DNA of 64,000 bases, taken from assembly GCA_963749975.1 (NCBI GenBank), contig CAVVOZ010000014.1:961-64960 (forward strand). Direction: 5' to 3'. Positions within the stretch are counted from its first letter, which is position 1. Every line of letters starts with the position of its first letter. Position numbers and translations under genes: made by a program. The notes below the pieces were generated by a model. The model was not told where the DNA came from and did no database searches. It was given only the letters and a program-made list of their open reading frames with translations. The DNA is from an uncultured Candidatus Rokubacteria bacterium (lineage in GTDB: Bacteria > Methylomirabilota > Methylomirabilia > Rokubacteriales > DASRDR01). Below are positions 1 to 64,000 of this stretch, piece after piece.

Positions 1-605
1 AGCGCATTGCGATCGTCGGGATGAGCAACCGCGAGCCATAGATCGGGATCGGCATAGAGCTCCGATAGCGAACGCTGGAATATCGATTCCGCGGCCGGAT
101 TGATGTAGATGAGCGCATAGGGGGATATCGAGATCGACCATACCACTGCTGTGAGTGAGCTCACGATACTGTCGATGCGCTGCCTCGCGCCCGCCAATTC
201 CTGTTCTGCTTTGCGGCGCGCCCTGCGCTCTTCCTCCTCGGCAATCGCGCGTCTGACCACAGGCACGAGTCGCTCGAGCCGATTCTTCAAGACATAGTCG
301 GTCGCACCGCGCCGAATGGCCTCGACCGCGCGCTCTTCGCCGATGGTGCCCGACACGAAGATGAACGGGACGTCGGGTGCGTTGTGCCGGGCGAGGTTGG
401 AGTGCCGACAAGCCATCGAAGGCAGGCAGCGTGAAATCGCACAGGATGTGTCCGGCGAAAAGGTGTGCAGGGCTTTGAGATATTCTTCGCGCACATGCAC
501 CCGCATGTGCCGAAACGCGAGTCCGGCGCGCGAGAGCTCGCGGACCGCAAGCTCTGCATCTTCGGCGGCATCTTCGAGCATGAGAATTCGCAGCTCGCGT
601 GTCAT
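1..605 (-). CDS. Response-regulator receiver + PAS domain signalling protein (3' part runs off window)
   Basis: Manual translation from ATG 605 (RBS GGAGG): MTRELRILMLED...PFIFVSGTIGEERAVEAIRRGATDYVLKNRL...YINPAAESIF...HPDD. A compensating -1/+1 indel pair near 450/397 hides ILCDFTLPAFDGLSAL in another frame. Confidence 0.8.
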   Translation of the reverse strand, partial: MTRELRILMLEDAAEDAELAVRELSRAGLAFRHMRVHVREEYLKALHTFSPDTSCAISRCLPSMACRHSNLARHNAPDVPFIFVSGTIGEERAVEAIRRGATDYVLKNRLERLVPVVRRAIAEEEERRARRKAEQELAGARQRIDSIVSSLTAVVWSISISPYALIYINPAAESIFQRSLSELYADPDLWLAVAHPDDRNA

Positions 606-1001
606 GGCGAGAACCTCCTGAAGGTCAACCTGCTGGCGCGCCGCGGCGAAGCGATCGCGACATTCCCCGGAGTAATCAAGCCGCCTGCTGCAAAAGCCAT
701 GAGGCGCTATTTTGTCCGGCTGCCCCCCAGACCGTCGGTCCGTTCCCAATGGCGATGGGTGCAGCACATCTATGTTGATCGATCGATTTGCGCAAAGTTC
801 TGCCGTGCACAATATTGGGTCATCATGCGGCAAGCCTTGCCGGATTCCGTCTGAATATGTCAGTGTGGTTACCGTAACGCACGGGTGAGCGTGTAGCGAC
901 TCCGCTGAGAGTCGCCTAGGGGCTGGAGGGCCCGAAGGCTTTGCGTGCTCCTGGTACGGAGGATGTTCGAGCCGGCAGCTGCTTTAGAACCTGGCTACAG
1001 T

Positions 1002-2425
1002 TCACCGACCCAGCGGCGGGTCCCCGAGCACCTCGCGTGCGGTGCCGAGCACGCGTTCGGCGGCTCGTGCGATTCCGAGCAGCACATCGTCCGTCCCGCG
1101 CGCGCTCGAGAGCTGCAGCCCGATCGGCAGCCGCTCGGGTCCTTGCCGACCGGCAGGGTGATCGACGGGAAGTCCCAGAAGTTCATGAGCATCAGGTTGC
1201 GGCCGATCGCCATAGTCCGACTGCGAATAGCCTTCTTCCAGGGCCTGGACCTCCTCGGCCGCGCGGTGCTGTAAGCCGTGTGGTCGGCGTCGCGTATCAC
1301 ATCCAAGCCCTCGAGCGCGCGTGCGCCCGAAGCCGTGCCGGCTCGATCTCCCGCAAGCGTTTCAGATACTCCTGAGTATCGATCGCCCCGTAGGTCGCCA
1401 GCCTCGACCACACGGTCGGATCCAGAGCTGTCGATCCACTCGGGAAACTCGCTGCGCGACCAGCGCGTACCCTTCGGGCACGCCAACCCCGCCGTTGGCC
1501 ATCCACTGCGCGCCTCCGTGGCCTCGGGGAAGACAGTGGGCGACCAGCACGGCACCCTTGCTTTCGAGCAGCCTGAAGGGCCCGACGAACCGTTTCGACG
1601 ATACCCGGTCCACATTCGTCGAAGAAGTGATGCTCGGGTATACCGATCCTCAGGCCCGTGAGCGTGCGGCCGCGGTGCTTCCCAGCAGTTCCGGTACGAC
1701 GATGCGATGCGGATCGATCGCGGCAAAACCGACAATCAAATCCTCGACCGAGCGAGCGAGGAGACCGGTCGTGTCGAGGGTGGGGGATAAGCGGCGGTGC
1801 ACCCCCTGTCGGCCACCGGCCAATGGAGGTGCGCAGGCCCACTGTCCCGTGAAAGCAGCGGGGGCGCGAACCGACCCACCCGCGTCGCTCCCGAGCGCCC
1901 ACAGGCAACTGCCCTCCCACAAGGAGACGCCCGCGCCGGAGCTGGAGCCACCGCTCATGCGGTGAGAAGAAGCATCCCAGGGGTTGCGGGGCGCGCCCCA
2001 GTGCTTGTTGACCCCGATGACGCCAAAGCGAAGGGCACCGTGTGCGACTTGCCGGGGAAGACGCACAGTTGGCGTCGCAAGCTCCCGACGACTACGGTCC
2101 TTCCGTTTCGTACTTCGCCGGCAGCGCTCGAGACGTGCCGCAATAGATCGGCGTGCCGCGCAGACCCGAATACATCCTTGATCGACATCGGCAGGCCTTG
2201 GGCTGGCCCGAGTCCGCGCCGACTTTGAACGCCGCGTCGGCGGCTTGAGCCTGTGCGCGGGCTGTGGGCCCCAACCACAGCTTGTAGGCGTTCAACGCAT
2301 CGCCGTAGCGTCGATGCCGCTGCGTCTGCGCCTCATCGAACAGGAGATCGGCGGCACGGACGGCGCCCTCGCGAAGAGCGGTAATGAGCCTCGAGCGCGG
2401 AGCTGGTGAAAATGCTGATGTTCAG
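1002..2425 (-). pseudogene. Amidase-signature family protein (GatA-like), multiply frameshifted
   Basis: Motifs spread across frames: GLPMSIKDVF, GKSHTVPFA, NPWD..GGSSSGAG..ALGSDAGGSVRAPA, SPTLDTTGLLARSVED, NFWDFPSITLP. The 5' limit is approximate. Confidence 0.8.
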
Positions 2426-2427
2426 GC

Positions 2428-2462
2428 CGCCCCCTCTCCCCGACCCTCTCCCGCGAGGGGAG
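2428..2462. repeat. REP-like palindromic element (CCCTCTCCC...GGGAGAGGG family) interrupted by IS110
   Basis: ccccctctccccgaccctctcccgcgaggggag. Joining to the flank beyond 3688 restores the hairpin ccctctccc-gcgag-gggagaggg. Confidence 0.75.
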
Positions 2463-2479
2463 AGCAACCGTGTTAGCTG

Positions 2480-3433
2480 TCAAGCGCCTTGGGGATTCCA
2501 ACGGGTGCTGGTTTTGATCATGGCGTTCATGATCGTAAGCAGCTTGCGCATGCAAGCGACGATCACTACCTTTGGCGCCTTGCCGGTGCTCTTGAGGCTG
2601 GCAGCGAAAGCCTTGATCACCGGATTGCAGCGTATCGCGCTCACCGTGGCCATGTACAACACGCTGCGCACGTCAGCGCGCCCACCCCAGATGTGGCGCT
2701 GCCCGCGGTACTTCCCGCTATCATTGTTCAGAGGAGCGATGCCCACCAGTTTGGCGATCTCGCGACGGCTCAGCCGCCCGATCTCAGGGCAGCGGCTGAG
2801 CATAGAGCGGCTGGTAATCTCGCCCACCCCAGGAATGCTCAGCAACAGATCGTCTTTGACCCGCCACGCATCCGAGCTACGCAAGCGTGTACCCAGATCG
2901 ATCTCGATCGACTTGATGCGCTTGTCAAGCCATCCGATGTGCGCCTTCACGCTCTTGGCCTGCACCTTGGAGGCCCCTTGAAGGCGCAGAGTCTCTTGCA
3001 CCCGCATCTCAACGAGCTGACGACGACGAGTCACCAGATCATCGAGCTCCTGAGTCAACGCCTCTTTCATCGGGCGCGCCGCGGGGCGGATCGCCCGCCC
3101 AAAGCCGCACAGCACGTGCGTATCGATGCGATCGGTCTTGGCCAACTGCCCGCTGGCTTTGGCGAAATCACGCACTTGGCGCGGGTTGACTACCGCCAGA
3201 CACAGCCCTCGCGCCGCCAGCTCGCCCGCCGCGCGTGTCTCCAGTCCTCCGGTGGCCTCCATCACAATCAGTGTGGGCGCAAGCTCGCTCACACGCGAGC
3301 ACAGCGCTTTGATGCCCTCATCGTCATTGCCAACCTGAAACGATTCCCCCGGCGGCTCGATTCGTACATCGAGCGTGTCCTTGGAGACATCTACGCCAAC
3401 AAACACTTCTACTTTGCTCTCGCTCATACCCAT
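2480..3433 (-). CDS. IS110 family recombinase/transposase (DEDD RuvC + Tnp domain)
   Basis: VGVDVSK, MEATG, AKTDRID, SIPGVG, SGKYRG motifs; 317 aa and intact. Confidence 0.97.
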   Translation of the reverse strand: MGMSESKVEVFVGVDVSKDTLDVRIEPPGESFQVGNDDEGIKALCSRVSELAPTLIVMEATGGLETRAAGELAARGLCLAVVNPRQVRDFAKASGQLAKTDRIDTHVLCGFGRAIRPAARPMKEALTQELDDLVTRRRQLVEMRVQETLRLQGASKVQAKSVKAHIGWLDKRIKSIEIDLGTRLRSSDAWRVKDDLLLSIPGVGEITSRSMLSRCPEIGRLSRREIAKLVGIAPLNNDSGKYRGQRHIWGGRADVRSVLYMATVSAIRCNPVIKAFAASLKSTGKAPKVVIVACMRKLLTIMNAMIKTSTRWNPQGA

Positions 3434-3585
3434 CCTTGCATCAATGCGGGCTCAAGGCCCAAGCAACCGTTCGGGTTGAAAGTGAGACTGGGCGCATCGC
3501 GACCTGCTCTCCCACGGGCTTGGTGTCCCCAGGGGGTATCGTGCTGATGCGCCCAAACCTTTGTGAGGCCATGGCTTCATGAACA
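3434..3585 (-). ncRNA. Bridge RNA of the IS110 element
   Basis: 5' hairpin (3564-3579). Target-binding loop closed by gggcgcatc/gatgcgccc (3490-3498/3546-3554) with guides ATACCCCCT and GGGAGAG. Donor-binding loop with guides ACGGTTGCT (3462-3470) and ATGCAAG (3435-3441) matching the IS ends. 5' end approximate. Confidence 0.85.
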
Positions 3586-3736
3586 ATTCGCTTCCAGCAA
3601 ACTGCTCGTCGACCACTATGCTCGCCGTTGTCTGCAAGCTCCATCGCCTCGTTATCTATCATGGTCCCCACGCCAATCAATATACAAGGGGAGCACATTC
3701 ACCTGCATGGTCACCCTCTGTCGGCGAGGCGGCGCA

Positions 3737-4381
3737 TCAATGCCGGACCTCATCCAGAAACCGCACCACATGCGAATTGAACGCGTCGGGCGCTTCGAGA
3801 TTGCTCAGATGTCCCACGCCCGGCAGCACCACGCTGCGTGCGCCGGGAATGGTGCGCGCCATGAACTCGTGCACTTTCACACACGGTGCATCGTGTTCGC
3901 CGACGATGAGCAGCGTTGGAACGCGCATCTCGCGCAGCTTCTGCTCGAGCGAATAGATCGTCGGCCGCTTCGCCAGCACTTCGCGCGCGGTATGCATGAT
4001 GCCGCGCGCGCGGTGCGTCATCAGGCACGAGCGAATGAAGCGTTCGCGGTCTGGACCCTGCTGGATGTAGCTCGCGAACAGCGGATTGGCGCAGGCCAGA
4101 TCGGCGAATGCTTCGACGCCGCCGCGCTCGGCGGCATCTGCGTAGCGATGCGCGCCGGCCACCCAGTCGGCTGTGTTGTCGGATCCGGCACCGGTGTCCG
4201 CGATGATCAGAGCCGACACGCGCTCGCGATTCTCCAATGCAAAATTCAGCGCGATGTTGCCGCCCATGGAGAGCCCGCCCAGTGCCGCGCGCTCGATCCG
4301 CAGATGATCCAGCAGTCCGGCGAGATCCGCTACCGCGATCGGCTGCGAATAAGCGCTCGGTTCCTCCGGCGCTTCCGTTAC
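3737..4381 (-). pseudogene. Alpha/beta hydrolase, N-terminus missing
   Basis: GLSMGG nucleophile elbow, PTLLIVGEHD, GHLSNLE. Homology stops abruptly upstream of TEAPEEPSAYS and there is no HG or D.RG.G motif. Confidence 0.8.
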
Positions 4382-4562
4382 GGGCTCCCCGCTGCTCGCG
4401 GCGCCGGGGCCAAGGCGGCTCCTGCGAGCGCTCGGAATGGGTCGCCCGGCCCTCCGCGCTCCCGCCTCTTGACAAGGCTCTCCGTGCGGGTTTCCCTCGT
4501 CTCGGCGCCCGGACGGGCGCCTCGCAGACCCAGACGGTCCAATTGTTGCTGGAGGAGCGCGC

Positions 4563-6503
4563 ATGACGCCCGCGATCGACGTGCACACCCACATGTTGAA
4601 CCGTGACTGGCTGGAGCTGCTGCGCGCCCACGGCCGGCCCCGCTACGAGCTCCGGAAGAGCCTGGATGCGCCCGAGGGCATCTTTCTCGACGGCGCCCCC
4701 TTCATGACGCCTCAGCCGGGACACTTCGACTACCCGTATCGCATCCGCCAGATGGACGAGGCGGGCGTCGACCTGGCGATCGTCTCCCTGACGTGCCCGA
4801 ACGTGTACTGGGGCGGCCGCGACGTGAGCCTCAAGGCCGCGCAGGTCGTCAACGACGACATGGCAGGCGCTCAGCTCGCGTATCCGTCGCGCATTCGCTG
4901 GCTCTGCTCGCTCCCCTGGGAGCACCCCGAGGTGGCCGTGCCCGAGCTGGCGCGAGCCTGTGACCGGGGTGCGGTGGGCGTCATGGTGCTGGCGAACATC
5001 GCCGGCCGGCCCCTCACCGACCCGCTGTTCGGGCCGGTGTGGGCGGAGATCGACCGGCGCGCGCTCCCGGTCCTGGTGCATCCGACGGCGCCGCCGGGAA
5101 CGCCCGACATGGCACTCAGGGAGTTCAACCTGATCGCGAGCATCGGTTTCATGTTCGACACCAGCCTCGCGATCGCGCGTCTCATGTTCGACGGCTTCCT
5201 GGACCGCTACCCTGACGTGAAGCTGATCGTCTCGCACGCGGGCGGAGCCCTCCCGTACCTCGTCGGGCGACTCGATCAGTGCTTCGACAAGATGAACGCC
5301 GCCCGGACGAAGACGTCGACGCCTCCGGGCGAGTACATGCGGCGGCTCTACTACGACTCCGTCACGTACCGGTCGGACGCCCTTGCCATGTGCATCGACG
5401 TCGGCGGGGCCGATCGCGTGCTCTACGGCTCCGACTATCCCCACAACATCGGAGACATGAAGGGCTGCCTGGCCCGGGTGGACGCGCTGCCGGCCGGGCA
5501 GCGGGACGCCGTCCGCGGCCGCAACGCCCAGCGGCTGTTCGGCTCTGTAGGCTCGCCGGCCCCGACCCCCGTGCGAGTGCTCGTGATGGGCGCCGGCGCC
5601 GTGGGTGGCTTCTACGGCGCGGCGCTCGCCGAGCGCGGCCATGCGGTCACGTTCGTCGCCCGCGGCGAGCACCTCGACGCGCTGCGAGCGCGCGGTCTCA
5701 CGATCCGGAGCGGGGGCCGCTCGACGGTCCTCCACCCGGTCCACGCCGTCGCCGACCCGGCCGAGGTGGGCGACCGATTCGACCTCGTGCTGTTCACCGT
5801 CAAGGGATACGACACGGAGCCGGCGGCCCTCGGCCTCCGGCCGGCGGTGAGCGCAGAGACCACCGTCCTCACGCTCCAGAATGGGGTCGAGAGCGGGGAC
5901 CGTCTGGGCGCCGTGCTCGGGGCGGATCGGGTCCTGGTCGGGACGACGCTGATCGCGACGACCATCGCCGAGCCGGGAGTCATCGATCAGACGAACCCCA
6001 TCCGGCGTATCGAGCTCGGCGAGCCGTCCGGCGAGGTCACCCCGCGCCTGGAGTCGGTCGCGGCCGCCCTCAGGGACGCCGGAGTCGAGGTCCGCGTGAC
6101 GACCGACGTCCGCCGGGCGGTCTGGGAGAAGTTCATCCGCCTGGCGCCCGGCGCGACGCTCGCGACCGCGTGCCGGGCGACGATCGGCCAGGTCCGGAGC
6201 AGCCCGGAAGGCGCCGCGCTCTACCGCGCCCTCATCGCCGAGACCGTCGCCGTCGGCCGGGGGGCCGGCGCGACCCTCCCCGCCGACGCCGTCGAGACCG
6301 CCGTCGCCCTGATCCAGACTCTCCCCGCCGACATGAGGACCTCGATGCAGCTCGATTTCGAGCGCCGTCGGCGGGTCGAGCTGGAGGAGATCACCGGCGC
6401 TGTCGTCCGACTGGGACGCCGACTGGGCGTGTCCACGCCCACCTACGACGTCGTCTACGCTGTCCTCCGGGTTCGGGCCGCGGCCTTCGGCGGTCTGGGT
6501 TGA
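4563..6503 (+). CDS. Amidohydrolase_2 (ACMSD-like; ~4563-5550) read in frame with 2-dehydropantoate 2-reductase PanE/ApbA (~5571-6503)
   Basis: IDVHTH, VHP, SHAGG, GSDYPH, then GAGAVG, LFTVKGYD, LQNG, WEKF, TSMQLD, ELEEI. RBS GGAGGAG. Confidence 0.85.
   Translation: MTPAIDVHTHMLNRDWLELLRAHGRPRYELRKSLDAPEGIFLDGAPFMTPQPGHFDYPYRIRQMDEAGVDLAIVSLTCPNVYWGGRDVSLKAAQVVNDDMAGAQLAYPSRIRWLCSLPWEHPEVAVPELARACDRGAVGVMVLANIAGRPLTDPLFGPVWAEIDRRALPVLVHPTAPPGTPDMALREFNLIASIGFMFDTSLAIARLMFDGFLDRYPDVKLIVSHAGGALPYLVGRLDQCFDKMNAARTKTSTPPGEYMRRLYYDSVTYRSDALAMCIDVGGADRVLYGSDYPHNIGDMKGCLARVDALPAGQRDAVRGRNAQRLFGSVGSPAPTPVRVLVMGAGAVGGFYGAALAERGHAVTFVARGEHLDALRARGLTIRSGGRSTVLHPVHAVADPAEVGDRFDLVLFTVKGYDTEPAALGLRPAVSAETTVLTLQNGVESGDRLGAVLGADRVLVGTTLIATTIAEPGVIDQTNPIRRIELGEPSGEVTPRLESVAAALRDAGVEVRVTTDVRRAVWEKFIRLAPGATLATACRATIGQVRSSPEGAALYRALIAETVAVGRGAGATLPADAVETAVALIQTLPADMRTSMQLDFERRRRVELEEITGAVVRLGRRLGVSTPTYDVVYAVLRVRAAAFGGLG
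6111..6503 (+). repeat. Copy 1 of a 393-bp diverged direct repeat (3' end of panE-like gene)
   Basis: Aligns by eye without gaps to 7670-8062. Confidence 0.85.
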
Positions 6504-6825
6504 CGAAAGGGCGCGGCCCTAGATGGTGGTCCGTCTGGGCATCGACGTTCCGAGTGCGCGGACGAACGCCTCGGCAGGTGACCCACCGAGGCGTTCTGCG
6601 CCCGACGTGGCATGACGCCAACCCCGGCCCGTGCATCTGCAAAAGCCTTGCGGAGTTCGTTCCGGCCCCGGAGCTTCGTCGCCGGGGTTGACCGGCGAGC
6701 TCCCCTCGGGCTTCTCTACCTCACCGTGCGATAGGTCTGCTCGACTTGCGCTTGCTCGCCCGGCGGCCACCGCGTGGCGCGTTACCCAGACCCCTGTTCC
6801 CCCGCTTCCCTTCGATCCTCGCACT

Positions 6826-7236
6826 CTACGGCGTGGGGATGTTCCCGCAGAAGACGTAGGTCTTCGCTTCCTGAGCGGACTTGTGGCCGTTGATCGCGAA
6901 CGCTCCGGTCTGGAGGGTATTCAGTGGCACGTCGATCGTGGTTTCCGACTTGCCGTCGGTCAGGGTCGTGAGTCCGTAGGCCGGCTTGGGGTCGAGCTGG
7001 GCGCAGGTGCCCTTGTGAACGTGCAAGGGCTGGGGCACCCCTTTCGGCGCCCCGTTGATTTCCACTAGCACCTTCGTCTTCGTCCCGTCCGCCGTGAGTG
7101 TGGCGTTTCCCGACTCATCCGAGCTGTTCATGGGAGTCAGCTTGACGATGACCGGGCCCGCGGCTTCCGCGCGGCCCGCTCCGGCGACTCCCAGCATTCC
7201 GACCAGTGCCAGTGCGAGACCGAAATAGCGATTCAT
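6826..7236 (-). CDS. Secreted Cu/Zn-SOD/CHRD-like small protein
   Basis: Signal peptide, PQPLHVHKGTC, AINGHKS, CGNIP; RBS AGGAGG. Confidence 0.75.
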   Translation of the reverse strand: MNRYFGLALALVGMLGVAGAGRAEAAGPVIVKLTPMNSSDESGNATLTADGTKTKVLVEINGAPKGVPQPLHVHKGTCAQLDPKPAYGLTTLTDGKSETTIDVPLNTLQTGAFAINGHKSAQEAKTYVFCGNIPTP

Positions 7237-7450
7237 GGTCTTCCTCCTGTTCGACGTGTGTGTAGTCCCTCGGCCCTCGCCGCCTGCCTGGCCAGCAAGG
7301 ACGCTTCGTTCCGGCCGGCGAGCGCGCTAGCCGCCGTCACGCTCCGTCGGCCGCTTCCCGGGAAGAGCGCGGCCAGCCACTGGGCGATGTCGTCGACGGT
7401 TACGATCCCGACGGGATCCCGGTCCCCCATCGACGAGGGGACAGTGCGAC
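7233..7450 (-). pseudogene. CBS-domain fragment
   Basis: PVGIVTVDDIAQWLA resembles the C-terminal CBS motif; no convincing upstream part. Confidence 0.4.
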
Positions 7451-7669
7451 AGCTCATCGCCATTATTGGAGCAAGGGCTGTGCCGGAGGTCAAGCGGGGA
7501 GGCGAAGACATTGGACGCCACATCGCCCACGACACCCCGGCGCCTGAACGACGCCGTGACGGGGTCCAGAGTCAGCAGGACGGGCATCAGTGATTGAATC
7601 GAGGGCACGGGAGATCGAGAGAGAGCCACGCGCATGGATTGTCCGCAGTGTATGGTGGGCCCGTCCTCG

Positions 7670-8062
7670 CGCCGGGCGGTCTGGGAGAAGTTCGTCCGTC
7701 TCGCGCCGGGCGCGACCCTCGCGACCGCGTGCTGCGCGACGATCGGCCAGGTCCGGAGCACGTCGGAAGGCGCCTCCCTCTACCGGGCCCTCATCGCCGA
7801 GACCGTCGCCGTCGGTCGGGCGGCGGGCGCGGACCCGCCGCCCGATGCCGTCGAGACCGCCGTCCGTCTGATCCAGACGCTTCCCGCCGACATGAGGACC
7901 TCGATGCAGCTCGACTTCGAGCGGCGCCGCCGCGTCGAGCTGGAGGAGGTCACCGGCGCAGTCGTCAGTCTGGGCCGACGCCTGGGCGTGCCCACGCCCG
8001 TCTACGACCTCATCTATGCCGTTCCGCGGGTGCGCGCCACGACCTTCGGCGGACTGGGCTGA
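7670..8062 (+). pseudogene. Duplicated 3' third of the panE-like gene (repeat copy 2)
   Basis: RRAVWEKFVRLAPGATLAT...FGGLG closely matches the end of the 4563-6503 product; lacks the Rossmann domain. Confidence 0.85.
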
Positions 8063-8074
8063 GTCCCAGGCCCC

Positions 8075-8812
8075 TCACTCGGTGAGCAGGCGGTAGCCGA
8101 CCCCCGGCTCGGTCCGGAGCAAGCGCGGGCGCGCCGGATCCGCTTCGAGCTTCCGGCGGAGGTTCGCCATGTACACCCGGAGGTAGTGCGTCTGCTCGAC
8201 CTGACCGGGCCCCCAGACTTCCTTGAGGAGCTGCCGGTGCGTCAGCACTTTCCCGGCGTGGCGGACCAGGACGGCCAAAAGGCGGTATTCGATGGGCGTG
8301 AGACGCACTTCGGCCTCGCCGAGCCAGACCCTTCGCCGCGCCAGGTCAACGCGGAGGTCCCCGGCTTCAAAGGTGGGCTCGCCGGGCTCGCGCCCCAGGG
8401 TGGCGTGCCGCAGGGCGACCCGCGCGCGCGCGAGGAGCTCGCCCACGGCGAAGGGCTTCGCCACGTAGTCGTCCGCGCCGGCGTCGAGCGCGGCTACCTT
8501 GTCCGCTTCCGCCCCCCGGGCGGAGAGGACGATGATCGGAACCGTCGTCCACTCGCGCAACCGGCGGATGACCTGGACGCCGTCCAGGTCGGGAAGCCCG
8601 AGGTCGAGGATGACGAGGTCGGGCTGCCGCGTCGCGGCCTGGAGCAGGCCGTCCTCCCCGGTCTCGGCCTCGACGATGCGATAGCCCTGGCTTGTCAGGG
8701 TGGGGCGGAGGAAGCGTCGGATCGGCGGCTCGTCCTCGATCACCAGCACCACCGGTCCGGGTGTCGGCGAAGGCGAGGGCTCGGGCTCGCGGCCAGTCTC
8801 GGTCTCAGCCAT
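8075..8812 (-). CDS. kdpE: KDP operon response regulator KdpE
   Basis: VLVIEDEPPIRRFL, LDLGLPD, THYLRVYMANLRRKLE, TEPGVGYR; ATG 8812 overlaps the kdpD end. Confidence 0.95.
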   Translation of the reverse strand: MAETETGREPEPSPSPTPGPVVLVIEDEPPIRRFLRPTLTSQGYRIVEAETGEDGLLQAATRQPDLVILDLGLPDLDGVQVIRRLREWTTVPIIVLSARGAEADKVAALDAGADDYVAKPFAVGELLARARVALRHATLGREPGEPTFEAGDLRVDLARRRVWLGEAEVRLTPIEYRLLAVLVRHAGKVLTHRQLLKEVWGPGQVEQTHYLRVYMANLRRKLEADPARPRLLRTEPGVGYRLLTE

Positions 8813-11510
8813 CCTCCGGCCGAACCTCCGGAGGCTCCGCCGCCAGTGGGAGGGAGAATCGGAACAGGGCTCCACCTCCCGCGCGGGTTTCCGCGGTGAT
8901 CCGCCCCCCGTGCGCCTCCACGACTCCGCGCGCGATTGCGAGACCGAGGCCTGCACCGCTCCGCGTCCCGGCTGCGTGGCCCCGGTAGAACTTCTCGAAG
9001 ACGAGCGCTTCTTCGCCGGGTGCGAACCCCGGCCCGCGATCCGCGACGGCCACGCGTACCTCGCGATCCTCGGCGGAGGCCGAGATCTCGATCGGGCTCC
9101 CCGCGGGCGTGTACTTGATGGCATTGTCCAGGATGTTGATGAGCACCTGCTCGATGAGCAGGGGATCGAGCGGCACCAGCGGCAGGTCGGGGGCCAGCTG
9201 GATGTCGATGCGACGATCGCCGAGGCGTTTCTCCAGGCGGGCCAGTGCGCTGCCGACCACCTCTTCCAGGGGTTCCCAGTCCTTGTGCACGCGGATGCCG
9301 CCGGACTCGAGACGCGTCATCTCGAGGAGGTTCTGCACCAGGCGGTTCAGGCGATCGGCCTCCTCCTGAATCGCCTGCGCGAGCTCGCGTCTCGCAGCCG
9401 CGTCGAGCTCAGCCCCCTGCTCCACGAGCGCGCTCGCCGATCCGGTGATGGTGGCCAGGGGCGTGCGGAGGTCGTGGGACACGGCGCTGAGCAGGGAATT
9501 CCGGAGCCGCTCCGTCTCGGACCGGATGCTGGCCTGCTGGGCCTCGTCCACCAGCGCCACGCGCTCGATGGCGAGGGCGGTCTGAGCGGCGAAGGTCTCG
9601 AGGAGGTGCAGCTGCTCCGGCGTCGCCGGGGTCGTCTCACCTGACGGCGGCTCGATTCCGAGCACTCCCACCGTGCCGCGCGCCGCCGTCAGCGGGAGGT
9701 ACAGCGCCCGGGCGCCCGGGAGGGTGGCGCTGCCGCGACCCGCCATTTGGCTGTGTTCCTGCACCCACCGGGCGACGCCGAGCTCGCTGGCGTCGCTGGA
9801 CCCCGCGGTGAGCTCGCCCGCACGGCGGACAAGCTGGCCGTCCGGGCCGGGGAGGAACACCGCCACCCGGCTCCCGAACACTTCCGCGATGTGGCGCGTC
9901 GCCGCCCGCAGCAGCTCGTCCAGGCCCTGCTCGCTGACCAGATCGCGGGTCATCGAGTAGAGAGCGGCGGTCCGGCGCTCACGCTGGCGCGAGGCCTCCG
10001 CCTGCGCCCGGACACGCGTGGTGAGCGTGCTGATCACGATCGCCACGACCAGCATGACCGCGAACGTGATGAAGTACTGGGTGTCGGATACCGCGAAGGT
10101 CAGGTAGGGCGCGACGAAGAAGAAGTCGAAGGCCGCCACGCTGAGGATCGACACCAGGATGGAAGGCCCCCGCCCGAGGCGCCAGGCCGCCAGCACGGTG
10201 CCCAGGAGGTACACCATGATGAGATTGGCGGGCGCGAAGCGGGGGAACATGAGCGAGGCCACCCCGGTGCAGACCGCCACGACCCCGGCGGCCTTGGCGT
10301 AGCCAGTCCAGTCTACGGGCGGCGCGGGGCGTTCCGTCGGAGGGGGCTGCGGCCCCTCGCGCTCGCCGGTGATGACATTGACGTCGATGTCGCCGCTCTG
10401 GCGCACGAGGTCGTTGACCACCGAGCCGAACAGGAGCTCTCGCCAGCGGGGGCGCGCAGGCTTCCCGAGGACGATCCGGGTGACGTTCCGGCGGCGCGCG
10501 TACGTGAGGACCTCCGCGGCGACGTCGTGCCCCGACAGCGTGGCCGTCTCCGCGCCGAGCTGCTCGGCCAGGCGGAGGGTCTGAACGATGCGGTCCCGGT
10601 CCGCGGCCGAGAGGCGAGCGGTGGCCGGCGTCTCCACGTTGACGACCACCCACTCGGCCCGCAATCCGGCGGCCATCCGCCGAGCGGCCCGCACGACGCG
10701 CGCGGCGAAGGGGCTCGGGCTGACGCAGACCAGGATGCGCTCGGCCACTGGCCACACGCCGGGGACGGCGTGATCGCGGCGGTAGGTCTCCATCTGGGCG
10801 TCCACGCGGGCCGCCGTGGTCCGGAGCGCCAGCTCCCGGAGTGCGATGAGATTGCCCTTCCGGAAGAACCGCCGGACGGCTTCACCGGCCTGCTCGGGAA
10901 CGTAGACCTTCCCGTCCCGCAGGCGCTGGATCAGATCGTCCGGAGGCAGGTCCACCAGCTCGACCTCGGCCGCCTCTTCCAGGATCGAGTCCGGGACCGT
11001 CTCCCGCGTGGGCACCTCGGTCACGCGCGCGACGACGTCGTTCAGGCTCTCGAGATGCTGGACGTTCAGGGTCGTGTAGACGTCGATCCCCGCGGCGAGA
11101 AGCTCCGTGACGTCCTGCCAGCGTTTGGCGTGGCGGGAGCCGGGGGCGTTCGTGTGCGCCAGCTCGTCGACGAGGATGAGGGCCGGGCGGCGGGCGAGGG
11201 CAGCATCGAGGTCGAACTCGCGGAGCGTCGTGCCACGGTACTCGACCGTGCGCGGCGGCAACCGCTCGAGTCCGGGAAGGAGCGCCTCCGTCTCGGCTCG
11301 GCCGTGCGTCTCGACCCAGCCGATGGCCACGTCGACGCCGGCGGCCTGCTGAGCGCGCGCGGCCTCCAGCATCGCGTAGGTCTTGCCGACGCCGGCGGCG
11401 GCCCCGAAGAAGACCTTGAGCTTTCCACGACTCTGGCGGGCCTCTTCCTCCCGGACTCGTGCCAGAAGCGCGTCGGGGTCCGGGCGAGGATCCAGGTGGG
11501 GGTCCTTCAC
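8805..11510 (-). CDS. kdpD: K+ sensor histidine kinase KdpD
   Basis: GAAAGVGKTYAML, DELAHTN, USP domain, DUF4118 TMs, GAF, SHDLRTPL, NAIKY, GLGL. Confidence 0.97.
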   Translation of the reverse strand: MKDPHLDPRPDPDALLARVREEEARQSRGKLKVFFGAAAGVGKTYAMLEAARAQQAAGVDVAIGWVETHGRAETEALLPGLERLPPRTVEYRGTTLREFDLDAALARRPALILVDELAHTNAPGSRHAKRWQDVTELLAAGIDVYTTLNVQHLESLNDVVARVTEVPTRETVPDSILEEAAEVELVDLPPDDLIQRLRDGKVYVPEQAGEAVRRFFRKGNLIALRELALRTTAARVDAQMETYRRDHAVPGVWPVAERILVCVSPSPFAARVVRAARRMAAGLRAEWVVVNVETPATARLSAADRDRIVQTLRLAEQLGAETATLSGHDVAAEVLTYARRRNVTRIVLGKPARPRWRELLFGSVVNDLVRQSGDIDVNVITGEREGPQPPPTERPAPPVDWTGYAKAAGVVAVCTGVASLMFPRFAPANLIMVYLLGTVLAAWRLGRGPSILVSILSVAAFDFFFVAPYLTFAVSDTQYFITFAVMLVVAIVISTLTTRVRAQAEASRQRERRTAALYSMTRDLVSEQGLDELLRAATRHIAEVFGSRVAVFLPGPDGQLVRRAGELTAGSSDASELGVARWVQEHSQMAGRGSATLPGARALYLPLTAARGTVGVLGIEPPSGETTPATPEQLHLLETFAAQTALAIERVALVDEAQQASIRSETERLRNSLLSAVSHDLRTPLATITGSASALVEQGAELDAAARRELAQAIQEEADRLNRLVQNLLEMTRLESGGIRVHKDWEPLEEVVGSALARLEKRLGDRRIDIQLAPDLPLVPLDPLLIEQVLINILDNAIKYTPAGSPIEISASAEDREVRVAVADRGPGFAPGEEALVFEKFYRGHAAGTRSGAGLGLAIARGVVEAHGGRITAETRAGGGALFRFSLPLAAEPPEVRPEDG

Positions 11511-13438
11511 GCCTGCAGTCTAGCCGACGAGGTCTCGCGCGGCTCACGTGTTGCGGACGCGACGGGTGGCCCGGGACTGTCGCCGTCGGTCCCCCGGGCT
11601 CTCACCGCAAGGTGATAGGGCACATCGATCACGATGACTCCCCGGCGGAACAGCATGGCGCCCTTGATCAGCAAGGCCGTCTGGTTGTGGAGGAGCTGCT
11701 GCCACCAGCGGACGGGCACGAACTCGGGCAGGACGATGGTGATCAGCGTGTCCGGAGCCTCCTGCTGGAGGCGGTCCACGTACTCGAGCAGCGGGCCGAT
11801 CACGGAGCGATAGGGTGATCGAAGGACCACGAGAGGCATGCTGCTCGCCCACTTGGCCCAGCGCTGCTCCAGCCTGCGCCTACTCTCGGCGTCGACCTCG
11901 ATGTAGACCGCTTGCGCGCTCGGGGACATGGCCCGGGCGTACCGGACCGCTCCCAGTACGCCGCGGTGGACGTCGCCGACCAGGACGAGGACGTGATGAG
12001 GTTCGGGAGGCAGCTCCTGTGATTCCAATCCCTCGAGGGACAGCTGACCCGCGACGTCGTCGTAGTGTCGACGGATGGTCACGAGGAGGAGCACCAGCAG
12101 CGGGATGAGCAGGATCACGAGCCAGGCACCATGCGTGAACTTGGTCGTGGCGATGATCAGCGCGACGATGCCGGTCGTCACCGCGCCCGCGCCGTTCAGC
12201 ACGGCCCGCATCGGCCAGCGAGGCCCTCGCTCACGAAACCAGAAGCGCACCATTCCGAGTTGGGAGAGCGTGAAGGACACGAAGACGCCGATGGCGTAGA
12301 GCGGGATCAGTGCATGTGTCTCCGCGCGGAACACGACGAGCAAGAGGGCGCTGAGGACGGCCAGGATGATGATGCCGTTCGAGAATGCCAGTCGATCCCC
12401 CCGGCTGGAGAACTGACGTGGCATGAACCGGTCGCGAGCCATGAACGACGAGAGCCGCGGGAAGTCCGCGAAGCTGGTGTTCGCCGCGATGACCAGGATC
12501 AGCGTGGTCAGGGCCTGTACGAGGTAGTAGAGGACGCTGCCTCCGCCGAACACACGGCGAGCCAGCTGTGAGTTGACGGTCTCATGGCCGGTCGGCGTCA
12601 GGCCGAAGCCGTTCGCGAGGAACGTGATCCCGACGAACAGTCCGATCAGCACGGCTCCGAGTAGCACGAGTACCTGCCGGGCGTTCTGGGCCTCCGGCGG
12701 TCGGAAGGCTGGTACCCCGTTCGAAACGGCCTCGATCCCCGTGAGAGCGACGCAACCGGACGCGAAGGCACGGAGGATCAGGAACAGCGTCAGCTCCTGG
12801 GCACCGGTCTCGGGGAGCATCCCTGGCGCGGCAAGCTCACTCCCCGAGCCCGCTCGCGCCCAGACGACGGCACCCCAGCCGATCATGAGGACGTAGGACG
12901 CGATGAACGCGTACGTCGGGATGGCGAACAGGCGCCCGGATTCGCGGACGCCGCGCAGGTTCGCGACCGTGATCCCGAGCACCCCGAGGACGCAGAGCTC
13001 GACCCGATACGGATAGAGGGTCGGTAGGGCGGACGTGACGGCGGCGATCCCCGCGGCGACGCTCACCGAGACGGTGAGCACGTAATCCGTCAGCAAGGCC
13101 GCACCCGCAACGAGACTGGGGTACGTGCCGAGGTTCTCCCGACTGACGATGTAGGCGCCGCCCGCGCTCGGGTAGGCGAGGATCGTCTGTCGGTAGGAGC
13201 TCACCACGATGGCTATGAGTACCGCGATGCCCAGCGAGATCGGCATCCCGACGTGGAGCGCCCCGGTGCCGGCCAGCGCGAGGATGAGGAGGATCTCCTC
13301 CGTGGCGTACGCACTCGACGAGAGAGCGTCCGAGGCGAACACGGCCAGGCCGGTCGCTCGCCCAAGCCGCTCGTGCATCTCGTGCGACGTGGGAATCGGT
13401 CGACCGAGAACGGCGCGTTTGAGGGTCTGCATCGACAC
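11507..13438 (-). CDS. APC-family KimA/YdaO-like K+ transporter
   Basis: SDALSSSAYATEE, GGAYIVS, TGIEAVSNGV, NTSFADFP, SPYRS, PEF..LHNQ. Confidence 0.9.
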   Translation of the reverse strand: MSMQTLKRAVLGRPIPTSHEMHERLGRATGLAVFASDALSSSAYATEEILLILALAGTGALHVGMPISLGIAVLIAIVVSSYRQTILAYPSAGGAYIVSRENLGTYPSLVAGAALLTDYVLTVSVSVAAGIAAVTSALPTLYPYRVELCVLGVLGITVANLRGVRESGRLFAIPTYAFIASYVLMIGWGAVVWARAGSGSELAAPGMLPETGAQELTLFLILRAFASGCVALTGIEAVSNGVPAFRPPEAQNARQVLVLLGAVLIGLFVGITFLANGFGLTPTGHETVNSQLARRVFGGGSVLYYLVQALTTLILVIAANTSFADFPRLSSFMARDRFMPRQFSSRGDRLAFSNGIIILAVLSALLLVVFRAETHALIPLYAIGVFVSFTLSQLGMVRFWFRERGPRWPMRAVLNGAGAVTTGIVALIIATTKFTHGAWLVILLIPLLVLLLVTIRRHYDDVAGQLSLEGLESQELPPEPHHVLVLVGDVHRGVLGAVRYARAMSPSAQAVYIEVDAESRRRLEQRWAKWASSMPLVVLRSPYRSVIGPLLEYVDRLQQEAPDTLITIVLPEFVPVRWWQQLLHNQTALLIKGAMLFRRGVIVIDVPYHLAVRARGTDGDSPGPPVASATREPRETSSARLQA

Positions 13439-13450
13439 GGGCGGGCTACC

Positions 13451-14245
13451 TCACGAGACCCGCGCGGTGAAGGTCGGGCTGGACCGAATGGCCAGTCTGA
13501 GCATTGCCGCCGCCACGACCAGCGCGCGCTGCTCGTCTCCGCTGAGCCCCTCCTCGTCGCCTTCCCAGAGGTCGAGCCAGAGGGGCTCCGGGTCCCCCGC
13601 GAGGCGAAGCCGTCCGCCGCCTTCGGGTAGCCGGAAGCCACGTCGACCGAGCCGATGGTCCCGCTCGTTGCCGAGCAGAGTGCGTGGATCCAGGGCGGTT
13701 GTCGGTGTCGGCCGGGTGGCGTAGTCCGCCGGCGCGGCGGCGACCACCCGATCGTCGGCGCGCCGGAGCACGAGGGCCTCGAGCCGAAACGCACGCCGGA
13801 GATCCTCGAGCACCACGTCCAGCGACGCTCCCGGCGTCAAGCTCGCGGCGAGCCGCTCGAGCGCGTCGATGTCGTCGCGCGCCCGACCGAGCATCTCGGA
13901 CGAGCGCGCCCGGCGACGCCCGAATGCGGCGGCGATCAGCCCGGCGACGGCCAGCACGACGAAGGCGACGATGTCGTCCGGCCGGTCGATGGTGAGCGTC
14001 AAGTAGGGCTCGGTCAGGAAGAAGTTGAGGCTGAGCGCGGACACGACGGCCGTCGCGAGCCCGGCGGTGCGCCCGCCGACCTCCGCCACGACGATTGTCA
14101 GCACCAGGAAGCCGAAGGCGAGGTTCGACGCCGACGTGAGCGTCCGGAAGGGAATCAGGACCACCCCGAGCACGATTGCGCCAAGGGGGCCGATCGCGAT
14201 CCACACGGACTCGGAGTCCTGACGAGCCATGTTGCGCGACTCCAC
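13451..14245 (-). CDS. Stand-alone DUF4118 (KdpD-type 4-TM) protein with a short cytoplasmic domain
   Basis: SALSLNFFLTEPYLTLTI parallels KdpD AAFDFFFVAPYLTF; no kinase domain. The start may be ATG a few codons in (MARQD). Confidence 0.85.
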   Translation of the reverse strand: MESRNMARQDSESVWIAIGPLGAIVLGVVLIPFRTLTSASNLAFGFLVLTIVVAEVGGRTAGLATAVVSALSLNFFLTEPYLTLTIDRPDDIVAFVVLAVAGLIAAAFGRRRARSSEMLGRARDDIDALERLAASLTPGASLDVVLEDLRRAFRLEALVLRRADDRVVAAAPADYATRPTPTTALDPRTLLGNERDHRLGRRGFRLPEGGGRLRLAGDPEPLWLDLWEGDEEGLSGDEQRALVVAAAMLRLAIRSSPTFTARVS

Positions 14246-14444
14246 GCTGCGCGGGTCACCGGGGCCCGTTCAGCCTCGTAGCATGCCCTTCGTGTTCACG
14301 CGCCTGCCAACGCCGGGACAGGCGTCTTCTTGAGTCTTGCATGGGTAGGTGCCCGACGTACGTAGACCACCCGGGTCATGCGCGGACGGTGTGTGAACGC
14401 CGTGCCCCCCGATCGGGACCAGCCCGCACGAGAAGATAGGCTAG

Positions 14445-14522
14445 ATGGCAGGCCGTGTCGAGATCGAACGCGCGCAGGGTCGTATCGCGGTACTGGACCG
14501 TGTCCGGCCTTCCTTCGTTCAT
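14445..14522 (-). pseudogene. Short KdpD N-terminal remnant
   Basis: TVQYRDTTLRAFDLDTA vs KdpD TVEYRGTTLREFDLDAA. Confidence 0.6.
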
Positions 14523-14659
14523 CGTTTCCGTCACCGGTGTCACTTTCGACGCCCTAGCCTACGCTGGCCCACTTGCGAACGGCAAGGAACCGGCCAGGCA
14601 GGTGCGGCGGGCTGGTCTTCGGACGTGGGCCGTGGAGACACTCGAACCCCGGCGGCCGC

Positions 14660-14745
14660 TGCGGTGGCCGTGCCTCCTACCATCGCGAGCACGACGAGAC
14701 CCAGGGTGTCGTCGAGGACGGCGGCGCCGTGGACGAGCCGCGAGA
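14660..14745 (-). pseudogene. CPA2 (NapA/Kef-like) antiporter remnant
   Basis: GAAVLDDTLGLVVLAMV (14678-14728) matches the NapA-type GAAVIDDxLG ion-binding motif; no full ORF. Confidence 0.55.
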
Positions 14746-15192
14746 GCGGCCGCGACGAAGACGTGGACGAGCGGGGGCTTGGGCTGAATCAGCCCACGCG
14801 GACGCCAAGCCCCCGAGGACGGCGGGCGTCACTGCCCATGCCGAATCTGGTTTGGCGTCCAGTCGTCATGGGTGCACCAACAACACCGGGGTTGGCTCCC
14901 GGCCTATCCCGGAGGCCCGAGGATCATCAGCCCGGGACAAACAGCGCGTCGGCGGATGGGGTACTACCCTCGGTCACGGCCGCGCGTCACTGCAGGGCAA
15001 GGTCGGCCACGAACGCAGAGCCGCGATCGGAAAGCTCGAGCGGCCTGCCGTCGTCGGTGCGCGCTTCGACCGGTGGCGGGGCGAAGAGCCGCGACATCCG
15101 AGCCGAACGCCTGCCGTGCTCGGGCATGGCGCCCAGTAGGGCGTCCGGGCAGCCTTGGCGTCGTCGGAGGTCAAGGCTGCCCGGACCGGTGA

Positions 15193-15366
15193 TCATCCCT
15201 GGTCGCTCTTCCTGATGAAGCGGTGTCCGTTCTCGCACGCCCGCCACTGTGGGCGGACACGCCTGGACGGGGCCCCGCAGCAGCTGCACGGCACACTCGG
15301 CTCGAATCCGTTTCCCGCCTTCGGCGCTGCAGCCTTCACTGCCCTCTCGGCCGGCTTCTTGCCCAT
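15193..15366 (-). CDS. 57-aa putative zinc-ribbon microprotein
   Basis: RBS GGAGGTG; MGKKPAERAVKAAAPKAGNGFEPSVPCSCCGAPSRRVRPQWRACENGHRFIRKSDQG (CxxC..CxxxH). Confidence 0.55.
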   Translation of the reverse strand: MGKKPAERAVKAAAPKAGNGFEPSVPCSCCGAPSRRVRPQWRACENGHRFIRKSDQG

Positions 15367-15508
15367 TGCTCACCTCCGGGTGCTGCGATCGACGCAGTTG
15401 CCTGCCATCCTGCGGTTCGTCGGTGTCCGCATTGCAGGCGGCACGCGCTCGCCCTGTAAGTTGTAGCGCGCGCGACGTCAAACTGGCGTCAATCCGGAGG
15501 AGGGAGGC

Positions 15509-15524
15509 GTAAAGAAGCGGTCAA
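15509..15524 (-). promoter_or_regulatory. Putative KdpE box
   Basis: TTGAC-cgcttc-TTTAC, two half-sites with 11-bp spacing as in the E. coli KdpE site. Confidence 0.5.
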
Positions 15525-18025
15525 GATGTGTCGAGAAGGTTCCGGGCGTCCTGCGCGGCGCCGCGTCTCTGACTCTCTTGCTCCAGCACCGTGCGGATGG
15601 CCGGCTGGGTGTCCATCGCGACCCGCAGGTCATCGCGATGCAGTCTGTAGAGTGTGCACGGGGTGACGGCTGTGACCGTCGCGTTGCGCAGCTGACGGGC
15701 GCTCAGCAGCGCCGTCTCGCCAAAGAACTCGCCAGCCTTCAGGGTGGCTAGGTCCCGCGATGCACCCTGCTCTTCGCGCGATATCCGGACCACGCCGTGG
15801 GCGATGAAGTACATGTGGTCGCCGGCCTCTCCCTGCTGGATGATCACCTGACCCTCGGGAACGAGCTGCAGCTGCATGCGGACCGCGATGTTGGCCAGAT
15901 CTGCCGGCGCAATGTCCTGAAACCAGGGCATCCGCTGTACCAGCGCGACCGGCTCCAGCTTGAGCTTCGAGACATCGTGCCCTTGCAGGCTGCACAGCTC
16001 GTCGGCGATGACACTGGTCAGGCGCTCCGCGACGGGCGGGGGAAGGGTCCCGTGCTCGGCCTGCTGCGCGATGGCGTCGGCCTCGGCGCCGAGCAGCACT
16101 CGCCGCGCGAGGCGCTCCTGCATGTCGGTGATCCAGTCCGGATAGCGCTCGGCAATCTGATCCAGGGTGTGCTGGGCCCTGTCGTATCGCTGCTGGTACC
16201 GGCGGCGCAGGCCGTCTACCACGGCCGCCGGGGTGGCGGCGATGCGGCCCAGGGTGTCGAGCATGTCGAGCACGCGCCGGCTGCTGTGGTGCCGGGCCGC
16301 CGTCACCTCGTAGTCCAGCGCGACGCGGTGCCAGTGCAGCCGCTCCTCCAGGGGCGCCAGCCCGCCGATGCGGTGAATCCAGCTCAGCATCTTGTCTTGC
16401 AGGTGCCGGAGGGTGGAGCGGCGGTGGTCCACTTCCTGGAACCGCCCGTAGCGGACCGCGTCGACCTGGAGCTCGAGCGCCTGGAGCAGGTGCCTGAGGG
16501 CGCGCTCGCTCAGGTGGCCGCGGTCGAAGAGGTCGACGTAGAAGGATTTCTCTTCGGCGAGGGCGCGCAGCGCGAGGAGGGCGAGCTGCCTGTCATCGTC
16601 GACCAGCTCCGTGGCGTAGAGGCTCTCGATTGCCGCCGTGATGCCGTCGAGCTGCTTCGTGTATTGACGCTCCAGGCGCATCGTGACGGGGGCCGAGCAC
16701 AGATCGCTGGCACGCAACTCCGGCAAGCGCTCCACGGCGCGACGCTTGGCGGCGAAATCTCCTTCCAGTCCCGCCAGGCGGTCGGCTATCAGCGGGCGGT
16801 CCAGCCCCAGCCGGCGCACCAGCGGCTCGATGGTGAGCCCCTGGGCGAGGAGCGTGAACAGGACCGCTCCCATCGTCAGGGTGACGAAGAGGTCACGGTG
16901 CTGGAATGGCGGCAGGCTCAAGACGATCGCGAGGGCAATGGCGCCCCGTAGCCCGCCCCAGAAGATGACCGCGCGGTATGCGCCCGGCATCGGCTCGGCG
17001 CCCGGCAGCCGCTGCACGAGCGGCATGAGCCCGTAGATCACGGCGCCGCGCGAGATCAGCAAGGCCACGACCACCCAGAACAACACGCCCAGGGTTGCCT
17101 GCAGGGGGGATGGCTCCACCCGCAGCCCCACCAGGAGAAAGATCAAGGCGTTGGCGACGAAGGCGACGTACTCCCAGAAGCTCTCAAGGTAATGGCGCAC
17201 GGCACGCGAGATCTTCATCCGGCCCCAGCCGCCGATGGTCAGGCCGGCCGCGATCGTGGCCATGACGCCGCTGACGTGCAGGACCTCCTCCGCAACCAGG
17301 TACGACACGTAGGCGAGCACGGTCGTCAGCGTGATCTCGATGAAGCGATCCTCCACCTTGCCGAGCGCGTAGCCGGTGAGTAGGCCCAGGAGCCAGCCCA
17401 CGGCGAGCCCACCCACGAACATGACCACGAAGTCGACGGCGCCTTGAAGGATCAGCCTGCCCGACACGGTGCCGGCGAGGACCACCCCGAGCAACAGCCG
17501 CGCGAGCACGATCGACGTGGCGTCGTTGAACAGGCTCTCCCCCTCCACCAGCACCCGGAGTCGCTGCGGCGCACCGAGCCGTCCGAAGAGAGCGACCACT
17601 GCGACCGGATCGGTGGCGCTGAGAATGGCGCCCAGTAGGAGGGCCGCTGCGATGGGAATCGGCGTCGTCAGCGCGACTACCAGTCCGATGACCAGGGTGG
17701 ACAGCAGCAGCCCGGGTCCGGCCAGGACGAGCACGGAGCCGAGGTTCTCGCGCAGCTGTCGAGCGTCGAGGTTGAACGCCGCTTCGAAGGTGAGCGTCGG
17801 CAGAAAGACGTAGAAGATCAGCGCCGAAGAGAGCTCGAGGTCCCGCGGCACTCCCAGCACGTGGGGATAGGCCCGCGCCACCGCGCCCATGGCGATGCCG
17901 ATCAGGACGAGCACGACAGTAAAGGGAAGCTTCAGATAGCGGGTCACCGCCCGCGTCACCGTGGCGATCAGGAGCAGGGTGACGACGGCGCCAACGACGG
18001 CAGCGGTGTAGGACGTCGAGTGCAT
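15521..18025 (-). CDS. CPA1 (NhaP/NHE) cation/H+ antiporter with C-terminal cyclic-nucleotide-binding domain
   Basis: ATDPVAV, EGESLFNDAT, GGLRGA, helical linker, then IIQQGEAGDHMYFI..GEFFGETALL..RNATV. Confidence 0.92.
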   Translation of the reverse strand: MHSTSYTAAVVGAVVTLLLIATVTRAVTRYLKLPFTVVLVLIGIAMGAVARAYPHVLGVPRDLELSSALIFYVFLPTLTFEAAFNLDARQLRENLGSVLVLAGPGLLLSTLVIGLVVALTTPIPIAAALLLGAILSATDPVAVVALFGRLGAPQRLRVLVEGESLFNDATSIVLARLLLGVVLAGTVSGRLILQGAVDFVVMFVGGLAVGWLLGLLTGYALGKVEDRFIEITLTTVLAYVSYLVAEEVLHVSGVMATIAAGLTIGGWGRMKISRAVRHYLESFWEYVAFVANALIFLLVGLRVEPSPLQATLGVLFWVVVALLISRGAVIYGLMPLVQRLPGAEPMPGAYRAVIFWGGLRGAIALAIVLSLPPFQHRDLFVTLTMGAVLFTLLAQGLTIEPLVRRLGLDRPLIADRLAGLEGDFAAKRRAVERLPELRASDLCSAPVTMRLERQYTKQLDGITAAIESLYATELVDDDRQLALLALRALAEEKSFYVDLFDRGHLSERALRHLLQALELQVDAVRYGRFQEVDHRRSTLRHLQDKMLSWIHRIGGLAPLEERLHWHRVALDYEVTAARHHSSRRVLDMLDTLGRIAATPAAVVDGLRRRYQQRYDRAQHTLDQIAERYPDWITDMQERLARRVLLGAEADAIAQQAEHGTLPPPVAERLTSVIADELCSLQGHDVSKLKLEPVALVQRMPWFQDIAPADLANIAVRMQLQLVPEGQVIIQQGEAGDHMYFIAHGVVRISREEQGASRDLATLKAGEFFGETALLSARQLRNATVTAVTPCTLYRLHRDDLRVAMDTQPAIRTVLEQESQRRGAAQDARNLLDTS

Positions 18026-18143
18026 GGTCGTGAATGGTTCAGAGTCGGGTGTGCGGAGTCACGGCAAGCTGCGCCCCGATGGGCGACCGATTGGCGGGGG
18101 CGAGGCAAAGGCCCATATTGGGCCCACGGACGACACGAATCCT

Positions 18144-19949
18144 CTACCGCAGCGCGAGATGCTCGACGATTGGTCCGAGCGCTAGCACCGGCAAGTAGCC
18201 GAGGGCGCCGACGACGAGGACGATGACGATCACGAGCCCGGCGAAGAGCACGCTGTCGGTCGGCAGCGTCCCGTCGGTCACCGGCTTGCGCCGCTGCTGG
18301 GCAAATTGGCCGGCGAGCGCGAGGGCCGGAATCCCGAGGCCGAAGCGGCCCAGGATCATCGCCAGCGCTGTGGTGATGTTGTAGAAAGGGGTGTTGGCGC
18401 TCAGGCCGGCGAAGTTCTGCCCATTGTTGGCCATCGAGGTCGTGTACGCCACCAGGATCTCACTCAACCCATGGGGACCGCTGTTCGTCGTGAGGCCCGC
18501 GAGCCCCGCACCGGTGGTCAGCGCCACCGCGGTGAGGGGCAGAACGACGAGGGGTGCGACCACGGCGTAAAGCGCGATGAGCTTCATCTCGCTCACGGTG
18601 AGCTGCTTGCCGAGGTACTCCGGGGTGCGGCCGATCATGAGGCCGGCGGCGAACACGCCGACCAGGGCGATCAGCACGAGGCTGTAGAGGCCCGTGCCAA
18701 GCCCGCCGAAGACCACCTCGCCGAGCAGCATGTTGACGATGGTCACCAGGCCTCCAATCGGCGTGTAGCTGTCGTGCATGGAATTGTAGGAGCCGGTGGC
18801 GCCGTTGGAGGTCGTGACGGCGGCCAGCACGGAGCCGCTGATCCCGAATCGAGTCTCCTTGCCCTCCATGTGTCCCCCGGCCTGCGCCATGTTCTCGGTC
18901 TGGTCGACACCCTGGCGGGCCAGGAAGTGACCGCGCTGCTCGGCGACGTGACACACGATGAGACCGCCGACGAACAAGGTCAGCATGACCCAGAAGAGCA
19001 CCCAGCCCTGCCGGGGCCGCTCGGTCATACGGCCGAAGGTGTAGGTGAGGGAGGCGGGCAGCACCGCGATGGCGAGCATCTCGAGGAGATTCGTTAGGGG
19101 AGTCGGGTTCTCGAACGGGTGAGCCCCGTTCACGTTGAAGAAGCCGCCGCCGTTCGTGCCGAGATTCTTGATCGGCTCGAGCGTGGCGACCGGGCCCATC
19201 GCGATGAGCTGCTCGCCCAGAATGACCTTCTTCGTGGTTGGCTGCCCCTTCTCGTCGAGGACCGGCTTTGCCTCCGCGTTCAGGACGGGCTCGCCGTACT
19301 CCACCGGCTGCACGACGGGGACCTTCACATAGGGCGCGAAATTCAGGGGCACACCCTGCCACACGAGGATCGGAGCGGTCACCAGCGAGAGCGGCAGCAG
19401 GACCCACAGCAACCCGCGCGTCACGTCGACCCAGAAGTTTCCGAGGAGGCTCGTGTGCTGGCGAGCCAGGCCCCGGATGAACGCGATGCCCACCGCAAGA
19501 CCGGCCGCACCGGCCAGGAAGTTCTGCGACGCGAGCCCGAACACCTGGCTGAAGTAGCTCATCGTGGTTTCGCCACCGTACGCCTGCCAGGTCGTGGTGG
19601 TCGCGAAGCTGACCGCGGTGTTCATGGCGAGGTCGGGGGCGACGGGGCCCGGCTGGTACGCGGGGTCGAAGGTGTGAAACACCGGCTGCAACCGCAGCAC
19701 TGCGTAGAGCAGCAGTGTCCCGCCGAAGCCGAACAGGAGAAAGCACCCGGCATAGCGCTTCCAGTCCATCTCCGCCGCCGCATCGACGCCGGCGAGGCGG
19801 TAGATGGCCCGTTCCAGCGGTCGCAGCACCGGGTCGAGCCAGGTCCGCTCGCCGCTGAAGACGCAGGCGAGATAGGCGCCGACCGGCTTGACCAGTAGCG
19901 CGACGATCAGCAGGAACACGCCGTACTGGACGGCGCTCGCCGGGCTCAT
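18144..19949 (-). CDS. kdpA: Second, divergent K+-transporting ATPase subunit A (KdpA2)
   Basis: [38 protein letters not shown]; filter motifs altered. Confidence 0.93.
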   Translation of the reverse strand: MSPASAVQYGVFLLIVALLVKPVGAYLACVFSGERTWLDPVLRPLERAIYRLAGVDAAAEMDWKRYAGCFLLFGFGGTLLLYAVLRLQPVFHTFDPAYQPGPVAPDLAMNTAVSFATTTTWQAYGGETTMSYFSQVFGLASQNFLAGAAGLAVGIAFIRGLARQHTSLLGNFWVDVTRGLLWVLLPLSLVTAPILVWQGVPLNFAPYVKVPVVQPVEYGEPVLNAEAKPVLDEKGQPTTKKVILGEQLIAMGPVATLEPIKNLGTNGGGFFNVNGAHPFENPTPLTNLLEMLAIAVLPASLTYTFGRMTERPRQGWVLFWVMLTLFVGGLIVCHVAEQRGHFLARQGVDQTENMAQAGGHMEGKETRFGISGSVLAAVTTSNGATGSYNSMHDSYTPIGGLVTIVNMLLGEVVFGGLGTGLYSLVLIALVGVFAAGLMIGRTPEYLGKQLTVSEMKLIALYAVVAPLVVLPLTAVALTTGAGLAGLTTNSGPHGLSEILVAYTTSMANNGQNFAGLSANTPFYNITTALAMILGRFGLGIPALALAGQFAQQRRKPVTDGTLPTDSVLFAGLVIVIVLVVGALGYLPVLALGPIVEHLALR

Positions 19950-19972
19950 GGCCTGTCCGCTGGACGATCCGT

Positions 19973-20956
19973 CTACGAGGCTCGGGACTTGATGGTCGCC
20001 GTCCGTCGCGCGGGCCCGGGACCTCCCGATCGGGGGCCCGGCTGACGGCGGCGATCAGCCCACGCCGACCAGTCCACGTCCAGGGCTGCCGCCACGTAGA
20101 CCGTCGAAGTGGTGCCCGTCACGGCGCCCACCAGAATCACGAAGCCGAAGTTCTCCAGAGACTCACCGCCGAACAAGAACAGCATCCCCGCCGACATGAC
20201 TATGGTCGCGACGGTCAGCACCGTTCGAGATAGGGTCTGATTGACCGCAAGATTCACCTGCTCGGCGAAGGTGACCCTCGTGGGTAGTTTACCGGCCCGG
20301 ATCTCCCGCAGCCGGTCGTACATCACGATCCGGTCATTCACGGAGAACCCGATCACTGTCAGCAGGGCGGCCAGGACCGTCAGGGAGAACTCTCGGTTCG
20401 TCAGGGAGAGCGCCCCCAGGCAGATGAGCACGTCGTGCCCCAAGCTCACGATCGTCACCACCCCGCCTCTGAGGTCGAAGCGCATCCAAACGTAGAGGAG
20501 GATCCCACCGAGCGCGGCGAGCACCGCGTAGACGGCTTGCCTGCGTAGCTCCGATCCGATCTGGGGCCCGACCGACTCCACACGCCGAATCTCCGGCGCG
20601 GTTGCCCCGTCGGAGCCCAGCGCGTTGACTATCCGGCGACTGAGCTCGGCGGTGTCGGTCGAGCTGAGGTGAGTGCGGATGAGGACGTCTCGCGGATCGT
20701 CGAAGACCTGGATGATGCTTTCGCCGAGCCCTACCGCGGTCAGGCGCGAGCGGATCGCCGCGACCGGAGCGGGCTGGGCCAGTCGCAGCTCCACCAGCGT
20801 CCCGCCGGTGAAGTCGATGTCGTATTGCAGTCCTCCTTTGACGATCATTGAGCCGACCCCGAGCAGCATGACGGCGATGGACAAGGCATAGGCCCAGCGC
20901 CGCTTTCCGATGAAGTCGTAGGCTGGGTTCGTGAATATCGTCAGCACGCCGCTCAC
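19973..20956 (-). CDS. secF: Protein translocase subunit SecF homolog (no secD in window)
   Basis: YDFIGKRR, IDFTGG, VESVGPQIGSEL, HDV, FSVNDRIVMYDRLRE, QTLSRT. Confidence 0.9.
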   Translation of the reverse strand: MSGVLTIFTNPAYDFIGKRRWAYALSIAVMLLGVGSMIVKGGLQYDIDFTGGTLVELRLAQPAPVAAIRSRLTAVGLGESIIQVFDDPRDVLIRTHLSSTDTAELSRRIVNALGSDGATAPEIRRVESVGPQIGSELRRQAVYAVLAALGGILLYVWMRFDLRGGVVTIVSLGHDVLICLGALSLTNREFSLTVLAALLTVIGFSVNDRIVMYDRLREIRAGKLPTRVTFAEQVNLAVNQTLSRTVLTVATIVMSAGMLFLFGGESLENFGFVILVGAVTGTTSTVYVAAALDVDWSAWADRRRQPGPRSGGPGPARRTATIKSRAS

Positions 20957-21142
20957 CTCCGGCTCAAGAGCAGGTCAAGAAGTGAACCTGTGTGTCCCGG
21001 CGATAGGGTTTGCCTACCGACGACTTCTGGTTCCCCGGGCTCGCTTGCCGGCATGCCTCGTGCGCGCGCGTCGTCACCCCGGACTGCCGACCCGCGCGGC
21101 ATGGAATGGGACAAGGGCGTCGCGCTTCGGGTCGGGGTTAGC

Positions 21143-21982
21143 TCACGCCCCAACAAACACGGGCACCGGGCTCTCCTTGAGGACCGCCCGCGTCACCGAG
21201 GTGAAGAAAAGATCGCGGACGGGATGATATCCCTGGGCGCCCATCACGATCAGACGGGGCCGCTGGCGACGGACCTCATCCAGGATGAGTGCGGCCGGCG
21301 CGGCCTTGGACGCCAGCGGCTGGAGAGCGACGCGCAGGCCGTGAGCGGTGAGGAACTTGCCCGCCGGGTGGAGCCGCGCCTCGGCCCGAGCCAGGTCATG
21401 GTCGATGGCCAGAAGGCAGACGGGCTCGTCGCCAGCCAGACCGAGAAGCGCGAACGTCTGGAGCGTGCGCGCGACTTCCCGACCGCTCCCGTATGCGACC
21501 AGCACACCGCTGCCGGCGGCCGGCTCGCGGGGTACGACCACCACCGGGCGCGGGCTTTCGCGGAGCACCTTGCTGAGGGTCGCATCGGGCTGGTCCTGCG
21601 TCTCGAACTGGAAGTGGGTCTCCCGGCCAAGCACAACCACATCACATCCGAATGCTTCGGAGACGATCTGGTCGTGCGGTGCGCCGATGTCTTCCACCAC
21701 GGAGCACTGCACCCGCGCCGTGTTGCAGCGCTCGTGGAACGCGGTGAGGAGCTGGAGGACCTGCCGGTGCGCGTCCGCCAACCGGATTTCGTCGCGCTGG
21801 CGTTTGAACGCCGTGCCCCCGAATGACACGGGCTCGGGGCTCGTGATGGACGGCTTGTCGAGGATGCCGAGCCCGATCAGCTCGGCGTCGAAGCGACGGG
21901 CCCACTCGATGGCGAGCGTAGCCGCCGCCGCGCCGTGAGCGGAGCCGTCCATGGCGACCAGTGCCCGGCGGATCATCGTCAT
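21143..21982 (-). CDS. Tandem universal stress protein
   Basis: [42 protein letters not shown]; ATGA overlap with kdpC. Confidence 0.92.
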
Positions 21983-22554
21983 CCCCGCGCGGCGGCGTCG
22001 AGCGCGAGATTCAGCCGCAGCACGTTGACTCGAGGCTCCCCGAGGATCCCCAGCTGCCGGCCCTCGATGTGCTGCTCCACCAAGCGGCGCACCTGCGCCG
22101 GATCCATCCCGCGCGCCTTGGCCACCCGCGGCACCTGATAGAGCGCGGCGGCCGGGCTAATGTCCGGGTCGAGCCCGCTCCCCGACGCGGTCACCAGGTC
22201 GACGGGGATCAGCGTCGTGTTGCCGGGATCTGCCTCGCGCAGGGCGTCGATCCGCGCCTTCGCGGCGGCATGGAACGCCGGATTGATGGGGCCGAGGTTG
22301 GAGCCGGACGAGGCACCCGCATTGTAGGCGAATGGCGCCGTGGCGGAGAGGCGACCCCAGAAGTACTTCGGATCGTCGAAGGGTTGCCCGATGAGCGCGG
22401 AACCCACCGGCTTCCCATCGCGCAGGATCAGGCTGCCGTTGGCTTGCGCGGGGAAGATGATCTTGGCGACGCCGGTCACGACGAGCGGATATACCACGCC
22501 CGTGACCAGGCTGAGCAGGACCAGGACGATGATGGCGGGCTTGAGCTGATCCAT
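21979..22554 (-). CDS. kdpC: K+-transporting ATPase subunit C
   Basis: [46 protein letters not shown]. Confidence 0.97.
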
Positions 22555-22580
22555 GTTCGAGGGCTCCTCCGTCTGATCCG

Positions 22581-24653
22581 CTACGCCCAGCCGAGGGCGA
22601 CCAGGATCAGGTCGATGAGCTTGATGCCGAGGAAGGGCAGGATGATCCCGCCGACGCCGTAGACCCAGAGGAACCGGCGGAGCACCGCGGACGCCCCCAT
22701 GGGTCGGTAGCGCACGCCCCGGAGCGCCAGGGGGACGAGGGCGATGATGATCAGCGCGTTGAAGATGACAGCGGAGAGGATCGCGCTCTGGGGCGTGGCC
22801 AGCCCCATGACGTTGAGGGTGTTCAGCACGGGATAGGTGGTCGCGAACGCCGCCGGGATGATCGCGAAGTACTTCGCGACGTCATTGGCGATGCTGAACG
22901 TCGTGAGCGCCCCCCGGGTCATCAGCATCTGCTTGCCGGTCTCCACGACCTCGATGAGCTTGGTGGGGTTCGAGTCGAGGTCGACCATGTTCCCGGCTTC
23001 CTTGGCGGCCTGGGTGCCCGAGTTCATGGCCACCGCCACGTCGGCCTGGGCGAGGGCGGGCGCGTCATTCGTGCCATCGCCCGTCATGGCGACGAGCCGG
23101 CCCCCGGCCTGGAGCTCGCGGATCAGCTTGAGCTTGGCCTCCGGGGTCGCCTGCGCCAGAAAGTCGTCGACACCAGCCTCGGCCGCGATCGCGGCCGCGG
23201 TGAGCGGATTGTCGCCGGTGATCATGATGGTCTTGATGCCCATGCGGCGCAGCTCACCGAAACGCTCCCGGATCCCGCCCTTGACGATGTCCTTGAGCTC
23301 GACCACCCCGAGCACCCGGGGGCCGTCGGCCACGACGAGGGGCGTGGCGCCCCGCTTCGCGACGCCGTCGACGGCGGTACGCACCGGCGCGGGGAACTCC
23401 CCGCCGAGTGCGCGGACGTGTGCTTCGATGGCGTCGGCCGCACCCTTGCGTACCTGGCGGCCGTTGAGGTTGACGCCGCTCATCCGCGTCTGGGCGGTGA
23501 AGGGCACGAAGGTCGCGCCCAGCCCCTGGACGTCTCGCTCCCGGATCCCGTACTTCTCCTTGGCCAGAACGACGATGCTGCGCCCCTCCGGCGTCTCGTC
23601 GGCCAGCGACGCAAGCTGGGCCGTGTCAGCGAGGTCGCGCTCGGCCACTCCCGAGGTGGGGACGAACGCCGTGGCCTGTCGATTCCCGAGGGTGATCGTT
23701 CCCGTCTTGTCGAGCAGCAGCACGTCCACGTCACCTGCCGCCTCGACCGCGCGGCCGGACATGGCAATGACGTTGGCCTGCGCCATCCGGTCCATACCCG
23801 CGATCCCGATGGCCGACAGTAACCCGCCGATGGTCGTCGGGATGAGGCACACCAGGAGGGCGACCAAGACGGTCACGGTCACGGGCGTCCCCTGACCCGC
23901 GACCGTCACGCTGTAGATGGAATACGGCAGCAGGGTGGCGGTGGCGAGCAGGAAGATGATGGTGAACCCCGCCAGCAGGATGTTGAGCGCGATCTCGTTC
24001 GGTGTCTTCTGGCGCTTCGCGCCCTCCACCATGGCGATCATGCGATCGAGGAAGGCCTCGCCGGGGTTCGCGCTGATCCGCACCATCAACCAGTCTGACA
24101 GGACCCGCGTGCCGCCCGTGACCGCGCTCCGGTCGCCGCCGCTCTCCCGGATCACGGGCGCGCTCTCGCCGGTGATCGCGCTCTCGTCGACCGACGCGAC
24201 GCCTTCGATGACCTCGCCGTCGCCGGGGATCACGTCGCCGGTCTCCACCAGAACGACGTCCCCCTTCCGCAGGGCGCTCGCCGTGACGGCCACGACGCCG
24301 GCTCCCCGCTCTGGCTTCAGGAGCTTCTTCGCCTGGACGTCGCGGCGAGTTCGGCGCAGAGCCTCCGCCTGGGCCTTCCCCCGTCCCTCGGCCATCGCCT
24401 CGGCGAAGTTGGCGAACAGGACCGTGAACCAGAGCCACACGCTCACCCAGAAGATGAAGCCGGCGGGGGCCTCACCCTTTCCGACGAGGGCCTGGATGAA
24501 CAGCCCCGAGGTCAGGATGCTCCCGACGTAGACCACGAACATCACGGGATTGCGGACCTGGACTCCGGGGGTGAGCTTCCGGAAGGAATCGACCACGGCC
24601 CTCCAGACGATGGGACCCTCGAAGAGGGGGCGCGACTTCGCGTACGTTGGCAT
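22581..24653 (-). CDS. kdpB: K+-transporting ATPase subunit B
   Basis: [36 protein letters not shown]. Confidence 0.98.
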
Positions 24654-24667
24654 GTTGATGCCTCTCT

Positions 24668-26473
24668 TTACTTGACGGACGTCATCATGAGGTGCTCGAC
24701 GATCGGTCCCAGCGCGAGCGCGGGGATGAACGTCAGCGCCCCGACGAGCACGACCACGCCGATGAGGAGCGCGGCGAAGAGCGGCGTGTGAGTGGGCAAG
24801 GTACCTGGGCCGGCCGGCACGACCTTCTTGCGCGCCAGCGAGCCCGCGATCGCGAGCGTCGGGATGGCTAGCCAGTACCGCGCGAAAAGCATCGCGAACC
24901 CGAGCGCGGTGTTGTAGAAGGGCGTGTTCGCGCCGAGCCCGGCGAAGGCGCTGCCGTTGTTGTTGCTGGCCGAGGAGAACGCATAGAGGACCTCGCTGAA
25001 GCCATGGGCGCCGGGGTTGAAGATCGTCGCCGTCCCGCCCGGGCTCACGACGGCGATCGCGGTGCAGATCGTGACGAGGGCCGGCGGGATCAGGATGACA
25101 AGCGCCGCCATCTTCATCTCATAGGCCTCGATCTTCTTGCCGAGGTACTCCGGCGTCCGCCCGACCATCAGCCCAGCCACGAAGACCGCGATGATGGCGA
25201 AGACCAGCATGCCGTAGAGGCCGGAGCCGACTCCGCCGTAGACGACCTCGCCGAGCTGCATGAGCCACATGGGCACGAGCCCGCCGAGCGGGGTGAAGGA
25301 ATCGTGCATGGAGTTCACGGAGCCATTGGAGGCCGAGGTCGTCGCCGTGGCCCACAGGGCGGAGTTGGCGATCCCGTACCGTACCTCCTTGCCCTCCATG
25401 TTCCCGCCCGCCTGGAGGGCGCTCGCCTGGTGATCGACCCCGAGCCACGCGAGCGTGTTGCCGCGCTGCTCGGCCACCACGCACACGGCGAGCAGGACGA
25501 CGAAGATGACCGTCATCGCCGCCAGGACCGCCCAGCCCTGGCGGGTGTCCCCGACCATGGCGCCGAACGTGTAGCAGAGGGCGGCCGAGATCACGAGGAT
25601 TGCGAGCACCTCGAAGAAGTTGGACAGTGGCGTCGCGTTCTCGAACGGGTGCGCCGAGTTCACGTTGAAGAATCCGCCGCCATTGGTGCCGAGCTGCTTG
25701 ATGGCGACCTGGGACGCCGCGGGCCCAACGGCCAGGACCTGCTCGCTCAGGGTCGCCTTCGTCATCTTCGGCTGACCCTTCTCGTCGAGGACCGGCTTGC
25801 CGTCCTTGTCGGTCTCCGGCACGTCGTACTGAGTGGGCTGGACGACCGCGACCTTCGCGTATGCGCCGAAGGTCTGGACGACGCCCTGAGAGACGAGGAC
25901 GAGCGCGAGCACGAACGAGAGGGGCAGCATGATGTAGAGCGTCGTCCGCGTGAGATCGACCCAGAAGTTGCCGATCGTCTCGGCGGAGCGCCGCGCGAGC
26001 CCGCGGACGAAGGCCGCCAGCGTGGCCATCCCAGCGGCGGCCGAGACGAAGTTCTGCACGGTCAGCCCCAGCATCTGGGTCAGGTAGCTCATGGTCGTCT
26101 CGCCACCGTAGCCCTGCCAGTTCGTGTTGGTGCCGAAGCTGACAGCGGTGTTGAACGACGAATCGGGCGACACGGCACCGAGTCCCTCCGGGTTCAGGGG
26201 CAGGACGCCCTGGAGCCGCTGGAGCGCGTAGACGACCAGGATGCCCACGAAGTTGAACAGGAGCATAGCGATCGCATACGCCTTCCAGCCTTGCTCGGCG
26301 TCGGGCCGGATGCCGGCGACCCGGTAGATCAATCGCTCGAGCCATCCGAGCGCTCGGTCGAGGCCGATCCGCTGGCCCTGGTAGACGCGGGCCATGTAGG
26401 CGCCGAGTGGCTTCGCTAACAGGAGGAGGACGACGACATAGAGCACGAGCTGGAAGACGCCGCTCCCGGTCAC
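24668..26473 (-). CDS. kdpA: K+-transporting ATPase subunit A (canonical)
   Basis: TNTNWQ, TNGGG, SNGSV, NNGSA filter motifs. Confidence 0.98.
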
Positions 26474-26562
26474 GAGAACACCTCCGGCTTCAGCATCGCC
26501 ACGACGAGGTAGACGAGCAGGCCGATCGACACGAGCCCGCCAATCACGTAGAGAATGGGCAT
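26470..26562 (-). CDS. kdpF: K+-transporting ATPase subunit F
   Basis: [30 protein letters not shown]; RBS GGAGG; GTGA overlap with kdpA. Confidence 0.93.
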
Positions 26563-26574
26563 GTCAGCCTCCCG

Positions 26575-26658
26575 CTATAGGCGGTCGCAGAGCACAACCA
26601 GGCCCCAGGACAGGGCCAGAAATCCGAGAGTGAGCCCGATGTAGAGAACGTCTTGCAC
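26575..26658 (-). CDS. 27-aa single-TM peptide upstream of kdpF (KdpG/KdpZ-like)
   Basis: GTG start with AGGAGG 6 nt upstream; MQDVLYIGLTLGFLALSWGLVVLCDRL. Confidence 0.75.
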   Translation of the reverse strand: MQDVLYIGLTLGFLALSWGLVVLCDRL

Positions 26659-26895
26659 GTCATGCCTCCTTCGGCACGGGCGTGAATGCACGCGGCAGGC
26701 AGGTGGAGTGACCGGTTCGAGAACCGCAAGGGCGGTGCCACTCGGTCGACCGATCAGCAACGGTAGCCATGTCGAGCGCATAGCAACGTGAACGCCCCGG
26801 GGTGGGCCGCTTCTGTGGGGCGCTGGCACCCCAGACCAGGACGGGCGTTGCGACAGTCGTCATGTGAATACACCGGAGGGTCATCGTAGCCCGGC

Positions 26896-27909
26896 TCAGT
26901 ACGTGAAGACCAGTCCGAGGGTGCCAATTACCTGGGTCCGGTCCCCGTTATTGATGGCCGTCAGGTTGTCGTCGAGGTAGAGCACCTGGACGCCGCCCTT
27001 GACCAGCCACTTGCCGAACGCCGGCGGGATGAAGGCGAGCGGCACGGAGACACTGACCCCGCCCGAGAAGTAGCCGAAGGTCTCGTCCGAGCCGGTGTTG
27101 AACTCGTAGTAGTCGCTGAGGCTCAGGCCGACCGCGAGGGGGACGGAGACGGCCACCGGGTAGGCGGACTCGGCGAAGAAGGTGTAGCCGGGGGCGATGC
27201 CGATCTGGGCGTAGACGCCCTTCTGGCTGCCGGCGTCGGCCTGACCGTCGAGCTCGAAGGCGACGAGGAAGCTCGGGTTCAGGGCGAAGGGTCCGAGGAG
27301 CTTCGCGTCGTTGTACGACACCCCCAGTGCCAGCTCCTGAACGGTGCCGAACGCGTTATTGGGGCTGGTGTAGGCGGTGTAGAGCGCGTACGTCGTGAGG
27401 TCGTCCCAGAGGACGGCGGAGAGCCGGACGTAGCCGTCGAACTCGTACCAGATCTTGGGATCCGAGGCCGTCGGGCTGTCGGAGCCGGTGGGCCCCGTCT
27501 GCAGGCTGTTCCAGATCCCGCCCGTCAGCGAGAGCGACGTCAAGGCGCCGGCCTGGTCGACGAGCTTGAGGGAGACCTCGCCGTAGGGCTGAAGGATGAG
27601 GTCCTCGGTTTCCTGCTTGATGCCCCGGAAGAAGTAGGCGGAGGTCCAGTCCATCCCCGCGTTGATGGAGACGCGGCCGGTATTCGGGCCCTTGGTCTCC
27701 TCAGCCGGCTTCGCCTCTGAGACCGGCTTCGTCTCCGCCGCCGGGGTGGCGGGGGGCGTTGCGGCTGGGGTCGTCTGGGCGAAGACGGGCGCGGCGGCCA
27801 GCACGACGCTCAGCGCCAGGGTTGCGGAGGCCACCCGCCAGTTTCTCAGTGGCTGGCCGAGTCCGAGCCTCCTCGAGTGAATCCCTTCTTCCGATTCGCG
27901 TGTTGCCAT
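26896..27909 (-). CDS. Putative outer-membrane beta-barrel (TorF/TIGR02001-like porin)
   Basis: Signal peptide, Pro/Ala linker, TSAYFFRG, YEFD, alternating beta-strand pattern, C-terminal LGLVFTY. Confidence 0.75.
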   Translation of the reverse strand: MATRESEEGIHSRRLGLGQPLRNWRVASATLALSVVLAAAPVFAQTTPAATPPATPAAETKPVSEAKPAEETKGPNTGRVSINAGMDWTSAYFFRGIKQETEDLILQPYGEVSLKLVDQAGALTSLSLTGGIWNSLQTGPTGSDSPTASDPKIWYEFDGYVRLSAVLWDDLTTYALYTAYTSPNNAFGTVQELALGVSYNDAKLLGPFALNPSFLVAFELDGQADAGSQKGVYAQIGIAPGYTFFAESAYPVAVSVPLAVGLSLSDYYEFNTGSDETFGYFSGGVSVSVPLAFIPPAFGKWLVKGGVQVLYLDDNLTAINNGDRTQVIGTLGLVFTY

Positions 27910-27953
27910 GGCGCTTCTCTCCTTGCCGTCGTCAAACTGGTGCGCTGCCCGAA

Positions 27954-28727
27954 TCACAGGACGTGGACCTCGCCGTCGCTCAGGACCCGTACTCGACTGT
28001 CGAGTCGGGTGAGCTCGTCCACGGTCTCGTCGTAGAACATGGGCTTGATGTGGTAGACCCACACGGGGCACGGGGGCATCTTGTCGAGCTCCCAGGCCAG
28101 GCCGCTCGGGGTCAGGTGGCCGGAGATCTCGGCGAGCGCGTCCAAGCGATTCGGAAAGGACGTCTCCACGATGATCGTGCGCACGTTGCCCAGTTCGCGC
28201 GCGACCGCCCACAGGCGGTCCGTCGGCCCCGTGTCCCCCGAAAAGACGAGGGCTCCTGCTCCGTCGTGCACGATGAAGCCTGCCGTCGGCACCGTGTGAT
28301 GGACCGGGATGGGGATGACCGTGAGATGGTCGCCGATCGGCTGCGACACGCCGGGCTGGAGCGCCTGAAGGCGGACTACCGGGTTTCGCGCCGTCGGAAT
28401 GGCCGAGAAGTCCGGCCAAAGCCGGTCATTGAAGACGCAGTCGTGCAGGTCCTCCACGACGGGAGCAATCGAAGAGACGGTGAGGGCCTGGTCGTTCCCC
28501 GAGCTGGCCCGGTCGCAGCAGCGGTTGTCGGCGAGGTACGCCAGCCCGCCCGTGTGGTCGAGATGGGTATGGGACAGGAGCACATGCCGGATCTCCAGCT
28601 GCTCGCCGAGCTCGAGGGTCGATGTGACCGACCCCGCCTCGAGGAGGACCGTACCGTCGAGCAAGAGACCGGGAAGGTGCCGCTTCGGCGCGGACCCGCC
28701 CTGACAGCCGAGTACCCTGAGCTCCAT
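27954..28727 (-). CDS. MBL-fold class II 3',5'-cyclic-nucleotide phosphodiesterase-like protein
   Basis: LRVLGCQGG, SHTHLDH, FNDRLWPDF, HTVP, FSGDTGP, ETSFPN, GHLTP, YHIKP. Confidence 0.88.
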   Translation of the reverse strand: MELRVLGCQGGSAPKRHLPGLLLDGTVLLEAGSVTSTLELGEQLEIRHVLLSHTHLDHTGGLAYLADNRCCDRASSGNDQALTVSSIAPVVEDLHDCVFNDRLWPDFSAIPTARNPVVRLQALQPGVSQPIGDHLTVIPIPVHHTVPTAGFIVHDGAGALVFSGDTGPTDRLWAVARELGNVRTIIVETSFPNRLDALAEISGHLTPSGLAWELDKMPPCPVWVYHIKPMFYDETVDELTRLDSRVRVLSDGEVHVL

Positions 28728-28784
28728 GACGAGAACCATAGCGAGGGAAGGCGTCAAGGCGCGCTAGAGACTGGCCCCGGAAGG

Positions 28785-28802
28785 ATCAAGGATCCGTATA
28801 AA
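28785..28802 (-). promoter_or_regulatory. Putative KdpE box upstream of the PDE-porin-kdpFABC unit
   Basis: TTTATACGGATCCTTGAT; TATAC/TTGAT half-sites 11 bp apart. Confidence 0.55.
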
Positions 28803-28925
28803 GGGGGCGTTCAGTCAGGCGGGAGCGGGGAGGGGAGCGGGTCGCCGGAGGCCGGAGGCGGAGCGCGCGTTGATGCAGGCCCCCTGGCGGCTCCGGCCCG
28901 GGGGGCCCCGGGGTGAAAGTGACGG

Positions 28926-29689
28926 CTACGTGCGGGAGGCTGGCTCGGCGAGCGCGATCATGAGCGCCGCGACGGCCAGGGCCCGGCGCTCGTCCAGGGT
29001 GAGTCCTTCGGTGTTCCCCTCCCAGATATCGAACACCAGGGGCTCGCGGGCCTGGAGCGGCAGCCGCCCGCCTCCCTGAGGGAAGCGGAACCCGGTACGG
29101 CCCAGCGTGTGGACGTGCGTGTTGCTGGCGACCAGCGTCGATGCGTCGAGCTGGGTCGAGGGGGGCGGCAGCGCGGCCTGGCTCGGCGGCGCGGCCGCGA
29201 TGAGGCGCTCGTCAGCCCGCCGAAGCACCAGGCCGCCGAGACCGAAGAAGCGCCGGAGGTCCTCCAGCACGTTCTCGATCGGGGCTCGCGCCGGCGAGGC
29301 TCGCCGCGGTCCGGCCGAGCACCTCCAGCTCGCCCCGCGTCCGGCCGACCTGCTCCGCCGTGCGCACGCGCTGCTTTCCGAAGGCCGCGGCGATGAGGCC
29401 GCAGGCTGCGAGCGCGACGAACGCGGCGATGTCGCCGGGCTTGTCGATCTCGAGGGAGAGATACGGCTCGGTCAGGAAGAAGTTCAGGCTGAGGGCGGAC
29501 ACGACGGCCGTCGCCAGTCCGGGCCCTCGGCCGCCCATCTCGGCGACCACGATGGTCAGGGCGATGAACACGAAGGCGAGCGTCGACGCCGTCATGAGCG
29601 TCCGGAGCGGGGTGAGCAGCCACGCCGAGCGAGACCGCCCCGCCCACGCCGATGACGAACCACACCGCCCCTTGGTCGTCCTGGCTCAT
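28926..29689 (-). CDS. Second stand-alone DUF4118 protein, frameshifted (~29620, ~29290)
   Basis: MSQDDQGAVW.. / GLATAVVSALSLNFFLTEPYL / LEDLRRFF..DIWEG..DERRAL; paralog of 13451-14245. Confidence 0.8.
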
Positions 29690-29751
29690 GATCCACCTCG
29701 TTCCTAGGGGCGCCACGGATTCCTCTCGGCGACGAGCATAGGGGAGGGCTC

Positions 29752-29767
29752 ATCAAGAAACCGCAAA
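29752..29767 (-). promoter_or_regulatory. Putative KdpE box
   Basis: TTTGC-ggtttc-TTGAT, ~60 bp upstream of the DUF4118 start. Confidence 0.4.
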
Positions 29768-29867
29768 GCCCATGGCCGCGTCGTCAAGCTGGCATCAACG
29801 GAGGCCACCGGGCTGCCGGGCCGGCTCGAATCGCCGCGACCTCGCCCTCCGGTCCATCAGGGTCCCG

Positions 29868-30725
29868 CTACCCCTTGACGCTGCCGGCGGTGAGCCCCTC
29901 GACCATGTAGCGCTGGAGGTAGACGTAGGCGGCGATCACGGGCAGCGTCGTGAGGACGGCGCCCGCCATGAGGTAGCCCCATCCGTACACGTCGCCGGTG
30001 ATGAACGTGGAGAGCCCGACCGGGAGCGTCCGGAGCTTGACGTTGGTGATGAAGACCAGCGCGTAGAGGAACTCGTTCCAGGCCTGGGTGAAGGCGTAGA
30101 GGGCTGCCGCCAGGAGGCCCGGGGCCGCCAGCGGGAGCACCACGCGTCGGAACGCCCCGAAGCGCGTGGCGCCGTCGATCATCGCGGCCTCCTCGAGCTC
30201 CTCGGGGATCGACTCGAAGTAGCCCATGAGGAGCCACGTCACGAACGGGACCGTGAAGCTCGGGTACGTGACGATCAAGCCCGTGAGGCTGTCGGCCAGC
30301 CCGAGGTTGCGGATCTGCGCGTAGAGCGGGATGAAGAGGATCGACGGCGGCACCAGGTAGGTGATCAGGACCGCGCTCGCCATGAACGCGCGCCCGAGGA
30401 AGCGGAGGCGGGCCAGCGCGTACGCGCCGAGGGTCCCGATGGCGGTGGCCAGGAGCGTGCTGCTCACCGACACGGCGATGCTGTTCCGGTACCAGCCCAG
30501 GAACTCCGTCTTGCCGAGGAGGTGCGCGTAGTTCTCGCCGGCGAACGGGCTCGGCCAGAACATCGACGTCAGGCTCCGCATCTGCGTCTCGCCCTTGAAC
30601 GACGTGATCGTCATCCAGTAGAACGGGAACACGACGATGAGGAGCAGCGTCAGCAGGATCGCGTAGGAGACCGCGGACTGCAGGCGTTCCTGGGCGACGC
30701 GGCGCGGGCCGCCGATCCGGCTCAC
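29868..30725 (-). CDS. Carbohydrate ABC transporter permease (MalG-like)
   Basis: ELEEAAMIDGA, WNEFLYAL, GLTAGSVKG. Confidence 0.93.
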   Translation of the reverse strand: MSRIGGPRRVAQERLQSAVSYAILLTLLLIVVFPFYWMTITSFKGETQMRSLTSMFWPSPFAGENYAHLLGKTEFLGWYRNSIAVSVSSTLLATAIGTLGAYALARLRFLGRAFMASAVLITYLVPPSILFIPLYAQIRNLGLADSLTGLIVTYPSFTVPFVTWLLMGYFESIPEELEEAAMIDGATRFGAFRRVVLPLAAPGLLAAALYAFTQAWNEFLYALVFITNVKLRTLPVGLSTFITGDVYGWGYLMAGAVLTTLPVIAAYVYLQRYMVEGLTAGSVKG

Positions 30726-30735
30726 GGGGCGCCCC

Positions 30736-31696
30736 TCACCGCGCCCGGCCCCGCTGCATGTAGCGGGCGAGCACGATGATCACGAACGCGAGCGGCGGGA
30801 GGACGTACAGCGCCACCGCGATCGCCTCGCCCAGTCGCTGGGCGCCGAACGCGATCTCGTAGGTCAGCACCGGCAGCACCTGCGTGGCGCCGCCCGGCCC
30901 GCCCTTGGTGAGGATGTAGATGATCGTGAAGTCGTTGAACGTCCAGATCGTCGAGAGGAGCACGACGATGATCACGATGTTCCGGATGCCCGGGAGCGTG
31001 ACGTGCCGGAAGCGCTGGACGGCGGTGGCCCCGTCGACCGCCGCCGCCTCGTACAGCTCCCCCGGGACCGCCTTCATGCCGGCCAGGAAGCTGATCCCGA
31101 AGAACGGGAAGCCGCGCCACACGTTCACGGCGATGACCGACGCCATCGCGGTCCCGGGCTCGCTGAGCCAGCCGACGCCCTGCGGCAGGACGCGGAACAC
31201 CCGCACCAGGAGGTAGTTGAGCACGCCCAGGCTGTAGTCGTAGATCCACAGGAAGTTCAGCGCGGAGACCACCGTGGGCGCGACCCAGGGGATCAGCAGC
31301 ACCCCGGTCCAGAAGCCGCGCCAGCGGATGCGGGAGGTCAGCACCAGGGCCATGACCATGCCGAGGACGAGCTTCACGGCGACCGATGAGCCCGTGAAGA
31401 TGAGGCTGTTCGCCACCGCGCGCCGGAAGAAGCCGTCGAAGGTGAGCCGGACGTAGTTCTCCAGGCCGACGAACACGGGCGGCACGCCGACGTACTTGCG
31501 GGTCAGGCTGAGGTATACCGCGTAGACAGAAGGGGTAGGCAACCAGGACCAGGACGAGGACGACGATGGGCAGGACGAACAGGAAGCCCAGGCGGTAGTC
31601 GGGTCCGAGCCAGGGCGAGAGCCCGACGCGCCGCCGGGGCACCGGGCGCGCGAGCGCGGCGTCCTTCGAGGGCAGGCGCGCCGCGGTCGTGGCCAT
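30736..31696 (-). CDS. Carbohydrate ABC transporter permease (MalF-like), frameshift ~31530
   Basis: FVGLENY, LYEAAAVDGA, TKGGPG; N-terminus in another frame. Confidence 0.88.
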
Positions 31697-31715
31697 GGGG
31701 TCGACCGGCTCCCGC

Positions 31716-33085
31716 CTAGCCCCGGCTGCGGATCTTGTGGATCTCCTCCACGCGGGCGTGGGCTTCCTTGAGCGCCGCCTCGGCGGAGAGGCCGCCGACG
31801 ACGACGCGCCCGGCCATGTCGGTGAGGATCTTCTGGCCCTGGACCTCGGCCGCCGCCGGGGTCATCGGACCGGGATGGCCGAGTGTCACGCGCGCAGGAT
31901 GTTCTGGAGCATCGCGTCGAAGTTCGGGTCCGACTTCCAGTACGGATTGTCGACGCGCGACCCTGGTAGACCGGGCCGGCCTGGCCGACCGAGACCTGCA
32001 TGTACTCGGCGAAGCGCTTCTCGTCCTCGACCCAGCGGATGAGGTCCTCGGCGAGCTCGGCCTGCTGGCTCTTCTGGAAGATCGCCCAGTTGTAGCAGGA
32101 GGATCCGACGAAGCGAGCCCGCCGGCCCGCCCGGCGTCAGGATGCAGCAGCGTCTTCGGCGCCAGCTCGTGCTTCCGGTTCACCATGGCGAAGTAGAGGC
32201 TGGCGCCGTTGTTCGTCGTCACCAGCTTGCCGGCCATGTACGCCTCGTTGTTGGAGACGTCCGTCCAGCCCATGACGCCCGGCGGCTGGATCTTGTGCTT
32301 CTGGATGGTGTCGACGGCGAACTGGAGCGCCGCCGTGATTCTCCTTGAGGAAGCGCGTGGCCAGGGCGGGCTTGCCGTCCTTGTCCCAGACGCCCCCGCC
32401 GTAGTCCCAGCAGGATGTTCTGCATGAACCCGTCGCCGTCGTCCGAGCGGTTCAGCGTCTGGCCGAACCCCCAGAGGTCCTGCGAGGCGTCCTGGGTCTT
32501 CTTGGCGAACTCGACGACGTCGGGGTCGTACACCTTCGGCGGCTTGAGGCCCTTGGCCTCCATGATGTCCTTGCGGATGAAGAACACGGTCGTCATGGAG
32601 TAGCGCGCAACGGCCAGGAACTTCCCGTCGGACTTCATCAGCCGCTCGGCGAACGGCAGGAGCCCGCCGCGCGCCCCGGCGATCTCGCCGGCGACCTTGC
32701 TGACGTCGCGCAGGGCCGGCCGGTACCGCATGGGGCCGTAGACGTTCATCTCGGCGAGATCCGGCGGGTTGCCGGCCTCGATCGCCGCGACGAACTTCTG
32801 CTCCCGATCCCCGAAGGTGGCCCAGTCGAGCTCGACGTCGACGTTCCGCTCCTTCGCCCACGCCTCGACGTGCTTGGCCAGCACGTCGTTGCCGGCGGTG
32901 ACGAAGCTCTTGAACAGCCAGACGCGGAGCTTGGGCCGCGCCTGGGCGCTGGCCATCGACCGCAGGGTGTGGAGGCCGGCGGCGGTGCCGCCGGTGACGA
33001 GCGCCGCGCGACGCAGGAACTCGCGCCGGGCGATCAAGCCCGCATCGAGCTTTTCGGCAGCTTCGCAGAGACGCGGGTCGGTCAT
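31716..33085 (-). CDS. Tat-exported sugar ABC substrate-binding protein, several frameshifts
   Basis: ARREFL Tat motif, AAIEAGNPPD, WTDVSNNEAYMAGK; homologous segments in three frames. Confidence 0.82.
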
Positions 33086-33180
33086 GGTCGCCTCCCTGGG
33101 TGGTGGGTGGTCGAACGACGACACAGCGAGTCTAGGCGGGGCGACGGAGGCCGGTCAAGCAGCGTCCGGCCGGGCGGCGG

Positions 33181-34573
33181 TCAGGCCGGGCGCGTGCGGG
33201 TCCGCAGATGGAAGCTCTTCGGGCGCGTCAGGTGGCCGAAGCCGAGGTGGGAGAGCGAGCAGCCCCTTGCCGCTGTCCTTGACCCCCACCCAGGGCAGGA
33301 GGGGGTCGAGGTAGTCACAGCGGTTGGCGTAGACCGTGCCGGCGTCGAGCTCCGACATCACGCGGGTGGCGCGGTCCATGTCCTGAGTCCATACCGACGC
33401 GGTCAGGCCGTAGGGGCTGTCGTTCATCAGGCGCACCGCCTCGGCATCGTCGCGCACCGGCATGATCCCCACGGCGGGTCCGAAGGTCTCCTCCCACATC
33501 ACCTTCATGCCGTGGTTCACCTCGGTCAGGACGGCCGGCTCGCAGAAGTAGCCGCGGCCCCGCCAGGGAGTGCCTCCGGTCAGGACGCGGGCCCCGGCCG
33601 CGCGGGCTTCCGCCACGTGCTGCTCGACCAGGGCGGCGCCCTTCCGGTGGGCCAGCGGCCCGAGCGTGGTCGCGGGGTCCTCCGGATCGCCCATCCGGTA
33701 CTGCCGGACGAGCGTGACGGCGGCGTCGACGAAGCGGTCGTAGAGCGGCCGGGCGACGTAGACGCGCTCGATGCCGCAGCAGCTCTGTCCCGCGTTGTAG
33801 AAGGCGCCGTCGACCACGTTCTCCACCGCGAAGTCGAAGTCGGCGTCCTCGCAGACGTACGCGGGGTCCTTCCCGCCGAGCTCGAGACCTGCGTCGATGA
33901 AGCGGTGGGCGACCTGGCCGTAGACCTCGCGGCCGCCCGCGACCGAGCCGGTGAACGAGACGTAGTCCACCTGTCCCGAGCGGATGAGCGCCGCGGTCGT
34001 CTCGTGGTCGAGCGTCACCGCCGCGACGAGGCCGGCCGGCACCTCGGTGCGGGCGAAGGCGTCGGCGAAGTGACCGCCGCACAGCGGCGTCAGCCGGGCG
34101 TGCTTGACCAGCACCGCGTTCCCCGAGAGCAGGGCCGGCACGATCACGTTGACGGCGATCAGCAGCGGGTAGTTCCAGGCGGCGATGTCCAGCACGACTC
34201 CCAGCGGCTCGTGGCGGATGAACCGCTCGAACCCCGCCTTGGGCGGGAGCGGCTCGTCGGCCAGGGCGGCCTCCGCCAGCCGGCACATGGTCTCCGCGCG
34301 ATCGATCATGGTCGCGATCTCGTTCTTGGCCTGCTGGAGGGGCTTGCCCATCTGGCGGGTGATGTCGAGCGCCACCTGGTCGGCCATGGCCCGGAAGGCG
34401 GGAACCATCTGGCCCACGAGGCGCACGCGCTCGGCGACCGGCGTCCGGCGCCAGTCCCGCTGGACCGCGCGCGCCCGCGCGGCGACGGCCTCGAGCTCCG
34501 AGGGGGTGGTGTAGGCGACCTCGCGGAGCGGCGCCTCGGTGGCGGGGTTGATCAGCGTGTAGCGCGTCGGCAC
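33181..34573 (-). CDS. Aldehyde dehydrogenase family protein (frameshift near the C-terminus)
   Basis: INPAT, AWNYP, FTGS, LELGGKDP, NAGQSCC, EETFGP, GVKDSG. Confidence 0.92.
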
Positions 34574-35056
34574 GGGGGCGAGCTTACCGCCGTGACGTGG
34601 GTGCCGACAAGCCCGCGTCGCAGCGGCGCGTCCACGGCGTCTTGCCGGCCTCCTCGTGGTTATGTATGCTTCTTCAAGCATATTATGCGACGATCGACTA
34701 CCGCGCCTGGAAGACGCGCCGGAACTCCTTCTCGACCACCCGATCCACCCTTCGCCGGAGCGCGCGGCAGTGCGCGAGGAGCTGACGGGCCTCGCGGAAC
34801 GCAGAGCGCGCGATTCGGATCGGGCTCGCGGCATTGATCCGCCGTCGGCCGATCCTCGGGGATCCGGGACTCAGGCGGGTAGGGGGAGCGCGGCCCATCG
34901 CGCGGGAGGAGCGTCTGACCCGGCAGGACGTCCAGAGGCGGCCGCGGAGGCGTTGGAGCGGGCGCGACGAACGAGGCCGCTTCGCCCCGGCGGAGCATCT
35001 GGTAGGATCAGCCGGCGGCTTGCTGCGCCGAGACGGCATGCCCCAGGGGGAGACGC

Positions 35057-35923
35057 GTGCGACGGTTTGACCTCGTGATGCCGAAGAGCGTGGATGAGTG
35101 CGTCCGGGCGCTGGTCGAGCGCGGACCGGACGCCAAGCTGGTGGCCGGCGGGACGGACCTTCTCCCTCAGCTGAAGAACGCCATGCTGCGAGCCGGTTGC
35201 GTGGTCGACCTGTCCGGGGTCGGTCAGCTCCGGCAGCTCGCGCGCGCCAACGGCGCCGGTCTCCGGATCGGGGCCGCGGTCACCGCGCGCACGCTCGAGC
35301 GCGATCCTGGCGTCCGGGCGGCCTACCCCGCGATTGCGGAGAGCGGCGCGCTGGTCGGATCCGTCCAGATCCGGAACCTGGCGACGCTTGGCGGCAATCT
35401 GTGCAACGCGGCGCCGTCGGCCGACATGGCGCCGCCCCTCCTGGCCCTGGACGCGGAGGCGGTGATCGCGGGGCCCCGAGGGACGCGCCGGGTTCCGTTC
35501 GCCTCGTTCTTCGTCGGCGTGCGCCGCACGGTGCTCGCGCCCGACGAGCTGCTCGTCGAGATCGTCGTCCCCGCTCACGGGCCGCGCAGCGGCGGGAACT
35601 ACCGGCGCCACACGCCCCGGCGCGAGCTGGACATCGCGGTCGTGGGAGTCGCGTCCCAGCTCACGCTGTCGAACGGGGTCTGCGCGAAGGCGCGGGTCGC
35701 CCTCGCTGCGGTGGCGCCCACGCCCGTCCGGGCCGCGGCGGCGGAGCAGGCGCTGGAGGGGCGGCCCGTCACCCCCGAGCTGATCGAGCGCGCCGCCGCG
35801 CTCGCGGTCGAGGCGGCCCGGCCGATCAGCGACCAGCGGGGCTCCGCCGATTTTCGCCGTCACCTGGTCCAGGTCCTGACCCGCCGCACGCTCACCACGG
35901 CCCTCGCGCGCGCGGGCGGCTAA
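35057..35923 (+). CDS. Xanthine dehydrogenase/CoxM-family FAD subunit
   Basis: AGGTDL, QIRNLATLGGN, SPSAD-like APSAD, ISDQRGS. Confidence 0.93.
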   Translation: MRRFDLVMPKSVDECVRALVERGPDAKLVAGGTDLLPQLKNAMLRAGCVVDLSGVGQLRQLARANGAGLRIGAAVTARTLERDPGVRAAYPAIAESGALVGSVQIRNLATLGGNLCNAAPSADMAPPLLALDAEAVIAGPRGTRRVPFASFFVGVRRTVLAPDELLVEIVVPAHGPRSGGNYRRHTPRRELDIAVVGVASQLTLSNGVCAKARVALAAVAPTPVRAAAAEQALEGRPVTPELIERAAALAVEAARPISDQRGSADFRRHLVQVLTRRTLTTALARAGG

Positions 35924-35945
35924 CGATCCCCGGAGGAACCGCCAC

Positions 35946-36419
35946 GTGCCCAAGCAGGTTCTCGGCTGCACGGTGAATGGAGAGCGAGTGGAGGTGCTCG
36001 TCCAGCCTTACGAGACCTTGCTGGACGCGCTCCGCGAAGGGCTCGGCCTCACCGGGCCCAAGGAGGGGTGCGGGACCGGTGACTGCGGGGCGTGCACGGT
36101 CCATCTGGATGGCCAGCCGGTCGCGAGCTGCCTCATCCTGGCCATGCAAGCCCGCGGGCACTCGGTCCTGACGATCGAGGGCCTGGGCAAGCAGGGGGCG
36201 CTTCACCCGCTGCAGGACGCCTTCGTGCGCCACGGCGTGCCCCAGTGCGGGTTCTGCATTCCGGGCGTCCTGATGGCGGCCGCGGCTCTGCTGGCCGAGA
36301 CGCCGCACCCCACGGAAGACGAGATCCGCTACGGTATCGCCGGCAACCTCTGCCGGTGCACCGGCTACACGAAAATGCTGGCCGCGATCGACGAGGCCGC
36401 GCACGCGACGCGGACGTAA
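35946..36419 (+). CDS. CoxS-family [2Fe-2S] subunit
   Basis: GCGTGDCGACT, QCGFC, NLCRCTGY. Confidence 0.95.
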   Translation: MPKQVLGCTVNGERVEVLVQPYETLLDALREGLGLTGPKEGCGTGDCGACTVHLDGQPVASCLILAMQARGHSVLTIEGLGKQGALHPLQDAFVRHGVPQCGFCIPGVLMAAAALLAETPHPTEDEIRYGIAGNLCRCTGYTKMLAAIDEAAHATRT

Positions 36420-36435
36420 GGGGAGCTGACGAGCC

Positions 36436-38781
36436 ATGGCGATGAAGACCACGCGCGAAGTGAAGGGGGTCGGGCTCTCCATTCCGCGACCGGACGGGCC
36501 GGAGAAGGTGACGGGCCAGGTCCAGTACGTGGCCGATCTCAAGCCCCGCGGGCTCCTTCACGCGAAGCTCCTGCGAAGCCCCCACGCTCACGCCCGCATC
36601 CTCCGGATCGACGCGAGCCGCGCCCGGGCGCTGCCCGGCGTGCGGGCCGTCCTGACGGCCGCGGACATCCCCGAGCTCAAGCGCAAGGCGCCGACCCGGG
36701 CGCACGCGGTGCTCGCCATCGACCGTGCGATCTTCTCCGGCCAGCCCGTGGCCGCCGTGGCCGCGGACGAGCTGGCGATCGCGGAGGAGGCGCTCGACCT
36801 GATCGAGGTGGTGTACGAGGTGCTGCCGGTCGCGGTCGACCCCTTGCGGTCGATGCAGCCAGGGGCGCCGCCGGTGGCGGACGCGGGGACCGAAGCGGAC
36901 ACGAGCGAGGCGCTGGCGCATTCCGGGGTGGCGGCGGCCAAGGGCGATGCCGAGCCGGCCCGCGCCGTCAACGTGGCGCAGCAGGCCCACCTCCACCGGG
37001 GGGACGTGGCCAAGGGCTTCGCCGAGTCCGACCTCGTGCTCGAGAGCACCTACCGGGTGCCGATGGTCCACCAGGGCTACCTGGAGGCCCACGCCGTGCT
37101 GGCACAGTGGGACAGCAACGGGCTGCTCACGATCTGGGCGAGCACGCAGGGGTCCTTCAACACGCGCTCGGAGGTGGCCGACGTGCTCGGGATCCCGGAG
37201 AACCGGATCCGGGTGATCCCGATGGAGTGCGGCGGCGGATTCGGCGGCAAGATCCGCGCGCTGTGCGAGCCCATCACCGCGATCCTGGCTCGCGCCACCG
37301 GCCGCCCGGTCCGTTACGTGATGACGCGGCGGGAAGAGCTCGAGGCCGGCATGCCCGCGCCCCAGGTCATCATCCGGCTCAAGACCGGGGTCAAGCGGGA
37401 CGGCACCCTCGCTGGCGCTGGAGGCGGAGACCATCCTGGACTCCGGCTCGATCTCGGGCGCCGTCCTGACGATGAGCCTGGTGTTCCTCGGGAGCCTGTA
37501 CAAGTGGCCGAGCTTCGACGTCCGCGGCTTCGAGGTGCTGACGCACAAGCCGAGCGTCGCCGCCTACCGGGCGCCCACCGCGCCCCAGACCATCTTCGCC
37601 ATCGACTCCCACATGGAGGAGATCGCCCGCCGGCTCGGGCTCGATCCGGTCGAGTTCCGGCTCCGGCACCTCATGCAAGAGGGCGATCCCATGGCCAACG
37701 GCCAGCCGTGGCAGAGCAACGGGGCGAAGGAGGTGCTGCGCCGGCTCGCCGAGCATCCGCTGTGGAAAGACCCGCGGGGAGTGGGCGGCCAGCGGCGGCA
37801 AGAACGGACACGGGCTGCGCGGCACGGGGCTGGCGGTCGGGGGCTGGATCCCGGGGCTCCAGCCCACGGGCGCCACGGTCCGGCTCAATCCGGATGGGTC
37901 GCTTGCAGGTCCTCACCGGCCAGGTCGACATCGCCGGCACGAACATCGGGCTGGCGCAGATCGCCGCGTCCGCCTTCGGGGTGGACGTCGACCGGGTCCG
38001 CATCACGACCGGGGATACCGACAGCGCGCCGCTCACCGGCCTCAGCGCGGGCAGCAAGACGATCTACACGGTCGGCGCCGCGGTGATGCAGGCGGCGGAG
38101 GATGCCCGCCGTCAGACGCTCGAGATCGCCGCGTCCGAGATGGAGGCGGCCGTCCACGACCTCGAGATCGAGGACGGCCGGGTGACGGTTCGCGGCGTGC
38201 CCAGCCGCTCGATCACGCTGGCCCAGATCGGGAAGAAGGGCAATCTCTACATGTCGAAGGTGCCGCCGGTGCTCGGCGTGAGCCACATCGCGTTCGCGGT
38301 GCAGGCCCCCGCCTTCGCCGCCCAGCTCGCCAGGGTCGAGGTGGACCCGGATACCGGGGAGCTCACGCTCCACGAGTTCGTGGTGGTCCAGGACGCCGGC
38401 AAGGCGATCAATCCGCTCGGCGTCGAGGGCCAGATGCAGGGCGGCGCCGTCCAGAGCCTCGGGTTCGCCCTCACGGAGGGCCTTCTCTTCGACGAGAAGG
38501 GGCGGCTCACGAATCCGAGCCTGCTCGACTACCGGAAGCTCACCGCGGCCGACCTCCCGAAGATCGAGACGATCATCGTCGAGGTGCCCTCGCCGGCCGG
38601 CCCCTTCGGGGCCCGCGGCGTCGGCGAGCCCCCTATCGTGCCCGCGCCAGCGGCCATCGCCAACGCGGTCGTCGACGCGACCGGCGCGCGGATCACGGAG
38701 CTGCCCATCACGCCCGAGCGGATCGCCATGGCGCTGGTGGCAAGTCAGCACCGTGCCGGTCAGGGTGGTGCCCGACCGTAA
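36436..38781 (+). CDS. Mo-hydroxylase large subunit (CoxL/XdhA family); internal indels ~37410-37900 compensate overall
   Basis: KVTG, GGGFGGK, AYRAP (alternate frame), GQMQGG, GARGVGEP. Confidence 0.9.
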   Translation: MAMKTTREVKGVGLSIPRPDGPEKVTGQVQYVADLKPRGLLHAKLLRSPHAHARILRIDASRARALPGVRAVLTAADIPELKRKAPTRAHAVLAIDRAIFSGQPVAAVAADELAIAEEALDLIEVVYEVLPVAVDPLRSMQPGAPPVADAGTEADTSEALAHSGVAAAKGDAEPARAVNVAQQAHLHRGDVAKGFAESDLVLESTYRVPMVHQGYLEAHAVLAQWDSNGLLTIWASTQGSFNTRSEVADVLGIPENRIRVIPMECGGGFGGKIRALCEPITAILARATGRPVRYVMTRREELEAGMPAPQVIIRLKTGVKRDGTLAGAGGGDHPGLRLDLGRRPDDEPGVPREPVQVAELRRPRLRGADAQAERRRLPGAHRAPDHLRHRLPHGGDRPPARARSGRVPAPAPHARGRSHGQRPAVAEQRGEGGAAPARRASAVERPAGSGRPAAARTDTGCAARGWRSGAGSRGSSPRAPRSGSIRMGRLQVLTGQVDIAGTNIGLAQIAASAFGVDVDRVRITTGDTDSAPLTGLSAGSKTIYTVGAAVMQAAEDARRQTLEIAASEMEAAVHDLEIEDGRVTVRGVPSRSITLAQIGKKGNLYMSKVPPVLGVSHIAFAVQAPAFAAQLARVEVDPDTGELTLHEFVVVQDAGKAINPLGVEGQMQGGAVQSLGFALTEGLLFDEKGRLTNPSLLDYRKLTAADLPKIETIIVEVPSPAGPFGARGVGEPPIVPAPAAIANAVVDATGARITELPITPERIAMALVASQHRAGQGGARP

Positions 38782-38784
38782 CGC

Positions 38785-39183
38785 TCAGAGGACGGTCTGG
38801 GCCTCACGGGCCAACGCGCGTGCCCGAGCCACGTTCCCCAGCCGCATGTAGAGCCGTATCAGGATCAGACGAAGCGTCGCTGCCTCGCACTGCAACTGCA
38901 AGGCATCCGTCAAGCCCACGGCTCGCCGCGCGTGATGCGAGACAAGACGGAGAGCGATCTCGAGGTGTTTGACGGCCGGCCCAACCCGCCCCCGGGCGAG
39001 CTGCCGTAGGCCCAGGAGGCGGTGGGCGGTCTCATCCTCTGGCCTTCGGCGCACCTGCTCGGAGAGTGCGGTAACCGCGGTCTCGTTCGGTCCGACGCCC
39101 GCGCATGGCAGCCCTGCCGTGACGGTGTGCCCCTGTCCGTGCCCCTGGTCGCCGGCACCCGTGGCCGCGGACAGCGCCGCCAT
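38785..39183 (-). CDS. Hypothetical TPR-like protein
   Basis: Helical repeats (RRPEDETAHRLLG..AVKHLE; LIRLYMRLG..ARALA). Confidence 0.4.
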   Translation of the reverse strand: MAALSAATGAGDQGHGQGHTVTAGLPCAGVGPNETAVTALSEQVRRRPEDETAHRLLGLRQLARGRVGPAVKHLEIALRLVSHHARRAVGLTDALQLQCEAATLRLILIRLYMRLGNVARARALAREAQTVL

Positions 39184-39492
39184 GTACTCGCACCAGGTGA
39201 TCGAGGCGCTCAGCTCGACCCGGGTGGCCCCAGGGGTTCGCGGGAAATGGAATCCCACCCGAGATACCCGGTGGCTACGGCCTGCCAGGACGCGGGCCGC
39301 GACGGCGCGAGCCTCGCCTCGCAGCGTCGGGCGAGTCAGTCCACGTGAACCCGACGGCGATCGCCCTCGCCGGCCGGGGGCCACGCGAGGTCTGGTGGCT
39401 CCGCTCTACTCTCGGCACGCCCATGCCTCTCCAGTGTCGACGCGCCACCCTGACCGTCAGGTCACCTCACCGGCCTCGATGGCACCATTATG

Positions 39493-39520
39493 TTGACATA
39501 TTAGACTATGACAATACAAT
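39493..39520 (+). promoter_or_regulatory. Sigma70 promoter of the ArsR-ehr operon with overlapping palindromes
   Basis: TTGACA-16nt-TACAAT in an AT-rich patch; TATGT-TG-ACATA and CATA-N6-TATG inverted repeats. Confidence 0.7.
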
Positions 39521-39528
39521 CATGCTCC

Positions 39529-39882
39529 GTGGGCGCTAACCAGGCAACTGGCGAGCTGCAGGCGTTCAAGGCGCGGTTCTTCAAGGCGCTCGCTCACCCG
39601 ATCCGGATCCGGCTCGTCGAGCTCCTGGTGGAGCGCGATCGAACCGTGCAGGAGCTCCAGACCGTCCTGACGCTCGACCAGTCGAGCGTGTCCCAGCACC
39701 TGGCGGTGCTGCGCACGAACCACGTGGTGACGGCGCGCAAGCAAGGCACCACGGTCCGGTACGCCCTGCGCGACCCTCTGGTTGACGACCTCCTCCGGGT
39801 CGCGCGCCGGATCTTCAGCAGCCAGCTCACCGGAACGCAGGACATGCTCCGCGAGCTCAAGCGCGAGCACCGGCGGGGCTGA
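39529..39882 (+). CDS. ArsR/SmtB family regulator (Rv0081-like)
   Basis: FKALAHPIRIRLVELL, SSVSQHLAVLR, GTTVRY. Confidence 0.92.
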   Translation: MGANQATGELQAFKARFFKALAHPIRIRLVELLVERDRTVQELQTVLTLDQSSVSQHLAVLRTNHVVTARKQGTTVRYALRDPLVDDLLRVARRIFSSQLTGTQDMLRELKREHRRG

Positions 39883-39883
39883 C

Positions 39884-40411
39884 GTGTCTCTCCTCGCCAA
39901 GATCCTGAAGATCGGCCTCGCCACCGAGCCGCTCGAGCCCGGCGATGCGGCCACCGTCGAGCTGGTGCGGCAGGTGGAGGCGAGTACGCGGCGCCTGCTC
40001 GGCCGGGCGATCGGGATCCGGGAAGTCGATGCCGGATCCTGCAACGGCTGCGAGCTCGAGATCAGCGGTCTCACGGGTCCCGTCTACGACGTCGAGCGCT
40101 TCGGCGTCCACTTCGTCGCCTCGCCCCGGCACGCGGACCTGCTGCTGGTCACCGGCCCGGTCACGCGCAACATGGAGGTGCCGCTCCGGAAGACGTACGA
40201 GGCGACGCCCGATCCCAAGCTGGTGGTCGCGGTGGGCGACTGCGCCAAGACGTGCGGCGTCTTCCGGGGGAGCTACGCCGTCGCCGGCAGCGTCGACCAG
40301 ATCGTCCCCGTGGACGTCTTCGTGGCCGGGTGCCCTCCCGAGCCGGCGGACATCCTCCGGGGGATCCTGGCGGCGCTCGATCGCCTGTCGGCCCGTTCCT
40401 CGCGGCGATAG
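39884..40411 (+). CDS. NuoB-like small subunit (EhrS/HyfI-like)
   Basis: DAGSCNGCE, SPRHAD, GDCA, GCPP. Confidence 0.93.
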   Translation: MSLLAKILKIGLATEPLEPGDAATVELVRQVEASTRRLLGRAIGIREVDAGSCNGCELEISGLTGPVYDVERFGVHFVASPRHADLLLVTGPVTRNMEVPLRKTYEATPDPKLVVAVGDCAKTCGVFRGSYAVAGSVDQIVPVDVFVAGCPPEPADILRGILAALDRLSARSSRR

Positions 40412-40413
40412 GC

Positions 40414-42453
<2,040 letters not shown>

Positions 42454-42454
<1 letters not shown>

Positions 42455-43392
42455 TGCGTTACGTGGTCGCCGTCGGGCAGACGTCCCTGGCGCTGCTCCT
42501 CGCCCCCGGGCTGGTGGGGCTGATTCGCTGGATGAAGGCGCGGCTGCAGAACCGGCGCGGGGCGCCGTTCTGGCAGCCGTATCTCGAGCTGCGGAAGCTC
42601 TTCGGGAAGGAGGTCGTGGTCTCCCGGAACGCCTCCTGGCTCTTCCGGGCCGCGCCGTTCGTCATCTTCGCCAGCACGGTCGCGATGACGGCCCTGGTGC
42701 CGGTGCTGGCGGCGCCCCTCGCGTTCGACGCGATGGGCGACCTGGTCGTCCTCGTGTACCTGCTCCTCCTGGGCACGTTCTTCCTGGCGCTGGCCGGCCT
42801 CGATCCCGGCTCCGCGTTCGGAGGAATGGGCGCGAGCCGCGAGGTGACGGTCGCCGCCCTCGCCGAGCCGACCGTCGCCCTGGCGGTGTTCGCCCTGGCG
42901 CTGAGCGCGGGCTCCACGAACCTGGGACGGATCGTCGTGAGCACGCTGGCGGATCCCGCGCGGGCCGTGAGCCCGGGGCACCTGCTGGCGTTCGCCGCGC
43001 TCTTCATCGTCACCCTGGCGGAGACCGGGCGGCTGCCGGTGGACAACCCGGCGACGCATCTCGAGCTCACGATGATCCACGAGGCCATGATCCTCGAGTA
43101 CTCGGGACGCTACCTGGCCCTGCTCGAATGGGCGGCGGCGACGAAGCTGCTCATCTTCTTCGCCCTGCTGGGCAATCTCTTCGTGCCCTGGGGCGTGGCC
43201 CGCGCCCTGACCCCGGAGGCGCTCCTGGTGGCCCTGGGGACCTTCCTGCTGAAGCTGCTGGTCCTCGCGGCCACCGTCGCCGGGTTCGAGACGTGCGTCG
43301 CCAAGCTCCGGCTCTTCCGGGTGCCGGAGCTTCTGAGCGTCTCCTTCGTCCTGGCGCTCCTCGCGGTCTCGTCATCGTTCCTCTTGCGGTGA
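42454..43392 (+). CDS. hyfC: HyfC/HycD (NuoH-like) membrane subunit
   Basis: ARLQNRRG, GASRE, ETGRLPVDNPATHLELTMIHE, AKLRLFR. Confidence 0.9.
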
Positions 43393-43396
43393 TCCG

Positions 43397-44053
43397 ATGA
43401 CGGCGACGTTCTCCCAGCTGTCCGTCCTCGGCTCGAGCCTGATCCTGCTCTTCGCGTTCATCGTCCTGGGGCGGCGCGGCGTGCCGGCCTACGTGAACGC
43501 GTTCGCGTGGCAGTCGACCGTGCTCGCCGGTGTCACGACCGTCGTCGGGTACTACGGCCAGCGCCCCGACCTGTACTGGGTGGCCGCGTTGCTCTTGGCC
43601 GTCAAGGGAGTCGCGATTCCATCGCTCCTCCGGCGCATGGAGCGGCGATTCCGCACCGAGCGCGAGCTCGAGCCCTACGTGAACACGGCGACGTCGCTCG
43701 TCATCGCCGGCCTGCTGGTGCTCGTGGGCTACGTGATCTCGCGCCCCCTGGTGGCGCTCAGCCGCCTGCCGACCCGGGCGGGGATGCCGCTCGCCATGGG
43801 ACTCATCCTGGTCAGCCTGTTCGTCCTGGTCAGCCGCAAGAAGGCGATCACGCAGGTCATCGGCTTCCTCATGCTGGAGAACGGCCTGGCGCTCCTGGCC
43901 GTCCTCGGCACCTACGGGATCCCCCTGATCGTGGAGCTCGGCGTCTTCCTGGACGCCCTCCTCGGGTTCCTGGTCATGCAGATCTTCGTCTATCAGATCC
44001 ACGAGACGTTCGAGAGCATGGACGTCGAGCGCCTGAGCCGGCTGAGGCACTGA
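43397..44053 (+). CDS. hyfE: HyfE-like membrane subunit
   Basis: VKGVAIP, RKKAITQVIGFLMLENG, VELG.FLD. Confidence 0.9.
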   Translation: MTATFSQLSVLGSSLILLFAFIVLGRRGVPAYVNAFAWQSTVLAGVTTVVGYYGQRPDLYWVAALLLAVKGVAIPSLLRRMERRFRTERELEPYVNTATSLVIAGLLVLVGYVISRPLVALSRLPTRAGMPLAMGLILVSLFVLVSRKKAITQVIGFLMLENGLALLAVLGTYGIPLIVELGVFLDALLGFLVMQIFVYQIHETFESMDVERLSRLRH

Positions 44054-44058
44054 GGGCG

Positions 44059-45510
44059 GTGCGCACCTTCGGGTTCCTGCTCGGCCCGCCGTTGCTGGCG
44101 GCGCTGCTCGCCCTGGTCACCGTGCCCTTCCGGCGGGCCGTCGGCTGGACGAACGCGGGCCTGTCCCTGGTCTCGCTCGGAGCGGCCCTCGCGCTGGGGC
44201 GCCAGGTCCTGGCTGACAAGGTCGTGGTGGCCGGGTGGCAGGATCTCCTGCGAGCCGACGCCCTGTCGGCGCTGCTGGCCGCCTGCGTGTCGGTGGTGAC
44301 CGTGCTGGCGACGTGGCTCGGCCCGGGGCTCGAGCGGAGCGACGAGCCCCGGCGGACCCGTCGCTTCCAGATCTTCGTCAACCTGTTCGCCTTCACGATG
44401 CTCTGCGCGGTCACGACCAACAACGTCGGGCTGATGTGGGTGGCGATCGAGGCCACCACGATCACGTCCGCGATGCTGATCGCGCTCGACGTCACCAAGG
44501 CGTCCGTCGAGGCTTCCTGGAAGTACGTGCTGCTGGGGTCGGTGGGCATCGCCCTCGCCTTCGCCGGCACCGTGCTCGCGTACTTCGACTTCGTGGGGCT
44601 GGCCGACCCGCAGGAAGCCGTCCTGAACTGGACCGTGCTGAGAGCCGCCGCGCCCGCGCTCCACCCCGAAGTCATGGAGCTGGCGTTCGTGTTCATTCTG
44701 GTGGGCTACGGGACGAAGGCGGGGCTGGCGCCGATGCACACGTGGCTTCCCGACGCCCACGCCGAGGCGCCCGCGCCCCTCTCCGCCATGATGTCGGGCG
44801 TGCTGCTCGCGGTCGCGCTCTATGCGATCGTCCGCTGGAAGGCGGTGGTGAGCATCACCGTCGGCGACGCCTTTCCGAACCGGCTCCTCGTCGTCCTGGG
44901 TGTCCTGTCGCTCGCGATCGCGGCCTTCAGTCTCGTGATGCAGCGGAACTACAAGCGGATGCTGGCCTACTCGAGCATCGAGCACATGGGTCTCGTGTGC
45001 GTGGGGCTGACGCTCGGGCCGCCGGGGACCGTCGCGGCGATGCTGCATCTCCTCAACCACACGCTGGCGAAGGCCCCGATGTTCCTGCTCGCCGGGCGAG
45101 TCCTCCGTCGATACCAGACGGCCGACATCGCGCGCGTGTCGGGTCTGCTCCAGTCGATGCCCGGGACCGGCTGGCTGTTCCTGGCCGGCGCGCTGGCCCT
45201 GGTGGGCCTGCCGCCGTTCGGCCTGTTCGTCTCGGAGTTCGCGCTGCTGCGGGCCGGCTTTGCGATCGGGCGACCCTGGCTCATGGGGATCGTGCTGGCG
45301 CTCCTGACCGTGGCCTGCGTCGGGTTCGTGACCCACGCGAACCGGATGCTGTACGGGACGCCGCCCGCCGGAGTGGTCCGCGGGAAGGAGGACCGCTGGC
45401 GGCTCGTCCCGCTTGCCCTGTGCATGGCGGCGCTGGTCACCCTGGGACTCTTCGTGCCGGCGCCGGTGGCGAGCCTCCTCGCGCAGATCGCCGAGATCGT
45501 GGGGCCATGA
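44059..45510 (+). CDS. hyfF: HyfF-like antiporter subunit
   Basis: WVAIEATT, EASWKY, GTKAGLAPMHTWLPDAH, AYSSIEHMG. Confidence 0.9.
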   Translation: MRTFGFLLGPPLLAALLALVTVPFRRAVGWTNAGLSLVSLGAALALGRQVLADKVVVAGWQDLLRADALSALLAACVSVVTVLATWLGPGLERSDEPRRTRRFQIFVNLFAFTMLCAVTTNNVGLMWVAIEATTITSAMLIALDVTKASVEASWKYVLLGSVGIALAFAGTVLAYFDFVGLADPQEAVLNWTVLRAAAPALHPEVMELAFVFILVGYGTKAGLAPMHTWLPDAHAEAPAPLSAMMSGVLLAVALYAIVRWKAVVSITVGDAFPNRLLVVLGVLSLAIAAFSLVMQRNYKRMLAYSSIEHMGLVCVGLTLGPPGTVAAMLHLLNHTLAKAPMFLLAGRVLRRYQTADIARVSGLLQSMPGTGWLFLAGALALVGLPPFGLFVSEFALLRAGFAIGRPWLMGIVLALLTVACVGFVTHANRMLYGTPPAGVVRGKEDRWRLVPLALCMAALVTLGLFVPAPVASLLAQIAEIVGP

Positions 45511-47084
45511 CGGCCTTCGAAAGCCTGCCCGCGGCCCTGAGTCAGCAGCTTCACGGTCGTGTCGCCGGGGTGCGGCTTCACGGCGCGCGGGAGCTTCGCT
45601 GCACGATCGCGGCCGGGGACGTGCCGGGGCTGGCGAGGTGGCTGCGCGCGAGCTTCGGGGCCGACTTGATCCTGATGGTGGGGGCCGACCGCCGGCGGGA
45701 TCGCGGAGAGTTCGCGGTTCACTACCTGTTCGGCGAGGGTCGCGAGAACTGGTTCGTCCACGTGACGGTGGCGGTGTCCGCCGAGCGGCCCGAGATTCCG
45801 TCGCTGGCCACGTTCCACTATCCGGCGTCACGATTCGAGCGCGAGATCTTCGATCTCCTCGGCATCGGGGCCCGCGGGCATCCCGATCCCCGGCCGCTCG
45901 TGCGACACGCGTTCTGGCCGGAGGACTACTTCCCGCTCCGCAAGGACGCCGCGCCCCGGGACTTCCACGACGACGGCCAGGCCTTTCCGTTCCGGCAAGT
46001 GGGCGGCGAGGGGGTGTACGAGATTCCGGTGGGGCCGGTGCACGCGGGCATCATCGAGCCCGGCCACTTCCGCTTCAGCGTCGTGGGCGAAACGATCATC
46101 GACATGAAGTCCCGGCTGTACTTCACGCACAAGGGGACCGAGAAGCTCTTCGAGGGTCGGACGCCGGAGGACGGGGTGGAGCTGGCCGAGCGCGTGTCCG
46201 GGGACACGAGCGTCGGGCACGCGCTCGCCTACTGCCAGGCGGTGGAGGCGCTGAGCGGCACCGTCGTGCCGCCCCGGGCGCGGTACCTTCGCGTGATCCT
46301 GCTCGAGCTCGAGCGCCTCTACAACCACGTCGGTGACTTCGGGATGATCGCCAACGACACCGGCTTCGGCGTGGCCCACTCGCACTGCTTCCGGATCCGC
46401 GAGCGGCTCTTGCGTCTGAACAAGCGCCTGACGGGGCACCGGCTGCTGCGCGGCGCCCTCCGTCCCGGCGGTGTCCGGACGGACCTGCCGGGCGGGCTGG
46501 ACGTGGCCTCCGAGGTGCGCGGCGCCCTGGCGGACTTCGACGAGATCGTGGAGATCAGCCTCGGCAACACGCTGGTGGCCGATCGGCTCGAAGGGACCGG
46601 CCGGCTGACGGCCCAGATCGCGCGTGATCACGGGGTCCTCGGCTTCGTGGCGCGCGCCTCCGGGCTGGACGTCGACGCGCGGCGCGACCATCCATTCGCG
46701 GCGTACGGGGAGCTGTCGTTCGGCGTACCCGTGCTCGACTCGGGCGACGTGAAGGCGCGCACGCTGGTTCGCGTCCGGGAGGCGCGGGAATCGGTGAAGC
46801 TGATCGAGCAGGCGGTCGGCGGGCTGCCGGCGGGACCGCTGGCGTCGCCTCCGGGTCCATGTCCGGCCTTCGAGCCCGCGTTTGCCCTGGTGGAGGGATG
46901 GCGGGGGCGGATCATTCACTGGCTGATGACCGATGGGAGCGGCCGGCTCGAGCGCGTCAAGATCTTCGATCCCTCGTTCCTGAACTGGCGGCCGCTGTCC
47001 TACGCGCTCCTGAAGAACATCGTTCCCGACTTCCCGCTCTGCAACAAGTCGTTCAACCAGTCGTACTCGGGGAACGATCTCTGA
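45507..47084 (+). CDS. NuoCD-like large subunit lacking NiFe ligands (EhrL/HycE-like)
   Basis: FEREIFD, GPVHAGIIEPGHFRF, RVSGDTSVGH, C-terminal DFPLCNKSFNQSYSGNDL. Confidence 0.92.
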   Translation: MTAFESLPAALSQQLHGRVAGVRLHGARELRCTIAAGDVPGLARWLRASFGADLILMVGADRRRDRGEFAVHYLFGEGRENWFVHVTVAVSAERPEIPSLATFHYPASRFEREIFDLLGIGARGHPDPRPLVRHAFWPEDYFPLRKDAAPRDFHDDGQAFPFRQVGGEGVYEIPVGPVHAGIIEPGHFRFSVVGETIIDMKSRLYFTHKGTEKLFEGRTPEDGVELAERVSGDTSVGHALAYCQAVEALSGTVVPPRARYLRVILLELERLYNHVGDFGMIANDTGFGVAHSHCFRIRERLLRLNKRLTGHRLLRGALRPGGVRTDLPGGLDVASEVRGALADFDEIVEISLGNTLVADRLEGTGRLTAQIARDHGVLGFVARASGLDVDARRDHPFAAYGELSFGVPVLDSGDVKARTLVRVREARESVKLIEQAVGGLPAGPLASPPGPCPAFEPAFALVEGWRGRIIHWLMTDGSGRLERVKIFDPSFLNWRPLSYALLKNIVPDFPLCNKSFNQSYSGNDL

Positions 47085-47293
47085 GCGCCGGGTAGACAGG
47101 GGACCGCTGCTCGGCCCGAATCCGGATCTCACACGCGGTCACGTCGCGAAGGACTCGCGCCGCGTGGCGCGGGGTCATGGCAGCGACTTGCTCCCTCGTC
47201 GATGCGGTCAGACGCTCGTGCTCGACACCTCGGGCTGCGATCAGGCGATCGGCCAGGTCCTGCAGCGCTCGGGCGCGCCGGTGGCGCTCGGAC

Positions 47294-50184
47294 TCAGCGA
47301 CTGACGGTCAGGGTCCCGACCACCACCGCCCGGCGGACGATCGGGAGGTCGGCCGCGCTGGCCCGGAGCTGCTTGCCTGTCCAGGGCAGCCAGACGCCCG
47401 CGTGGAGCGGGTAACGGCCGGGCGGCGTGTCGGCCGGCACGCGAAGCGTCACGCTCTGCCGGACCTCCTCTCCGGGGGACCACTTCGAGGTGCCGAAGTT
47501 CCGGGCCCCGATCTGCTGGTCCCGGTTGCCGGTGTCCTTCAGGCCCCGGACGTGGAGGAAGGCCCAGTAGTCCTGACGGAGGGATTGCGCCAGCCGCCAG
47601 TGGTAGCGCACGGTCACGGTGTCACCCGGCCGAACTTCGGGAGGAAGGTCCACACCGACCAGATCGAGGGCGTCTCCGAATCGGATCTTGGTGGGGATGG
47701 CGGGAGCCGGGGCTGATCGCAGTCCTGACCGCCGCGGCGGCGTCACCTCGGCCGAGCTTGTCGAGAGCCTCGGCCCAGCGTTCCATGCGACCGCGGCGCC
47801 ACAGACCCTCGGGAACGGCGTCCGCCTGCTCGGCCCAGCGGACGACCTCCCCCCATGCCTGGTCCGCCGCCGCCCGCTCGATGTCGAGATCGAACGCGTC
47901 CGACCAGCCAGCGCGCGCGAGGGCCAGGCCGTAGAGGTGGTGCGCCCCTTCCCACTCCGGCGCGAGCATGAGGGCGCGGTTCGCGTCGGCGAACACCGCG
48001 TTCCATGGGACCTGCGCCCGCCGGTGTTCGTACGTGACGGGAGCGCGGATCGGATTGGGACCTTCGGGGTCGTCCATCCAGTGGTCCAGCTGGCGCTCGG
48101 CGGCGACCGCGGCCTCGGCGGCCGGCGACGGGGGTTCCCACGGACGTGGTGGCCGCCTCGTAGACGAACAGCTCGGCAATGCTCCAGAGCGCGCCGGGCT
48201 CCCCCTTCCCGGTCTCGGTGAGACGCACGTAACGCGTGGGCCGTGGCTCCATGCGAACCATGACCCGCCCGCTGTCGTCGATCCGGGGATGGCCCTTCCA
48301 CCAGTGGAGCCCGGGCAGGACCTCCCGGACCGACGCAACCGTCCGCCACGTCGAGCCGTCGACCGAGGTCTCCACGCGAAGCCCTACCGGCGCTTCGCTC
48401 GGCCAGGGCGCGGCGGCAAGCGTCAGCTGCGCGACGGAGTACGGTTGCCCAAGGTCCAACTCGAACCACTGGCCGGGCCGCTGGGGCGCGGTCCACCGGG
48501 TCCACACGCGACGGTCGAGAGCCAGGCCTGCGGCTTCGGTCCGGGACGAGGCCCGCGCGACCCATCCAGCCGGGACGATCGGCTTGACGGGCCCCGGCGC
48601 CCCGAAGCCGTGGAAGATCGCGTAGTCGCCGACGTCCTCCCGCTCGTACCGGACGCCGGCGAGCGCGAGCGCCTGGGCCATGACATCGGGGTGAGGCCGT
48701 CGCAGGGCGCCATGCGTGAGGAACGCCACGGTCGAGGGATCGTCCACGCGGTCGACGGCGCGGAGGAACGCGTAGTTCCGGAACCCGACGTAGTCGGTGC
48801 AGAGCACTTGCTCGTTCGACTCGAACGTGACGACCTGCGCGATTCGTCCGTCCGCGTAGCACGAATGGATTCCGAGCGCCTCGAGCCGTGCGATGGCGGC
48901 GTCGACGGGGCGCCAGGGCGCGCCTTCTCCGTCCCGCACGAACGCGACGTGGGTGACCAGGTTGAAGCCGAGGAGCGCCGCCGCGAGGAGGCCCGCGACG
49001 GGGGTGCCTCCGATCGCGGCCAGACGTGCCAGCGCCATCGCGCAGAGCACGGGCAGGGTCGCCTGGAAGGTCATCGCGTAGCGGAGCACCGTGGAGGTGC
49101 CGAACCAGGTCAGGAGATGGGCCGCCACGGTTGCCCAGAACGCCACCGCGACGAGGTCGAGGGCGTCCCGCCACGGCCGCTCCCGCCGCCGGATCCGCTG
49201 GCTCCACACGACCGCCCGGCCCACCGCGACCAACAGGCCTGGCACGTACACGCCCAGCACGGTGATCCAGCTCAGGACCCGCGCCCAGGACGAGAGCCGC
49301 ACCGCCCGCCCGTCCCAGAAGTAGTCGCGCAGGCTCTCGAGGAGGGTCGCTCCCACGATCTGGAACCGAATGCTCCACGGTGGCAGCGGCCCGCCCCACG
49401 TCGCGAGATGCCGGAAGGTGGCCCAGTCGTGATGGGCATTCCACATCCAGAAGGGCCAGCTCGCCAGGAAGAACAGCCCGAGGGCCGCGTAGGGCCCGGC
49501 GCTCCGGAGGACCCGTGGCCGCGCGACGATGAGGACGACGCCGGGGAGCAGGATCATGGTTGCGATCTGGCTCGACCACCAGCTGAGACCGGACGCCACG
49601 CCGAGGACCGCCCAGGCCGCGGCGCGCGCCGGAGTCGCGCGTGCATCGACCAGGTACGTGGCGCTGGCCATGGCCAGCGTGCCGAAGGCCAGCGCGGAGC
49701 TCTCCCCGTGGGTCGACAGCTGGGCGTGGCTGAGAAAGACGGGCGGCACCGCAACCAGGAGCCCCGCCACGAAGGCGAACGGTCCCGCACCAGCCCGCCG
49801 GGCGATGAACCAGACCGACCAGGCCCACAGGACGGCGATGACCGCCGACGCCATCCGAAGGACGAGGGTGGACGGGCCAAACAGCCAGAACCCCAGCGCC
49901 GCGGGATAGGCGTCACCGATCGCGCCCCCGTACGGCTCCCCCCAGTAGAAGACCTGTGGAGTGCCGTGGAGGATCGCGAAGGCCATCAGCCCGGTCAGGG
50001 CCTCGTCGTAGTACGTCTCGGCGAGAGTAGGGGTGAGCGCCAGTCGATACCGGAGCGCCAGGAACACGACGGCGAGGAACGCTCCCGCCGCCACGATCCA
50101 GACGCCGCCATGCGTCAGGCGGGAGGCTGGTCGCGCCTCCGTCAGGGCGCCGGGCCGGGTAGGGGCGTCGACGGTGGCGCGCAT
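47294..50184 (-). CDS. GT-C (ArnT/PMT-like) glycosyltransferase + discoidin (F5/8C) + C-terminal Ig-like domain; frameshifts ~48140, ~47715
   Basis: YYDEA, multiple TMs, ALDRRVWTRW..GQWFELDLG..VETSVDG..WSIAEL, W..GE.V..PPGRYPLHAG. Confidence 0.8.
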
Positions 50185-50509
50185 GTTTCGCGTCAGCGTA
50201 CGTCTCGGGCGCGACGGGGCGTAGCGGTGAAAGCCCCCATGCATGGGTGGTTTTCCCGACACCGCCGTGCGAAAGCCTGCCATCTCGCGGATTTCGCCGT
50301 GGAAGGGACCGTCGAGCGGGACAGCGCGCACCGGGTCGGCCGCGCGAAGGCGTCAAGTCGGCGGACCGGTTGTCTCGATCGTCACGGCGGTCGCTGCCGC
50401 GACCGTGCGGTAGAAGGGGTCGGCGCGCCCGGCAGGTCCTCGACCAGGCGCTCGGCGGCCTGGTCCACGCCCCGGAGCTCGAAGCGCATGTCGATGCGCT
50501 GGAAGCGAG

Positions 50510-50553
50510 CGCAACGATGTCGCAACGATCACGTCACCTGGCACGTCACCTGG
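50510..50553. repeat. Two adjacent short tandem repeats in a divergent intergenic region
   Basis: cgcaacgat x2 (50510, 50521) followed by cacgtcacctgg x2 (50530, 50542). Confidence 0.6.
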
Positions 50554-50691
50554 GTGCGATGGTCTGGAATCCCGGCGGTTGCTAGAGTCGGGGCTGGCTC
50601 CCGCAATGCCGACGCGCCGCGCCCTCGCGACCCTGGTGGCCCTCACGGGCCTGCGCTAGAATCGGGCCGAGGAAGCCGCCGCGCGGGTCCC

Positions 50692-51627
50692 ATGGGCAAC
50701 GGTCGAGCGGTCACCGTCGAAGAGATCATCGACCGGATCGACGCCTGGCGCGGCCGGCCGGTCTCGATTCGGGCCCTGACGAACGGGCTCACCAACGCGA
50801 ACTACCGGGTCGACGTGAACGGCCGCGCGTTCGTCGTGCGGATCCCGGGCGCGTCCACCGAGCTCCTGGCCATCGACCGCGCGAACGAGCTCCACAGCGC
50901 CCGCGTCGCGGCCGCCCTCGGTATCGGCCCGGCGGTCCTCCACCACTTCCCGGACAGCGGCGCGACCGTCATCGAGTTCCTCCACGGCCGGCCCATGACC
51001 AACGCCACGCTCCAGGAGCCGGGCATGCCCGGGCGGATCGCCGCGACGCTTCGCGCGCTCCACGGAGGGCCGCGGTTCCTCCGGGACTTCGACATGCTCG
51101 GCCTCGCCGACGGGTACCTGGCCGTGATCGAGCGTCGGGGCTTCCCGCTCCCGTCCGGCTACCGGGCGCGGCGCCCCGTCATCCGGGAGATCGGCGCCGT
51201 GCTGGCGGCTCGCCCGCTTCCCAGCGTGCCGTGCCACAACGATCTTCTCGCCGACAACTACATCGAGCAGGGGAGCCAGCTTCGCCTGGTGGACTGGGAA
51301 TACAGCGGCAACGGCGACCCGGCGTTCGAGCTCGGCAACACGTGCCGCGAGCTCGACTACGACGACGTCCGGGTGCGCGAGCTCTGCCAGGCGTATTTCG
51401 GCAGCGCGCCCGCGTCCCTCGTCGCGCGGGTCAGGCTCCACATGATCGTCTCCGACGTAGGCTGGACGCTCTGGGCGGCGATCCAGACGGCGATCTCGCG
51501 GATCGCGTTCGACTTCTCGGCCTATGGCGCCGCGCGGTGGGCGCGCGCCGAAGCGGCGATGGACTCACCGGATTTCCCCGGCTGGATCGACGCCGTCGCG
51601 CGCCCCCGCGAGGGAGGGCCCCCGTGA
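50692..51627 (+). CDS. Choline/ethanolamine kinase (APH) family protein
   Basis: GLTNANY, VVRIPG, IDRANE, CHNDLLADN, VDWEYSG. Confidence 0.9.
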   Translation: MGNGRAVTVEEIIDRIDAWRGRPVSIRALTNGLTNANYRVDVNGRAFVVRIPGASTELLAIDRANELHSARVAAALGIGPAVLHHFPDSGATVIEFLHGRPMTNATLQEPGMPGRIAATLRALHGGPRFLRDFDMLGLADGYLAVIERRGFPLPSGYRARRPVIREIGAVLAARPLPSVPCHNDLLADNYIEQGSQLRLVDWEYSGNGDPAFELGNTCRELDYDDVRVRELCQAYFGSAPASLVARVRLHMIVSDVGWTLWAAIQTAISRIAFDFSAYGAARWARAEAAMDSPDFPGWIDAVARPREGGPP

Positions 51628-51728
51628 CGCCCGGGACGGGGCGCCGCCCTTGACAACCTCGCCGCCGGTGACCGATGGTAGTCCGTCGCCACAAAGCCCT
51701 GTTCCGAACCCGAGGAGGGGATACATAC

Positions 51729-52835
51729 ATGAAGCTCCTATCGTTCCGCACGATCTCGCTCGCCACCCTGGTCGTCCTGGCGGCCATCGGGGTCGCGGTC
51801 GGCCAGACCGGGATGGACCAGCTGGTCGCCGCCGCCAAGCAGGAGGGCCAGCTCACCACGATCGCCCTTCCGCACGACTGGTGCGGCTACGGGGAGCTCA
51901 TCGGCAGCTACAAGACCAAGTACGGCATCAAGGTCAACGAGCTCAATCCCGACGCCGGCTCCGGGGACGAGATCGAGGCCATCAAGGCGAACAAGGGGAA
52001 CAAGGGCCCGCAGGCCCCGGACGTGATCGACGTCGGCCTCTCCTTCGGCCCATCGGCCAAGAAGGAAGGCCTGCTCCTGCCCCACAAGGTCGCCACCTGG
52101 GCCTCGATTCCCAACGACCAGAAGGACTCGGAAGGCTACTGGTACGGTGACTACTACGGCGTGCTCGCCTTCCAGATCAACGCCGACATCGTCAAGAACG
52201 CCCCTCGCGACTGGGCGGACCTCCTCAAGCCGGAGTACAAGAACTCGGTCGCGCTGGCCGGCGATCCGCGCACCTCGAACCAGGCCATCCAGGGCGTCCT
52301 GGCCGCCGGCCTCGCCATGGCCAACGGCAACATGGACCGGGCTGCGGAGGCGGGTCTGAAGTTCTTCGCGGATCTCAACAAGGCGGGCAATTTCGTCCCG
52401 GTGATCGGAAAGGTGGCGTCCCTCGCGCAGGGGGCGACGCCGATCATCATCCGCTGGGACTACAACGCGCTCGCGGATCGCGACACCCTCAAGGGCAACC
52501 CGAAGGTCGACGTGGTCGTCCCGCGGAACGGGGTCGTGGCCGGCGTGTACGTCCAGGCGATCAGCGCCTTTGCGCCGCACCCGAACGCCGCGAAGCTGTG
52601 GATGGAGCATCTCTACTCGGACGAGGGACAGGTGGCCTGGCTGAAGGGCTACTGCCATCCGATCCGCTTCCTGGACCTCGTGAAGAACAAGAAGGTGCCG
52701 GCCGACCTCCTGGCCAAGCTGCCTCCGGCCGAGTCCTACGACAAGGCGGTCTTCCCGACGCTCGAGCAGCAGGCGAAGGCGAAGGAGATCATCACCAAGC
52801 AGTGGGACACCGTCGTCGGCGCGAACGTCAAGTAG
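51729..52835 (+). CDS. ABC substrate-binding protein (polyamine/Fe3+ class)
   Basis: Signal peptide, AKQEGQL, APDVIDVG, APHPNAAKLW; RBS GGAGG. Confidence 0.9.
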   Translation: MKLLSFRTISLATLVVLAAIGVAVGQTGMDQLVAAAKQEGQLTTIALPHDWCGYGELIGSYKTKYGIKVNELNPDAGSGDEIEAIKANKGNKGPQAPDVIDVGLSFGPSAKKEGLLLPHKVATWASIPNDQKDSEGYWYGDYYGVLAFQINADIVKNAPRDWADLLKPEYKNSVALAGDPRTSNQAIQGVLAAGLAMANGNMDRAAEAGLKFFADLNKAGNFVPVIGKVASLAQGATPIIIRWDYNALADRDTLKGNPKVDVVVPRNGVVAGVYVQAISAFAPHPNAAKLWMEHLYSDEGQVAWLKGYCHPIRFLDLVKNKKVPADLLAKLPPAESYDKAVFPTLEQQAKAKEIITKQWDTVVGANVK

Positions 52836-52911
52836 CGCCCACCCCGTGAACGTGGATCGCACCGAGCGCGTGTGGCGGAGCCGCCCGGGCCCGGTGTGAT
52901 CGTTGCCGTGA

Positions 52912-52953
52912 CCCTCTTCCTCTCGCCGCCGGCTCCGGGGTGAGGGGAAGAGG
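52912..52953. repeat. GC-rich intergenic hairpin (REP-like / mRNA stabiliser)
   Basis: ccctcttcctctcgcc...ggtgaggggaagaggg between the SBP and permease genes. Confidence 0.55.
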
Positions 52954-53045
52954 GCGCGGAGCCTTCCGATGAGCTGCCAGCCGAGCGCCACCGTCCCGCG
53001 CCGGGACCGCCGTGCGGCGGGAGCGCTCCCGCCAGGGGCCGCCGC

Positions 53046-53948
53046 GTGAGCCAGACCGCCTCTGCCCCGACCGCGCCACCGGTTGCCTCGGGGGCGCCGC
53101 CGGGTCGATTCTCGTGGGAGCTCCTCGGCGTCCTCCCGTTCTTCCTCTTCGCGTTCTTCTTCCTCATCCTGCCGACGAGCTTCCTGATCGTGGGCGGGTT
53201 CCAGGACGCCGAGGGCCGGTTCACGCTCGCCAACATCCGCGACCTGTTCCATCCCACCATCCTCAAGGCGTACTGGATCAGCATCCAGGTCAGCGCGGCC
53301 TCGGCGATCGGAGGCGCGGTCCTCGGCTTCTTCCTGGCGTATGCGGCGATCTCCGGCGGGCTGCCGCGCTGGGTCCGCCCCACGCTCCTGACGTTCTCCG
53401 GCGTGGCCTCGAACTTCGCCGGCGTGCCGCTCGCCTTCGCGTTCCTCGCCACCCTCGGGCGGACTGGCCTGGTGACCGTGCTTCTCGTCAGCCTCTTCGA
53501 CTTCAACATCTACCGCACGGGGTTCAACCTCCTGAGCTTCTGGGGCCTGGCGCTGACGTACATGTACTTCCAGATCCCCCTCATGGTGCTGATCATGGCG
53601 CCGGCGATCGACGGGCTGAAGCGCGAGTGGCGCGAGGCGGCGTCGAACCTGGGCGGGAGCGCCGTCGACTACTGGCGGTACATCGCGCTGCCCGTGCTGT
53701 GGCCGACCCTCCTCGGCACGACCCTGCTCCTGTTCGCCAACGCCTTCGGCGCGATCGCGACGGCGTACGCGCTCACCGGCAGCTCCCTCAACATCATCAC
53801 GATCCTTCTGTACGCGCAGATCCGCGGCGACGTCCTCCACAACCAGAACCTCGGCTACGCGCTGGCTCTGGGGATGATCCTGATCACCGGCCTGTCGAAT
53901 ACCGCCTACATCGTGCTGCGCTCCCGCAGCGAGCGGTGGCTGAAATGA
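53046..53948 (+). CDS. ABC permease (PotB-like)
   Basis: WREAASNLG EAA loop; about 6 TMs. Confidence 0.9.
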   Translation: MSQTASAPTAPPVASGAPPGRFSWELLGVLPFFLFAFFFLILPTSFLIVGGFQDAEGRFTLANIRDLFHPTILKAYWISIQVSAASAIGGAVLGFFLAYAAISGGLPRWVRPTLLTFSGVASNFAGVPLAFAFLATLGRTGLVTVLLVSLFDFNIYRTGFNLLSFWGLALTYMYFQIPLMVLIMAPAIDGLKREWREAASNLGGSAVDYWRYIALPVLWPTLLGTTLLLFANAFGAIATAYALTGSSLNIITILLYAQIRGDVLHNQNLGYALALGMILITGLSNTAYIVLRSRSERWLK

Positions 53949-54736
53949 CGCGGCGGACGATCGGGTCGTGGGTGGTCATGGCGCTCGGGATTCTGTATTT
54001 CTTCCTGCCGCTCTTGGCGACCTTCGAGTTCTCGCTGCGATACCGCCGGGGCGTCTACAGCTTCGAGGCGTACCGGATCGTCCTCGGCGATCCGCGGTTC
54101 CACGAGACGTTCCTGTACTCGACCCTCCTCGCGCTCGCCACGATCGTCGTCGGCGTCCTCCTGGTCGTGCCGACCGCCTACTGGATCCAGCTGCGCCTGC
54201 CGCGACTGCGGCCGACGGTCGAGTTCATCACGCTCCTGCCGCTGGTGATCCCGGCGATCGTCCTGGTTTTCGGCTACCTCCGCATCTACAACAGCTCGTC
54301 GATCATCCCCATGACGGCCAACGACCGGACGACCGACCTGCTGCTGATGTTCAGCTACGTCACGCTGGCGATGCCGTACATGTACCGCGCCGTCGACGCC
54401 GGGCTCCGCGCCATCGACGTGCGGACCTTGACCGAGGCGGCCCAGAGCCTCGGCGCGAGCTGGGGGACCATCCTCCTCCGGGTGATCCTGCCCAACGTGC
54501 AGGTGGCGGTCCTGAGCGGCGCGTTCCTGACGTTCGCCATCGTCATCGGCGAGTTCACGATGGCCAGCCTGCTGGACCGTCCCGCGTTCGGCCCGTACCT
54601 CCAGCTCATCGGCGCGAATCGCGCGTACGAGCCGGCGGCGCTGGCGGTCATCACCTTCGCGATCACGTGGGGGTGCATGGCCCTGATCCAGGTTCTGGGC
54701 CGCCGGGCCCCCGGCAAGACCGCCGGGGCGCACTGA
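53945..54736 (+). CDS. ABC permease (PotC-like)
   Basis: LTEAAQSLGAS, IGEFT; ATGA overlap. Confidence 0.9.
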   Translation: MTRRTIGSWVVMALGILYFFLPLLATFEFSLRYRRGVYSFEAYRIVLGDPRFHETFLYSTLLALATIVVGVLLVVPTAYWIQLRLPRLRPTVEFITLLPLVIPAIVLVFGYLRIYNSSSIIPMTANDRTTDLLLMFSYVTLAMPYMYRAVDAGLRAIDVRTLTEAAQSLGASWGTILLRVILPNVQVAVLSGAFLTFAIVIGEFTMASLLDRPAFGPYLQLIGANRAYEPAALAVITFAITWGCMALIQVLGRRAPGKTAGAH

Positions 54737-54744
54737 GGACACGC

Positions 54745-55818
<1,074 letters not shown>

Positions 55819-55867
55819 GGGGCGGCCGGCTCCGGACGGGCTCGCCAGGGTCCGCCGGGCGGCTCTC

Positions 55868-56665
55868 CTAGGGCCCCTCCAGCACCATCCGCCGGTAGGC
55901 CTCCGCCGCCTCGAGGCCCACCTTGACGCCCTGCTCGCGCGCCCACTCCACGAGGAACTCCTTGGGGTCCCACTCGCCCATCTGGCTCCGGTGCTCGCGG
56001 AGGGCGGCCAGCTTCACGTCGAGGGTGCCGGCGATGTCGACGTAGGTGTCGGGCCGCTCGGCCCCGTGGATGTACACCTGGCGGACCTCGTGGGGCTCGA
56101 GCCCCTCGGCGAGCAGCTCCGGGAAGATCAGCCGCGTGCCCGCGGAAGGGAAAGTCGCATCGAGGGCGGCGTCGGCGGCCGCCCGGTGGTCGGGGTGGTT
56201 CAGGTACGTGGAGCCGTAGTAGCGGACGGTGGGGTCGCCGCACACGACCGCGTCGGGCCGGAAGCGCCGGATCAGGCGGGTGAGGTCCCGGCGGAGCGCG
56301 ATGGTGGCCTCGAGCATCCCGTCCTCGTAGTCGAGGAACCACACGTCCGCGATCCCGAGGACCCTGCACGCGCTTCGCTGCTCGACCTCGCGGATCGGCC
56401 CGAGGGCCTCCCGGGTCATGTCCGCCGGCGTGAAGCGGTTCGATCCGCCGGTGCCGCGCGTGATGCACACGGTGACGATGGTGGTGCCTGCCCGCGCCCA
56501 CTTGGCCAGAGTGCCGCCGACGGTGAACTCCTGGTCGTCCGGATGGGCGTGGATGCTCATCGCGCGGGCGGGGGGTGAGGGCTCGCCTGCCGTCCGCGCC
56601 TTCTTGCCGCGCTCGGGGATGCCTGGGGTGCCGGGATCGCCAGGGTCGGTCAATGCGTCCGTCAT
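55868..56665 (-). CDS. PIG-L/LmbE family deacetylase
   Basis: HAHPDDQE, REVEQ, YEDG, NHPDH, HRSQ. Confidence 0.92.
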   Translation of the reverse strand: MTDALTDPGDPGTPGIPERGKKARTAGEPSPPARAMSIHAHPDDQEFTVGGTLAKWARAGTTIVTVCITRGTGGSNRFTPADMTREALGPIREVEQRSACRVLGIADVWFLDYEDGMLEATIALRRDLTRLIRRFRPDAVVCGDPTVRYYGSTYLNHPDHRAAADAALDATFPSAGTRLIFPELLAEGLEPHEVRQVYIHGAERPDTYVDIAGTLDVKLAALREHRSQMGEWDPKEFLVEWAREQGVKVGLEAAEAYRRMVLEGP

Positions 56666-57135
56666 GTGAGCTCGGGAGTCCTTTCGCGATCGGCGATGGT
56701 ATGGCGGCGGCCACCCAGGACGAGGGTGGGCTGTCCGTTCTCGTCCCTGAGGTGCGCGCCCAGCTGCTGGAGCGCGATGCGGCTGAACCGCGCCGGGAAC
56801 GCGCCGCGCCGGACCCGGCAGCAGAGCCGCCCCCCCTCGCTCTCGAGCGTGGCCGGGTCGAGCGGCTCCCGGTGGTCGCCGGCCAGGACGAGCTCGAGAC
56901 CGTCCAGCACCCCCTCGCGCCCCTCCTGGAAAATGGATCGCACCCGTTGAACGACGAAGGGCGTGCCCTCGGACTCGAACCAGTTCCGTTCGCCCTGGCA
57001 CACCACGAGCCAGCTTCCCTCGGGCGTGCGGGTCATGGCGCGCAGGAAGAAGCGGAGGGTCAGGGGGTCGAGGACCTCGCTCCCGTCGTGGAAGACCCGG
57101 CCCTCGGCGTCGACCCGGTAGCGGTACTCGCGCAT
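56662..57135 (-). CDS. Hypothetical protein (DUF1285-like)
   Basis: VDAEGRVFHDG, EGTPFVV, LDPATL, ARFSR; overlaps the downstream gene. Confidence 0.7.
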   Translation of the reverse strand: MREYRYRVDAEGRVFHDGSEVLDPLTLRFFLRAMTRTPEGSWLVVCQGERNWFESEGTPFVVQRVRSIFQEGREGVLDGLELVLAGDHREPLDPATLESEGGRLCCRVRRGAFPARFSRIALQQLGAHLRDENGQPTLVLGGRRHTIADRERTPELT

Positions 57136-57166
57136 CGCCCTCTCATTCTAGTCCTGCCCGAGCCGC

Positions 57167-57733
57167 TCAGAGCCATCGCCGGACGTGCGCCCGGTAGGCA
57201 CGGTAGGGCGCGCCGAACTTCCGCTCGAGGTAGCGCTCTTCCCGCGCGATCACCCCGATCCGGAGCACGGCGACGTAGGGCACGAGGAGCAGCGCGAGCC
57301 AGCCGCTGTCGGCGAGCACGCCGATGCCCGCGAAGAGGAGCGCGAGGGCGACGTACATCGGATTCCGCGAGCGGGCGTAGATCCCGCCGGTCACGAGCGC
57401 GATCGCCGGCTTCGGCGTCTCGACGTTCGTCCCCGCGTCCCGGAAGGCGCGGACCGCCAGGGTCATGACGACCAGGCCGAGGGCGACGAGCCCGCCGCCG
57501 ACGCCGAAGCGGAGCGCCGCCGGGGAGCCGGCCGGCAGAAGGGGAAGGGGCCAGAGCCACCCCAGGATCGCCCCGATCGCGAGGAACAGGTACGCGATCC
57601 GGGGCGGCCGCGCGATGACGCCGGGATGGTCAGGGGCGGCGCCCGTCGCGGCGGATGCAGCCGCATGAGCGGTCGAGCCAGGGAGCATGCCGGGACCCTC
57701 CGTCGCGTGACGGGGTGTCGATCGCGGGCGCAT
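57167..57733 (-). CDS. Isoprenylcysteine carboxyl methyltransferase (Ste14/PEMT) family protein
   Basis: LVTGGIYARSRNPMY, REERYL, YRAHVRRWL. Confidence 0.9.
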   Translation of the reverse strand: MRPRSTPRHATEGPGMLPGSTAHAAASAATGAAPDHPGVIARPPRIAYLFLAIGAILGWLWPLPLLPAGSPAALRFGVGGGLVALGLVVMTLAVRAFRDAGTNVETPKPAIALVTGGIYARSRNPMYVALALLFAGIGVLADSGWLALLLVPYVAVLRIGVIAREERYLERKFGAPYRAYRAHVRRWL

Positions 57734-57734
57734 G

Positions 57735-58562
57735 TCAGGAGCGCTCCGCCAGGCGCTCCAGGCGCCCCCGGAACGGGAGCGCGAGGAGCCAGCCGAGGGA
57801 GGACGCCCGCCGGTCCTGGCACTCCTCGAGCCCGAGCCGGGTCTCCCGGGGGTCGCCGACGGTTGCGCGGTAGGTGCCGAAGAGCCGATCCCACCACGGC
57901 ACGACCACCCCGTAGTTCGAGTCCGTCTCGGGCCAGAGGGCCGAGTGATGGACCCGGTGCATGTCGGGGGTGACCAGGAGGAGGCGCAGCCAGGCGTCGA
58001 GGCGGGCCGGCACCCGGGCGTTCGCGTGGATGAACAGGTTGGTCGCCGTGTCGACCAGCTCGTAGAGCATGATGGTCCACGGCGGCAGTCCGAGCCCGAG
58101 AATGACGAGGGCCGTCGGCCCGAGCTGGATCAGGAACTCCAGCGGATGGAACCGGACGGTCGTCGAGACGTCCAGGAAGACGTCCGTGTGGTGGACGCGA
58201 TGCACGCGCCACAGGGCAGGCACCTTGTGCATGGCCACGTGGACCGCGTACGAGACGAGGCTCCGCGCGAGGAGCGCCACTCCCAGCGTGGCGGCGAGCG
58301 GCAAGGGGTACCGCTGGAGGAGCCCCCAGCCCTGCTGCTGGGCGATCACGGCCGCCGCCAGGCCGCTCACCGGCAGGGCTCCCAGCACCACGATGTTGAG
58401 CGCCGTCAGCCCGAAGTTCGACGGCCACCGTCGCGTGCGCTCCACCGGGCCGTCCCGCCGGGGCGCCACCGCCTCCATCGCGCCGAGCCCGGCCAGCAGA
58501 CCGAAATAGATGACGTATTGCAGAGGCTCTCCGTAGTCCGTCAGGATGCGTTCGAGCGACAT
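57735..58562 (-). CDS. Sterol desaturase / fatty-acid hydroxylase family protein
   Basis: His boxes HVAMH, HRVHH, RFHP, HAN, HRVHH, SNYG, WDRLFGT. Confidence 0.92.
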   Translation of the reverse strand: MSLERILTDYGEPLQYVIYFGLLAGLGAMEAVAPRRDGPVERTRRWPSNFGLTALNIVVLGALPVSGLAAAVIAQQQGWGLLQRYPLPLAATLGVALLARSLVSYAVHVAMHKVPALWRVHRVHHTDVFLDVSTTVRFHPLEFLIQLGPTALVILGLGLPPWTIMLYELVDTATNLFIHANARVPARLDAWLRLLLVTPDMHRVHHSALWPETDSNYGVVVPWWDRLFGTYRATVGDPRETRLGLEECQDRRASSLGWLLALPFRGRLERLAERS

Positions 58563-58654
58563 GAGCGTCTCCTCCATCCGGTCGCGACGGCTGCGGCCTG
58601 CGGCCTCCGCGCCGTCGCTCCCTATTGGCTGTTGGTTCGGCGTTCGTAGAGTCA

Positions 58655-58680
58655 TACGGACGGGCGCCCGCTTCGTTACG
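58655..58680 (-). promoter_or_regulatory. Putative ECF promoter for the desaturase operon
   Basis: CGTAAC-gaagcgggcgcccgtc-CGTA (AAC-N16-CGTA). Confidence 0.65.
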
Positions 58681-58737
58681 GCCAGGGCCGCGGCACCCTG
58701 GGGGGTCCGGGGGAGCGAACCGGGACGGAGGGCCGGG

Positions 58738-58763
58738 CGTAACTCCCGGGACGCCCGTTCGTA
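58738..58763 (+). promoter_or_regulatory. Putative autoregulatory ECF promoter
   Basis: CGTAAC-tcccgggacgcccgtt-CGTA, the same motif as the divergent site. Confidence 0.65.
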
Positions 58764-58780
58764 GGACTCGTTGGAGGGCC

Positions 58781-59353
58781 ATGAACGCAACCGAGGTGGC
58801 GGAGGCCGTCGAGCGCGCCCGGCGCGGGGAGCGGGAGGGCTTCGCCGAGCTCTACCAGGAATTCGGCCGGCGCGTGCTCGGCCTCTGCCGCCACCTTCTC
58901 GGCTCTCCGGACGCGGCCGAGGACGCCCGGAGCGACGTCTTCCTCCGCCTGCCGCGCGCGATCGATCGGTACGACCCGGCGCTCCCGTTCGACCGCTGGC
59001 TCCTGAGCGTGACGAGCCACCACTGCCTCGACGTGCTCCGGCGCCGCCGTCTCGAGTCCCGGCTGTTTGCCGCGGAGTGGGACGAGACCGACGGCGCGTC
59101 GGTGGGAAGCGAGCCCGGACCGTCGCCTCTCGCGGCGGTGCTGACCGACGAGGGCCGGGAGCGGGTGCGCGCCGCGCTCCAGCGTCTGCCCGAGCGGTAC
59201 CGGGTCTCGCTGGCTCTCCGCTACTACGGCGAGCTGGGCTACGAGGAGATCGCGAGCCAGCTCGGGGTGACGCGCAACCACGTGGCGATCCTGATCTTCC
59301 GCGGCAAGCAGGCCCTGCGCCGGCTGCTCGCGGATCTGGATGAGAGGGCTTGA
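58781..59353 (+). CDS. ECF RNA polymerase sigma factor
   Basis: DAAEDA..VFL, FDRWL..HCLDVLRRR, LPERYR, YEEIA; RBS GGAGG. Confidence 0.93.
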   Translation: MNATEVAEAVERARRGEREGFAELYQEFGRRVLGLCRHLLGSPDAAEDARSDVFLRLPRAIDRYDPALPFDRWLLSVTSHHCLDVLRRRRLESRLFAAEWDETDGASVGSEPGPSPLAAVLTDEGRERVRAALQRLPERYRVSLALRYYGELGYEEIASQLGVTRNHVAILIFRGKQALRRLLADLDERA

Positions 59354-59355
59354 CG

Positions 59356-60989
59356 ATGACGTGCCTGAACGAGCTCACCTGTGCGGTGTACGCGGACGGG
59401 GAGCTGTCCCCGGAGGAGACGCGGGCCACCGAGCGTCACCTGGCCGAGTGCCCGCGCTGCCGGGCGCTGGTCGCGGCGCTCCGGGACGAGAACCGGATGC
59501 TCAGCGCGGCACTCGGCGAGGAGGCGGCCCTCGCGCCGTCGCCCGTGGTCGCGGTGAGGCCCGCGTCGATCCTCGGACGCCTGGGCGCGGCGACGAACGG
59601 GCGCCGGGCGCGCGCGTGGGGGCTCACCCTGGCCGTGCTGGCGGGCGCCGGGGGCCTCGCGCACCTCGCCGGATGGGGAGACCTTCCGGGCCGGCCGATG
59701 GGTGACTGGATCGGCCTCGCCGTGGAGGGCGCGCTCTTCGTCGTGACGAACGCCGCCACGCTGGAGCGGGCGCTCACGACGCTGGCGGTCGCCACGATGA
59801 TGGGGCTGGCGCTTGCCGGCGGACTCTATCTCGGGCGGACTCCCTCGCGCGCGGTCGCGGCCCTCGCGCTGGTCCTCGGGGCGACCGCGGGGGTCGCGTC
59901 GTCGCCCGCCGAGGCGCTCGAGACGCGAAGCGGGAGGGACGTGGTGATCGGGGCCGGTGAGACGCTCGACGGGACGCTGGTCGCCGCCGCCGAGAGCGTC
60001 CGCGTCGACGGGACGATCGATGGCGATCTGATCGTCGCCGCGGCGCACGTCGACGTGCGCGGCACGGTGCGTGGCGACCTCGTGGTCGTGGCCGGGACCG
60101 TGGAGGTGGCCGGCACGGTCGAGGGCAGCGTGTACACCGCCGCCGGCTCCTTCGACGCTCCGCGGCCGCGTGGGCCGGGGGTTCTACGCCGCGGATCGCG
60201 CGACGGTGATCGAGCTCGGGGCAAGCGTCGGGGGCGACCTCACGCTCGCCGGTCGGAGGCTGTGGCTCGGCGGTGACGTGGGACGCGGCGCGACCATCTT
60301 CGCCCACGAAGCGGAGGTGAGCGGCCACGTCGGGCGGGATGTCCGCTTCCGTGGCGACCGGCTGGCGGTGCGGGCACTGGCGCGCGTGCAGGGAATGGTC
60401 CGGGCCGACGTCGCTCCGGGCGTCGGCCGTGACGATCGACGGCGGGGCGACCGTGACGGGCCCAGTCCTGACGCGCGTGGCATCGCGCGGCGCCGGGTGG
60501 TACGGAGAGCCGCGCGTGTGGTTCTGGGTGGCGACGAGCTTCTTCGGCGCGGCGCTCCTTGGCTGGGTGGGGCTCCTGCTCGTGCCCGGGCTGGTCGTGG
60601 GGAGCGCCGACGGGGTGCGGAGCTGGAAGCGATCCCTCGGGTGGGGCGTGACAACCCTCGTCGGGGGGCCCGTCCTGATCCTGGTCCTCGCGGTGACCCT
60701 CGTCGGCCTGCCGCTCGCGCTCGTCCTCCTGGGGCTCTACCTCCTGGGTCTCTACGCGGCCAAGATCGTGGTCGCCCTCGCCCTCGGGCGGGCGTTGCTC
60801 CGGCCGCGCGGCAACCCGCCGCGCGATGCGCTGCGGGCGCTGGTGGTCGGCCTGGTCCTCGTCACGCTCGCGACGGCCCTGCCTCTCGTGGGAGGCCCGA
60901 TCTGGGTCGCCGTGGCTTGCCTCGGCGCCGGGGCGCTCGCCGGGCGGCTCGCCCGGGCGGCGGGAGCCGTGCGAAGCTCGGGGGCGTGA
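59356..60989 (+). CDS. Zinc-finger (zf-HC2) anti-sigma factor with bactofilin-like beta-helix repeats and C-terminal TMs; frameshifts ~60155, ~60425
   Basis: YADGELS..HLAECPRC, TMs, repeated V.V.G.V.GDL motifs, TLVGLPLA membrane tail. Confidence 0.8.
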
Positions 60990-61661
60990 GAGTCGAGATC
61001 CGGACCGCGGCGGAGATCCTCACCCCCGAGCGGGCGGGGGAGTGGGCGGCTCGGCGGGCGCAACGGGACGATCCGCTTGCTCCGGGCCATCTGGCGGGAG
61101 TTCGTCGCGGTCGGCGGGCCGGTTACCCTCGAGGCGGCGTCGCGGGCTGTTCCGGGACTCGCGCCGGAGGCTCTCCGGGCGCGAGCGGCGGCGCTCGACG
61201 CCGCGGATCTGATCGGGCTGGACGGAGACCGCGTCACGCTCGCCTACCCGTTCACCGCCGAGCCGAACGACTTCGAGGTGGTGCTTCCCGGTGGCCGGGC
61301 GCGCTACGCGTGCTGCGCGATCGACGCCCTCGGCGTGGCGCCGATGGTGGGGAGCCCGGTGACGCTCCGGTCGCGCTGCCACCGGAGCGGTGCGCCACTG
61401 GTCTTCGACGTCGATCCGGTGGCCGGTCCTCGCCGGGCGCCCCCCGGAAGCCTCACGTGGGTCGAGCGGAGCCGATGGGGCGGCGACCGGCTCTCGGGCT
61501 TCCTCTGAACCCGCCTCAACTTCTTCCGGTCGGAAGAGGAGCTCGCGGAGTGGCGCCGCGAGACGCCGGACGGCGACGGGGCGGGGCTCGTCCTCGCCGA
61601 GGCGTTCGAGCTGGGTCGCCGGATGTTCGGCGGGCTGCTCCACGCCGAGCCGGCCGATTAG
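60986..61661 (+). CDS. MerB-like organomercurial lyase homolog, probable selenoprotein (UGA 61506-61508); +1 indel ~61076
   Basis: LAYPFT, CCAIDALG, RSRC, GFL-UGA-TRLNFFRSEEE..W..AEAFELGRRMFG continues in frame past the UGA to TAG 61661. Confidence 0.85.
61520..61539 (+). promoter_or_regulatory. Bacterial SECIS element
   Basis: CUUCUUCC-GGUC-GGAAGAGG hairpin after an 11-nt spacer from the UGA, like E. coli fdhF. Confidence 0.8.
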
Positions 61662-61759
61662 GGCTGCCCTTGTCCGCGGCGGCCTCGCGGGGAACCCTGG
61701 TGGACCCGCGCGGCGTGCCATAATCGAACCGTGACCCGTCGTGCCGGGACACGTAGACC

Positions 61760-62608
61760 ATGACGGACACGGGCTTCGGGCCGCTGGTGAGCACCGCGTG
61801 GCTCGCCGAGCACCTCGGCGAGGCGGGCCTCCGGGTCGTTGACGCGACCTGGTATCTCCCCACCCTCAAGCGCGACGCGCGGTCGGAGTTCGGCCAGGCC
61901 CACATCCCCGGCGCGGTCTACTTCGACATCGACGCGATCTCCGATCGAAAGTCAGGGCTCCCCCACATGCTGCCCGATGCGGTCACATTCGGTCAGGCGG
62001 TGGGTGCCCTGGGGATCGGTGATGGTGACCGTGTGGTCGTTTACGCCGGCAAGTACCTGTCCGCCTCGGCGCGCGTGTGGTGGACCTTCCGCGTGTTCGG
62101 ACACGAACGCGTAGCCATCCTCGACGGCGGCTTCCCACGATGGCGGGAGGAGGGCCGGCCTGTCGAGGCGGGAGAGCCGAGCCCGGTGCGCCGCCACTTC
62201 ACGCCGCGCCTCCATCCAGAGCTGGTGACCGACCTCGACGGCGTGCGCAGAAACCTCGCGACACGGCTCGCGCAGGTCGTGGACGCCCGATCGGCCGGCC
62301 GCTTCGCGGGGACCGAGCCCGAGCCGCGTCCCGGCCTCCGCGGAGGACACATCCCCGGGAGCCTGAACGTGCCCTACGATCGGCTCTTCCGGCCGGACGG
62401 GACGCTGCTCCCGCGGGACGACCTCCGCAGGGTGTTCGAGGCGGCCCGTGTCGACCTCGACCGGCCCATCGTGACGTCGTGCGGCTCGGGGGTGACGGCC
62501 TGCGTCCTCGCCCTGGGACTCGATCTCGTCGGCCGCCCGGACGTCGCCGTCTACGACGGGTCCTGGACCGAGTGGGGCGGCCGCGACGACGTACCCGTCG
62601 AGCCGTAG
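61760..62608 (+). CDS. sseA: 3-mercaptopyruvate sulfurtransferase (tandem rhodanese)
   Basis: HIPGA, LPHMLP, DARS..RF, CGSGVTA, YDGSWTEW. Confidence 0.95.
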   Translation: MTDTGFGPLVSTAWLAEHLGEAGLRVVDATWYLPTLKRDARSEFGQAHIPGAVYFDIDAISDRKSGLPHMLPDAVTFGQAVGALGIGDGDRVVVYAGKYLSASARVWWTFRVFGHERVAILDGGFPRWREEGRPVEAGEPSPVRRHFTPRLHPELVTDLDGVRRNLATRLAQVVDARSAGRFAGTEPEPRPGLRGGHIPGSLNVPYDRLFRPDGTLLPRDDLRRVFEAARVDLDRPIVTSCGSGVTACVLALGLDLVGRPDVAVYDGSWTEWGGRDDVPVEP

Positions 62609-62611
62609 AGC

Positions 62612-63703
62612 ATGCCGCGCCAGCGCATCGACCTCGATCCGATCGACGCCCTCTCGATCCTCGACGAGGAGGGGCGGCTGGACCGTGACCTCGAGCCGCT
62701 GATTCCCCCCGACGACCTGCGACGGCTCTACCGGACCTTTCTCCTCGCGCGCCGGTTCGACGAGCGCATGCTCTTCCTCCAGCGCCAGGGCCGGATCGGC
62801 ACCTACCTGCCGGCGCGCGGGCACGAGGCTGCGGTGCTCGGCAGCGTCTACCCTCTGCGCCCGACCGACTGGCTCGTTCCGGTCTGGCGCGAGTGGGCCG
62901 CCTACGTCTGGCGGGGCTGGCCGCTCGAGAACCTCATCCTCCTCTACGCGGGTCTGACGGAGGGCACTTCCGTTCCCGCCGGCATCCGGGATCTCCCGGT
63001 CTGCGTTCCGATGGGCACTCACGTCCCCCACGCGGTCGGGCTGGCGTGCGCCGCCCGGGCTCGGCGGGAGGACAGCGTCGTGCTCTGCTACTTCGGCGAC
63101 GGGGCCAGCTCCGAGGGGATCACCCAGGAGGCCATGAACTTCGCGGGCGTCTTCCAGGCGCCCATCGTCTTCGTGTGCGTCAACAACCAGTGGGCGATCT
63201 CGATGCCGCGGTCACGGCAGACTCGCGCGAAGACGCTCGCGCACCGCGCGCTCGCCTACGGCTTCCCGGGGGTGCAGGCGGACGGCAACGACCTCCTGGC
63301 GATGGTGGCCATCACGCGCGAGGCGGTGGCGCGCGCTCGCGAAGGTGGCGGGCCCACCCTCATCGAGGCCGTGACGTACCGTCTGACGGGGCACTCGACG
63401 GCCGACGACCCGAAGAAGTACCGCGAGCGAGGCCGAGGTGCGGCGTGGGAGGCACGGGAGCCGCTCCCGCGCCTCCGCCGCTATCTCGAGGCGAAGGGTG
63501 TCGTCGACGACGCGCTTCACGCCCGGTTCGAGACCGAGGTGGATGCCGAGGTGCGCGCGGCCATCGAGCGTGCCGAGGCGCGAATGCAGGCGGCGCGCCC
63601 CCTCGACATGTTCGACTACGTCTACGCCGAGAGGCCGGCCGAGGTAGAGGCGCAGCGGCAGGAGTTCGCCCGGGAAGTCGGGGAGGACGGTAGCGCGACG
63701 TAG
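62612..63703 (+). CDS. pdhA: 2-oxoacid dehydrogenase E1 alpha subunit
   Basis: LQRQGRIG, GDGASSEG..NNQWAIS, TYRLTGHSTADDP; compensated indels ~63425-63440. Confidence 0.9.
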   Translation: MPRQRIDLDPIDALSILDEEGRLDRDLEPLIPPDDLRRLYRTFLLARRFDERMLFLQRQGRIGTYLPARGHEAAVLGSVYPLRPTDWLVPVWREWAAYVWRGWPLENLILLYAGLTEGTSVPAGIRDLPVCVPMGTHVPHAVGLACAARARREDSVVLCYFGDGASSEGITQEAMNFAGVFQAPIVFVCVNNQWAISMPRSRQTRAKTLAHRALAYGFPGVQADGNDLLAMVAITREAVARAREGGGPTLIEAVTYRLTGHSTADDPKKYRERGRGAAWEAREPLPRLRRYLEAKGVVDDALHARFETEVDAEVRAAIERAEARMQAARPLDMFDYVYAERPAEVEAQRQEFAREVGEDGSAT

Positions 63704-63734
63704 CACGAGCCCGCCAGGAGGCCACAAGAAACGT

Positions 63735-63830
63735 CTGGACGACCGCGGTGTGACCAAGATCCGCGCCCGGCCTCACGTCTCCAACGACGACCCGTTCTCG
63801 TGGGCCCAGTTCAAGACGCTGAAGTTCCCG
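63735..63830 (+). mobile_element. IS3-family transposase remnant
   Basis: GVTKIRARPHVSNDDPFSWAQFKTLKFP vs the typical IS3 segment GVTKSHSRPHVSNDNPFSEAQFKTLKY. Confidence 0.65.
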
Positions 63831-63971
63831 GCGGGCTCCCCCCCGGCGCCATCGCGTCCCGCCGAAGTGAGGATCAATCCTCCTGGGACGCAGTGACAGG
63901 AATCGTGCCTGCCAGGCAGCGGGCATCCGAGCTATGGTTGAGATGTCGCGGCATCGCGACGTAGAGGAGAC

Positions 63972-64000
63972 ATGACGGCCTCACTGATCCTCATCGGTCG
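63972..64000 (+). CDS. Start of an unidentified CDS (truncated by window)
   Basis: GAGGAG RBS then ATG ACG GCC TCA CTG ATC... Confidence 0.45.

Follow-up and report, generated by a model that had tools for sequence, protein, structure and literature searches.

The stretch between positions 2463 and 3688 of the window, the 64,000 nucleotides of DNA that were analysed here from an uncultured Candidatus Rokubacteria bacterium, raises the question of whether a mobile element can be read together with the RNA that would have guided it to its present site. An earlier note, made from the letters alone, had called an IS110 element with a readable bridge RNA programmed against a REP hairpin. We consider it highly likely, at a probability of roughly 0.9, that the stretch is an intact insertion sequence of the IS110 family (IS110 group) that would work like IS621, the bridge recombinase of Escherichia coli (PDB 8WT6; Durrant et al. 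2024, PMC11208160; Hiraizumi et al. 2024, PMC11208158). The call of an IS110 element with a bridge RNA was confirmed by the ends of the element, the Pfam domains of its protein, its guides and the covariation of its RNA.

Ends, copies and recombinase of the element

All features of the element were read on the minus strand. The ends that can be read from the sequence place the whole element at 2463..3688, the extent given originally, although this range takes in both CT cores and the mobile unit, as a circle, would be 1224 bp. The left CT core (3687..3688) is followed by TGTAT (3686-3682), and among the relatives every left guide with a resolved register and every left flank ends in CT. The right end (2463..2471), located by sequence and by script, consists of the left donor half ACGGTTG (2471-2465) and a second CT core (2464-2463). 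The two ends are not inverted copies of one another, so that the element has no terminal inverted repeats and carries a 2-bp CT core on each side, as expected of the IS110 family. Identical ends (CT/TGTAT and ACGGTTG/CT, the slash marking the boundary) were found in the relative L012, which has 88% nucleotide identity to the element, and across further relatives. Metagenome contigs with near-identical ends part from the window flank 3 nt beyond the left end, at 3691 (two contigs), and 6 to 36 nt beyond the right one (two contigs).

A search for further copies found none elsewhere in the genome of the host. Twenty further genomes from the same family yielded nothing closer than distant IS110 relatives, with 66–73% identity over parts of the element. 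Among PLSDB plasmids, searched in distant mode, the best match reached 65.8% identity across 62% of the query, so that neither a close copy nor an IS name was obtained. No empty site was found in the genomes compared, for the flanks lack synteny in the relatives, which matched only window positions 4396-4700 and the hairpin described below. The single copy lends no support to recent activity in this genome. The genomic setting is ordinary, being one intact insertion sequence in an intergenic hairpin with adjoining gene fragments.

The recombinase gene (2480..3433) encodes 317 aa from the ATG at 3433, or 315 aa from the ATG at 3427, the start common to the relatives. The protein has the N-terminal DEDD RuvC-like and C-terminal Tnp domains expected of IS110 recombinases (PF01548, 1.7e-20, 73.8 bits against a cut-off of 29; PF02371, 9.6e-18, 64.8 bits against a cut-off of 21.3). 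Among solved structures its best phmmer match was ISCro4 (9t56, 1.3e-37), and IS621 (8wt6) was matched at 3.1e-33 over ~300 residues. The catalytic D, E, D and D and the Ser-Gly loop align with those of IS621 and ISCro4 (vgvD/IGID, mEATG/IEATG, KTDriD/KTDTVD and dSGk/ESGS). In IS621 the catalytic residues are D11, E60, D102, D105, S241 and G242 (PMC11208158); the numbering of the structure chain appears to be offset from the residue numbers of that paper.

The left-end RNA, donor guides and predicted junction promoter

The bridge RNA was located with a covariance model, R1, derived from 24 relatives, which matched the left end at 3434-3578 with 135.8 bits, upstream of the recombinase gene. In 77 of 81 sources the model had a single match, lying immediately upstream of the recombinase gene. 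Over 60 distinct rows, 95.7% of cells were paired and 17 of the 20 pairs had compensatory changes, a level of stem covariation reached in none of 500 shuffles, while slid controls paired at no more than 46%. The R1 match, the covariation and the centroid fold together give the two stem-loops with internal loops expected of a left-end bridge RNA. Of these, the target-binding loop (3489..3555) has an outer stem, an internal loop that holds the left and right target guides (LTG and RTG) and an inner stem; in the outer stem, 12 of 13 pairs had compensatory changes and 94.6% of cells were paired. The donor-binding loop (3428..3476), taken from the centroid fold, consists of an outer stem (ACCC/GGGT), the left donor guide (LDG), an inner stem and the right donor guide (RDG), and overlaps both the ribosome-binding site and the first ATG. 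Its inner stem was 97% paired, with compensatory changes in three of four pairs, and its outer stem was kept in the alignment of relatives without covariation. The remainder of the predicted left-end transcript is a variable 5' leader (3556..3678) with large indels relative to L012; among the relatives the length of the left end ranged from about 150 to 314 nt. That the RNA has the IS621 layout, as had been proposed, was borne out by the IS110 recombinase, by the two loops with covarying stems and by loop strings that follow the flanks in relatives.

Folding of the single sequence was less informative. The minimum-free-energy fold of the 153-nt RNA alone (z = 0.35) was no better than those of shuffles, and that of the whole left end (z = -2.57) is uninformative by itself. 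Large unpaired guide loops would yield such a weak fold, which therefore lends no support of its own. An Rfam 15 scan of 2300-3900, with E values up to 10, returned no matching family, the best hit being the unrelated sX15 at 22 bits (cut-off 55). The pairs that RNAalifold placed inside the LDG (AACC/GGTT) and near the RDG (GC/GC) were unsupported by variation and were dropped.

The donor guides were re-derived by script, which reproduced the figures first reported for both. The LDG, ACGGTTGCT (3462..3470), matches the right end and core at 9 of 9 positions and is kept in relatives as AC[AG]GTTGC[CT]. The RDG, ATGCAAG (3435..3441), forms six Watson-Crick pairs and one G:T wobble with CTTGTAT (6/7 plus the wobble), the odd position being a G opposite T where ATACAAG would be expected. 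In most of the relative rows listed, GCAAG stands opposite CTTGT (wobble counted), and the exceptions read ACAAG or GCTAG. The donor-binding loop is complementary to the joined right and left ends, as that of a bridge RNA should be.

Handshake guides, which in the structural rule for IS621 pair with the non-cognate and not with the cognate DNA (PMC11208158), can be proposed for both loops. In the target-binding loop the dinucleotide CA (3505..3506) fits donor positions 6-7 (the TG of ACGGTTG) and not the target CC. In the donor-binding loop the G of GA (3433..3434) fits target C7, not donor G7, and its second base does not fit target C6; position 7 of the target is C in 97% of pairs among relatives. 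Judged by base identity, these putative handshake guides fit the IS621 rule.

A promoter is predicted across the junction of the right and left ends (RE-LE), another feature expected of a bridge-RNA element; the RE-LE junction of IS621 is described as having a -35 box (PMC11208160). A -35 hexamer, TTGACA, lies in the right end (2478..2483), where it overlaps the stop codon TGA (2482-2480) and is seen in relatives, and a putative -10 hexamer, TATATT, lies in the left end (3679..3684). The circle junction would assemble these as TTGACA-17-TATATT, and no sigma-70-like site was found at 2380-3780 in the integrated state. The arrangement is conserved: of 45 distinct RE/LE pairs, 40 had TTGACA with at most one mismatch and a 17-nt spacer, and 44 had a TAnnnT hexamer at the -10 place. 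Contigs from an RNA library cover part of the element, one of them spanning 3293-3691, and these are not evidence of transcription. Four sequencing runs, all covered as contigs, showed no joints of a circle or of an excised site.

From these features we infer that the element is probably transcribed, forms a circle and may be active today. In the proposed mechanism, the joined ends of the excised circle would build a strong promoter from which, in the circle only, both the RNA and the recombinase would be expressed. The bridge RNA from the left end would guide the DEDD/Ser recombinase, its donor-binding loop recognising the RE-LE junction of the circle and its target-binding loop recognising CCCC-CT-CTCCC. 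The two-nucleotide handshake guides would aid strand exchange at the CT core, and the present copy would have integrated in this way on the 5' shoulder of a hairpin of REP type.

Target guides and the hairpin at the insertion site

The target guides were also re-derived by script, and the values given for them earlier were correct. The RTG, GGGAGAG (3507..3513), matches at 7 of 7 positions the reverse complement of the CT core and the CTCCC that follows it in the right flank (2462-2458). The LTG, ATACCCCCT (3531..3539), matches 5 of 9 positions of TGCTCCCCT, all core-proximal (positions 5-9); within the left target half TGCTCCC (3689..3695), in the flank outside the element, positions 5-7 (CCC) match. 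To compare guides with flanks among relatives, boundaries were set by CTTGTAT and AC[AG]GTTG[CG][TC], motifs that belong to the donor and do not depend on the target guides. The 77 rows contributed 49 LTG pairs and 67 RTG pairs. Three loci in which the left end could be placed at either of two sites (L017, L053 and L055) were left out of the LTG counts, and loci cut by contig ends or with unresolved LTG registers were also excluded. The guides vary with the targets, as expected of a target-binding loop complementary to its flanks. On average, 4.33 of 5 non-core positions of 27 distinct RTGs matched the right flanks, compared with 1.53 on permutation (0/5000), and 28 distinct LTGs matched at 4.61 of 7 positions, compared with 2.59 on permutation (0/5000). 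Position 5 of the LTG covaries with its target, being C/C in the window and T/T in L012, the closest copy.

The LTG did not track the flank evenly along its length. Over 36 unique guide/flank pairs the frequencies of a match at positions 1 to 9 were 0.22, 0.33, 0.47, 0.83, 0.75, 0.97, 0.97, 1 and 1. The first two are at chance (0.18 and 0.26 on permutation), and no pairing of positions 1-3 was found in any other register (shifts of -3 to +3). The effective guide is thus about positions 3/4-9, and two of the four mismatches of the present copy are uninformative because positions 1-2 are at chance in the clade. The suggestion that the element tolerated distal left-guide mismatches therefore applies to position 3 (matched in 47% of pairs) and position 4 (83%) but not to positions 1-2, which never track the target. 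What remains in the left half-site of this copy is a clear mismatch at position 4 and a partial one at position 3, and the right half-site is perfect.

The right target half CTCCC and a REP-type hairpin occupy 2426..2462, the latter recognised by its sequence and its recurrence in sibling genera. Together with the core, the hairpin comprises CTCTCCC (2464-2458), a loop (2457-2453), GGGAGAG (2452-2446) and a second arm that extends to about 2430. A hairpin stretch of 33-40 nt recurs at 85–94% identity in several contigs of sibling-genus genomes, and the hairpin pattern was counted 137, 81, 29, 23 and 5 times in five such genomes (controls 0-1). Its own genome has 2, one of which holds the element, and five genomes of the same genus have 0, 3, 0, 1 and 0. 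The earlier note's REP family therefore stands as a description of the sequence, which is that of an abundant family in sibling genera, but the hairpin is not a repeat in this host, where many intergenic copies would be expected of a REP element. Likewise, its "distinct target specificity" is correct in that the target differs from that of IS621 but is not peculiar to this copy, as 18 of the 77 aligned RNAs have the right guide GGGAGAG. Eleven copies of the 10-mer CCCCTCTCCC elsewhere in the 5.3-Mb genome are unoccupied. The RTG has the same sequence as the 3' arm of the targeted hairpin, and so the bridge RNA would compete with, or replace, that arm on the 5' arm. The structure of the hairpin, besides its sequence, may gate the choice of target. 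A broader proposal, which we regard as speculative, is that the work of the two guides is split differently from that in IS621 (~6-7 effective nt for the left guide and 7 for the right, compared with 9 and 4) and is combined with structure-assisted, needle-in-a-haystack targeting in a host without the repeat family.

The mismatches on the left raise the alternative that this is a bridge-RNA insertion sequence whose present left guide did not direct the insertion, either because the LTG or the flank has drifted or because the event was an off-target half-match driven mainly by the right half-site and core. LTG positions 3 and 4 mismatch the flank, the latter being one at which 83% of pairs match, and IS621 is described as tolerating mismatches poorly (PMC11208160), while a 2026 preprint reports half-match insertions of IS621. 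In addition, two 11-mers, CCCCCTCTCCC, perfect at LTG positions 4-9 and RT, are unoccupied elsewhere in the genome. We nevertheless judge this alternative unlikely, as the C/C at position 5, where L012 has T/T, argues that the present guide picked the site, and 5/9 pairs are not rare in relatives (L015, L030, L065, L045 and L056). It is far less probable that the right-end hairpin is part of the mobile unit, or a co-traveller, with the true boundary beyond 2463. This would account for a REP-type hairpin in a genome otherwise without the family (2 hairpins compared with 5-137 in sibling genera), for the similarity between the window and L012 that runs about 40 nt past the right end, and for the up to 36 nt of right flank that the metagenome-contig copies have in common. 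However, the LDG sets the end at ACGGTTG-CT, relatives with other RTGs have unrelated sequence after CT that follows their own RTG, one contig departs from the window flank just 6 nt past the right end, and element-free hairpins exist in relatives and metagenome contigs.

We also considered whether the string matches arose by chance in G+C-rich sequence, the left end being merely an untranslated leader. The genome is 71% G+C, and GGGAGAG alone appeared in 4.2% of shuffles; when the 253-nt left end was shuffled 200,000 times, the 9-mer turned up in 203 of the shuffles and the 7-mer in 8,416, but both together in only 5. The guide strings are not products of a free search, as they fall in the two internal loops of conserved, covarying stems, and the guides track the flanks across relatives. 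On the shuffles, the stem covariation and this tracking, chance was rejected.

Comparison with known bridge-RNA systems

The element adds a further natural case to the known bridge-RNA system and does not represent a new type. IS1111-group elements with seekRNA belong to the same superfamily of RNA-guided DEDD recombinases, and their guide RNA lies downstream of the recombinase gene, whereas the RNA of the present element lies upstream of it, in the left end. The term seekRNA is used in PMC13604230. The best solved relative of the recombinase, ISCro4, is presumably the IS622 of a 2025 preprint. The comparison with ISCro4 (PDB 9T56) was made by protein alone, and the two have the same domains and aligned catalytic residues.

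Natural bridge-RNA recombinases are under development as programmable DNA-insertion tools. In the orthologue of this clade the right guide is naturally long, at 7 nt, the effective left guide is short, the handshake guides are intact and the predicted junction promoter is clear. Dozens of relatives have directly readable guides and targets, with at least 27 distinct right guides, and they form a comparative set for the rules of guide length and for whether target hairpins add specificity. The guides and target motifs of the clade may already be tabulated in the supplement of PMC11208160.

The hairpin at the insertion site has parallels in ISPpu10 and ISPpu9, IS110-family elements of Pseudomonas putida described as inserting into REP-type palindromes (10.64898/2026.03.19.712850; PMC12288879); all three are IS110 elements found in repeated intergenic palindromes. 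For ISPpu10 the target stem-loop is reported to add specificity beyond base pairing (10.64898/2026.03.19.712850). According to that description the stem-loop is GC-rich and extends the target at its 5' side, whereas in the present insertion the 5' arm of the hairpin is made up of the core and the right half-site.

In its proposed mechanism the element resembles IS621 as described in PMC11208160 and PMC11208158. The two elements have in common a DEDD RuvC-like domain and a Tnp domain with a Ser-Gly loop, a CT core, and a left-end RNA with target-binding and donor-binding loops. In both, the LTG and LDG read as the top strand and the RTG and RDG pair with it, with a handshake dinucleotide on the 3' side of each of the latter two. 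Both also divide their promoter between the right and left ends and have their target in a REP element, here one of REP type by sequence. They differ in that the protein is only distantly related to that of IS621 (phmmer 3e-33, about 300 residues), the RTG is 7 nt here compared with 4 (extendable to 7) in IS621, and the effective LTG spans about positions 3/4-9 compared with 9 positions in IS621. The target is, by sequence, CCCC-CT-CTCCC here, compared with the ATCAGGC-CT-AC given for IS621 (PMC11208160).

Architecture of the element and its recombinase

The element (window 2463-3688, minus strand) is an IS110-family insertion sequence bounded by a CT core at each end. Reading the minus strand, the left flank ...GAATGTGCTCCC is followed by the CT core (3688-3687) and the left end TGTATATTGATTGG..., and the right end ...GCGCTTGACAGCTAACACGGTTG is followed by the second CT core (2464-2463), with the right flank CTCCCCTCGCGGGAGAGGGTCGGGGAGAGGGGGCGG beyond 2463. 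ORF calling placed the recombinase gene at 3433-2480 (minus strand), and no credible gene was found in the ~250 nt between it and the left end. The recombinase is probably 315 aa in length, because in relatives the start is the second ATG (3427), with GGAnGGG ahead of it. Both PF01548 (DEDD_Tnp_IS110) and PF02371 are present in the ORF, and its only solved relatives are the recombinases of ISCro4 (1.3e-37) and IS621 (3.1e-33). Residues aligned with identical ones in IS621 and ISCro4 are the aspartate of GVD, the glutamate of MEATG, the two aspartates of KTDRID and the Ser-Gly of NDSGK. The composite active site of IS621 is described as D11, E60, D102, D105 and S241, the S241 loop being stabilised by the conserved G242 (PMC11208158).

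Four guide strings in the left end, all on the minus strand, were re-derived by script at the match counts proposed earlier from sequence reading. These are the left target guide (LTG) ATACCCCCT at 3539-3531 (5/9 against TGCTCCCCT), the right target guide (RTG) GGGAGAG at 3513-3507 (7/7), the left donor guide (LDG) ACGGTTGCT at 3470-3462 (9/9 against the right end plus core) and the right donor guide (RDG) ATGCAAG at 3441-3435 (6/7 against ATACAAG, the odd position being a G opposite T). Shuffling the left end 200,000 times gave the 9-mer and 7-mer jointly in 5 cases. Overall, our data confirm the element as an intact representative of the known IS110/bridge-RNA kind, present as a single copy, and support the earlier reading with refinements; its expression, circle formation and activity are inferred.

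The left-end RNA and guide variation among relatives

Rfam contained no family matching the left-end RNA, and evidence for the RNA was therefore assembled from relatives. Screening one genome for each species revealed 80 loci with recombinase relatives (46-92% protein identity), in 23 of which the 150-nt region preceding the gene could be aligned to the window. In the upstream alignment of the window and these 23 relatives, two variable strings were each bracketed by conserved sequence, and RNAalifold on the MAFFT alignment gave a long outer stem in which compensatory changes occur. A covariance model of the RNA (R1, 20 pairs) was matched in 77 of 81 sources, every time directly upstream of the recombinase gene. 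In 60 distinct rows, aligned by fitting to R1 and hence leaning towards structure, 95.7% of cells were paired and both-side changes were present in 17 of the 20 pairs. None of 500 shuffles attained any of five pairing/covariation measures, and pairing fell to 36-46% when partners were slid as a control. The MAFFT/RNAalifold structure, which is independent of the fitted alignment, agreed. A single-sequence fold of the RNA was no better than shuffles (z = 0.35); we regard this result as uninformative, since open loop should make up the greater part of the RNA.

To compare guides with insertion sites, donor features alone were used to define the ends of relatives (left, CTTGTAT; right, AC[AG]GTTG[CG][TC]), and the loop strings were then compared with the flanks. 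Three loci with two candidate left ends each (L017, L053 and L055) were dropped, as were loci truncated at a contig edge or whose LTG register could not be settled. The 77 rows then supplied 49 pairs for the LTG (36 of them unique) and 67 for the RTG (32 unique). Taking one pair for each distinct guide, 27 RTGs matched at 4.33 of 5 non-core positions, versus 1.53 on permutation, and 28 LTGs at 4.61 of 7, versus 2.59; neither value was attained in 5000 permutations, figures that overstate independence because the relatives are kin. The stronger argument is the variety of the guides, as 7/7 matches were found among many unrelated RTGs, including CCTCAAG, CCCACAG, CGCAGAG, ACGTTAG, GACTCAG, GGCTCAG and GGATGAG. 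RTG misses do occur (e.g., L063, L051 and L075 at 4/7), and some may be caused by the right-end motif having picked the wrong place.

By position, the LTG match across 36 unique pairs was 0.22, 0.33, 0.47, 0.83, 0.75, 0.97, 0.97, 1 and 1, against 0.18, 0.26, 0.27, 0.25, 0.29, 0.61, 0.82, 1 and 1 on permutation, and no alternative register gave pairing at positions 1-3. The clade thus has an effective left guide of positions 3/4 to 9 and a right guide of 7 nt; RTGs longer than that of IS621 have been noted in some orthologues (Durrant et al., PMC11208160). The earlier note had proposed that distal left-guide mismatches were tolerated at the window site. Four mismatches are indeed present, but two of them sit at non-guide positions of the clade's LTG; position 3 is half-informative, and position 4 (guide C, target T) is a real mismatch. 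In the nearest copy (L012, 88% nucleotide identity, from another MAG), which has identical ends and the same kind of hairpin, position 5 is T in both guide and target, whereas in the window it is C in both, a small but direct case of covariation.

Two further features of the relatives were observed. In many (e.g., L019, L022, L014, L027, L034 and L040-L052), the LDG ends in CC against a right end CT, a mismatch at the second core base that is common in the clade; the window's own LDG has a perfect CT. End motifs were duplicated in L053 (two TGTATGTTAA left-end starts 67 nt apart, the right-hand hairpin also being repeated), L017 (two CTTGTAT motifs separated by 10 nt) and L066 (right-end motif present twice), and these may represent tandem or nested insertions.

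The target hairpin and the genomic setting

A hairpin (CTCTCCC, loop CTCGC, GGGAGAG) takes its 5' arm from the core and right half-site and is followed by a second GGGGAGAGGGG arm. Stretches of 33-40 nt of the right flank reappear, 85-94% identical, on several contigs from sibling-genus genomes, and in five of these genomes the counts of CTCTCCC-N3-9-GGGAGAG were 137, 81, 29, 23 and 5 (controls, 0-1). The window's own genome has only 2, five same-genus genomes (95-99% completeness) have 0, 3, 0, 1 and 0, and BLAST of the right flank against the own genome returned nothing but 13-18 nt chance-level matches. The REP hairpin proposed earlier as target is thus a real member of a REP-type family, but nearly an orphan in its host, and the insertion site is a slightly imperfect one within a hairpin rare there. 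REP content differed sharply by genus, with 5-137 hairpins per genome in G001, G002, G003, G019 and G020 (five sibling genera) versus 0-3 in G000 (own genome), G009 and G013-G016 (same genus).

By our own count, 18 of 77 relatives have an RTG identical to the window's, and those with a readable right flank are mostly at the same kind of hairpin. Of the 63 distinct right flanks, 19 contain such a hairpin, and almost all of these go with GGGAGAG-like guides. A distant IS110 relative (L002, L006; G001:C15:72483-73738, ~70% nucleotide identity over parts) is flanked by two same-pattern hairpins (72483-72503 and 73720-73738).

Part of the window was present in 20 of the 21 runs listed, and four of these, all in the form of contigs, were examined. 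Two left-end contigs, one identical over 81 nt and the other ~94% alike, depart from the window at 3691, just past the CCC-CT that LTG positions 5-9 specify; in the second, 18 loose letters lead to a left half-site that would match window LTG positions 4-9. At the right end, one contig tracks the window 36 nt into the hairpin before diverging and another diverges after 6 nt, and in short contigs the hairpin occurs by itself, the element's place being taken by other sequence. No joints were reported in the contig data of the four runs. Copies with different ends or at unrelated sites, which the earlier note held would count against its reading, are argued against by these contigs, within the limits of contig data. 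Unoccupied hairpins in soil metagenome contigs (loose ends behind 2464) have ...CTCC or ...TTCC ahead of the CT core, and their T at left-target position 5 is a better fit to the LTG of L012 (T) than to that of the window (C).

An alpha/beta-hydrolase ORF (3737-4594, minus strand), which matches Abhydrolase_1 only from profile position 45, lies 49 nt upstream of the element. The first 70 residues of this ORF look non-homologous, and same-genus genomes align with window 4396-4700 (77-92% identity), leaving the remainder of the ORF unmatched; it may be a gene truncated at a variable location. On the other side, the element is upstream of amidase remnants. Only one 138-aa ORF (1650-2066, minus strand) matched Pfam Amidase (profile positions 106-206 of 445), and three other minus-strand ORFs overlapping 995-2295 had no Pfam hit; the gene (995-2400 generally) looks fragmented, either as a pseudogene or through assembly frameshifts. 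Three PF01548 genes are present in the own genome, with R1-type RNA only at the window element; the other two (G000:C25:12181-12612, 50 bits; G000:C37:385696-386112, 45 bits) presumably belong to other subgroups. No close copy of the element was found among PLSDB plasmids.

A putative junction promoter and comparison with IS621

Sequence reading located a -35 hexamer, TTGACA, in the right end (2483-2478, minus strand) and TATATT in the left end (3684-3679, minus strand), which are spaced by 17 nt when the ends are joined through one CT. A -35 with at most one mismatch, a 17-nt spacer and TAnnnT were found in 40 of 45 distinct right-end/left-end pairs, and a scan of the integrated state found no promoter-like site in 2380-3780. 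This arrangement fits the natural sigma-70 promoter described for IS621, with its -35 in RE-LE (PMC11208160), and would function as a promoter here. The recombinase stop TGA (2482-2480) sits inside the -35 hexamer (2478-2483, minus strand), and GCTTGAC at this overlap is retained in most relatives.

In the guide definitions of Durrant et al. for IS621, the CT core is part of all four guides (PMC11208160). The IS621 order and polarity, with LTG and RTG in the first loop and LDG and RDG in the second, also occur in the window RNA, in agreement with the layout originally proposed. Hiraizumi et al. describe the handshake guides of IS621 as two bases lying 3' of each right guide (RTG and RDG) that, once strands have been exchanged, have to pair with positions 6-7 of the opposite DNA and must not pair with their own (PMC11208158). 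In the window, the CA 3' of the RTG is complementary to donor TG, not to target CC, and in the GA 3' of the RDG the G fits target C7, not donor G7. By these bases the handshake guides, a further defining feature that the earlier note did not use, are present in the window RNA as in IS621.

Follow-up and report, generated by a model that had tools for sequence, protein, structure and literature searches.

A second KdpA with a rewritten selectivity filter belongs to a conserved subfamily and may serve as an alternative subunit of the Kdp pump

Results

A kdp cluster with two kdpA genes but single kdpB and kdpC genes

The window analyzed here is a 64,000-nucleotide stretch of a contig assigned to an uncultured Candidatus Rokubacteria bacterium, and its kdp cluster holds two kdpA genes, referred to as kdpA1 and kdpA2 (Table 1). 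The kdpA2 gene is a 601-aa open reading frame with an ATG start and without an internal stop, and it is thus intact. It lies in the same cluster as kdpFA1BC, with the SecF paralogue before it and a CPA1 antiporter gene after it. Consequently, it does not show the arrangement of kdpF before and kdpB-kdpC after, and no KdpF open reading frame precedes it. In the host genome (91% complete, 37 contigs), we found two KdpA matches, one KdpB match, and one KdpC match, which bears out the original prediction of a single kdpB and a single kdpC; the next best P-type ATPase is 31–33% identical to KdpB.

A promoter scan of positions 15000–29000 returned 0 promoter-like sites, and a terminator scan of the same interval returned 5 terminator-like sites versus 4.3 expected. 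Metatranscriptomic contigs from one library match positions 18721–18918 within kdpA2 with 0 differences, and contigs of the same library also match usp, kdpC, kdpB, and kdpF; as DNA carry-over is possible for all of these matches, they give a weak hint in favor of a pump-subunit role for KdpA2.

Table 1. Features of the kdp cluster (positions in the window; filter loops numbered after E. coli KdpA)
Feature	Position	Strand	Basis or remark
kdpE-like regulator, end of cluster	8075-8752		Pfam
kdpD sensor kinase	8805..11510	-	Pfam
kdpA2, variant KdpA	18144..19949	-	ORF and translation; Pfam and NCBIfam KdpA; AF2 model
KdpA2 filter loop 4, NNGQN (E. coli 466-470 NNGSA)	18414..18428	-	Translation
KdpA2 filter loop 3, ATGSY (E. 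coli 343-347 SCGAV; KdpA1 SNGSV)	18786..18800	-	Translation
KdpA2 filter loop 2, TNGGG (unchanged)	19143..19157	-	Translation
KdpA2 filter loop 1, TTTTWQ (E. coli 111-116 TNTNWQ)	19584..19601	-	Translation, E. coli numbering
SecF paralogue, 327 aa	19973..20956	-	Pfam SecD_SecF_C, TIGR00966
Tandem universal-stress-protein gene (usp), 4-bp overlap with kdpC stop	21143..21982	-	Pfam Usp, two stretches
kdpC, genome's only copy	21979..22554	-	Pfam
kdpB, genome's only copy	22581..24653	-	Pfam; canonical M4 (LIPTTIGG), D583, K586, N624
kdpA1, canonical filter	24668..26473	-	ORF, Pfam
kdpF, 30 aa, overlaps kdpA1 start	26470..26562	-	ORF

KdpA2 is a full-length KdpA with three altered filter loops

KdpA2 scores 686.2 bits against Pfam KdpA PF03814 (cut-off 22.6, residues 11–598) and 630.8 against NCBIfam TIGR00680 (cut-off 387.7), which places it among full-length KdpA proteins, and it is 54% identical over 580 residues to the kdpFABC-linked KdpA1 of the same genome. 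Its AF2 model (pLDDT 86.4, pTM 0.87) matches 5mrw_A and 7nnp_A in Foldseek with a TM score of 0.96 and an rmsd of 2.2–2.3, and KtrB, TrkH, and HKT with TM scores of 0.5–0.7. Model and Foldseek matches together display the SKT fold with its four pore-loop repeats.

The translations confirm all four loop motifs of both proteins exactly as they had been described in the original prediction. KdpA1 reads TNTNWQ, TNGGG, SNGSV, and NNGSA, while KdpA2 departs from the canonical signature (TNTNWQ / TNGGG / S[CN]G[AS]V / NNGSA) in three of the four loops, retaining the glycines of loops 2–4. Of 109 full-length KdpA family representatives, taken at the 50%-identity level, 89 have N at position 112 and 95 have S at position 469; KdpA2 replaces both residues. 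Q469 is found in only two of the 109, both from the variant clade described below. Because N112 and S469 dominate the family and Q469 is confined to that clade, the filter differences of KdpA2 exceed what chance would give.

What the variant sequences keep is equally consistent. Filter glycines G232, G345, and G468, as well as Q116 and R400, are each present in 186/186 sequences, R493 in 184/186, and E370 in 180/186, and the KdpA2 of the window itself has the vestibule and tunnel residues E370, R400, and R493. Most of the contrast between the variant and canonical clades, 25 distinguishing positions in all, is concentrated at or near the pore loops (112, 114, 222, 227, 340–343, 347, 469).

The altered filter defines a conserved subfamily

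Of the 120 homologues nearest to KdpA2 in the database (66–99% identity), 119 have the variant loop 1. From the window and 80 loci of other genomes, we collected 93 full-length KdpA open reading frames, 74 variant and 19 canonical, and a single branch with a support of 100 parts one group from the other. Within the variant group, which spans at least 10 phyla, Q469 is present in 72/74 and T344 in 71/74 sequences. The dN/dS ratio is 0.19–0.20 for KdpA2 versus 0.14–0.26 for KdpA1. Altogether, these results confirm that KdpA2 is a member of a conserved KdpA subfamily with a consistently rewritten filter, maintained under purifying selection. The original prediction had proposed KdpA phylogeny and dN/dS as a check and had named decay as the reading to adopt if homologues did not share the substitutions; the one supported clade and the ratio of about 0.2 show the opposite.

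The subfamily seems to be undescribed in print. In the literature that was searched, we found no paper on it or on a second, orphan, or paralogous kdpA, and PMC11018627 likewise yielded nothing relevant. Since its members pass the TIGR00680 equivalog cut-off, they are named plain KdpA and are invisible in present annotation. Many of the record titles point to soil bacteria, including those of bog and palsa, and cultured carriers include Ktedonobacter racemifer and Dyella tabacisoli.

Closer to the window, the single KdpA match in each of six same-genus genomes scores as canonical, and these genomes lack the variant motif. Two relatives have only remnants of kdpA2, covering residues 411–596 in G014 and residues 5–321 in G009, and these truncations are real gaps in the match. 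Thus, kdpA2 is dispensable in the host lineage. Frameshifts in the KdpA of G024, G009, and G018 were rejected as signs of decay and are read as assembly errors, because kdpA1, kdpB, kdpC, and kdpD are affected alike.

Variant genes are found with kdpC, with kdpB and kdpC, or alone

Gene context was compared at 73 variant loci. The order kdpB-kdpC-kdpA2 occurs at 11 of them, with kdpD directly after kdpA2 in five; a KdpC paralogue gene precedes kdpA2 (kdpC'-kdpA2), without kdpB in the 3.5 kb upstream, at another 11; and kdpA2-kdpC is the order at three. At 11 loci, kdpB lies within 10 kb, and 23 loci are solitary, flanked on either side by at least 5 kb that hold no kdp gene. One operon (L063) consists of kdpB-kdpC-kdpA(variant) and lacks a canonical kdpA, and at two loci (L056 and L022) a divergent KdpB2 adjoins KdpA2-KdpC2. 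The KdpC copies adjoining the variant form clades of their own (support 99 and 100). In addition, at least 16 clusters of natural KdpC-KdpA fusions carry a variant loop 1 (TTTTWQ in 15, TGTTWQ in one), some of them on contigs of 49–171 kb. A KdpF-like open reading frame is ahead of 0/71 variant versus 17/19 canonical kdpA genes.

KdpB is present in 23 of the 25 variant-bearing genomes checked, among them all 15 genomes whose variant gene sits away from kdpAB, counts that are not independent because the genomes are related. In the phylum of the window, eight of ten motif-bearing genomes have KdpB (seven at E ≤ 1e-120, one as frameshifted pieces), against a baseline of 82/251 genomes at E ≤ 1e-120; the two in which KdpB was not found are 88% (G159) and 78% (G204) complete. 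Clustering of the neighbors of solitary loci gave no universal partner. These neighbors are housekeeping or unrelated genes, namely PEPCK, CoaE, HtrA-like, NadB-like, peptidases, BBP2 porins, DUF2254, and two-component genes, and the conserved neighbors do not include an RCK-type partner that turns up repeatedly.

The adjacent SecF paralogue is restricted to a few relatives

The SecF paralogue ends 23 bp upstream of kdpA2. It scores 268.7 against TIGR00966 (cut-off 160) and has no adjoining SecD; the housekeeping secD-secF pair is on another contig (C20), and its SecF is 52% identical to the paralogue. Among 40 relatives, only G014 and G024 have orthologues (80–81%). The protein is a lineage-restricted SecF paralogue that retains the invariant residues of SecF and would most simply pair with SecD. 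A complex prediction for KdpA2 with this protein gave no answer (scores 0.00 and 0.00) and speaks neither for nor against an interaction. A SecF neighbor in Xanthobacter (L084) was discarded as support, being an ordinary 848-aa SecDF beside a KdpA2 with an in-frame TGA.

Discussion

A probable second ion-selecting subunit for one pump

On balance, KdpA2 is probably an alternative form of the channel-like subunit that selects the ion in the Kdp ATPase, and it would give a pump with a re-tuned affinity or ion. According to PMC12629597, the KdpA filter of E. coli governs ion selection and KdpB is promiscuous; E370 is placed along the ion path into the tunnel, and the constriction is KdpB F232. 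By its model, KdpA2 would fold like KdpA, with a filter backbone of the K+-channel type, and its charged vestibule residues would steer the ion into the tunnel toward KdpB. Because no KdpF, KdpB, or KdpC of its own is present in the host genome, it would take the place of KdpA1 in a complex with KdpB, KdpC, and KdpF, which are encoded in the same cluster two to four genes upstream. Since the filter sets ion selection and KdpB is promiscuous, such a swap of the A subunit would create a second population of pumps, in which K+ binding is re-tuned or a K+-like monovalent cation is admitted. The data establish an intact gene, a rewritten filter conserved under purifying selection, and linkage of the gene to kdpB and kdpC across phyla; assembly, transport, and any change of affinity or ion are inferred.

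A narrower form of this proposal, in which KdpA2 and the promiscuous KdpB together use ATP to pump a different monovalent cation and not just K+ at an altered affinity, is conceivable, although we would not expect it. Ammonium would be the most attractive candidate, given the soil origin suggested by many of the record titles, with Rb+ or Cs+ as alternatives. If so, soil bacteria would switch the substrate of a pump by swapping one subunit.

The original prediction offered an exchangeable subunit alongside a KdpB-independent channel or sensor. Comparison across genomes speaks for a part of the pump and less for a free channel: the position after kdpC, the dedicated KdpC paralogues and fusions, the kdpB-kdpC-kdpA(variant) operon, the co-occurrence with KdpB, the lack of a kdpF of its own, and the retained vestibule residues all favor the exchangeable subunit, and the other two proposals are less supported. 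KdpA2, either by itself or capped by a KdpC-type protein, could be a channel or secondary transporter of the SKT type, like TrkH or KtrB, that works without KdpB. KdpA is descended from channel-like SKT proteins, and the model has structural matches to KtrB, TrkH, and HKT. The solitary loci and those pairing only with a KdpC paralogue make a KdpB-free role possible, and the variant genes lack a kdpF of their own. However, KdpB is encoded elsewhere in nearly all of the variant-bearing genomes checked, and there are operons in which KdpB and KdpC occur with the variant A alone. E370 is kept in almost every variant sequence, the D3M2 region, by which KdpA is closed toward the cytoplasm, is almost the same in KdpA2 as in KdpA1, and the conserved neighbors include no recurring RCK-type partner, so that we regard the independent channel as unlikely.

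A role for KdpA2 as a sensor or regulator without transport activity, reporting external K+ to KdpD or titrating KdpB and KdpC, is quite improbable. The cluster of the window terminates in kdpD and kdpE, and kdpD follows the variant gene in some operons, but this place is simply where the kdpABC operon ends; the full pore, the filter glycines, and the vestibule charges are conserved beyond the needs of a sensor, and KdpC is the partner in the fusions found, while KdpA2 is neither fused to KdpD nor covaries with it. Another suggestion, a module linked to the proton motive force and formed by KdpA2 and the adjacent SecF paralogue, draws on the short distance between the two genes and on the fact that both relatives with an orthologue keep it within their kdp genes, adjoining KdpA2 or what is left of it. 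Nevertheless, the three relatives do not share one gene order, the paralogue has the invariant residues of SecF and SecD would be its simplest partner, and a SecF-type neighbor occurs at only two of the 80 loci from other genomes (L084 and L071, the latter a partial match 5 kb off). The SecF partnership that had been put up for modeling therefore found no support, and we consider it very unlikely. Least probable is that KdpA2 is a duplicate without a role of its own, drifting neutrally or decaying: the gene is lost or reduced to a remnant in some same-genus genomes, yet the window copy is intact and evolves under constraint, and the conservation of the signature across phyla as one separate clade contradicts decay.

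If the exchangeable subunit is the correct reading, its interest lies in the division of labor in which KdpA picks the ion and KdpB moves it: a widespread variant KdpA would be a natural selectivity experiment on the pump, offering residues 112, 114, 343, 344, 347, 469, and 470 for study. Such a subunit could also account for the way in which soil bacteria deal with very low K+ or competing cations.

Comparison with known systems

The closest known system is E. coli KdpA, the K+-binding subunit of KdpFABC (PDB 5MRW, 6HRA, 7NNP), to which KdpA2 is about 45% identical within the same Pfam and NCBIfam family. Both have four pore loops, three glycines, W115, Q116, E370, R400, and R493. They differ by N112T, N114T, S343A, C/N344T, V347Y, S469Q, and A470N, together with about 18 clade-specific positions. 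Moreover, variant kdpA genes lack a kdpF ahead and usually represent a second copy, after kdpC, beside their own KdpC, or alone. To our knowledge, there is no assembly precedent for two A subunits per one B and one C from one operon.

Laboratory mutants of the E. coli filter offer a second comparison. In PMC12629597, Q116R and G232D alter the apparent affinity while transport stays coupled, and G232D allows Rb+ and NH4+ to be transported, still coupled. Unlike these mutants, the natural variant retains Q116 and G232, and its changes lie instead at 112 and 343 on the S4 side, at 114, and at 347, 469, and 470 in the outer mouth. For these positions, we found no data in the literature that was searched.

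Finally, KdpA2 shares its superfamily fold with the SKT proteins HKT, Ktr, and Trk. HKT proteins go from K+ to Na+ selectivity when a Gly of the first loop is replaced by Ser. By contrast, no filter glycine is replaced in KdpA2, which belongs to the ATPase-coupled KdpA branch.

A full-length KdpA with an altered filter

By family criteria, KdpA2 belongs to KdpA: its ORF matches PF03814 over residues 11-598 with 686 bits, scores 630.8 against TIGR00680 (cut-off, 387.7), and encodes a protein 54% identical to KdpA1, and annotation pipelines will call it a KdpA. The four pore loops read TTTTWQ, TNGGG, ATGSY, and NNGQN in KdpA2 and TNTNWQ, TNGGG, SNGSV, and NNGSA in KdpA1, exactly as listed in the original prediction. 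Neither the canonical filter signature nor the kdpF-kdpA gene arrangement is present at kdpA2. The accompanying claim of a single kdpB and a single kdpC also held for the genome (37 contigs, 91% complete), in which KdpA is matched twice and KdpB and KdpC once each. Both KdpA1 and KdpA2 carry an insertion of ~35 residues (residues about 207-250) that is absent in E. coli KdpA and is modeled as a beta-hairpin ahead of pore loop 2.

Genes of the kdp cluster in the window, in order of transcription
Feature	Position	Strand	Remarks
Hydrophobic ORF, 27 codons	26575-26658	-	Just upstream of kdpF
kdpF	26470-26562	-	First gene of the kdpF-A1-B-C operon
kdpA1	24668-26473	-	In the kdpF-A1-B-C operon; upstream of kdpA2, same strand
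kdpB, kdpC		-	After kdpA1; kdpF-A1-B-C operon
Tandem Usp gene		-	After kdpC, overlapping its stop; followed by a 186-bp gap
SecF paralogue	19973-20956	-	After the 186-bp gap; 23 bp ahead of kdpA2
kdpA2	18144-19949	-	601-codon ORF, ATG start, no internal stops
CPA1 antiporter-cyclic-nucleotide-binding domain fusion	15521-18025	-	118 bp after kdpA2
Unassigned ORFs		-	Between the CPA1 fusion gene and the APC-type permease gene
APC-superfamily permease (AA_permease_2), 643 aa	11507-13438	-	4-bp overlap with the start of kdpD
kdpD	8805-11510	-	Start overlapped by the permease gene
kdpE-like regulator		-	After kdpD; last in the cluster

Relatives of some of the cluster's genes occur at loci from other genomes. 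Small ORFs resembling the hydrophobic ORF also lie ahead of canonical kdpA in L024 and L089; a CPA1 gene, which in the window encodes a cation/proton antiporter with its cyclic-nucleotide-binding domain at the C terminus, is found behind KdpA2 in L014 too; and relatives of the APC-type permease, conceivably a KimA-like K+ symporter, occur near kdp genes in L012, L038, L048, L062, and L063. Promoter and terminator scans of a simple type were uninformative for the cluster. Metatranscriptomic contigs from one library match kdpA2 at 18721-18918, and others from the same library match at 20872-21048, 21270-21452, 22306-22754, 23521-23726, and 26443-26593, all with 0 differences; as such contigs give neither strand nor level and RNA libraries can carry DNA, they are a weak hint that the cluster, including kdpA2, is transcribed in nature.

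By sequence, the SecF paralogue belongs to the SecF family (TIGR00966 score, 268.7; cut-off, 160); it keeps the SecF invariant residues and shares 52% identity with the housekeeping SecF, encoded next to secD on contig C20; no SecD gene adjoins the paralogue. Among 40 relatives, orthologues (80-81% identity) were found only in genomes G014 and G024, inside the kdp cluster and in different gene orders (kdpC-A2 remnant-usp-secF'-...-kdpD and kdpA1-B-C-A2-secF'-...-usp-kdpD, respectively), and among loci of other genomes a SecF-type neighbor is not a feature of the variant subfamily. This narrow spread and differing order suggest that the SecF paralogue is a lineage-specific passenger of the variable kdpC-kdpD stretch.

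The variant is a clade

The best 120 database homologues of KdpA2 are 66-99% identical to it, far above KdpA1, and 119 of them have the variant loop 1. A scan of species-representative genomes yielded 228 confirmed relatives; 80 loci were kept and, together with the window, supplied 93 full-length KdpA ORFs. We found that 74 of these are variant (TT[T/S/A]TWQ / TNGGG / [A/S]TGS[Y/T/...] / NNGQx) and 19 canonical (TNTNWQ / TNGGG / S[C/N]G[A/S][V/I] / NNGSA). Both checks proposed in the original prediction agree with a conserved subfamily: in the phylogeny of the 93 ORFs (FastTree) the variant is a separate group, with one branch (support 100) between it and the canonical sequences, where support is local only and the search patterns bias the sample towards the variant, and pairwise dN/dS between kdpA2 and three relatives is 0.19-0.20, similar to 0.14-0.26 for KdpA1, values that are rough given dS of 0.4-0.9. 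Altogether, these sequence comparisons identify the variant as a clade and not a decay product.

By label, carriers belong to Methylomirabilota, Acidobacteriota, Chloroflexota (including the cultured Ktedonobacter and Ktedonosporobacter), Armatimonadota, Verrucomicrobiota, Planctomycetota, Pseudomonadota (Dyella and Xanthobacter), Melainabacteria, and others; for Nitrosotalea and Saccharimonadales, the label may stem from misbinning. Identity within the clade is at least about 53-55% across phyla. In an unbiased library of 50%-identity clusters, the full variant signature occurs in 2 of 109 full-length representatives (P0123 and P0124), with variant loops 1-3 and a garbled loop 4 in P0174 and P0224, and N112 and S469 (residue numbers after E. 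coli KdpA, loops aligned at the conserved glycine) are present in 89 and 95 of the 109, respectively. So few variant representatives imply that the variant clade is tight and the canonical family much more diverse. The KdpA family itself is known; we found no description of this subfamily in full-text literature (main texts, mostly outside subscription journals), nor in a paper on KdpD diversity (PMC11018627).

Possible partners of the variant subunit

Among 73 variant loci, the window left out, the gene order is kdpB-kdpC-kdpA2 on one strand in 11 (kdpD being next in 5 of them), kdpC'-kdpA2 in another 11, where the 3.5 kb upstream contain no kdpB, and kdpA2-kdpC in 3. A kdpB lies elsewhere within 10 kb at 11 loci, and no kdp gene is present at 23 loci with flanks of at least 5 kb on each side and at 14 with short flanks. 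At L063, from a Melainabacteria MAG, the genes of a kdpB-kdpC-kdpA(variant) operon overlap or nearly abut, and the operon has no canonical kdpA. At L012, the closest named relative (and at G127:C148), KdpA2 is flanked by two canonical KdpB genes, one within kdpA1-B-C and the other behind an APC permease gene and divergent from KdpA2, with a gene for a CBS-BON protein between this second KdpB and KdpA2.

Among the KdpC copies adjoining KdpA2, the Chloroflexota ones group in a clade of their own (support 99), sister to that lineage's operon KdpC, and the gamma- and delta-proteobacterial ones in another (support 100), which marks these copies as dedicated paralogues. Natural KdpC-KdpA fusions with a variant loop-1 motif make up 16 clusters (15 TTTTWQ, 1 TGTTWQ) of 771-823 aa, whose N-terminal ends are 49-61% identical among themselves and some of which lie on contigs of 49-171 kb; canonical fusions make up 5 clusters.

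Canonical KdpB is encoded elsewhere in all 15 checked genomes in which the variant gene and kdpAB are located apart, and the first 5 of these have canonical KdpA and KdpC as well. Within the window's phylum, the variant motif pattern is patchily distributed (10 of 251 genomes; control pattern, 0 of 251), and KdpB reaches E<=1e-120 in 82 genomes, tallies that include the unpublished genome G043, which has neither and on which no claim depends. Seven of the 10 motif genomes pass the KdpB cut, G024 has KdpB in frameshifted pieces, and KdpB was not found in G159 (88% complete) and G204 (78% complete); since related genomes are not independent, no p-value is attached to these counts. Upstream of canonical kdpA, a KdpF-like ORF (consensus end, ...LLRPEKF) is present in 17 of 19 cases, compared with none of the 71 variant genes whose upstream sequence covers 200 bp or more. 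Therefore, the variant comes without a dedicated KdpF and, in the window's genome, also without a KdpB or KdpC of its own.

Possible roles of KdpA2

The L063 operon and the divergent KdpB genes beside KdpA2-KdpC in L056 and L022, the dedicated KdpC copies and fusions, the co-occurrence with KdpB, and the missing kdpF are, taken together, most economically read as marks of an alternative A subunit, which would borrow B, C, and F in the window's genome and in other lineages be paired with a separate C, or with a separate B and C. They strengthen the pump-subunit part of the original prediction, and we lean slightly towards KdpA2 being an exchangeable subunit with a re-tuned filter, the best-supported reading. 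The solitary loci and those with KdpC only would suit a KdpB-free role of the variant too, a less likely reading, and count against the pump subunit. The boldest reading, possible but unlikely, would be a substrate switch of the pump, e.g., to ammonium.

Further points count against an alternative A subunit. We know of no precedent for two A genes per one B and one C, and kdpA2 is dispensable in the genus: six same-genus genomes lack the variant motif and have one KdpA match each, with a canonical score, and between kdpC and kdpD only remnants are left in G014 (residues 411-596; L106, G014:C3, 890-1442) and G009 (residues 5-321; L105, G009:C5, 8577-9470). The kdpC-kdpD stretch is a variable spot in the genus, and the 77-84% identity of KdpA2 to bins such as Thermoanaerobaculia and Limnocylindria suggests horizontal spread.

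Comparison with E. coli KdpFABC

On the inner side of the filter, the variant has T in place of N112 and A in place of S343; T also replaces N114 and C/N344, and at the outer mouth V347 is replaced by Y or T, S469 by Q, and A470 by N, S, T, or A. Between 186 variant and 97 canonical sequences, 25 positions are clade-specific, of which 112, 114, and 469 are circular because the groups were defined by them; many lie within or beside the pore loops (112, 114, 222, 227, 340-343, 347, and 469) and others in helices D1M2 (140-148) and D3M2 (376 and 382). All 186 variant sequences keep G232, G345, G468, W115, Q116, and R400, with R493 kept in 184 and E370 in 180. The AlphaFold2 model of KdpA2 (pLDDT, 86.4; pTM, 0.87; 59-row alignment) aligns with E. 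coli KdpA at a TM of 0.96. According to two E. coli studies (PMC12629597, PMC8385062), affinity and selectivity are set by the S3 site of the KdpA filter, E370 and R493 border the vestibule into the tunnel towards KdpB, and the KdpA mutant G232D transports Rb+ and NH4+ in a coupled manner. Set against this background, the kept and changed residues suggest that the variant preserves what the pump route needs and alters the ion-selecting part.

Beside KdpA2-KdpC, L056 and L022 encode divergent KdpB proteins (7107-9182 and 5850-7913; 47% and 58% identity with KdpB of the window) with a rewritten M4 ion-site motif. Specifically, canonical LIPTTIGG reads ATSTLTRS in L056, with P264 lost and Arg at 268, and SIPITTRA in L022; N624 is replaced by G or T, and D583, K586, and F232 are kept. 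The positive charge thus built into the canonical site resembles that of the uncoupling KdpB mutant L228R, as described in PMC8385062.

Follow-up and report, generated by a model that had tools for sequence, protein, structure and literature searches.

Does the in-frame TGA at 61506-61508 of the window (the whole 64,000-nucleotide stretch of Candidatus Rokubacteria DNA analyzed here) terminate a MerB-like gene, or is it decoded as selenocysteine (Sec)? The table-11 ORF, which like all features of the window described here lies on the forward strand, spans 61077-61508 and is ended by this TGA. The initial annotation held that MerB-like sequence continues in frame behind it, and both the stop and the continuation are seen in the sequence: the frame past the TGA stays open (GFL-U-TRLNFFRSEEE...) up to a TAG at 61659-61661. 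The codon almost certainly encodes Sec at a catalytic position of a MerB relative. That the gene is genuine and specifies a MerB-fold enzyme of ~224 residues, with UGA 61506-61508 decoded as Sec, we consider highly probable.

The orthologous start codon is a GTG at 60986..60988, which forms a GTGA overlap with the TGA that closes the preceding ORF (end at 60989). Orthologue N-termini at this position read M-(R/S/T)-V-E-I-R-T-A and begin with GTG or ATG. The first 30 codons (60986..61076, MRVEIRTAAEILTPERAGEWAARRAQRDDPL) are out of frame with the remaining gene in the assembly; in 11/11 same-genus orthologues this stretch runs unbroken into LLRAIWREF. The main body before the Sec codon (61077..61505) provides residues 1-143 of a 194-aa reading from TTG 61077, whose numbering is used here. 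The TGA at 61506..61508 is then residue 144 (174 in full-length orthologues) and is followed by the C-terminal 50 codons and the TAG stop (61509..61661).

Aligning the read-through product to the MerB Pfam model, as the initial annotation had proposed, matched the whole model across the TGA, including the part after Sec (PF03243, 84.2 bits against a threshold of 27, model positions 1-126 of 126, residues 59-185). The AlphaFold2 model has a pLDDT of 91.1, with low confidence in the loop before Sec (residues 131-145). Ranks 1-11 of a Foldseek search with it are all MerB or MerB2 (TM 0.61-0.77, E 2e-11 to 5e-8). The family profile matches MerB2 (7.5e-30) and MerB (2.1e-22) and aligns the U column without gaps to MerB Cys159 in both. 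The CAID motif, encoded at 61314-61325, aligns to MerB Cys96/Asp99, with the Cys96 equivalent facing the C of YAWCALD. The earlier assignment of the UGA column to Cys159 and of CAID to Cys96/Asp99 is therefore borne out by the profile alignment. C80, the Cys96 equivalent (TGC, 61314..61316; residue 110 in full-length orthologues), is invariant in 32/32 aligned sequences. D83, the Asp99 equivalent (GAC, 61323..61325), is at least 90% conserved (n=32), a paralogue (L059) having Gly. The equivalent of MerB Cys117, C101 (TGC, 61377..61379), aligns to the C of MerB SSHCAATG and is invariant together with the following H102 (n=32).

The Sec codon recurs across homologues. In 61 related genomes, 34 of 36 places matched at E <= 1.5e-29 contain exactly one in-frame TGA and the other two contain none. 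Of 40 related loci that were retrieved, 38 have TGA at this column and the remaining two TGC. A wider contig scan found TGA at the Sec column in 77/80 loci, TGC in two and TGT in one; the two sets overlap, and two contig-end loci of the 80 were settled from the retrieved loci. Cys forms are continuous proteins, and the Sec form L118 is ~60% identical to two of them. Homologues were checked for Cys or UGA at this column, as had been suggested, and carry one or the other. None terminates within 44 codons after it (32/32 orthologues, reaching down to about 40% identity). The orthologues show a coding signature over this stretch, with 0.29, 0.29 and 0.47 differences per site at first, second and third codon positions, respectively. 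Among the 40 matches listed for Logan contigs from four metagenome runs, no difference was found at 61506-61508.

The initial annotation also described a hairpin behind the UGA, and its 8-bp stem, GGUC loop and 11-nt spacer are confirmed. Reading directly, the spacer (61509..61519) leads to a hairpin at 61520..61539 with the stem arms CUUCUUCC (61520-61527) and GGAAGAGG (61532-61539) around the loop GGUC (61528-61531). Its eight base pairs include one G-U but no bulged U, and on its own it folds with -9.7 kcal/mol. As given in PMC13188914 (legend of Fig. 2A), the bacterial SECIS model used by bSECISearch allows a loop of 3-9 nt with GG as its first two positions, a stem of 4-16 bp, a UGA-to-loop distance of 16-37 nt and an energy of <= -7.5 kcal/mol. 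With a 4-nt loop starting with GG, 8 bp and 19 nt from UGA to loop, the hairpin here lies within these limits in every respect, including its energy. An Rfam E-value scan of 61400-61700 gave chance matches only and no matching bacterial SECIS model. Compared with shuffles, the 71-nt fold had no excess stability (z = 0.30). When random TGA triplets of the genome (n=19,986) were used for comparison, 4.8% were followed by a stem of at least 8 bp under loose bacterial-SECIS geometry, and only 7/19,986 showed the geometry seen here, with 8 bp, a GGNN loop and a spacer of 9-13 nt. The single hairpin by itself is thus only moderately unusual, and it is the conservation between genomes that counts most.

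In the main clade, the 11-nt spacer length is common to all 32 Sec loci that were aligned, and the core UUCUUCC-GGNN-GGARGA is present in every Sec locus of this clade and broken in Cys forms; from two Cys forms the hairpin is absent. A distant Sec clade has another stem of 5 bp and the loop GGUC as well. Codon choice in the stem and loop is skewed: CGG is used in 30/30, TCG in 30/30 and GAA in 25/30 Sec loci, compared with genome-wide shares of 41%, 38% and 7.4%, respectively; GAG instead of GAA is tolerated in natural sequences. In a covariation test on 32 Sec loci, none of the eight pairs changes on both sides, five never vary, and the observed values were reached by all 500 shuffles; covariation is without support because the stem lacks variation. 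The hairpin is instead supported by its invariant unusual synonymous codons, its loss in Cys forms and the geometry that it shares with another Sec gene of the genome. This gene, on contig C37, has a 6-bp stem with a GGUC loop 11 nt after its UGA. In the selD gene of the same genome the UGA is followed, after 12 nt, by an 8-bp stem.

A search of the genome for selA, selB, selC and selD, which the initial annotation had called for, recovered all four. selA matched with 506 bits, the wing domain of selB with 77.7 bits and the tRNA-Sec (selC, anticodon TCA) with 76.9 bits, and a Sec-type selD is present, frameshifted in the assembly. Among relatives with the Sec form, selA occurs in 29/31; it was not found in G042 (92% complete) and G048 (89%), both of which have the Sec form, nor in G025 (98% complete), which has a Cys form. 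By analogy with the known bacterial pathway, SelB carrying Sec-tRNA(Sec) would bind the hairpin at 61520-61539 while the UGA occupies the ribosomal A site, the charged tRNA presumably being supplied by selC, selA, selB and selD of the same genome. In spacing and loop the hairpin probably resembles the E. coli fdhF SECIS, which requires an upper stem-loop with a GGUC-type loop 11 nt after the UGA. Given this geometry and a single conserved hairpin, Sec insertion should be open to a direct test in E. coli.

Public protein sets treat the TGA differently. There the family is truncated at the UGA: none of the best 120 public proteins extends beyond it, these hits, the majority of them 173 aa long, have a query coverage of at most 76%. 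If they are right and translation does end at the TGA, the product would be a truncated MerB-like protein of 143-173 aa, and the 50 downstream codons would be either a relic or a small ORF of their own. We regard this as very improbable, as the downstream frame is open under coding constraint in 32/32 orthologues and completes the MerB domain and fold, the Cys forms run through the same position, and a truncated protein would be without the Cys159-equivalent ligand. Just as improbable is that the codon stands for another amino acid, either through a near-cognate Trp or Cys tRNA reading the UGA or through a recurrent sequencing error for TGC/TGT. The lack of covariation in the hairpin speaks for this explanation. 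However, many independent assemblies contribute to the 77/80 loci in which the TGA recurs, the hairpin built from invariant rare codons agrees with the SECIS model and is gone exactly in the Cys forms, the Sec machinery of the genome is complete, and TGA is also used as an ordinary stop, for example by the upstream ORF.

A further question is whether this particular copy is intact. The interval 60986-61661 that the initial annotation gave for the gene does hold the MerB-like gene; at 676 nt it is no multiple of 3, and a frameshift near 61077 had been overlooked. The cause is an extra T at 61076..61077, where relatives have CCGC-TGCTC and the window has CCGCTTGCTC; without the extra T the sequence reads CCGCTGCTC. 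The insertion shifts the frame and also creates TTG 61077. It has no counterpart in 11/11 aligned same-genus orthologues or in 5/5 relatives in a 3.6-kb alignment. This alignment revealed three 1-nt insertions unique to the window. The other two, at 60153 and 60414, break the upstream gene (59350..60989), whose product is, by Pfam match, a zf-HC2 anti-sigma, bactofilin-like membrane protein and which forms a single ORF of at least 470 aa in six same-genus relatives.

Were the extra T real, the copy would be a pseudogene: translation from GTG 60986 would run out of frame, and at best an N-terminally truncated protein could be made from the TTG 61077 that the insertion itself created. The T is present in the assembly, and the inserted bases lie outside long homopolymers. 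Among the sequencing runs searched for the source reads, the best contained a fraction of 0.35 of the sequence words and none reached half, so that the frameshift might be genuine and the copy dead. Yet the assembly has many such indels. In addition to the two insertions that split the upstream gene within the same 3.6 kb, the selD gene, on which all Sec genes depend, likewise has a frameshift, and one gene on contig C17 is broken into three pieces. The MerB-like copy is otherwise undamaged, being 94% identical to its nearest orthologue apart from the indel and keeping all key residues, and contigs of related populations leave out the extra base (two contigs of run X3 and two of run X4 among Logan contigs from four metagenome runs). 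Since the assembly contains so many of these indels, the frameshift is probably an assembly error, and we consider a pseudogene unlikely.

For the intact enzyme, a Sec in place of MerB Cys159 would face the conserved Cys96 and Asp99 equivalents. Thiolate and selenolate might together coordinate a metal or metalloid, with the Asp donating a proton to the leaving carbon, which would amount to protonolysis of the metal-carbon bond. The substrate may, as the initial annotation suggested, be something other than Hg. Judging from homology, we put such MerB-like chemistry with Sec at the Cys159 place at about even chances. A selenolate instead of the Cys159 thiolate should alter metal affinity and reactivity.

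Comparison with bona fide MerB (EC 4.99.1.2, plasmid R831b; PDB 1S6L, 3F0O, 3F0P) and MerB2 (PDB 5C17) reveals the same fold, with TM 0.71-0.77 to the crystal structures at about 23% identity. The Cys96, Asp99 and Cys117 equivalents are conserved, and so is the xNFF motif that follows the second ligand, whereas Cys159 is replaced by Sec and Cys160 is absent. The product scores below both NCBIfam MerB cut-offs (NF009710, 55.8 vs 193 bits; NF033555, 47.4 vs 200 bits), and the highest score among five relatives on these models is 99.6 bits. The initial annotation had placed the gene outside any mer operon. Consistent with this, the gene is chromosomal with variable neighbors, and in the 91%-complete assembly MerT was not found and the best match to the MerA model had 393.6 bits, below its cut-off of 454.45. 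Being below the cut-offs, with Sec instead of Cys159 and no mer operon found, the protein is not a bona fide MerB.

It had also been noted that Sec-containing MerB-like proteins have been described. This holds: SaoL (NF040728) is a MerB-like 'selenocysteine-assisted organometallic lyase' according to Haft and Gwadz 2022 (bioRxiv 10.1101/2022.07.06.499078). SaoL and the family described here are both PF03243 relatives with Sec aligned to MerB Cys159, both keep the Cys96/Asp99 equivalents, and neither is located in a mer operon. On the other hand, the protein scores 40.1 bits on NF040728 against a cut-off of 140, with a partial match (residues 40-112), and five relatives score 36.9-80.2 bits. 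The SaoL motif is C-U; here the residue before U is L, and in relatives it is L, T, F, Y or H. SaoL sits in a nine-gene SAO locus, which is missing here, where neighbors vary. A search of the genome for SaoB and SaoC gave no match, nor did the control genomes. Furthermore, in that paper SaoL is reported only from strict anaerobes, while the hosts here are Rokubacteria/Methylomirabilota-type MAGs. With NF040728 below cut-off, no CU motif and no SAO locus, we rejected an identification as SaoL.

The family is a separate branch of PF03243, found mainly in Candidatus Rokubacteria/Methylomirabilota MAGs and almost always in the Sec form. Among the papers and curated models searched, none describes this soil-bacterial family, and no NCBIfam model covers it, all three cut-offs being missed. 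Because the public proteins end at the UGA and an NCBIfam model is lacking, merB surveys mis-score or mis-size these genes. No enzyme family other than MerB is known to cleave Hg-C bonds. Its large branch described here, which nearly always contains Sec and occurs in abundant uncultured bacteria of soil and groundwater, would be a candidate for organometal turnover that has gone unrecognized outside mer operons, perhaps with methylmercury among the compounds degraded.

The gene neighborhood was compared within the genus and beyond it. Downstream lies a gene for a 3-mercaptopyruvate sulfurtransferase (SseA-type tandem rhodanese; 61760..62608; NF008557, 281.8 bits vs 250). sseA is downstream in 9/12 other same-genus loci and in 0/27 loci of other genera, and when 75 neighboring ORFs of 28 loci from outside the genus were tallied by Pfam family, none but MerB was present in more than three. 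The shared order with sseA and the anti-sigma gene is confined to the genus level and was rejected as functional evidence. As the neighborhood is unconserved outside the genus, the context is silent on the substrate.

The second Sec gene of the genome, on contig C37 (G000:C37:284760-286079), encodes a likewise hidden selenoprotein, a flavoprotein disulfide reductase that is MerA/Lpd-like and has CxxxxU as its redox center. It is conceivable, if rather doubtful, that the Sec-containing MerB-like lyase and this flavoprotein constitute a selenium-based, mer-independent lyase-plus-reductase pathway that demethylates or dealkylates organometal(loid)s, be it methylmercury or non-Hg compounds; if true, it would operate in soil and groundwater Rokubacteria. 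The CxxxxU flavoprotein occurs in 19/61 relatives, namely in 17/20 of family f1 and 0/37 of family f2, and the MerB-like Sec form is also found in f2 (23/37). A general co-occurrence of the two genes was rejected on the basis of this distribution. Adjacency was observed in genomes of three genera (G015, G017, G020), in which the CxxxxU flavoprotein is encoded directly downstream of a MerB-like gene.

Comparative sequence evidence strongly supports the reading of an in-frame UGA as selenocysteine (Sec, U) in the MerB-like gene, and we take this MerB-fold gene to be a real, conserved selenoprotein gene. The table-11 ORF (61077-61508, forward strand) terminates at TGA 61506-61508. With TGA translated as U, the frame runs on as GFL-U-TRLNFFRSEEELAEW... 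and stays open until TAG 61659-61661 in this genome of 71% G+C. The initial annotation had noted that the ORF halts here with MerB-like sequence beyond, and the match to Pfam MerB (PF03243) indeed crosses the TGA: the 194-aa read-through product (numbered from TTG 61077) scores 84.2 bits (threshold 27) over model positions 1-126 of 126, at residues 59-185. In all 32 orthologues the 44 codons after the TGA are free of stops. This stretch has a coding signature: per-site differences at the first, second and third codon positions (0.29/0.29/0.47) resemble those of the upstream core (0.29/0.23/0.48).

The predicted fold is that of MerB, and the active-site positions align with those of MerB. A profile built from 32 family members matches MerB2 (5C17) at 7.5e-30 and MerB (1S6L/3F0O) at 2.1e-22, without gaps at both active-site stretches. 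Here yacCAiDAlG aligns to YAWCALDTL (Cys96, Asp99) and stslC/UttlNfF to QSFC(S)HVHFF (Cys159), bearing out the earlier assignment of the CAID motif to Cys96/Asp99 and of the UGA to Cys159. The single-sequence alignment has a gap near the Cys159 column, but the U column again falls on Cys159 when residues are counted backwards from the FF motif. No variation occurs at C80, C101-H102 or the U/C column among the 32 aligned sequences, and at least 90% of them retain D83. The AlphaFold2 model (pLDDT 91.1, pTM 0.88; low confidence in the loop preceding Sec) retrieved only MerB and MerB2 structures among its top 11 Foldseek matches (TM 0.61-0.77). We give MerB-like metal-carbon lyase chemistry about an even chance.

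All four parts of the Sec machinery are present in the genome. The tRNA-Sec (76.9 bits; ARAGORN anticodon TCA) lies on contig C29 immediately 5' of selA (506 bits) and selB (wing domain 77.7 bits), and selD (G000:C23:38140-39061, reverse strand) is itself of the Sec type (HGAG-U-ACK). The 61 related genomes yielded 36 places with E <= 1.5e-29; 34 of these contain exactly one in-frame TGA and two contain none. The TGA occupies the same column in 38 of the 40 loci fetched from these genomes, the other two (L051 from G045, L057 from G025) carrying TGC. A one-genome-per-species scan found 121 relatives, of which 80 were kept (TGA 77, TGC 2, TGT 1); this set overlaps the 40 loci, so the counts are not independent. 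Homologues with UGA and with Cys at this column thus both occur. The Sec form at locus L118 is about 60% identical to both Cys forms, nearer to them than to the window's protein, therefore Sec and Cys forms intermingle within one subclade. In a rough motif count over the best 148 50%-identity cluster representatives, 63 have Cys at this position, 32 stop short of it, 40 stayed unclassified and 13 are probably misplaced. SelA was detected in 29/31 relatives holding the Sec form and was not found in the other two, G042 (92% complete) and G048 (89% complete); among Cys-form genomes, G025 has no selA at 98% completeness and G045 has one. The 61-genome, selA and flavoprotein tallies count the unpublished genomes G055 and G038, which the loci, the alignments and all other claims leave out. 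Because of this comparative evidence, we regard decoding of the UGA as Sec as very probable. G042, with selA not found, holds five MerB-like places, and at one of its loci (L044, G042:C142) a Cys-type MerB-like gene (…WTTFCHHIHFF…) adjoins the Sec-type gene.

The hairpin CUUCUUCC-GGUC-GGAAGAGG (61520-61539, forward strand; 8 bp, one G-U; -9.7 kcal/mol alone) follows the TGA after 11 nt, exactly as the initial annotation described, and presumably resembles the E. coli fdhF element. By itself it is poor evidence for Sec. The 71-nt fold is no more stable than shuffles (z = 0.30), and 4.8% of 19,986 random TGA triplets of the genome have a stem of at least 8 bp under a loose bacterial SECIS geometry; just 7 of them are followed by this hairpin's own geometry (spacer 9-13 nt, 8 bp, GGNN loop). 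A formal pair count over 32 Sec loci detected no covariation in the stem: 89.6% of cells are paired, two-sided changes occur in 0 of 8 pairs, 5 pairs are constant, and every shuffle reaches the observed values. The bacterial SECIS model quoted in a review (PMC13188914, Fig. 2A legend) sets a loop of 3-9 nt with G at its first two positions, a stem of 4-16 bp and a UGA-loop distance of 16-37 nt, with an energy below -7.5 kcal/mol; the window hairpin, with a 4-nt loop starting GG, an 8-bp stem, 19 nt from UGA to loop and its -9.7 kcal/mol, fits all four constraints of the model.

Support for the hairpin comes from invariant codons, its loss in Cys forms, the stem of another clade and similar hairpins in two further Sec genes. 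In 30 Sec loci, some merely 40-50% identical in protein, the stem/loop codons are CGG (30/30), TCG (30/30) and GAA (25/30), against genome-wide codon shares of 41%, 38% and 7.4%. The five GAG loci retain pairing via G-U, and two loci with the loop altered to GGGG or GGGC retain the stem. Both Cys forms (FFQSQE, LFRSSE) have lost the hairpin. In the window's genome, selD has a stem of 8 bp, its loop containing GG, that follows the UGA after 12 nt, and a flavoprotein gene on contig C37 (L149) has GGUGCU-GGUC-AGCACC after 11 nt. The other clade, a distant and more MerB-like group of Sec forms (L064-L067, from G056, G022, G032 and G018; HT-U-PLINFFCSVEH), forms a different stem of 5 bp, UGCUC/GAGCA; the loop is again GGUC and lies 4 nt farther from the UGA. 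Its member L067 scores 99.6 bits with NF009710.

The interval 60986-61661 proposed earlier does contain the TGA and the hairpin; a one-base frameshift near 61077 had been overlooked. Orthologues start with M-(R/S/T)-V-E-I-R-T-A-A-E at GTG or ATG, and the orthologous GTG of the window (60986, forward strand) overlaps the upstream stop as GTGA. The first 30 codons from this GTG are in a different frame from the rest of the gene, with an extra T (CCGCTTGCTC vs CCGC-TGCTC) that creates the TTG at 61077. The base is absent in 11/11 same-genus orthologues and from related-population contigs (two each in metagenome runs X3 and X4; none of these runs is the source of the assembly, the best word share being 0.35). 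Were the extra T real, the window copy would be a pseudogene, which we consider unlikely. Because the assembly is rich in indels, we rate assembly error above this alternative, as the probable origin of the frameshift. Two more window-only 1-nt insertions (60153, 60414; with 61077, three per 3.6 kb) split the upstream zf-HC2 anti-sigma, bactofilin-like membrane gene, a single ORF of at least 470 aa in six relatives. SelD is likewise broken into two frames near LGEILRG, and an Lpd/MerA-like gene (G000:C17:97589-98937) cut into three neighbouring parts (model positions 1-88, 108-286, 288-450) is a further sign of assembly indel errors. Frame breaks in or just after the MerB-like gene also occur in other long-contig MAGs: at L036 (G001) the reading continues into sseA without a stop, and at L037 (G004) and L122 the frame shifts in the C-terminal part.

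A Sec-containing MerB relative, SaoL, has indeed been described (Haft & Gwadz 2022), and in the accessible text of two reviews it is the sole Sec-MerB entry, listed under that accession and showing a CU motif. The window family is not SaoL. Against the NF040728 cut-off of 140 the window protein scores 40.1 bits and five relatives 36.9-80.2 bits; unlike SaoL, the family has neither the CU dipeptide nor the SAO locus, and its hosts differ. SaoB and SaoC had no match in the 91%-complete genome, a weak absence since the controls matched nowhere either. The window protein and the five relatives also fall under both NCBIfam MerB cut-offs. We regard the family as a new Sec-bearing branch beside SaoL. 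In public protein sets each of the 120 best matches covers at most 76% of the query. Their usual length is 173 aa (30 + 143 residues), which ends at the UGA, and they carry the name 'hypothetical protein' or 'alkylmercury lyase'. The clade was not found in the literature full text available, and supplementary tables and selenoproteome lists may hold it renamed.

Downstream of the gene lies a 3-mercaptopyruvate sulfurtransferase gene (sseA), as in 9/12 other same-genus loci and 0/27 loci of other genera; gene order around the MerB-like gene is conserved at genus level only. Outside the genus no conserved partner emerged, non-MerB families each occurring in at most 3 of 75 neighbouring ORFs (28 loci). 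The placement of the MerB-like gene outside a mer operon stood up to a search of the 91%-complete genome, with MerT not found and MerA without a match above cut-off. Most relatives have record titles of MAGs from Candidatus Rokubacteria, Rokuibacteriota or Methylomirabilota; a few titles name Actinomycetota, Gemmatimonadales, Acidobacteria, Verrucomicrobiia, Myxococcales or archaea, and these may reflect mis-binning.

The C37 flavoprotein (G000:C37:284760-286079, reverse strand), outside the window, is a candidate second hidden selenoprotein. It is a class-I pyridine-nucleotide-disulfide oxidoreductase whose redox motif (GTCLGTG-U-IPKK) carries an in-frame TGA at the position of the second Cys, and its best NCBIfam scores stay below cut-off (Lpd 344.5 vs 408.8, MerA 327.6 vs 454.45). 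The terms 'pyridine nucleotide', 'dihydrolipo' and 'CxxxxU' are absent from the text of the review PMC13188914. The TGA is conserved in 19/61 relatives, and in G017, G015 and G020 the flavoprotein gene lies directly 3' of the MerB-like gene.
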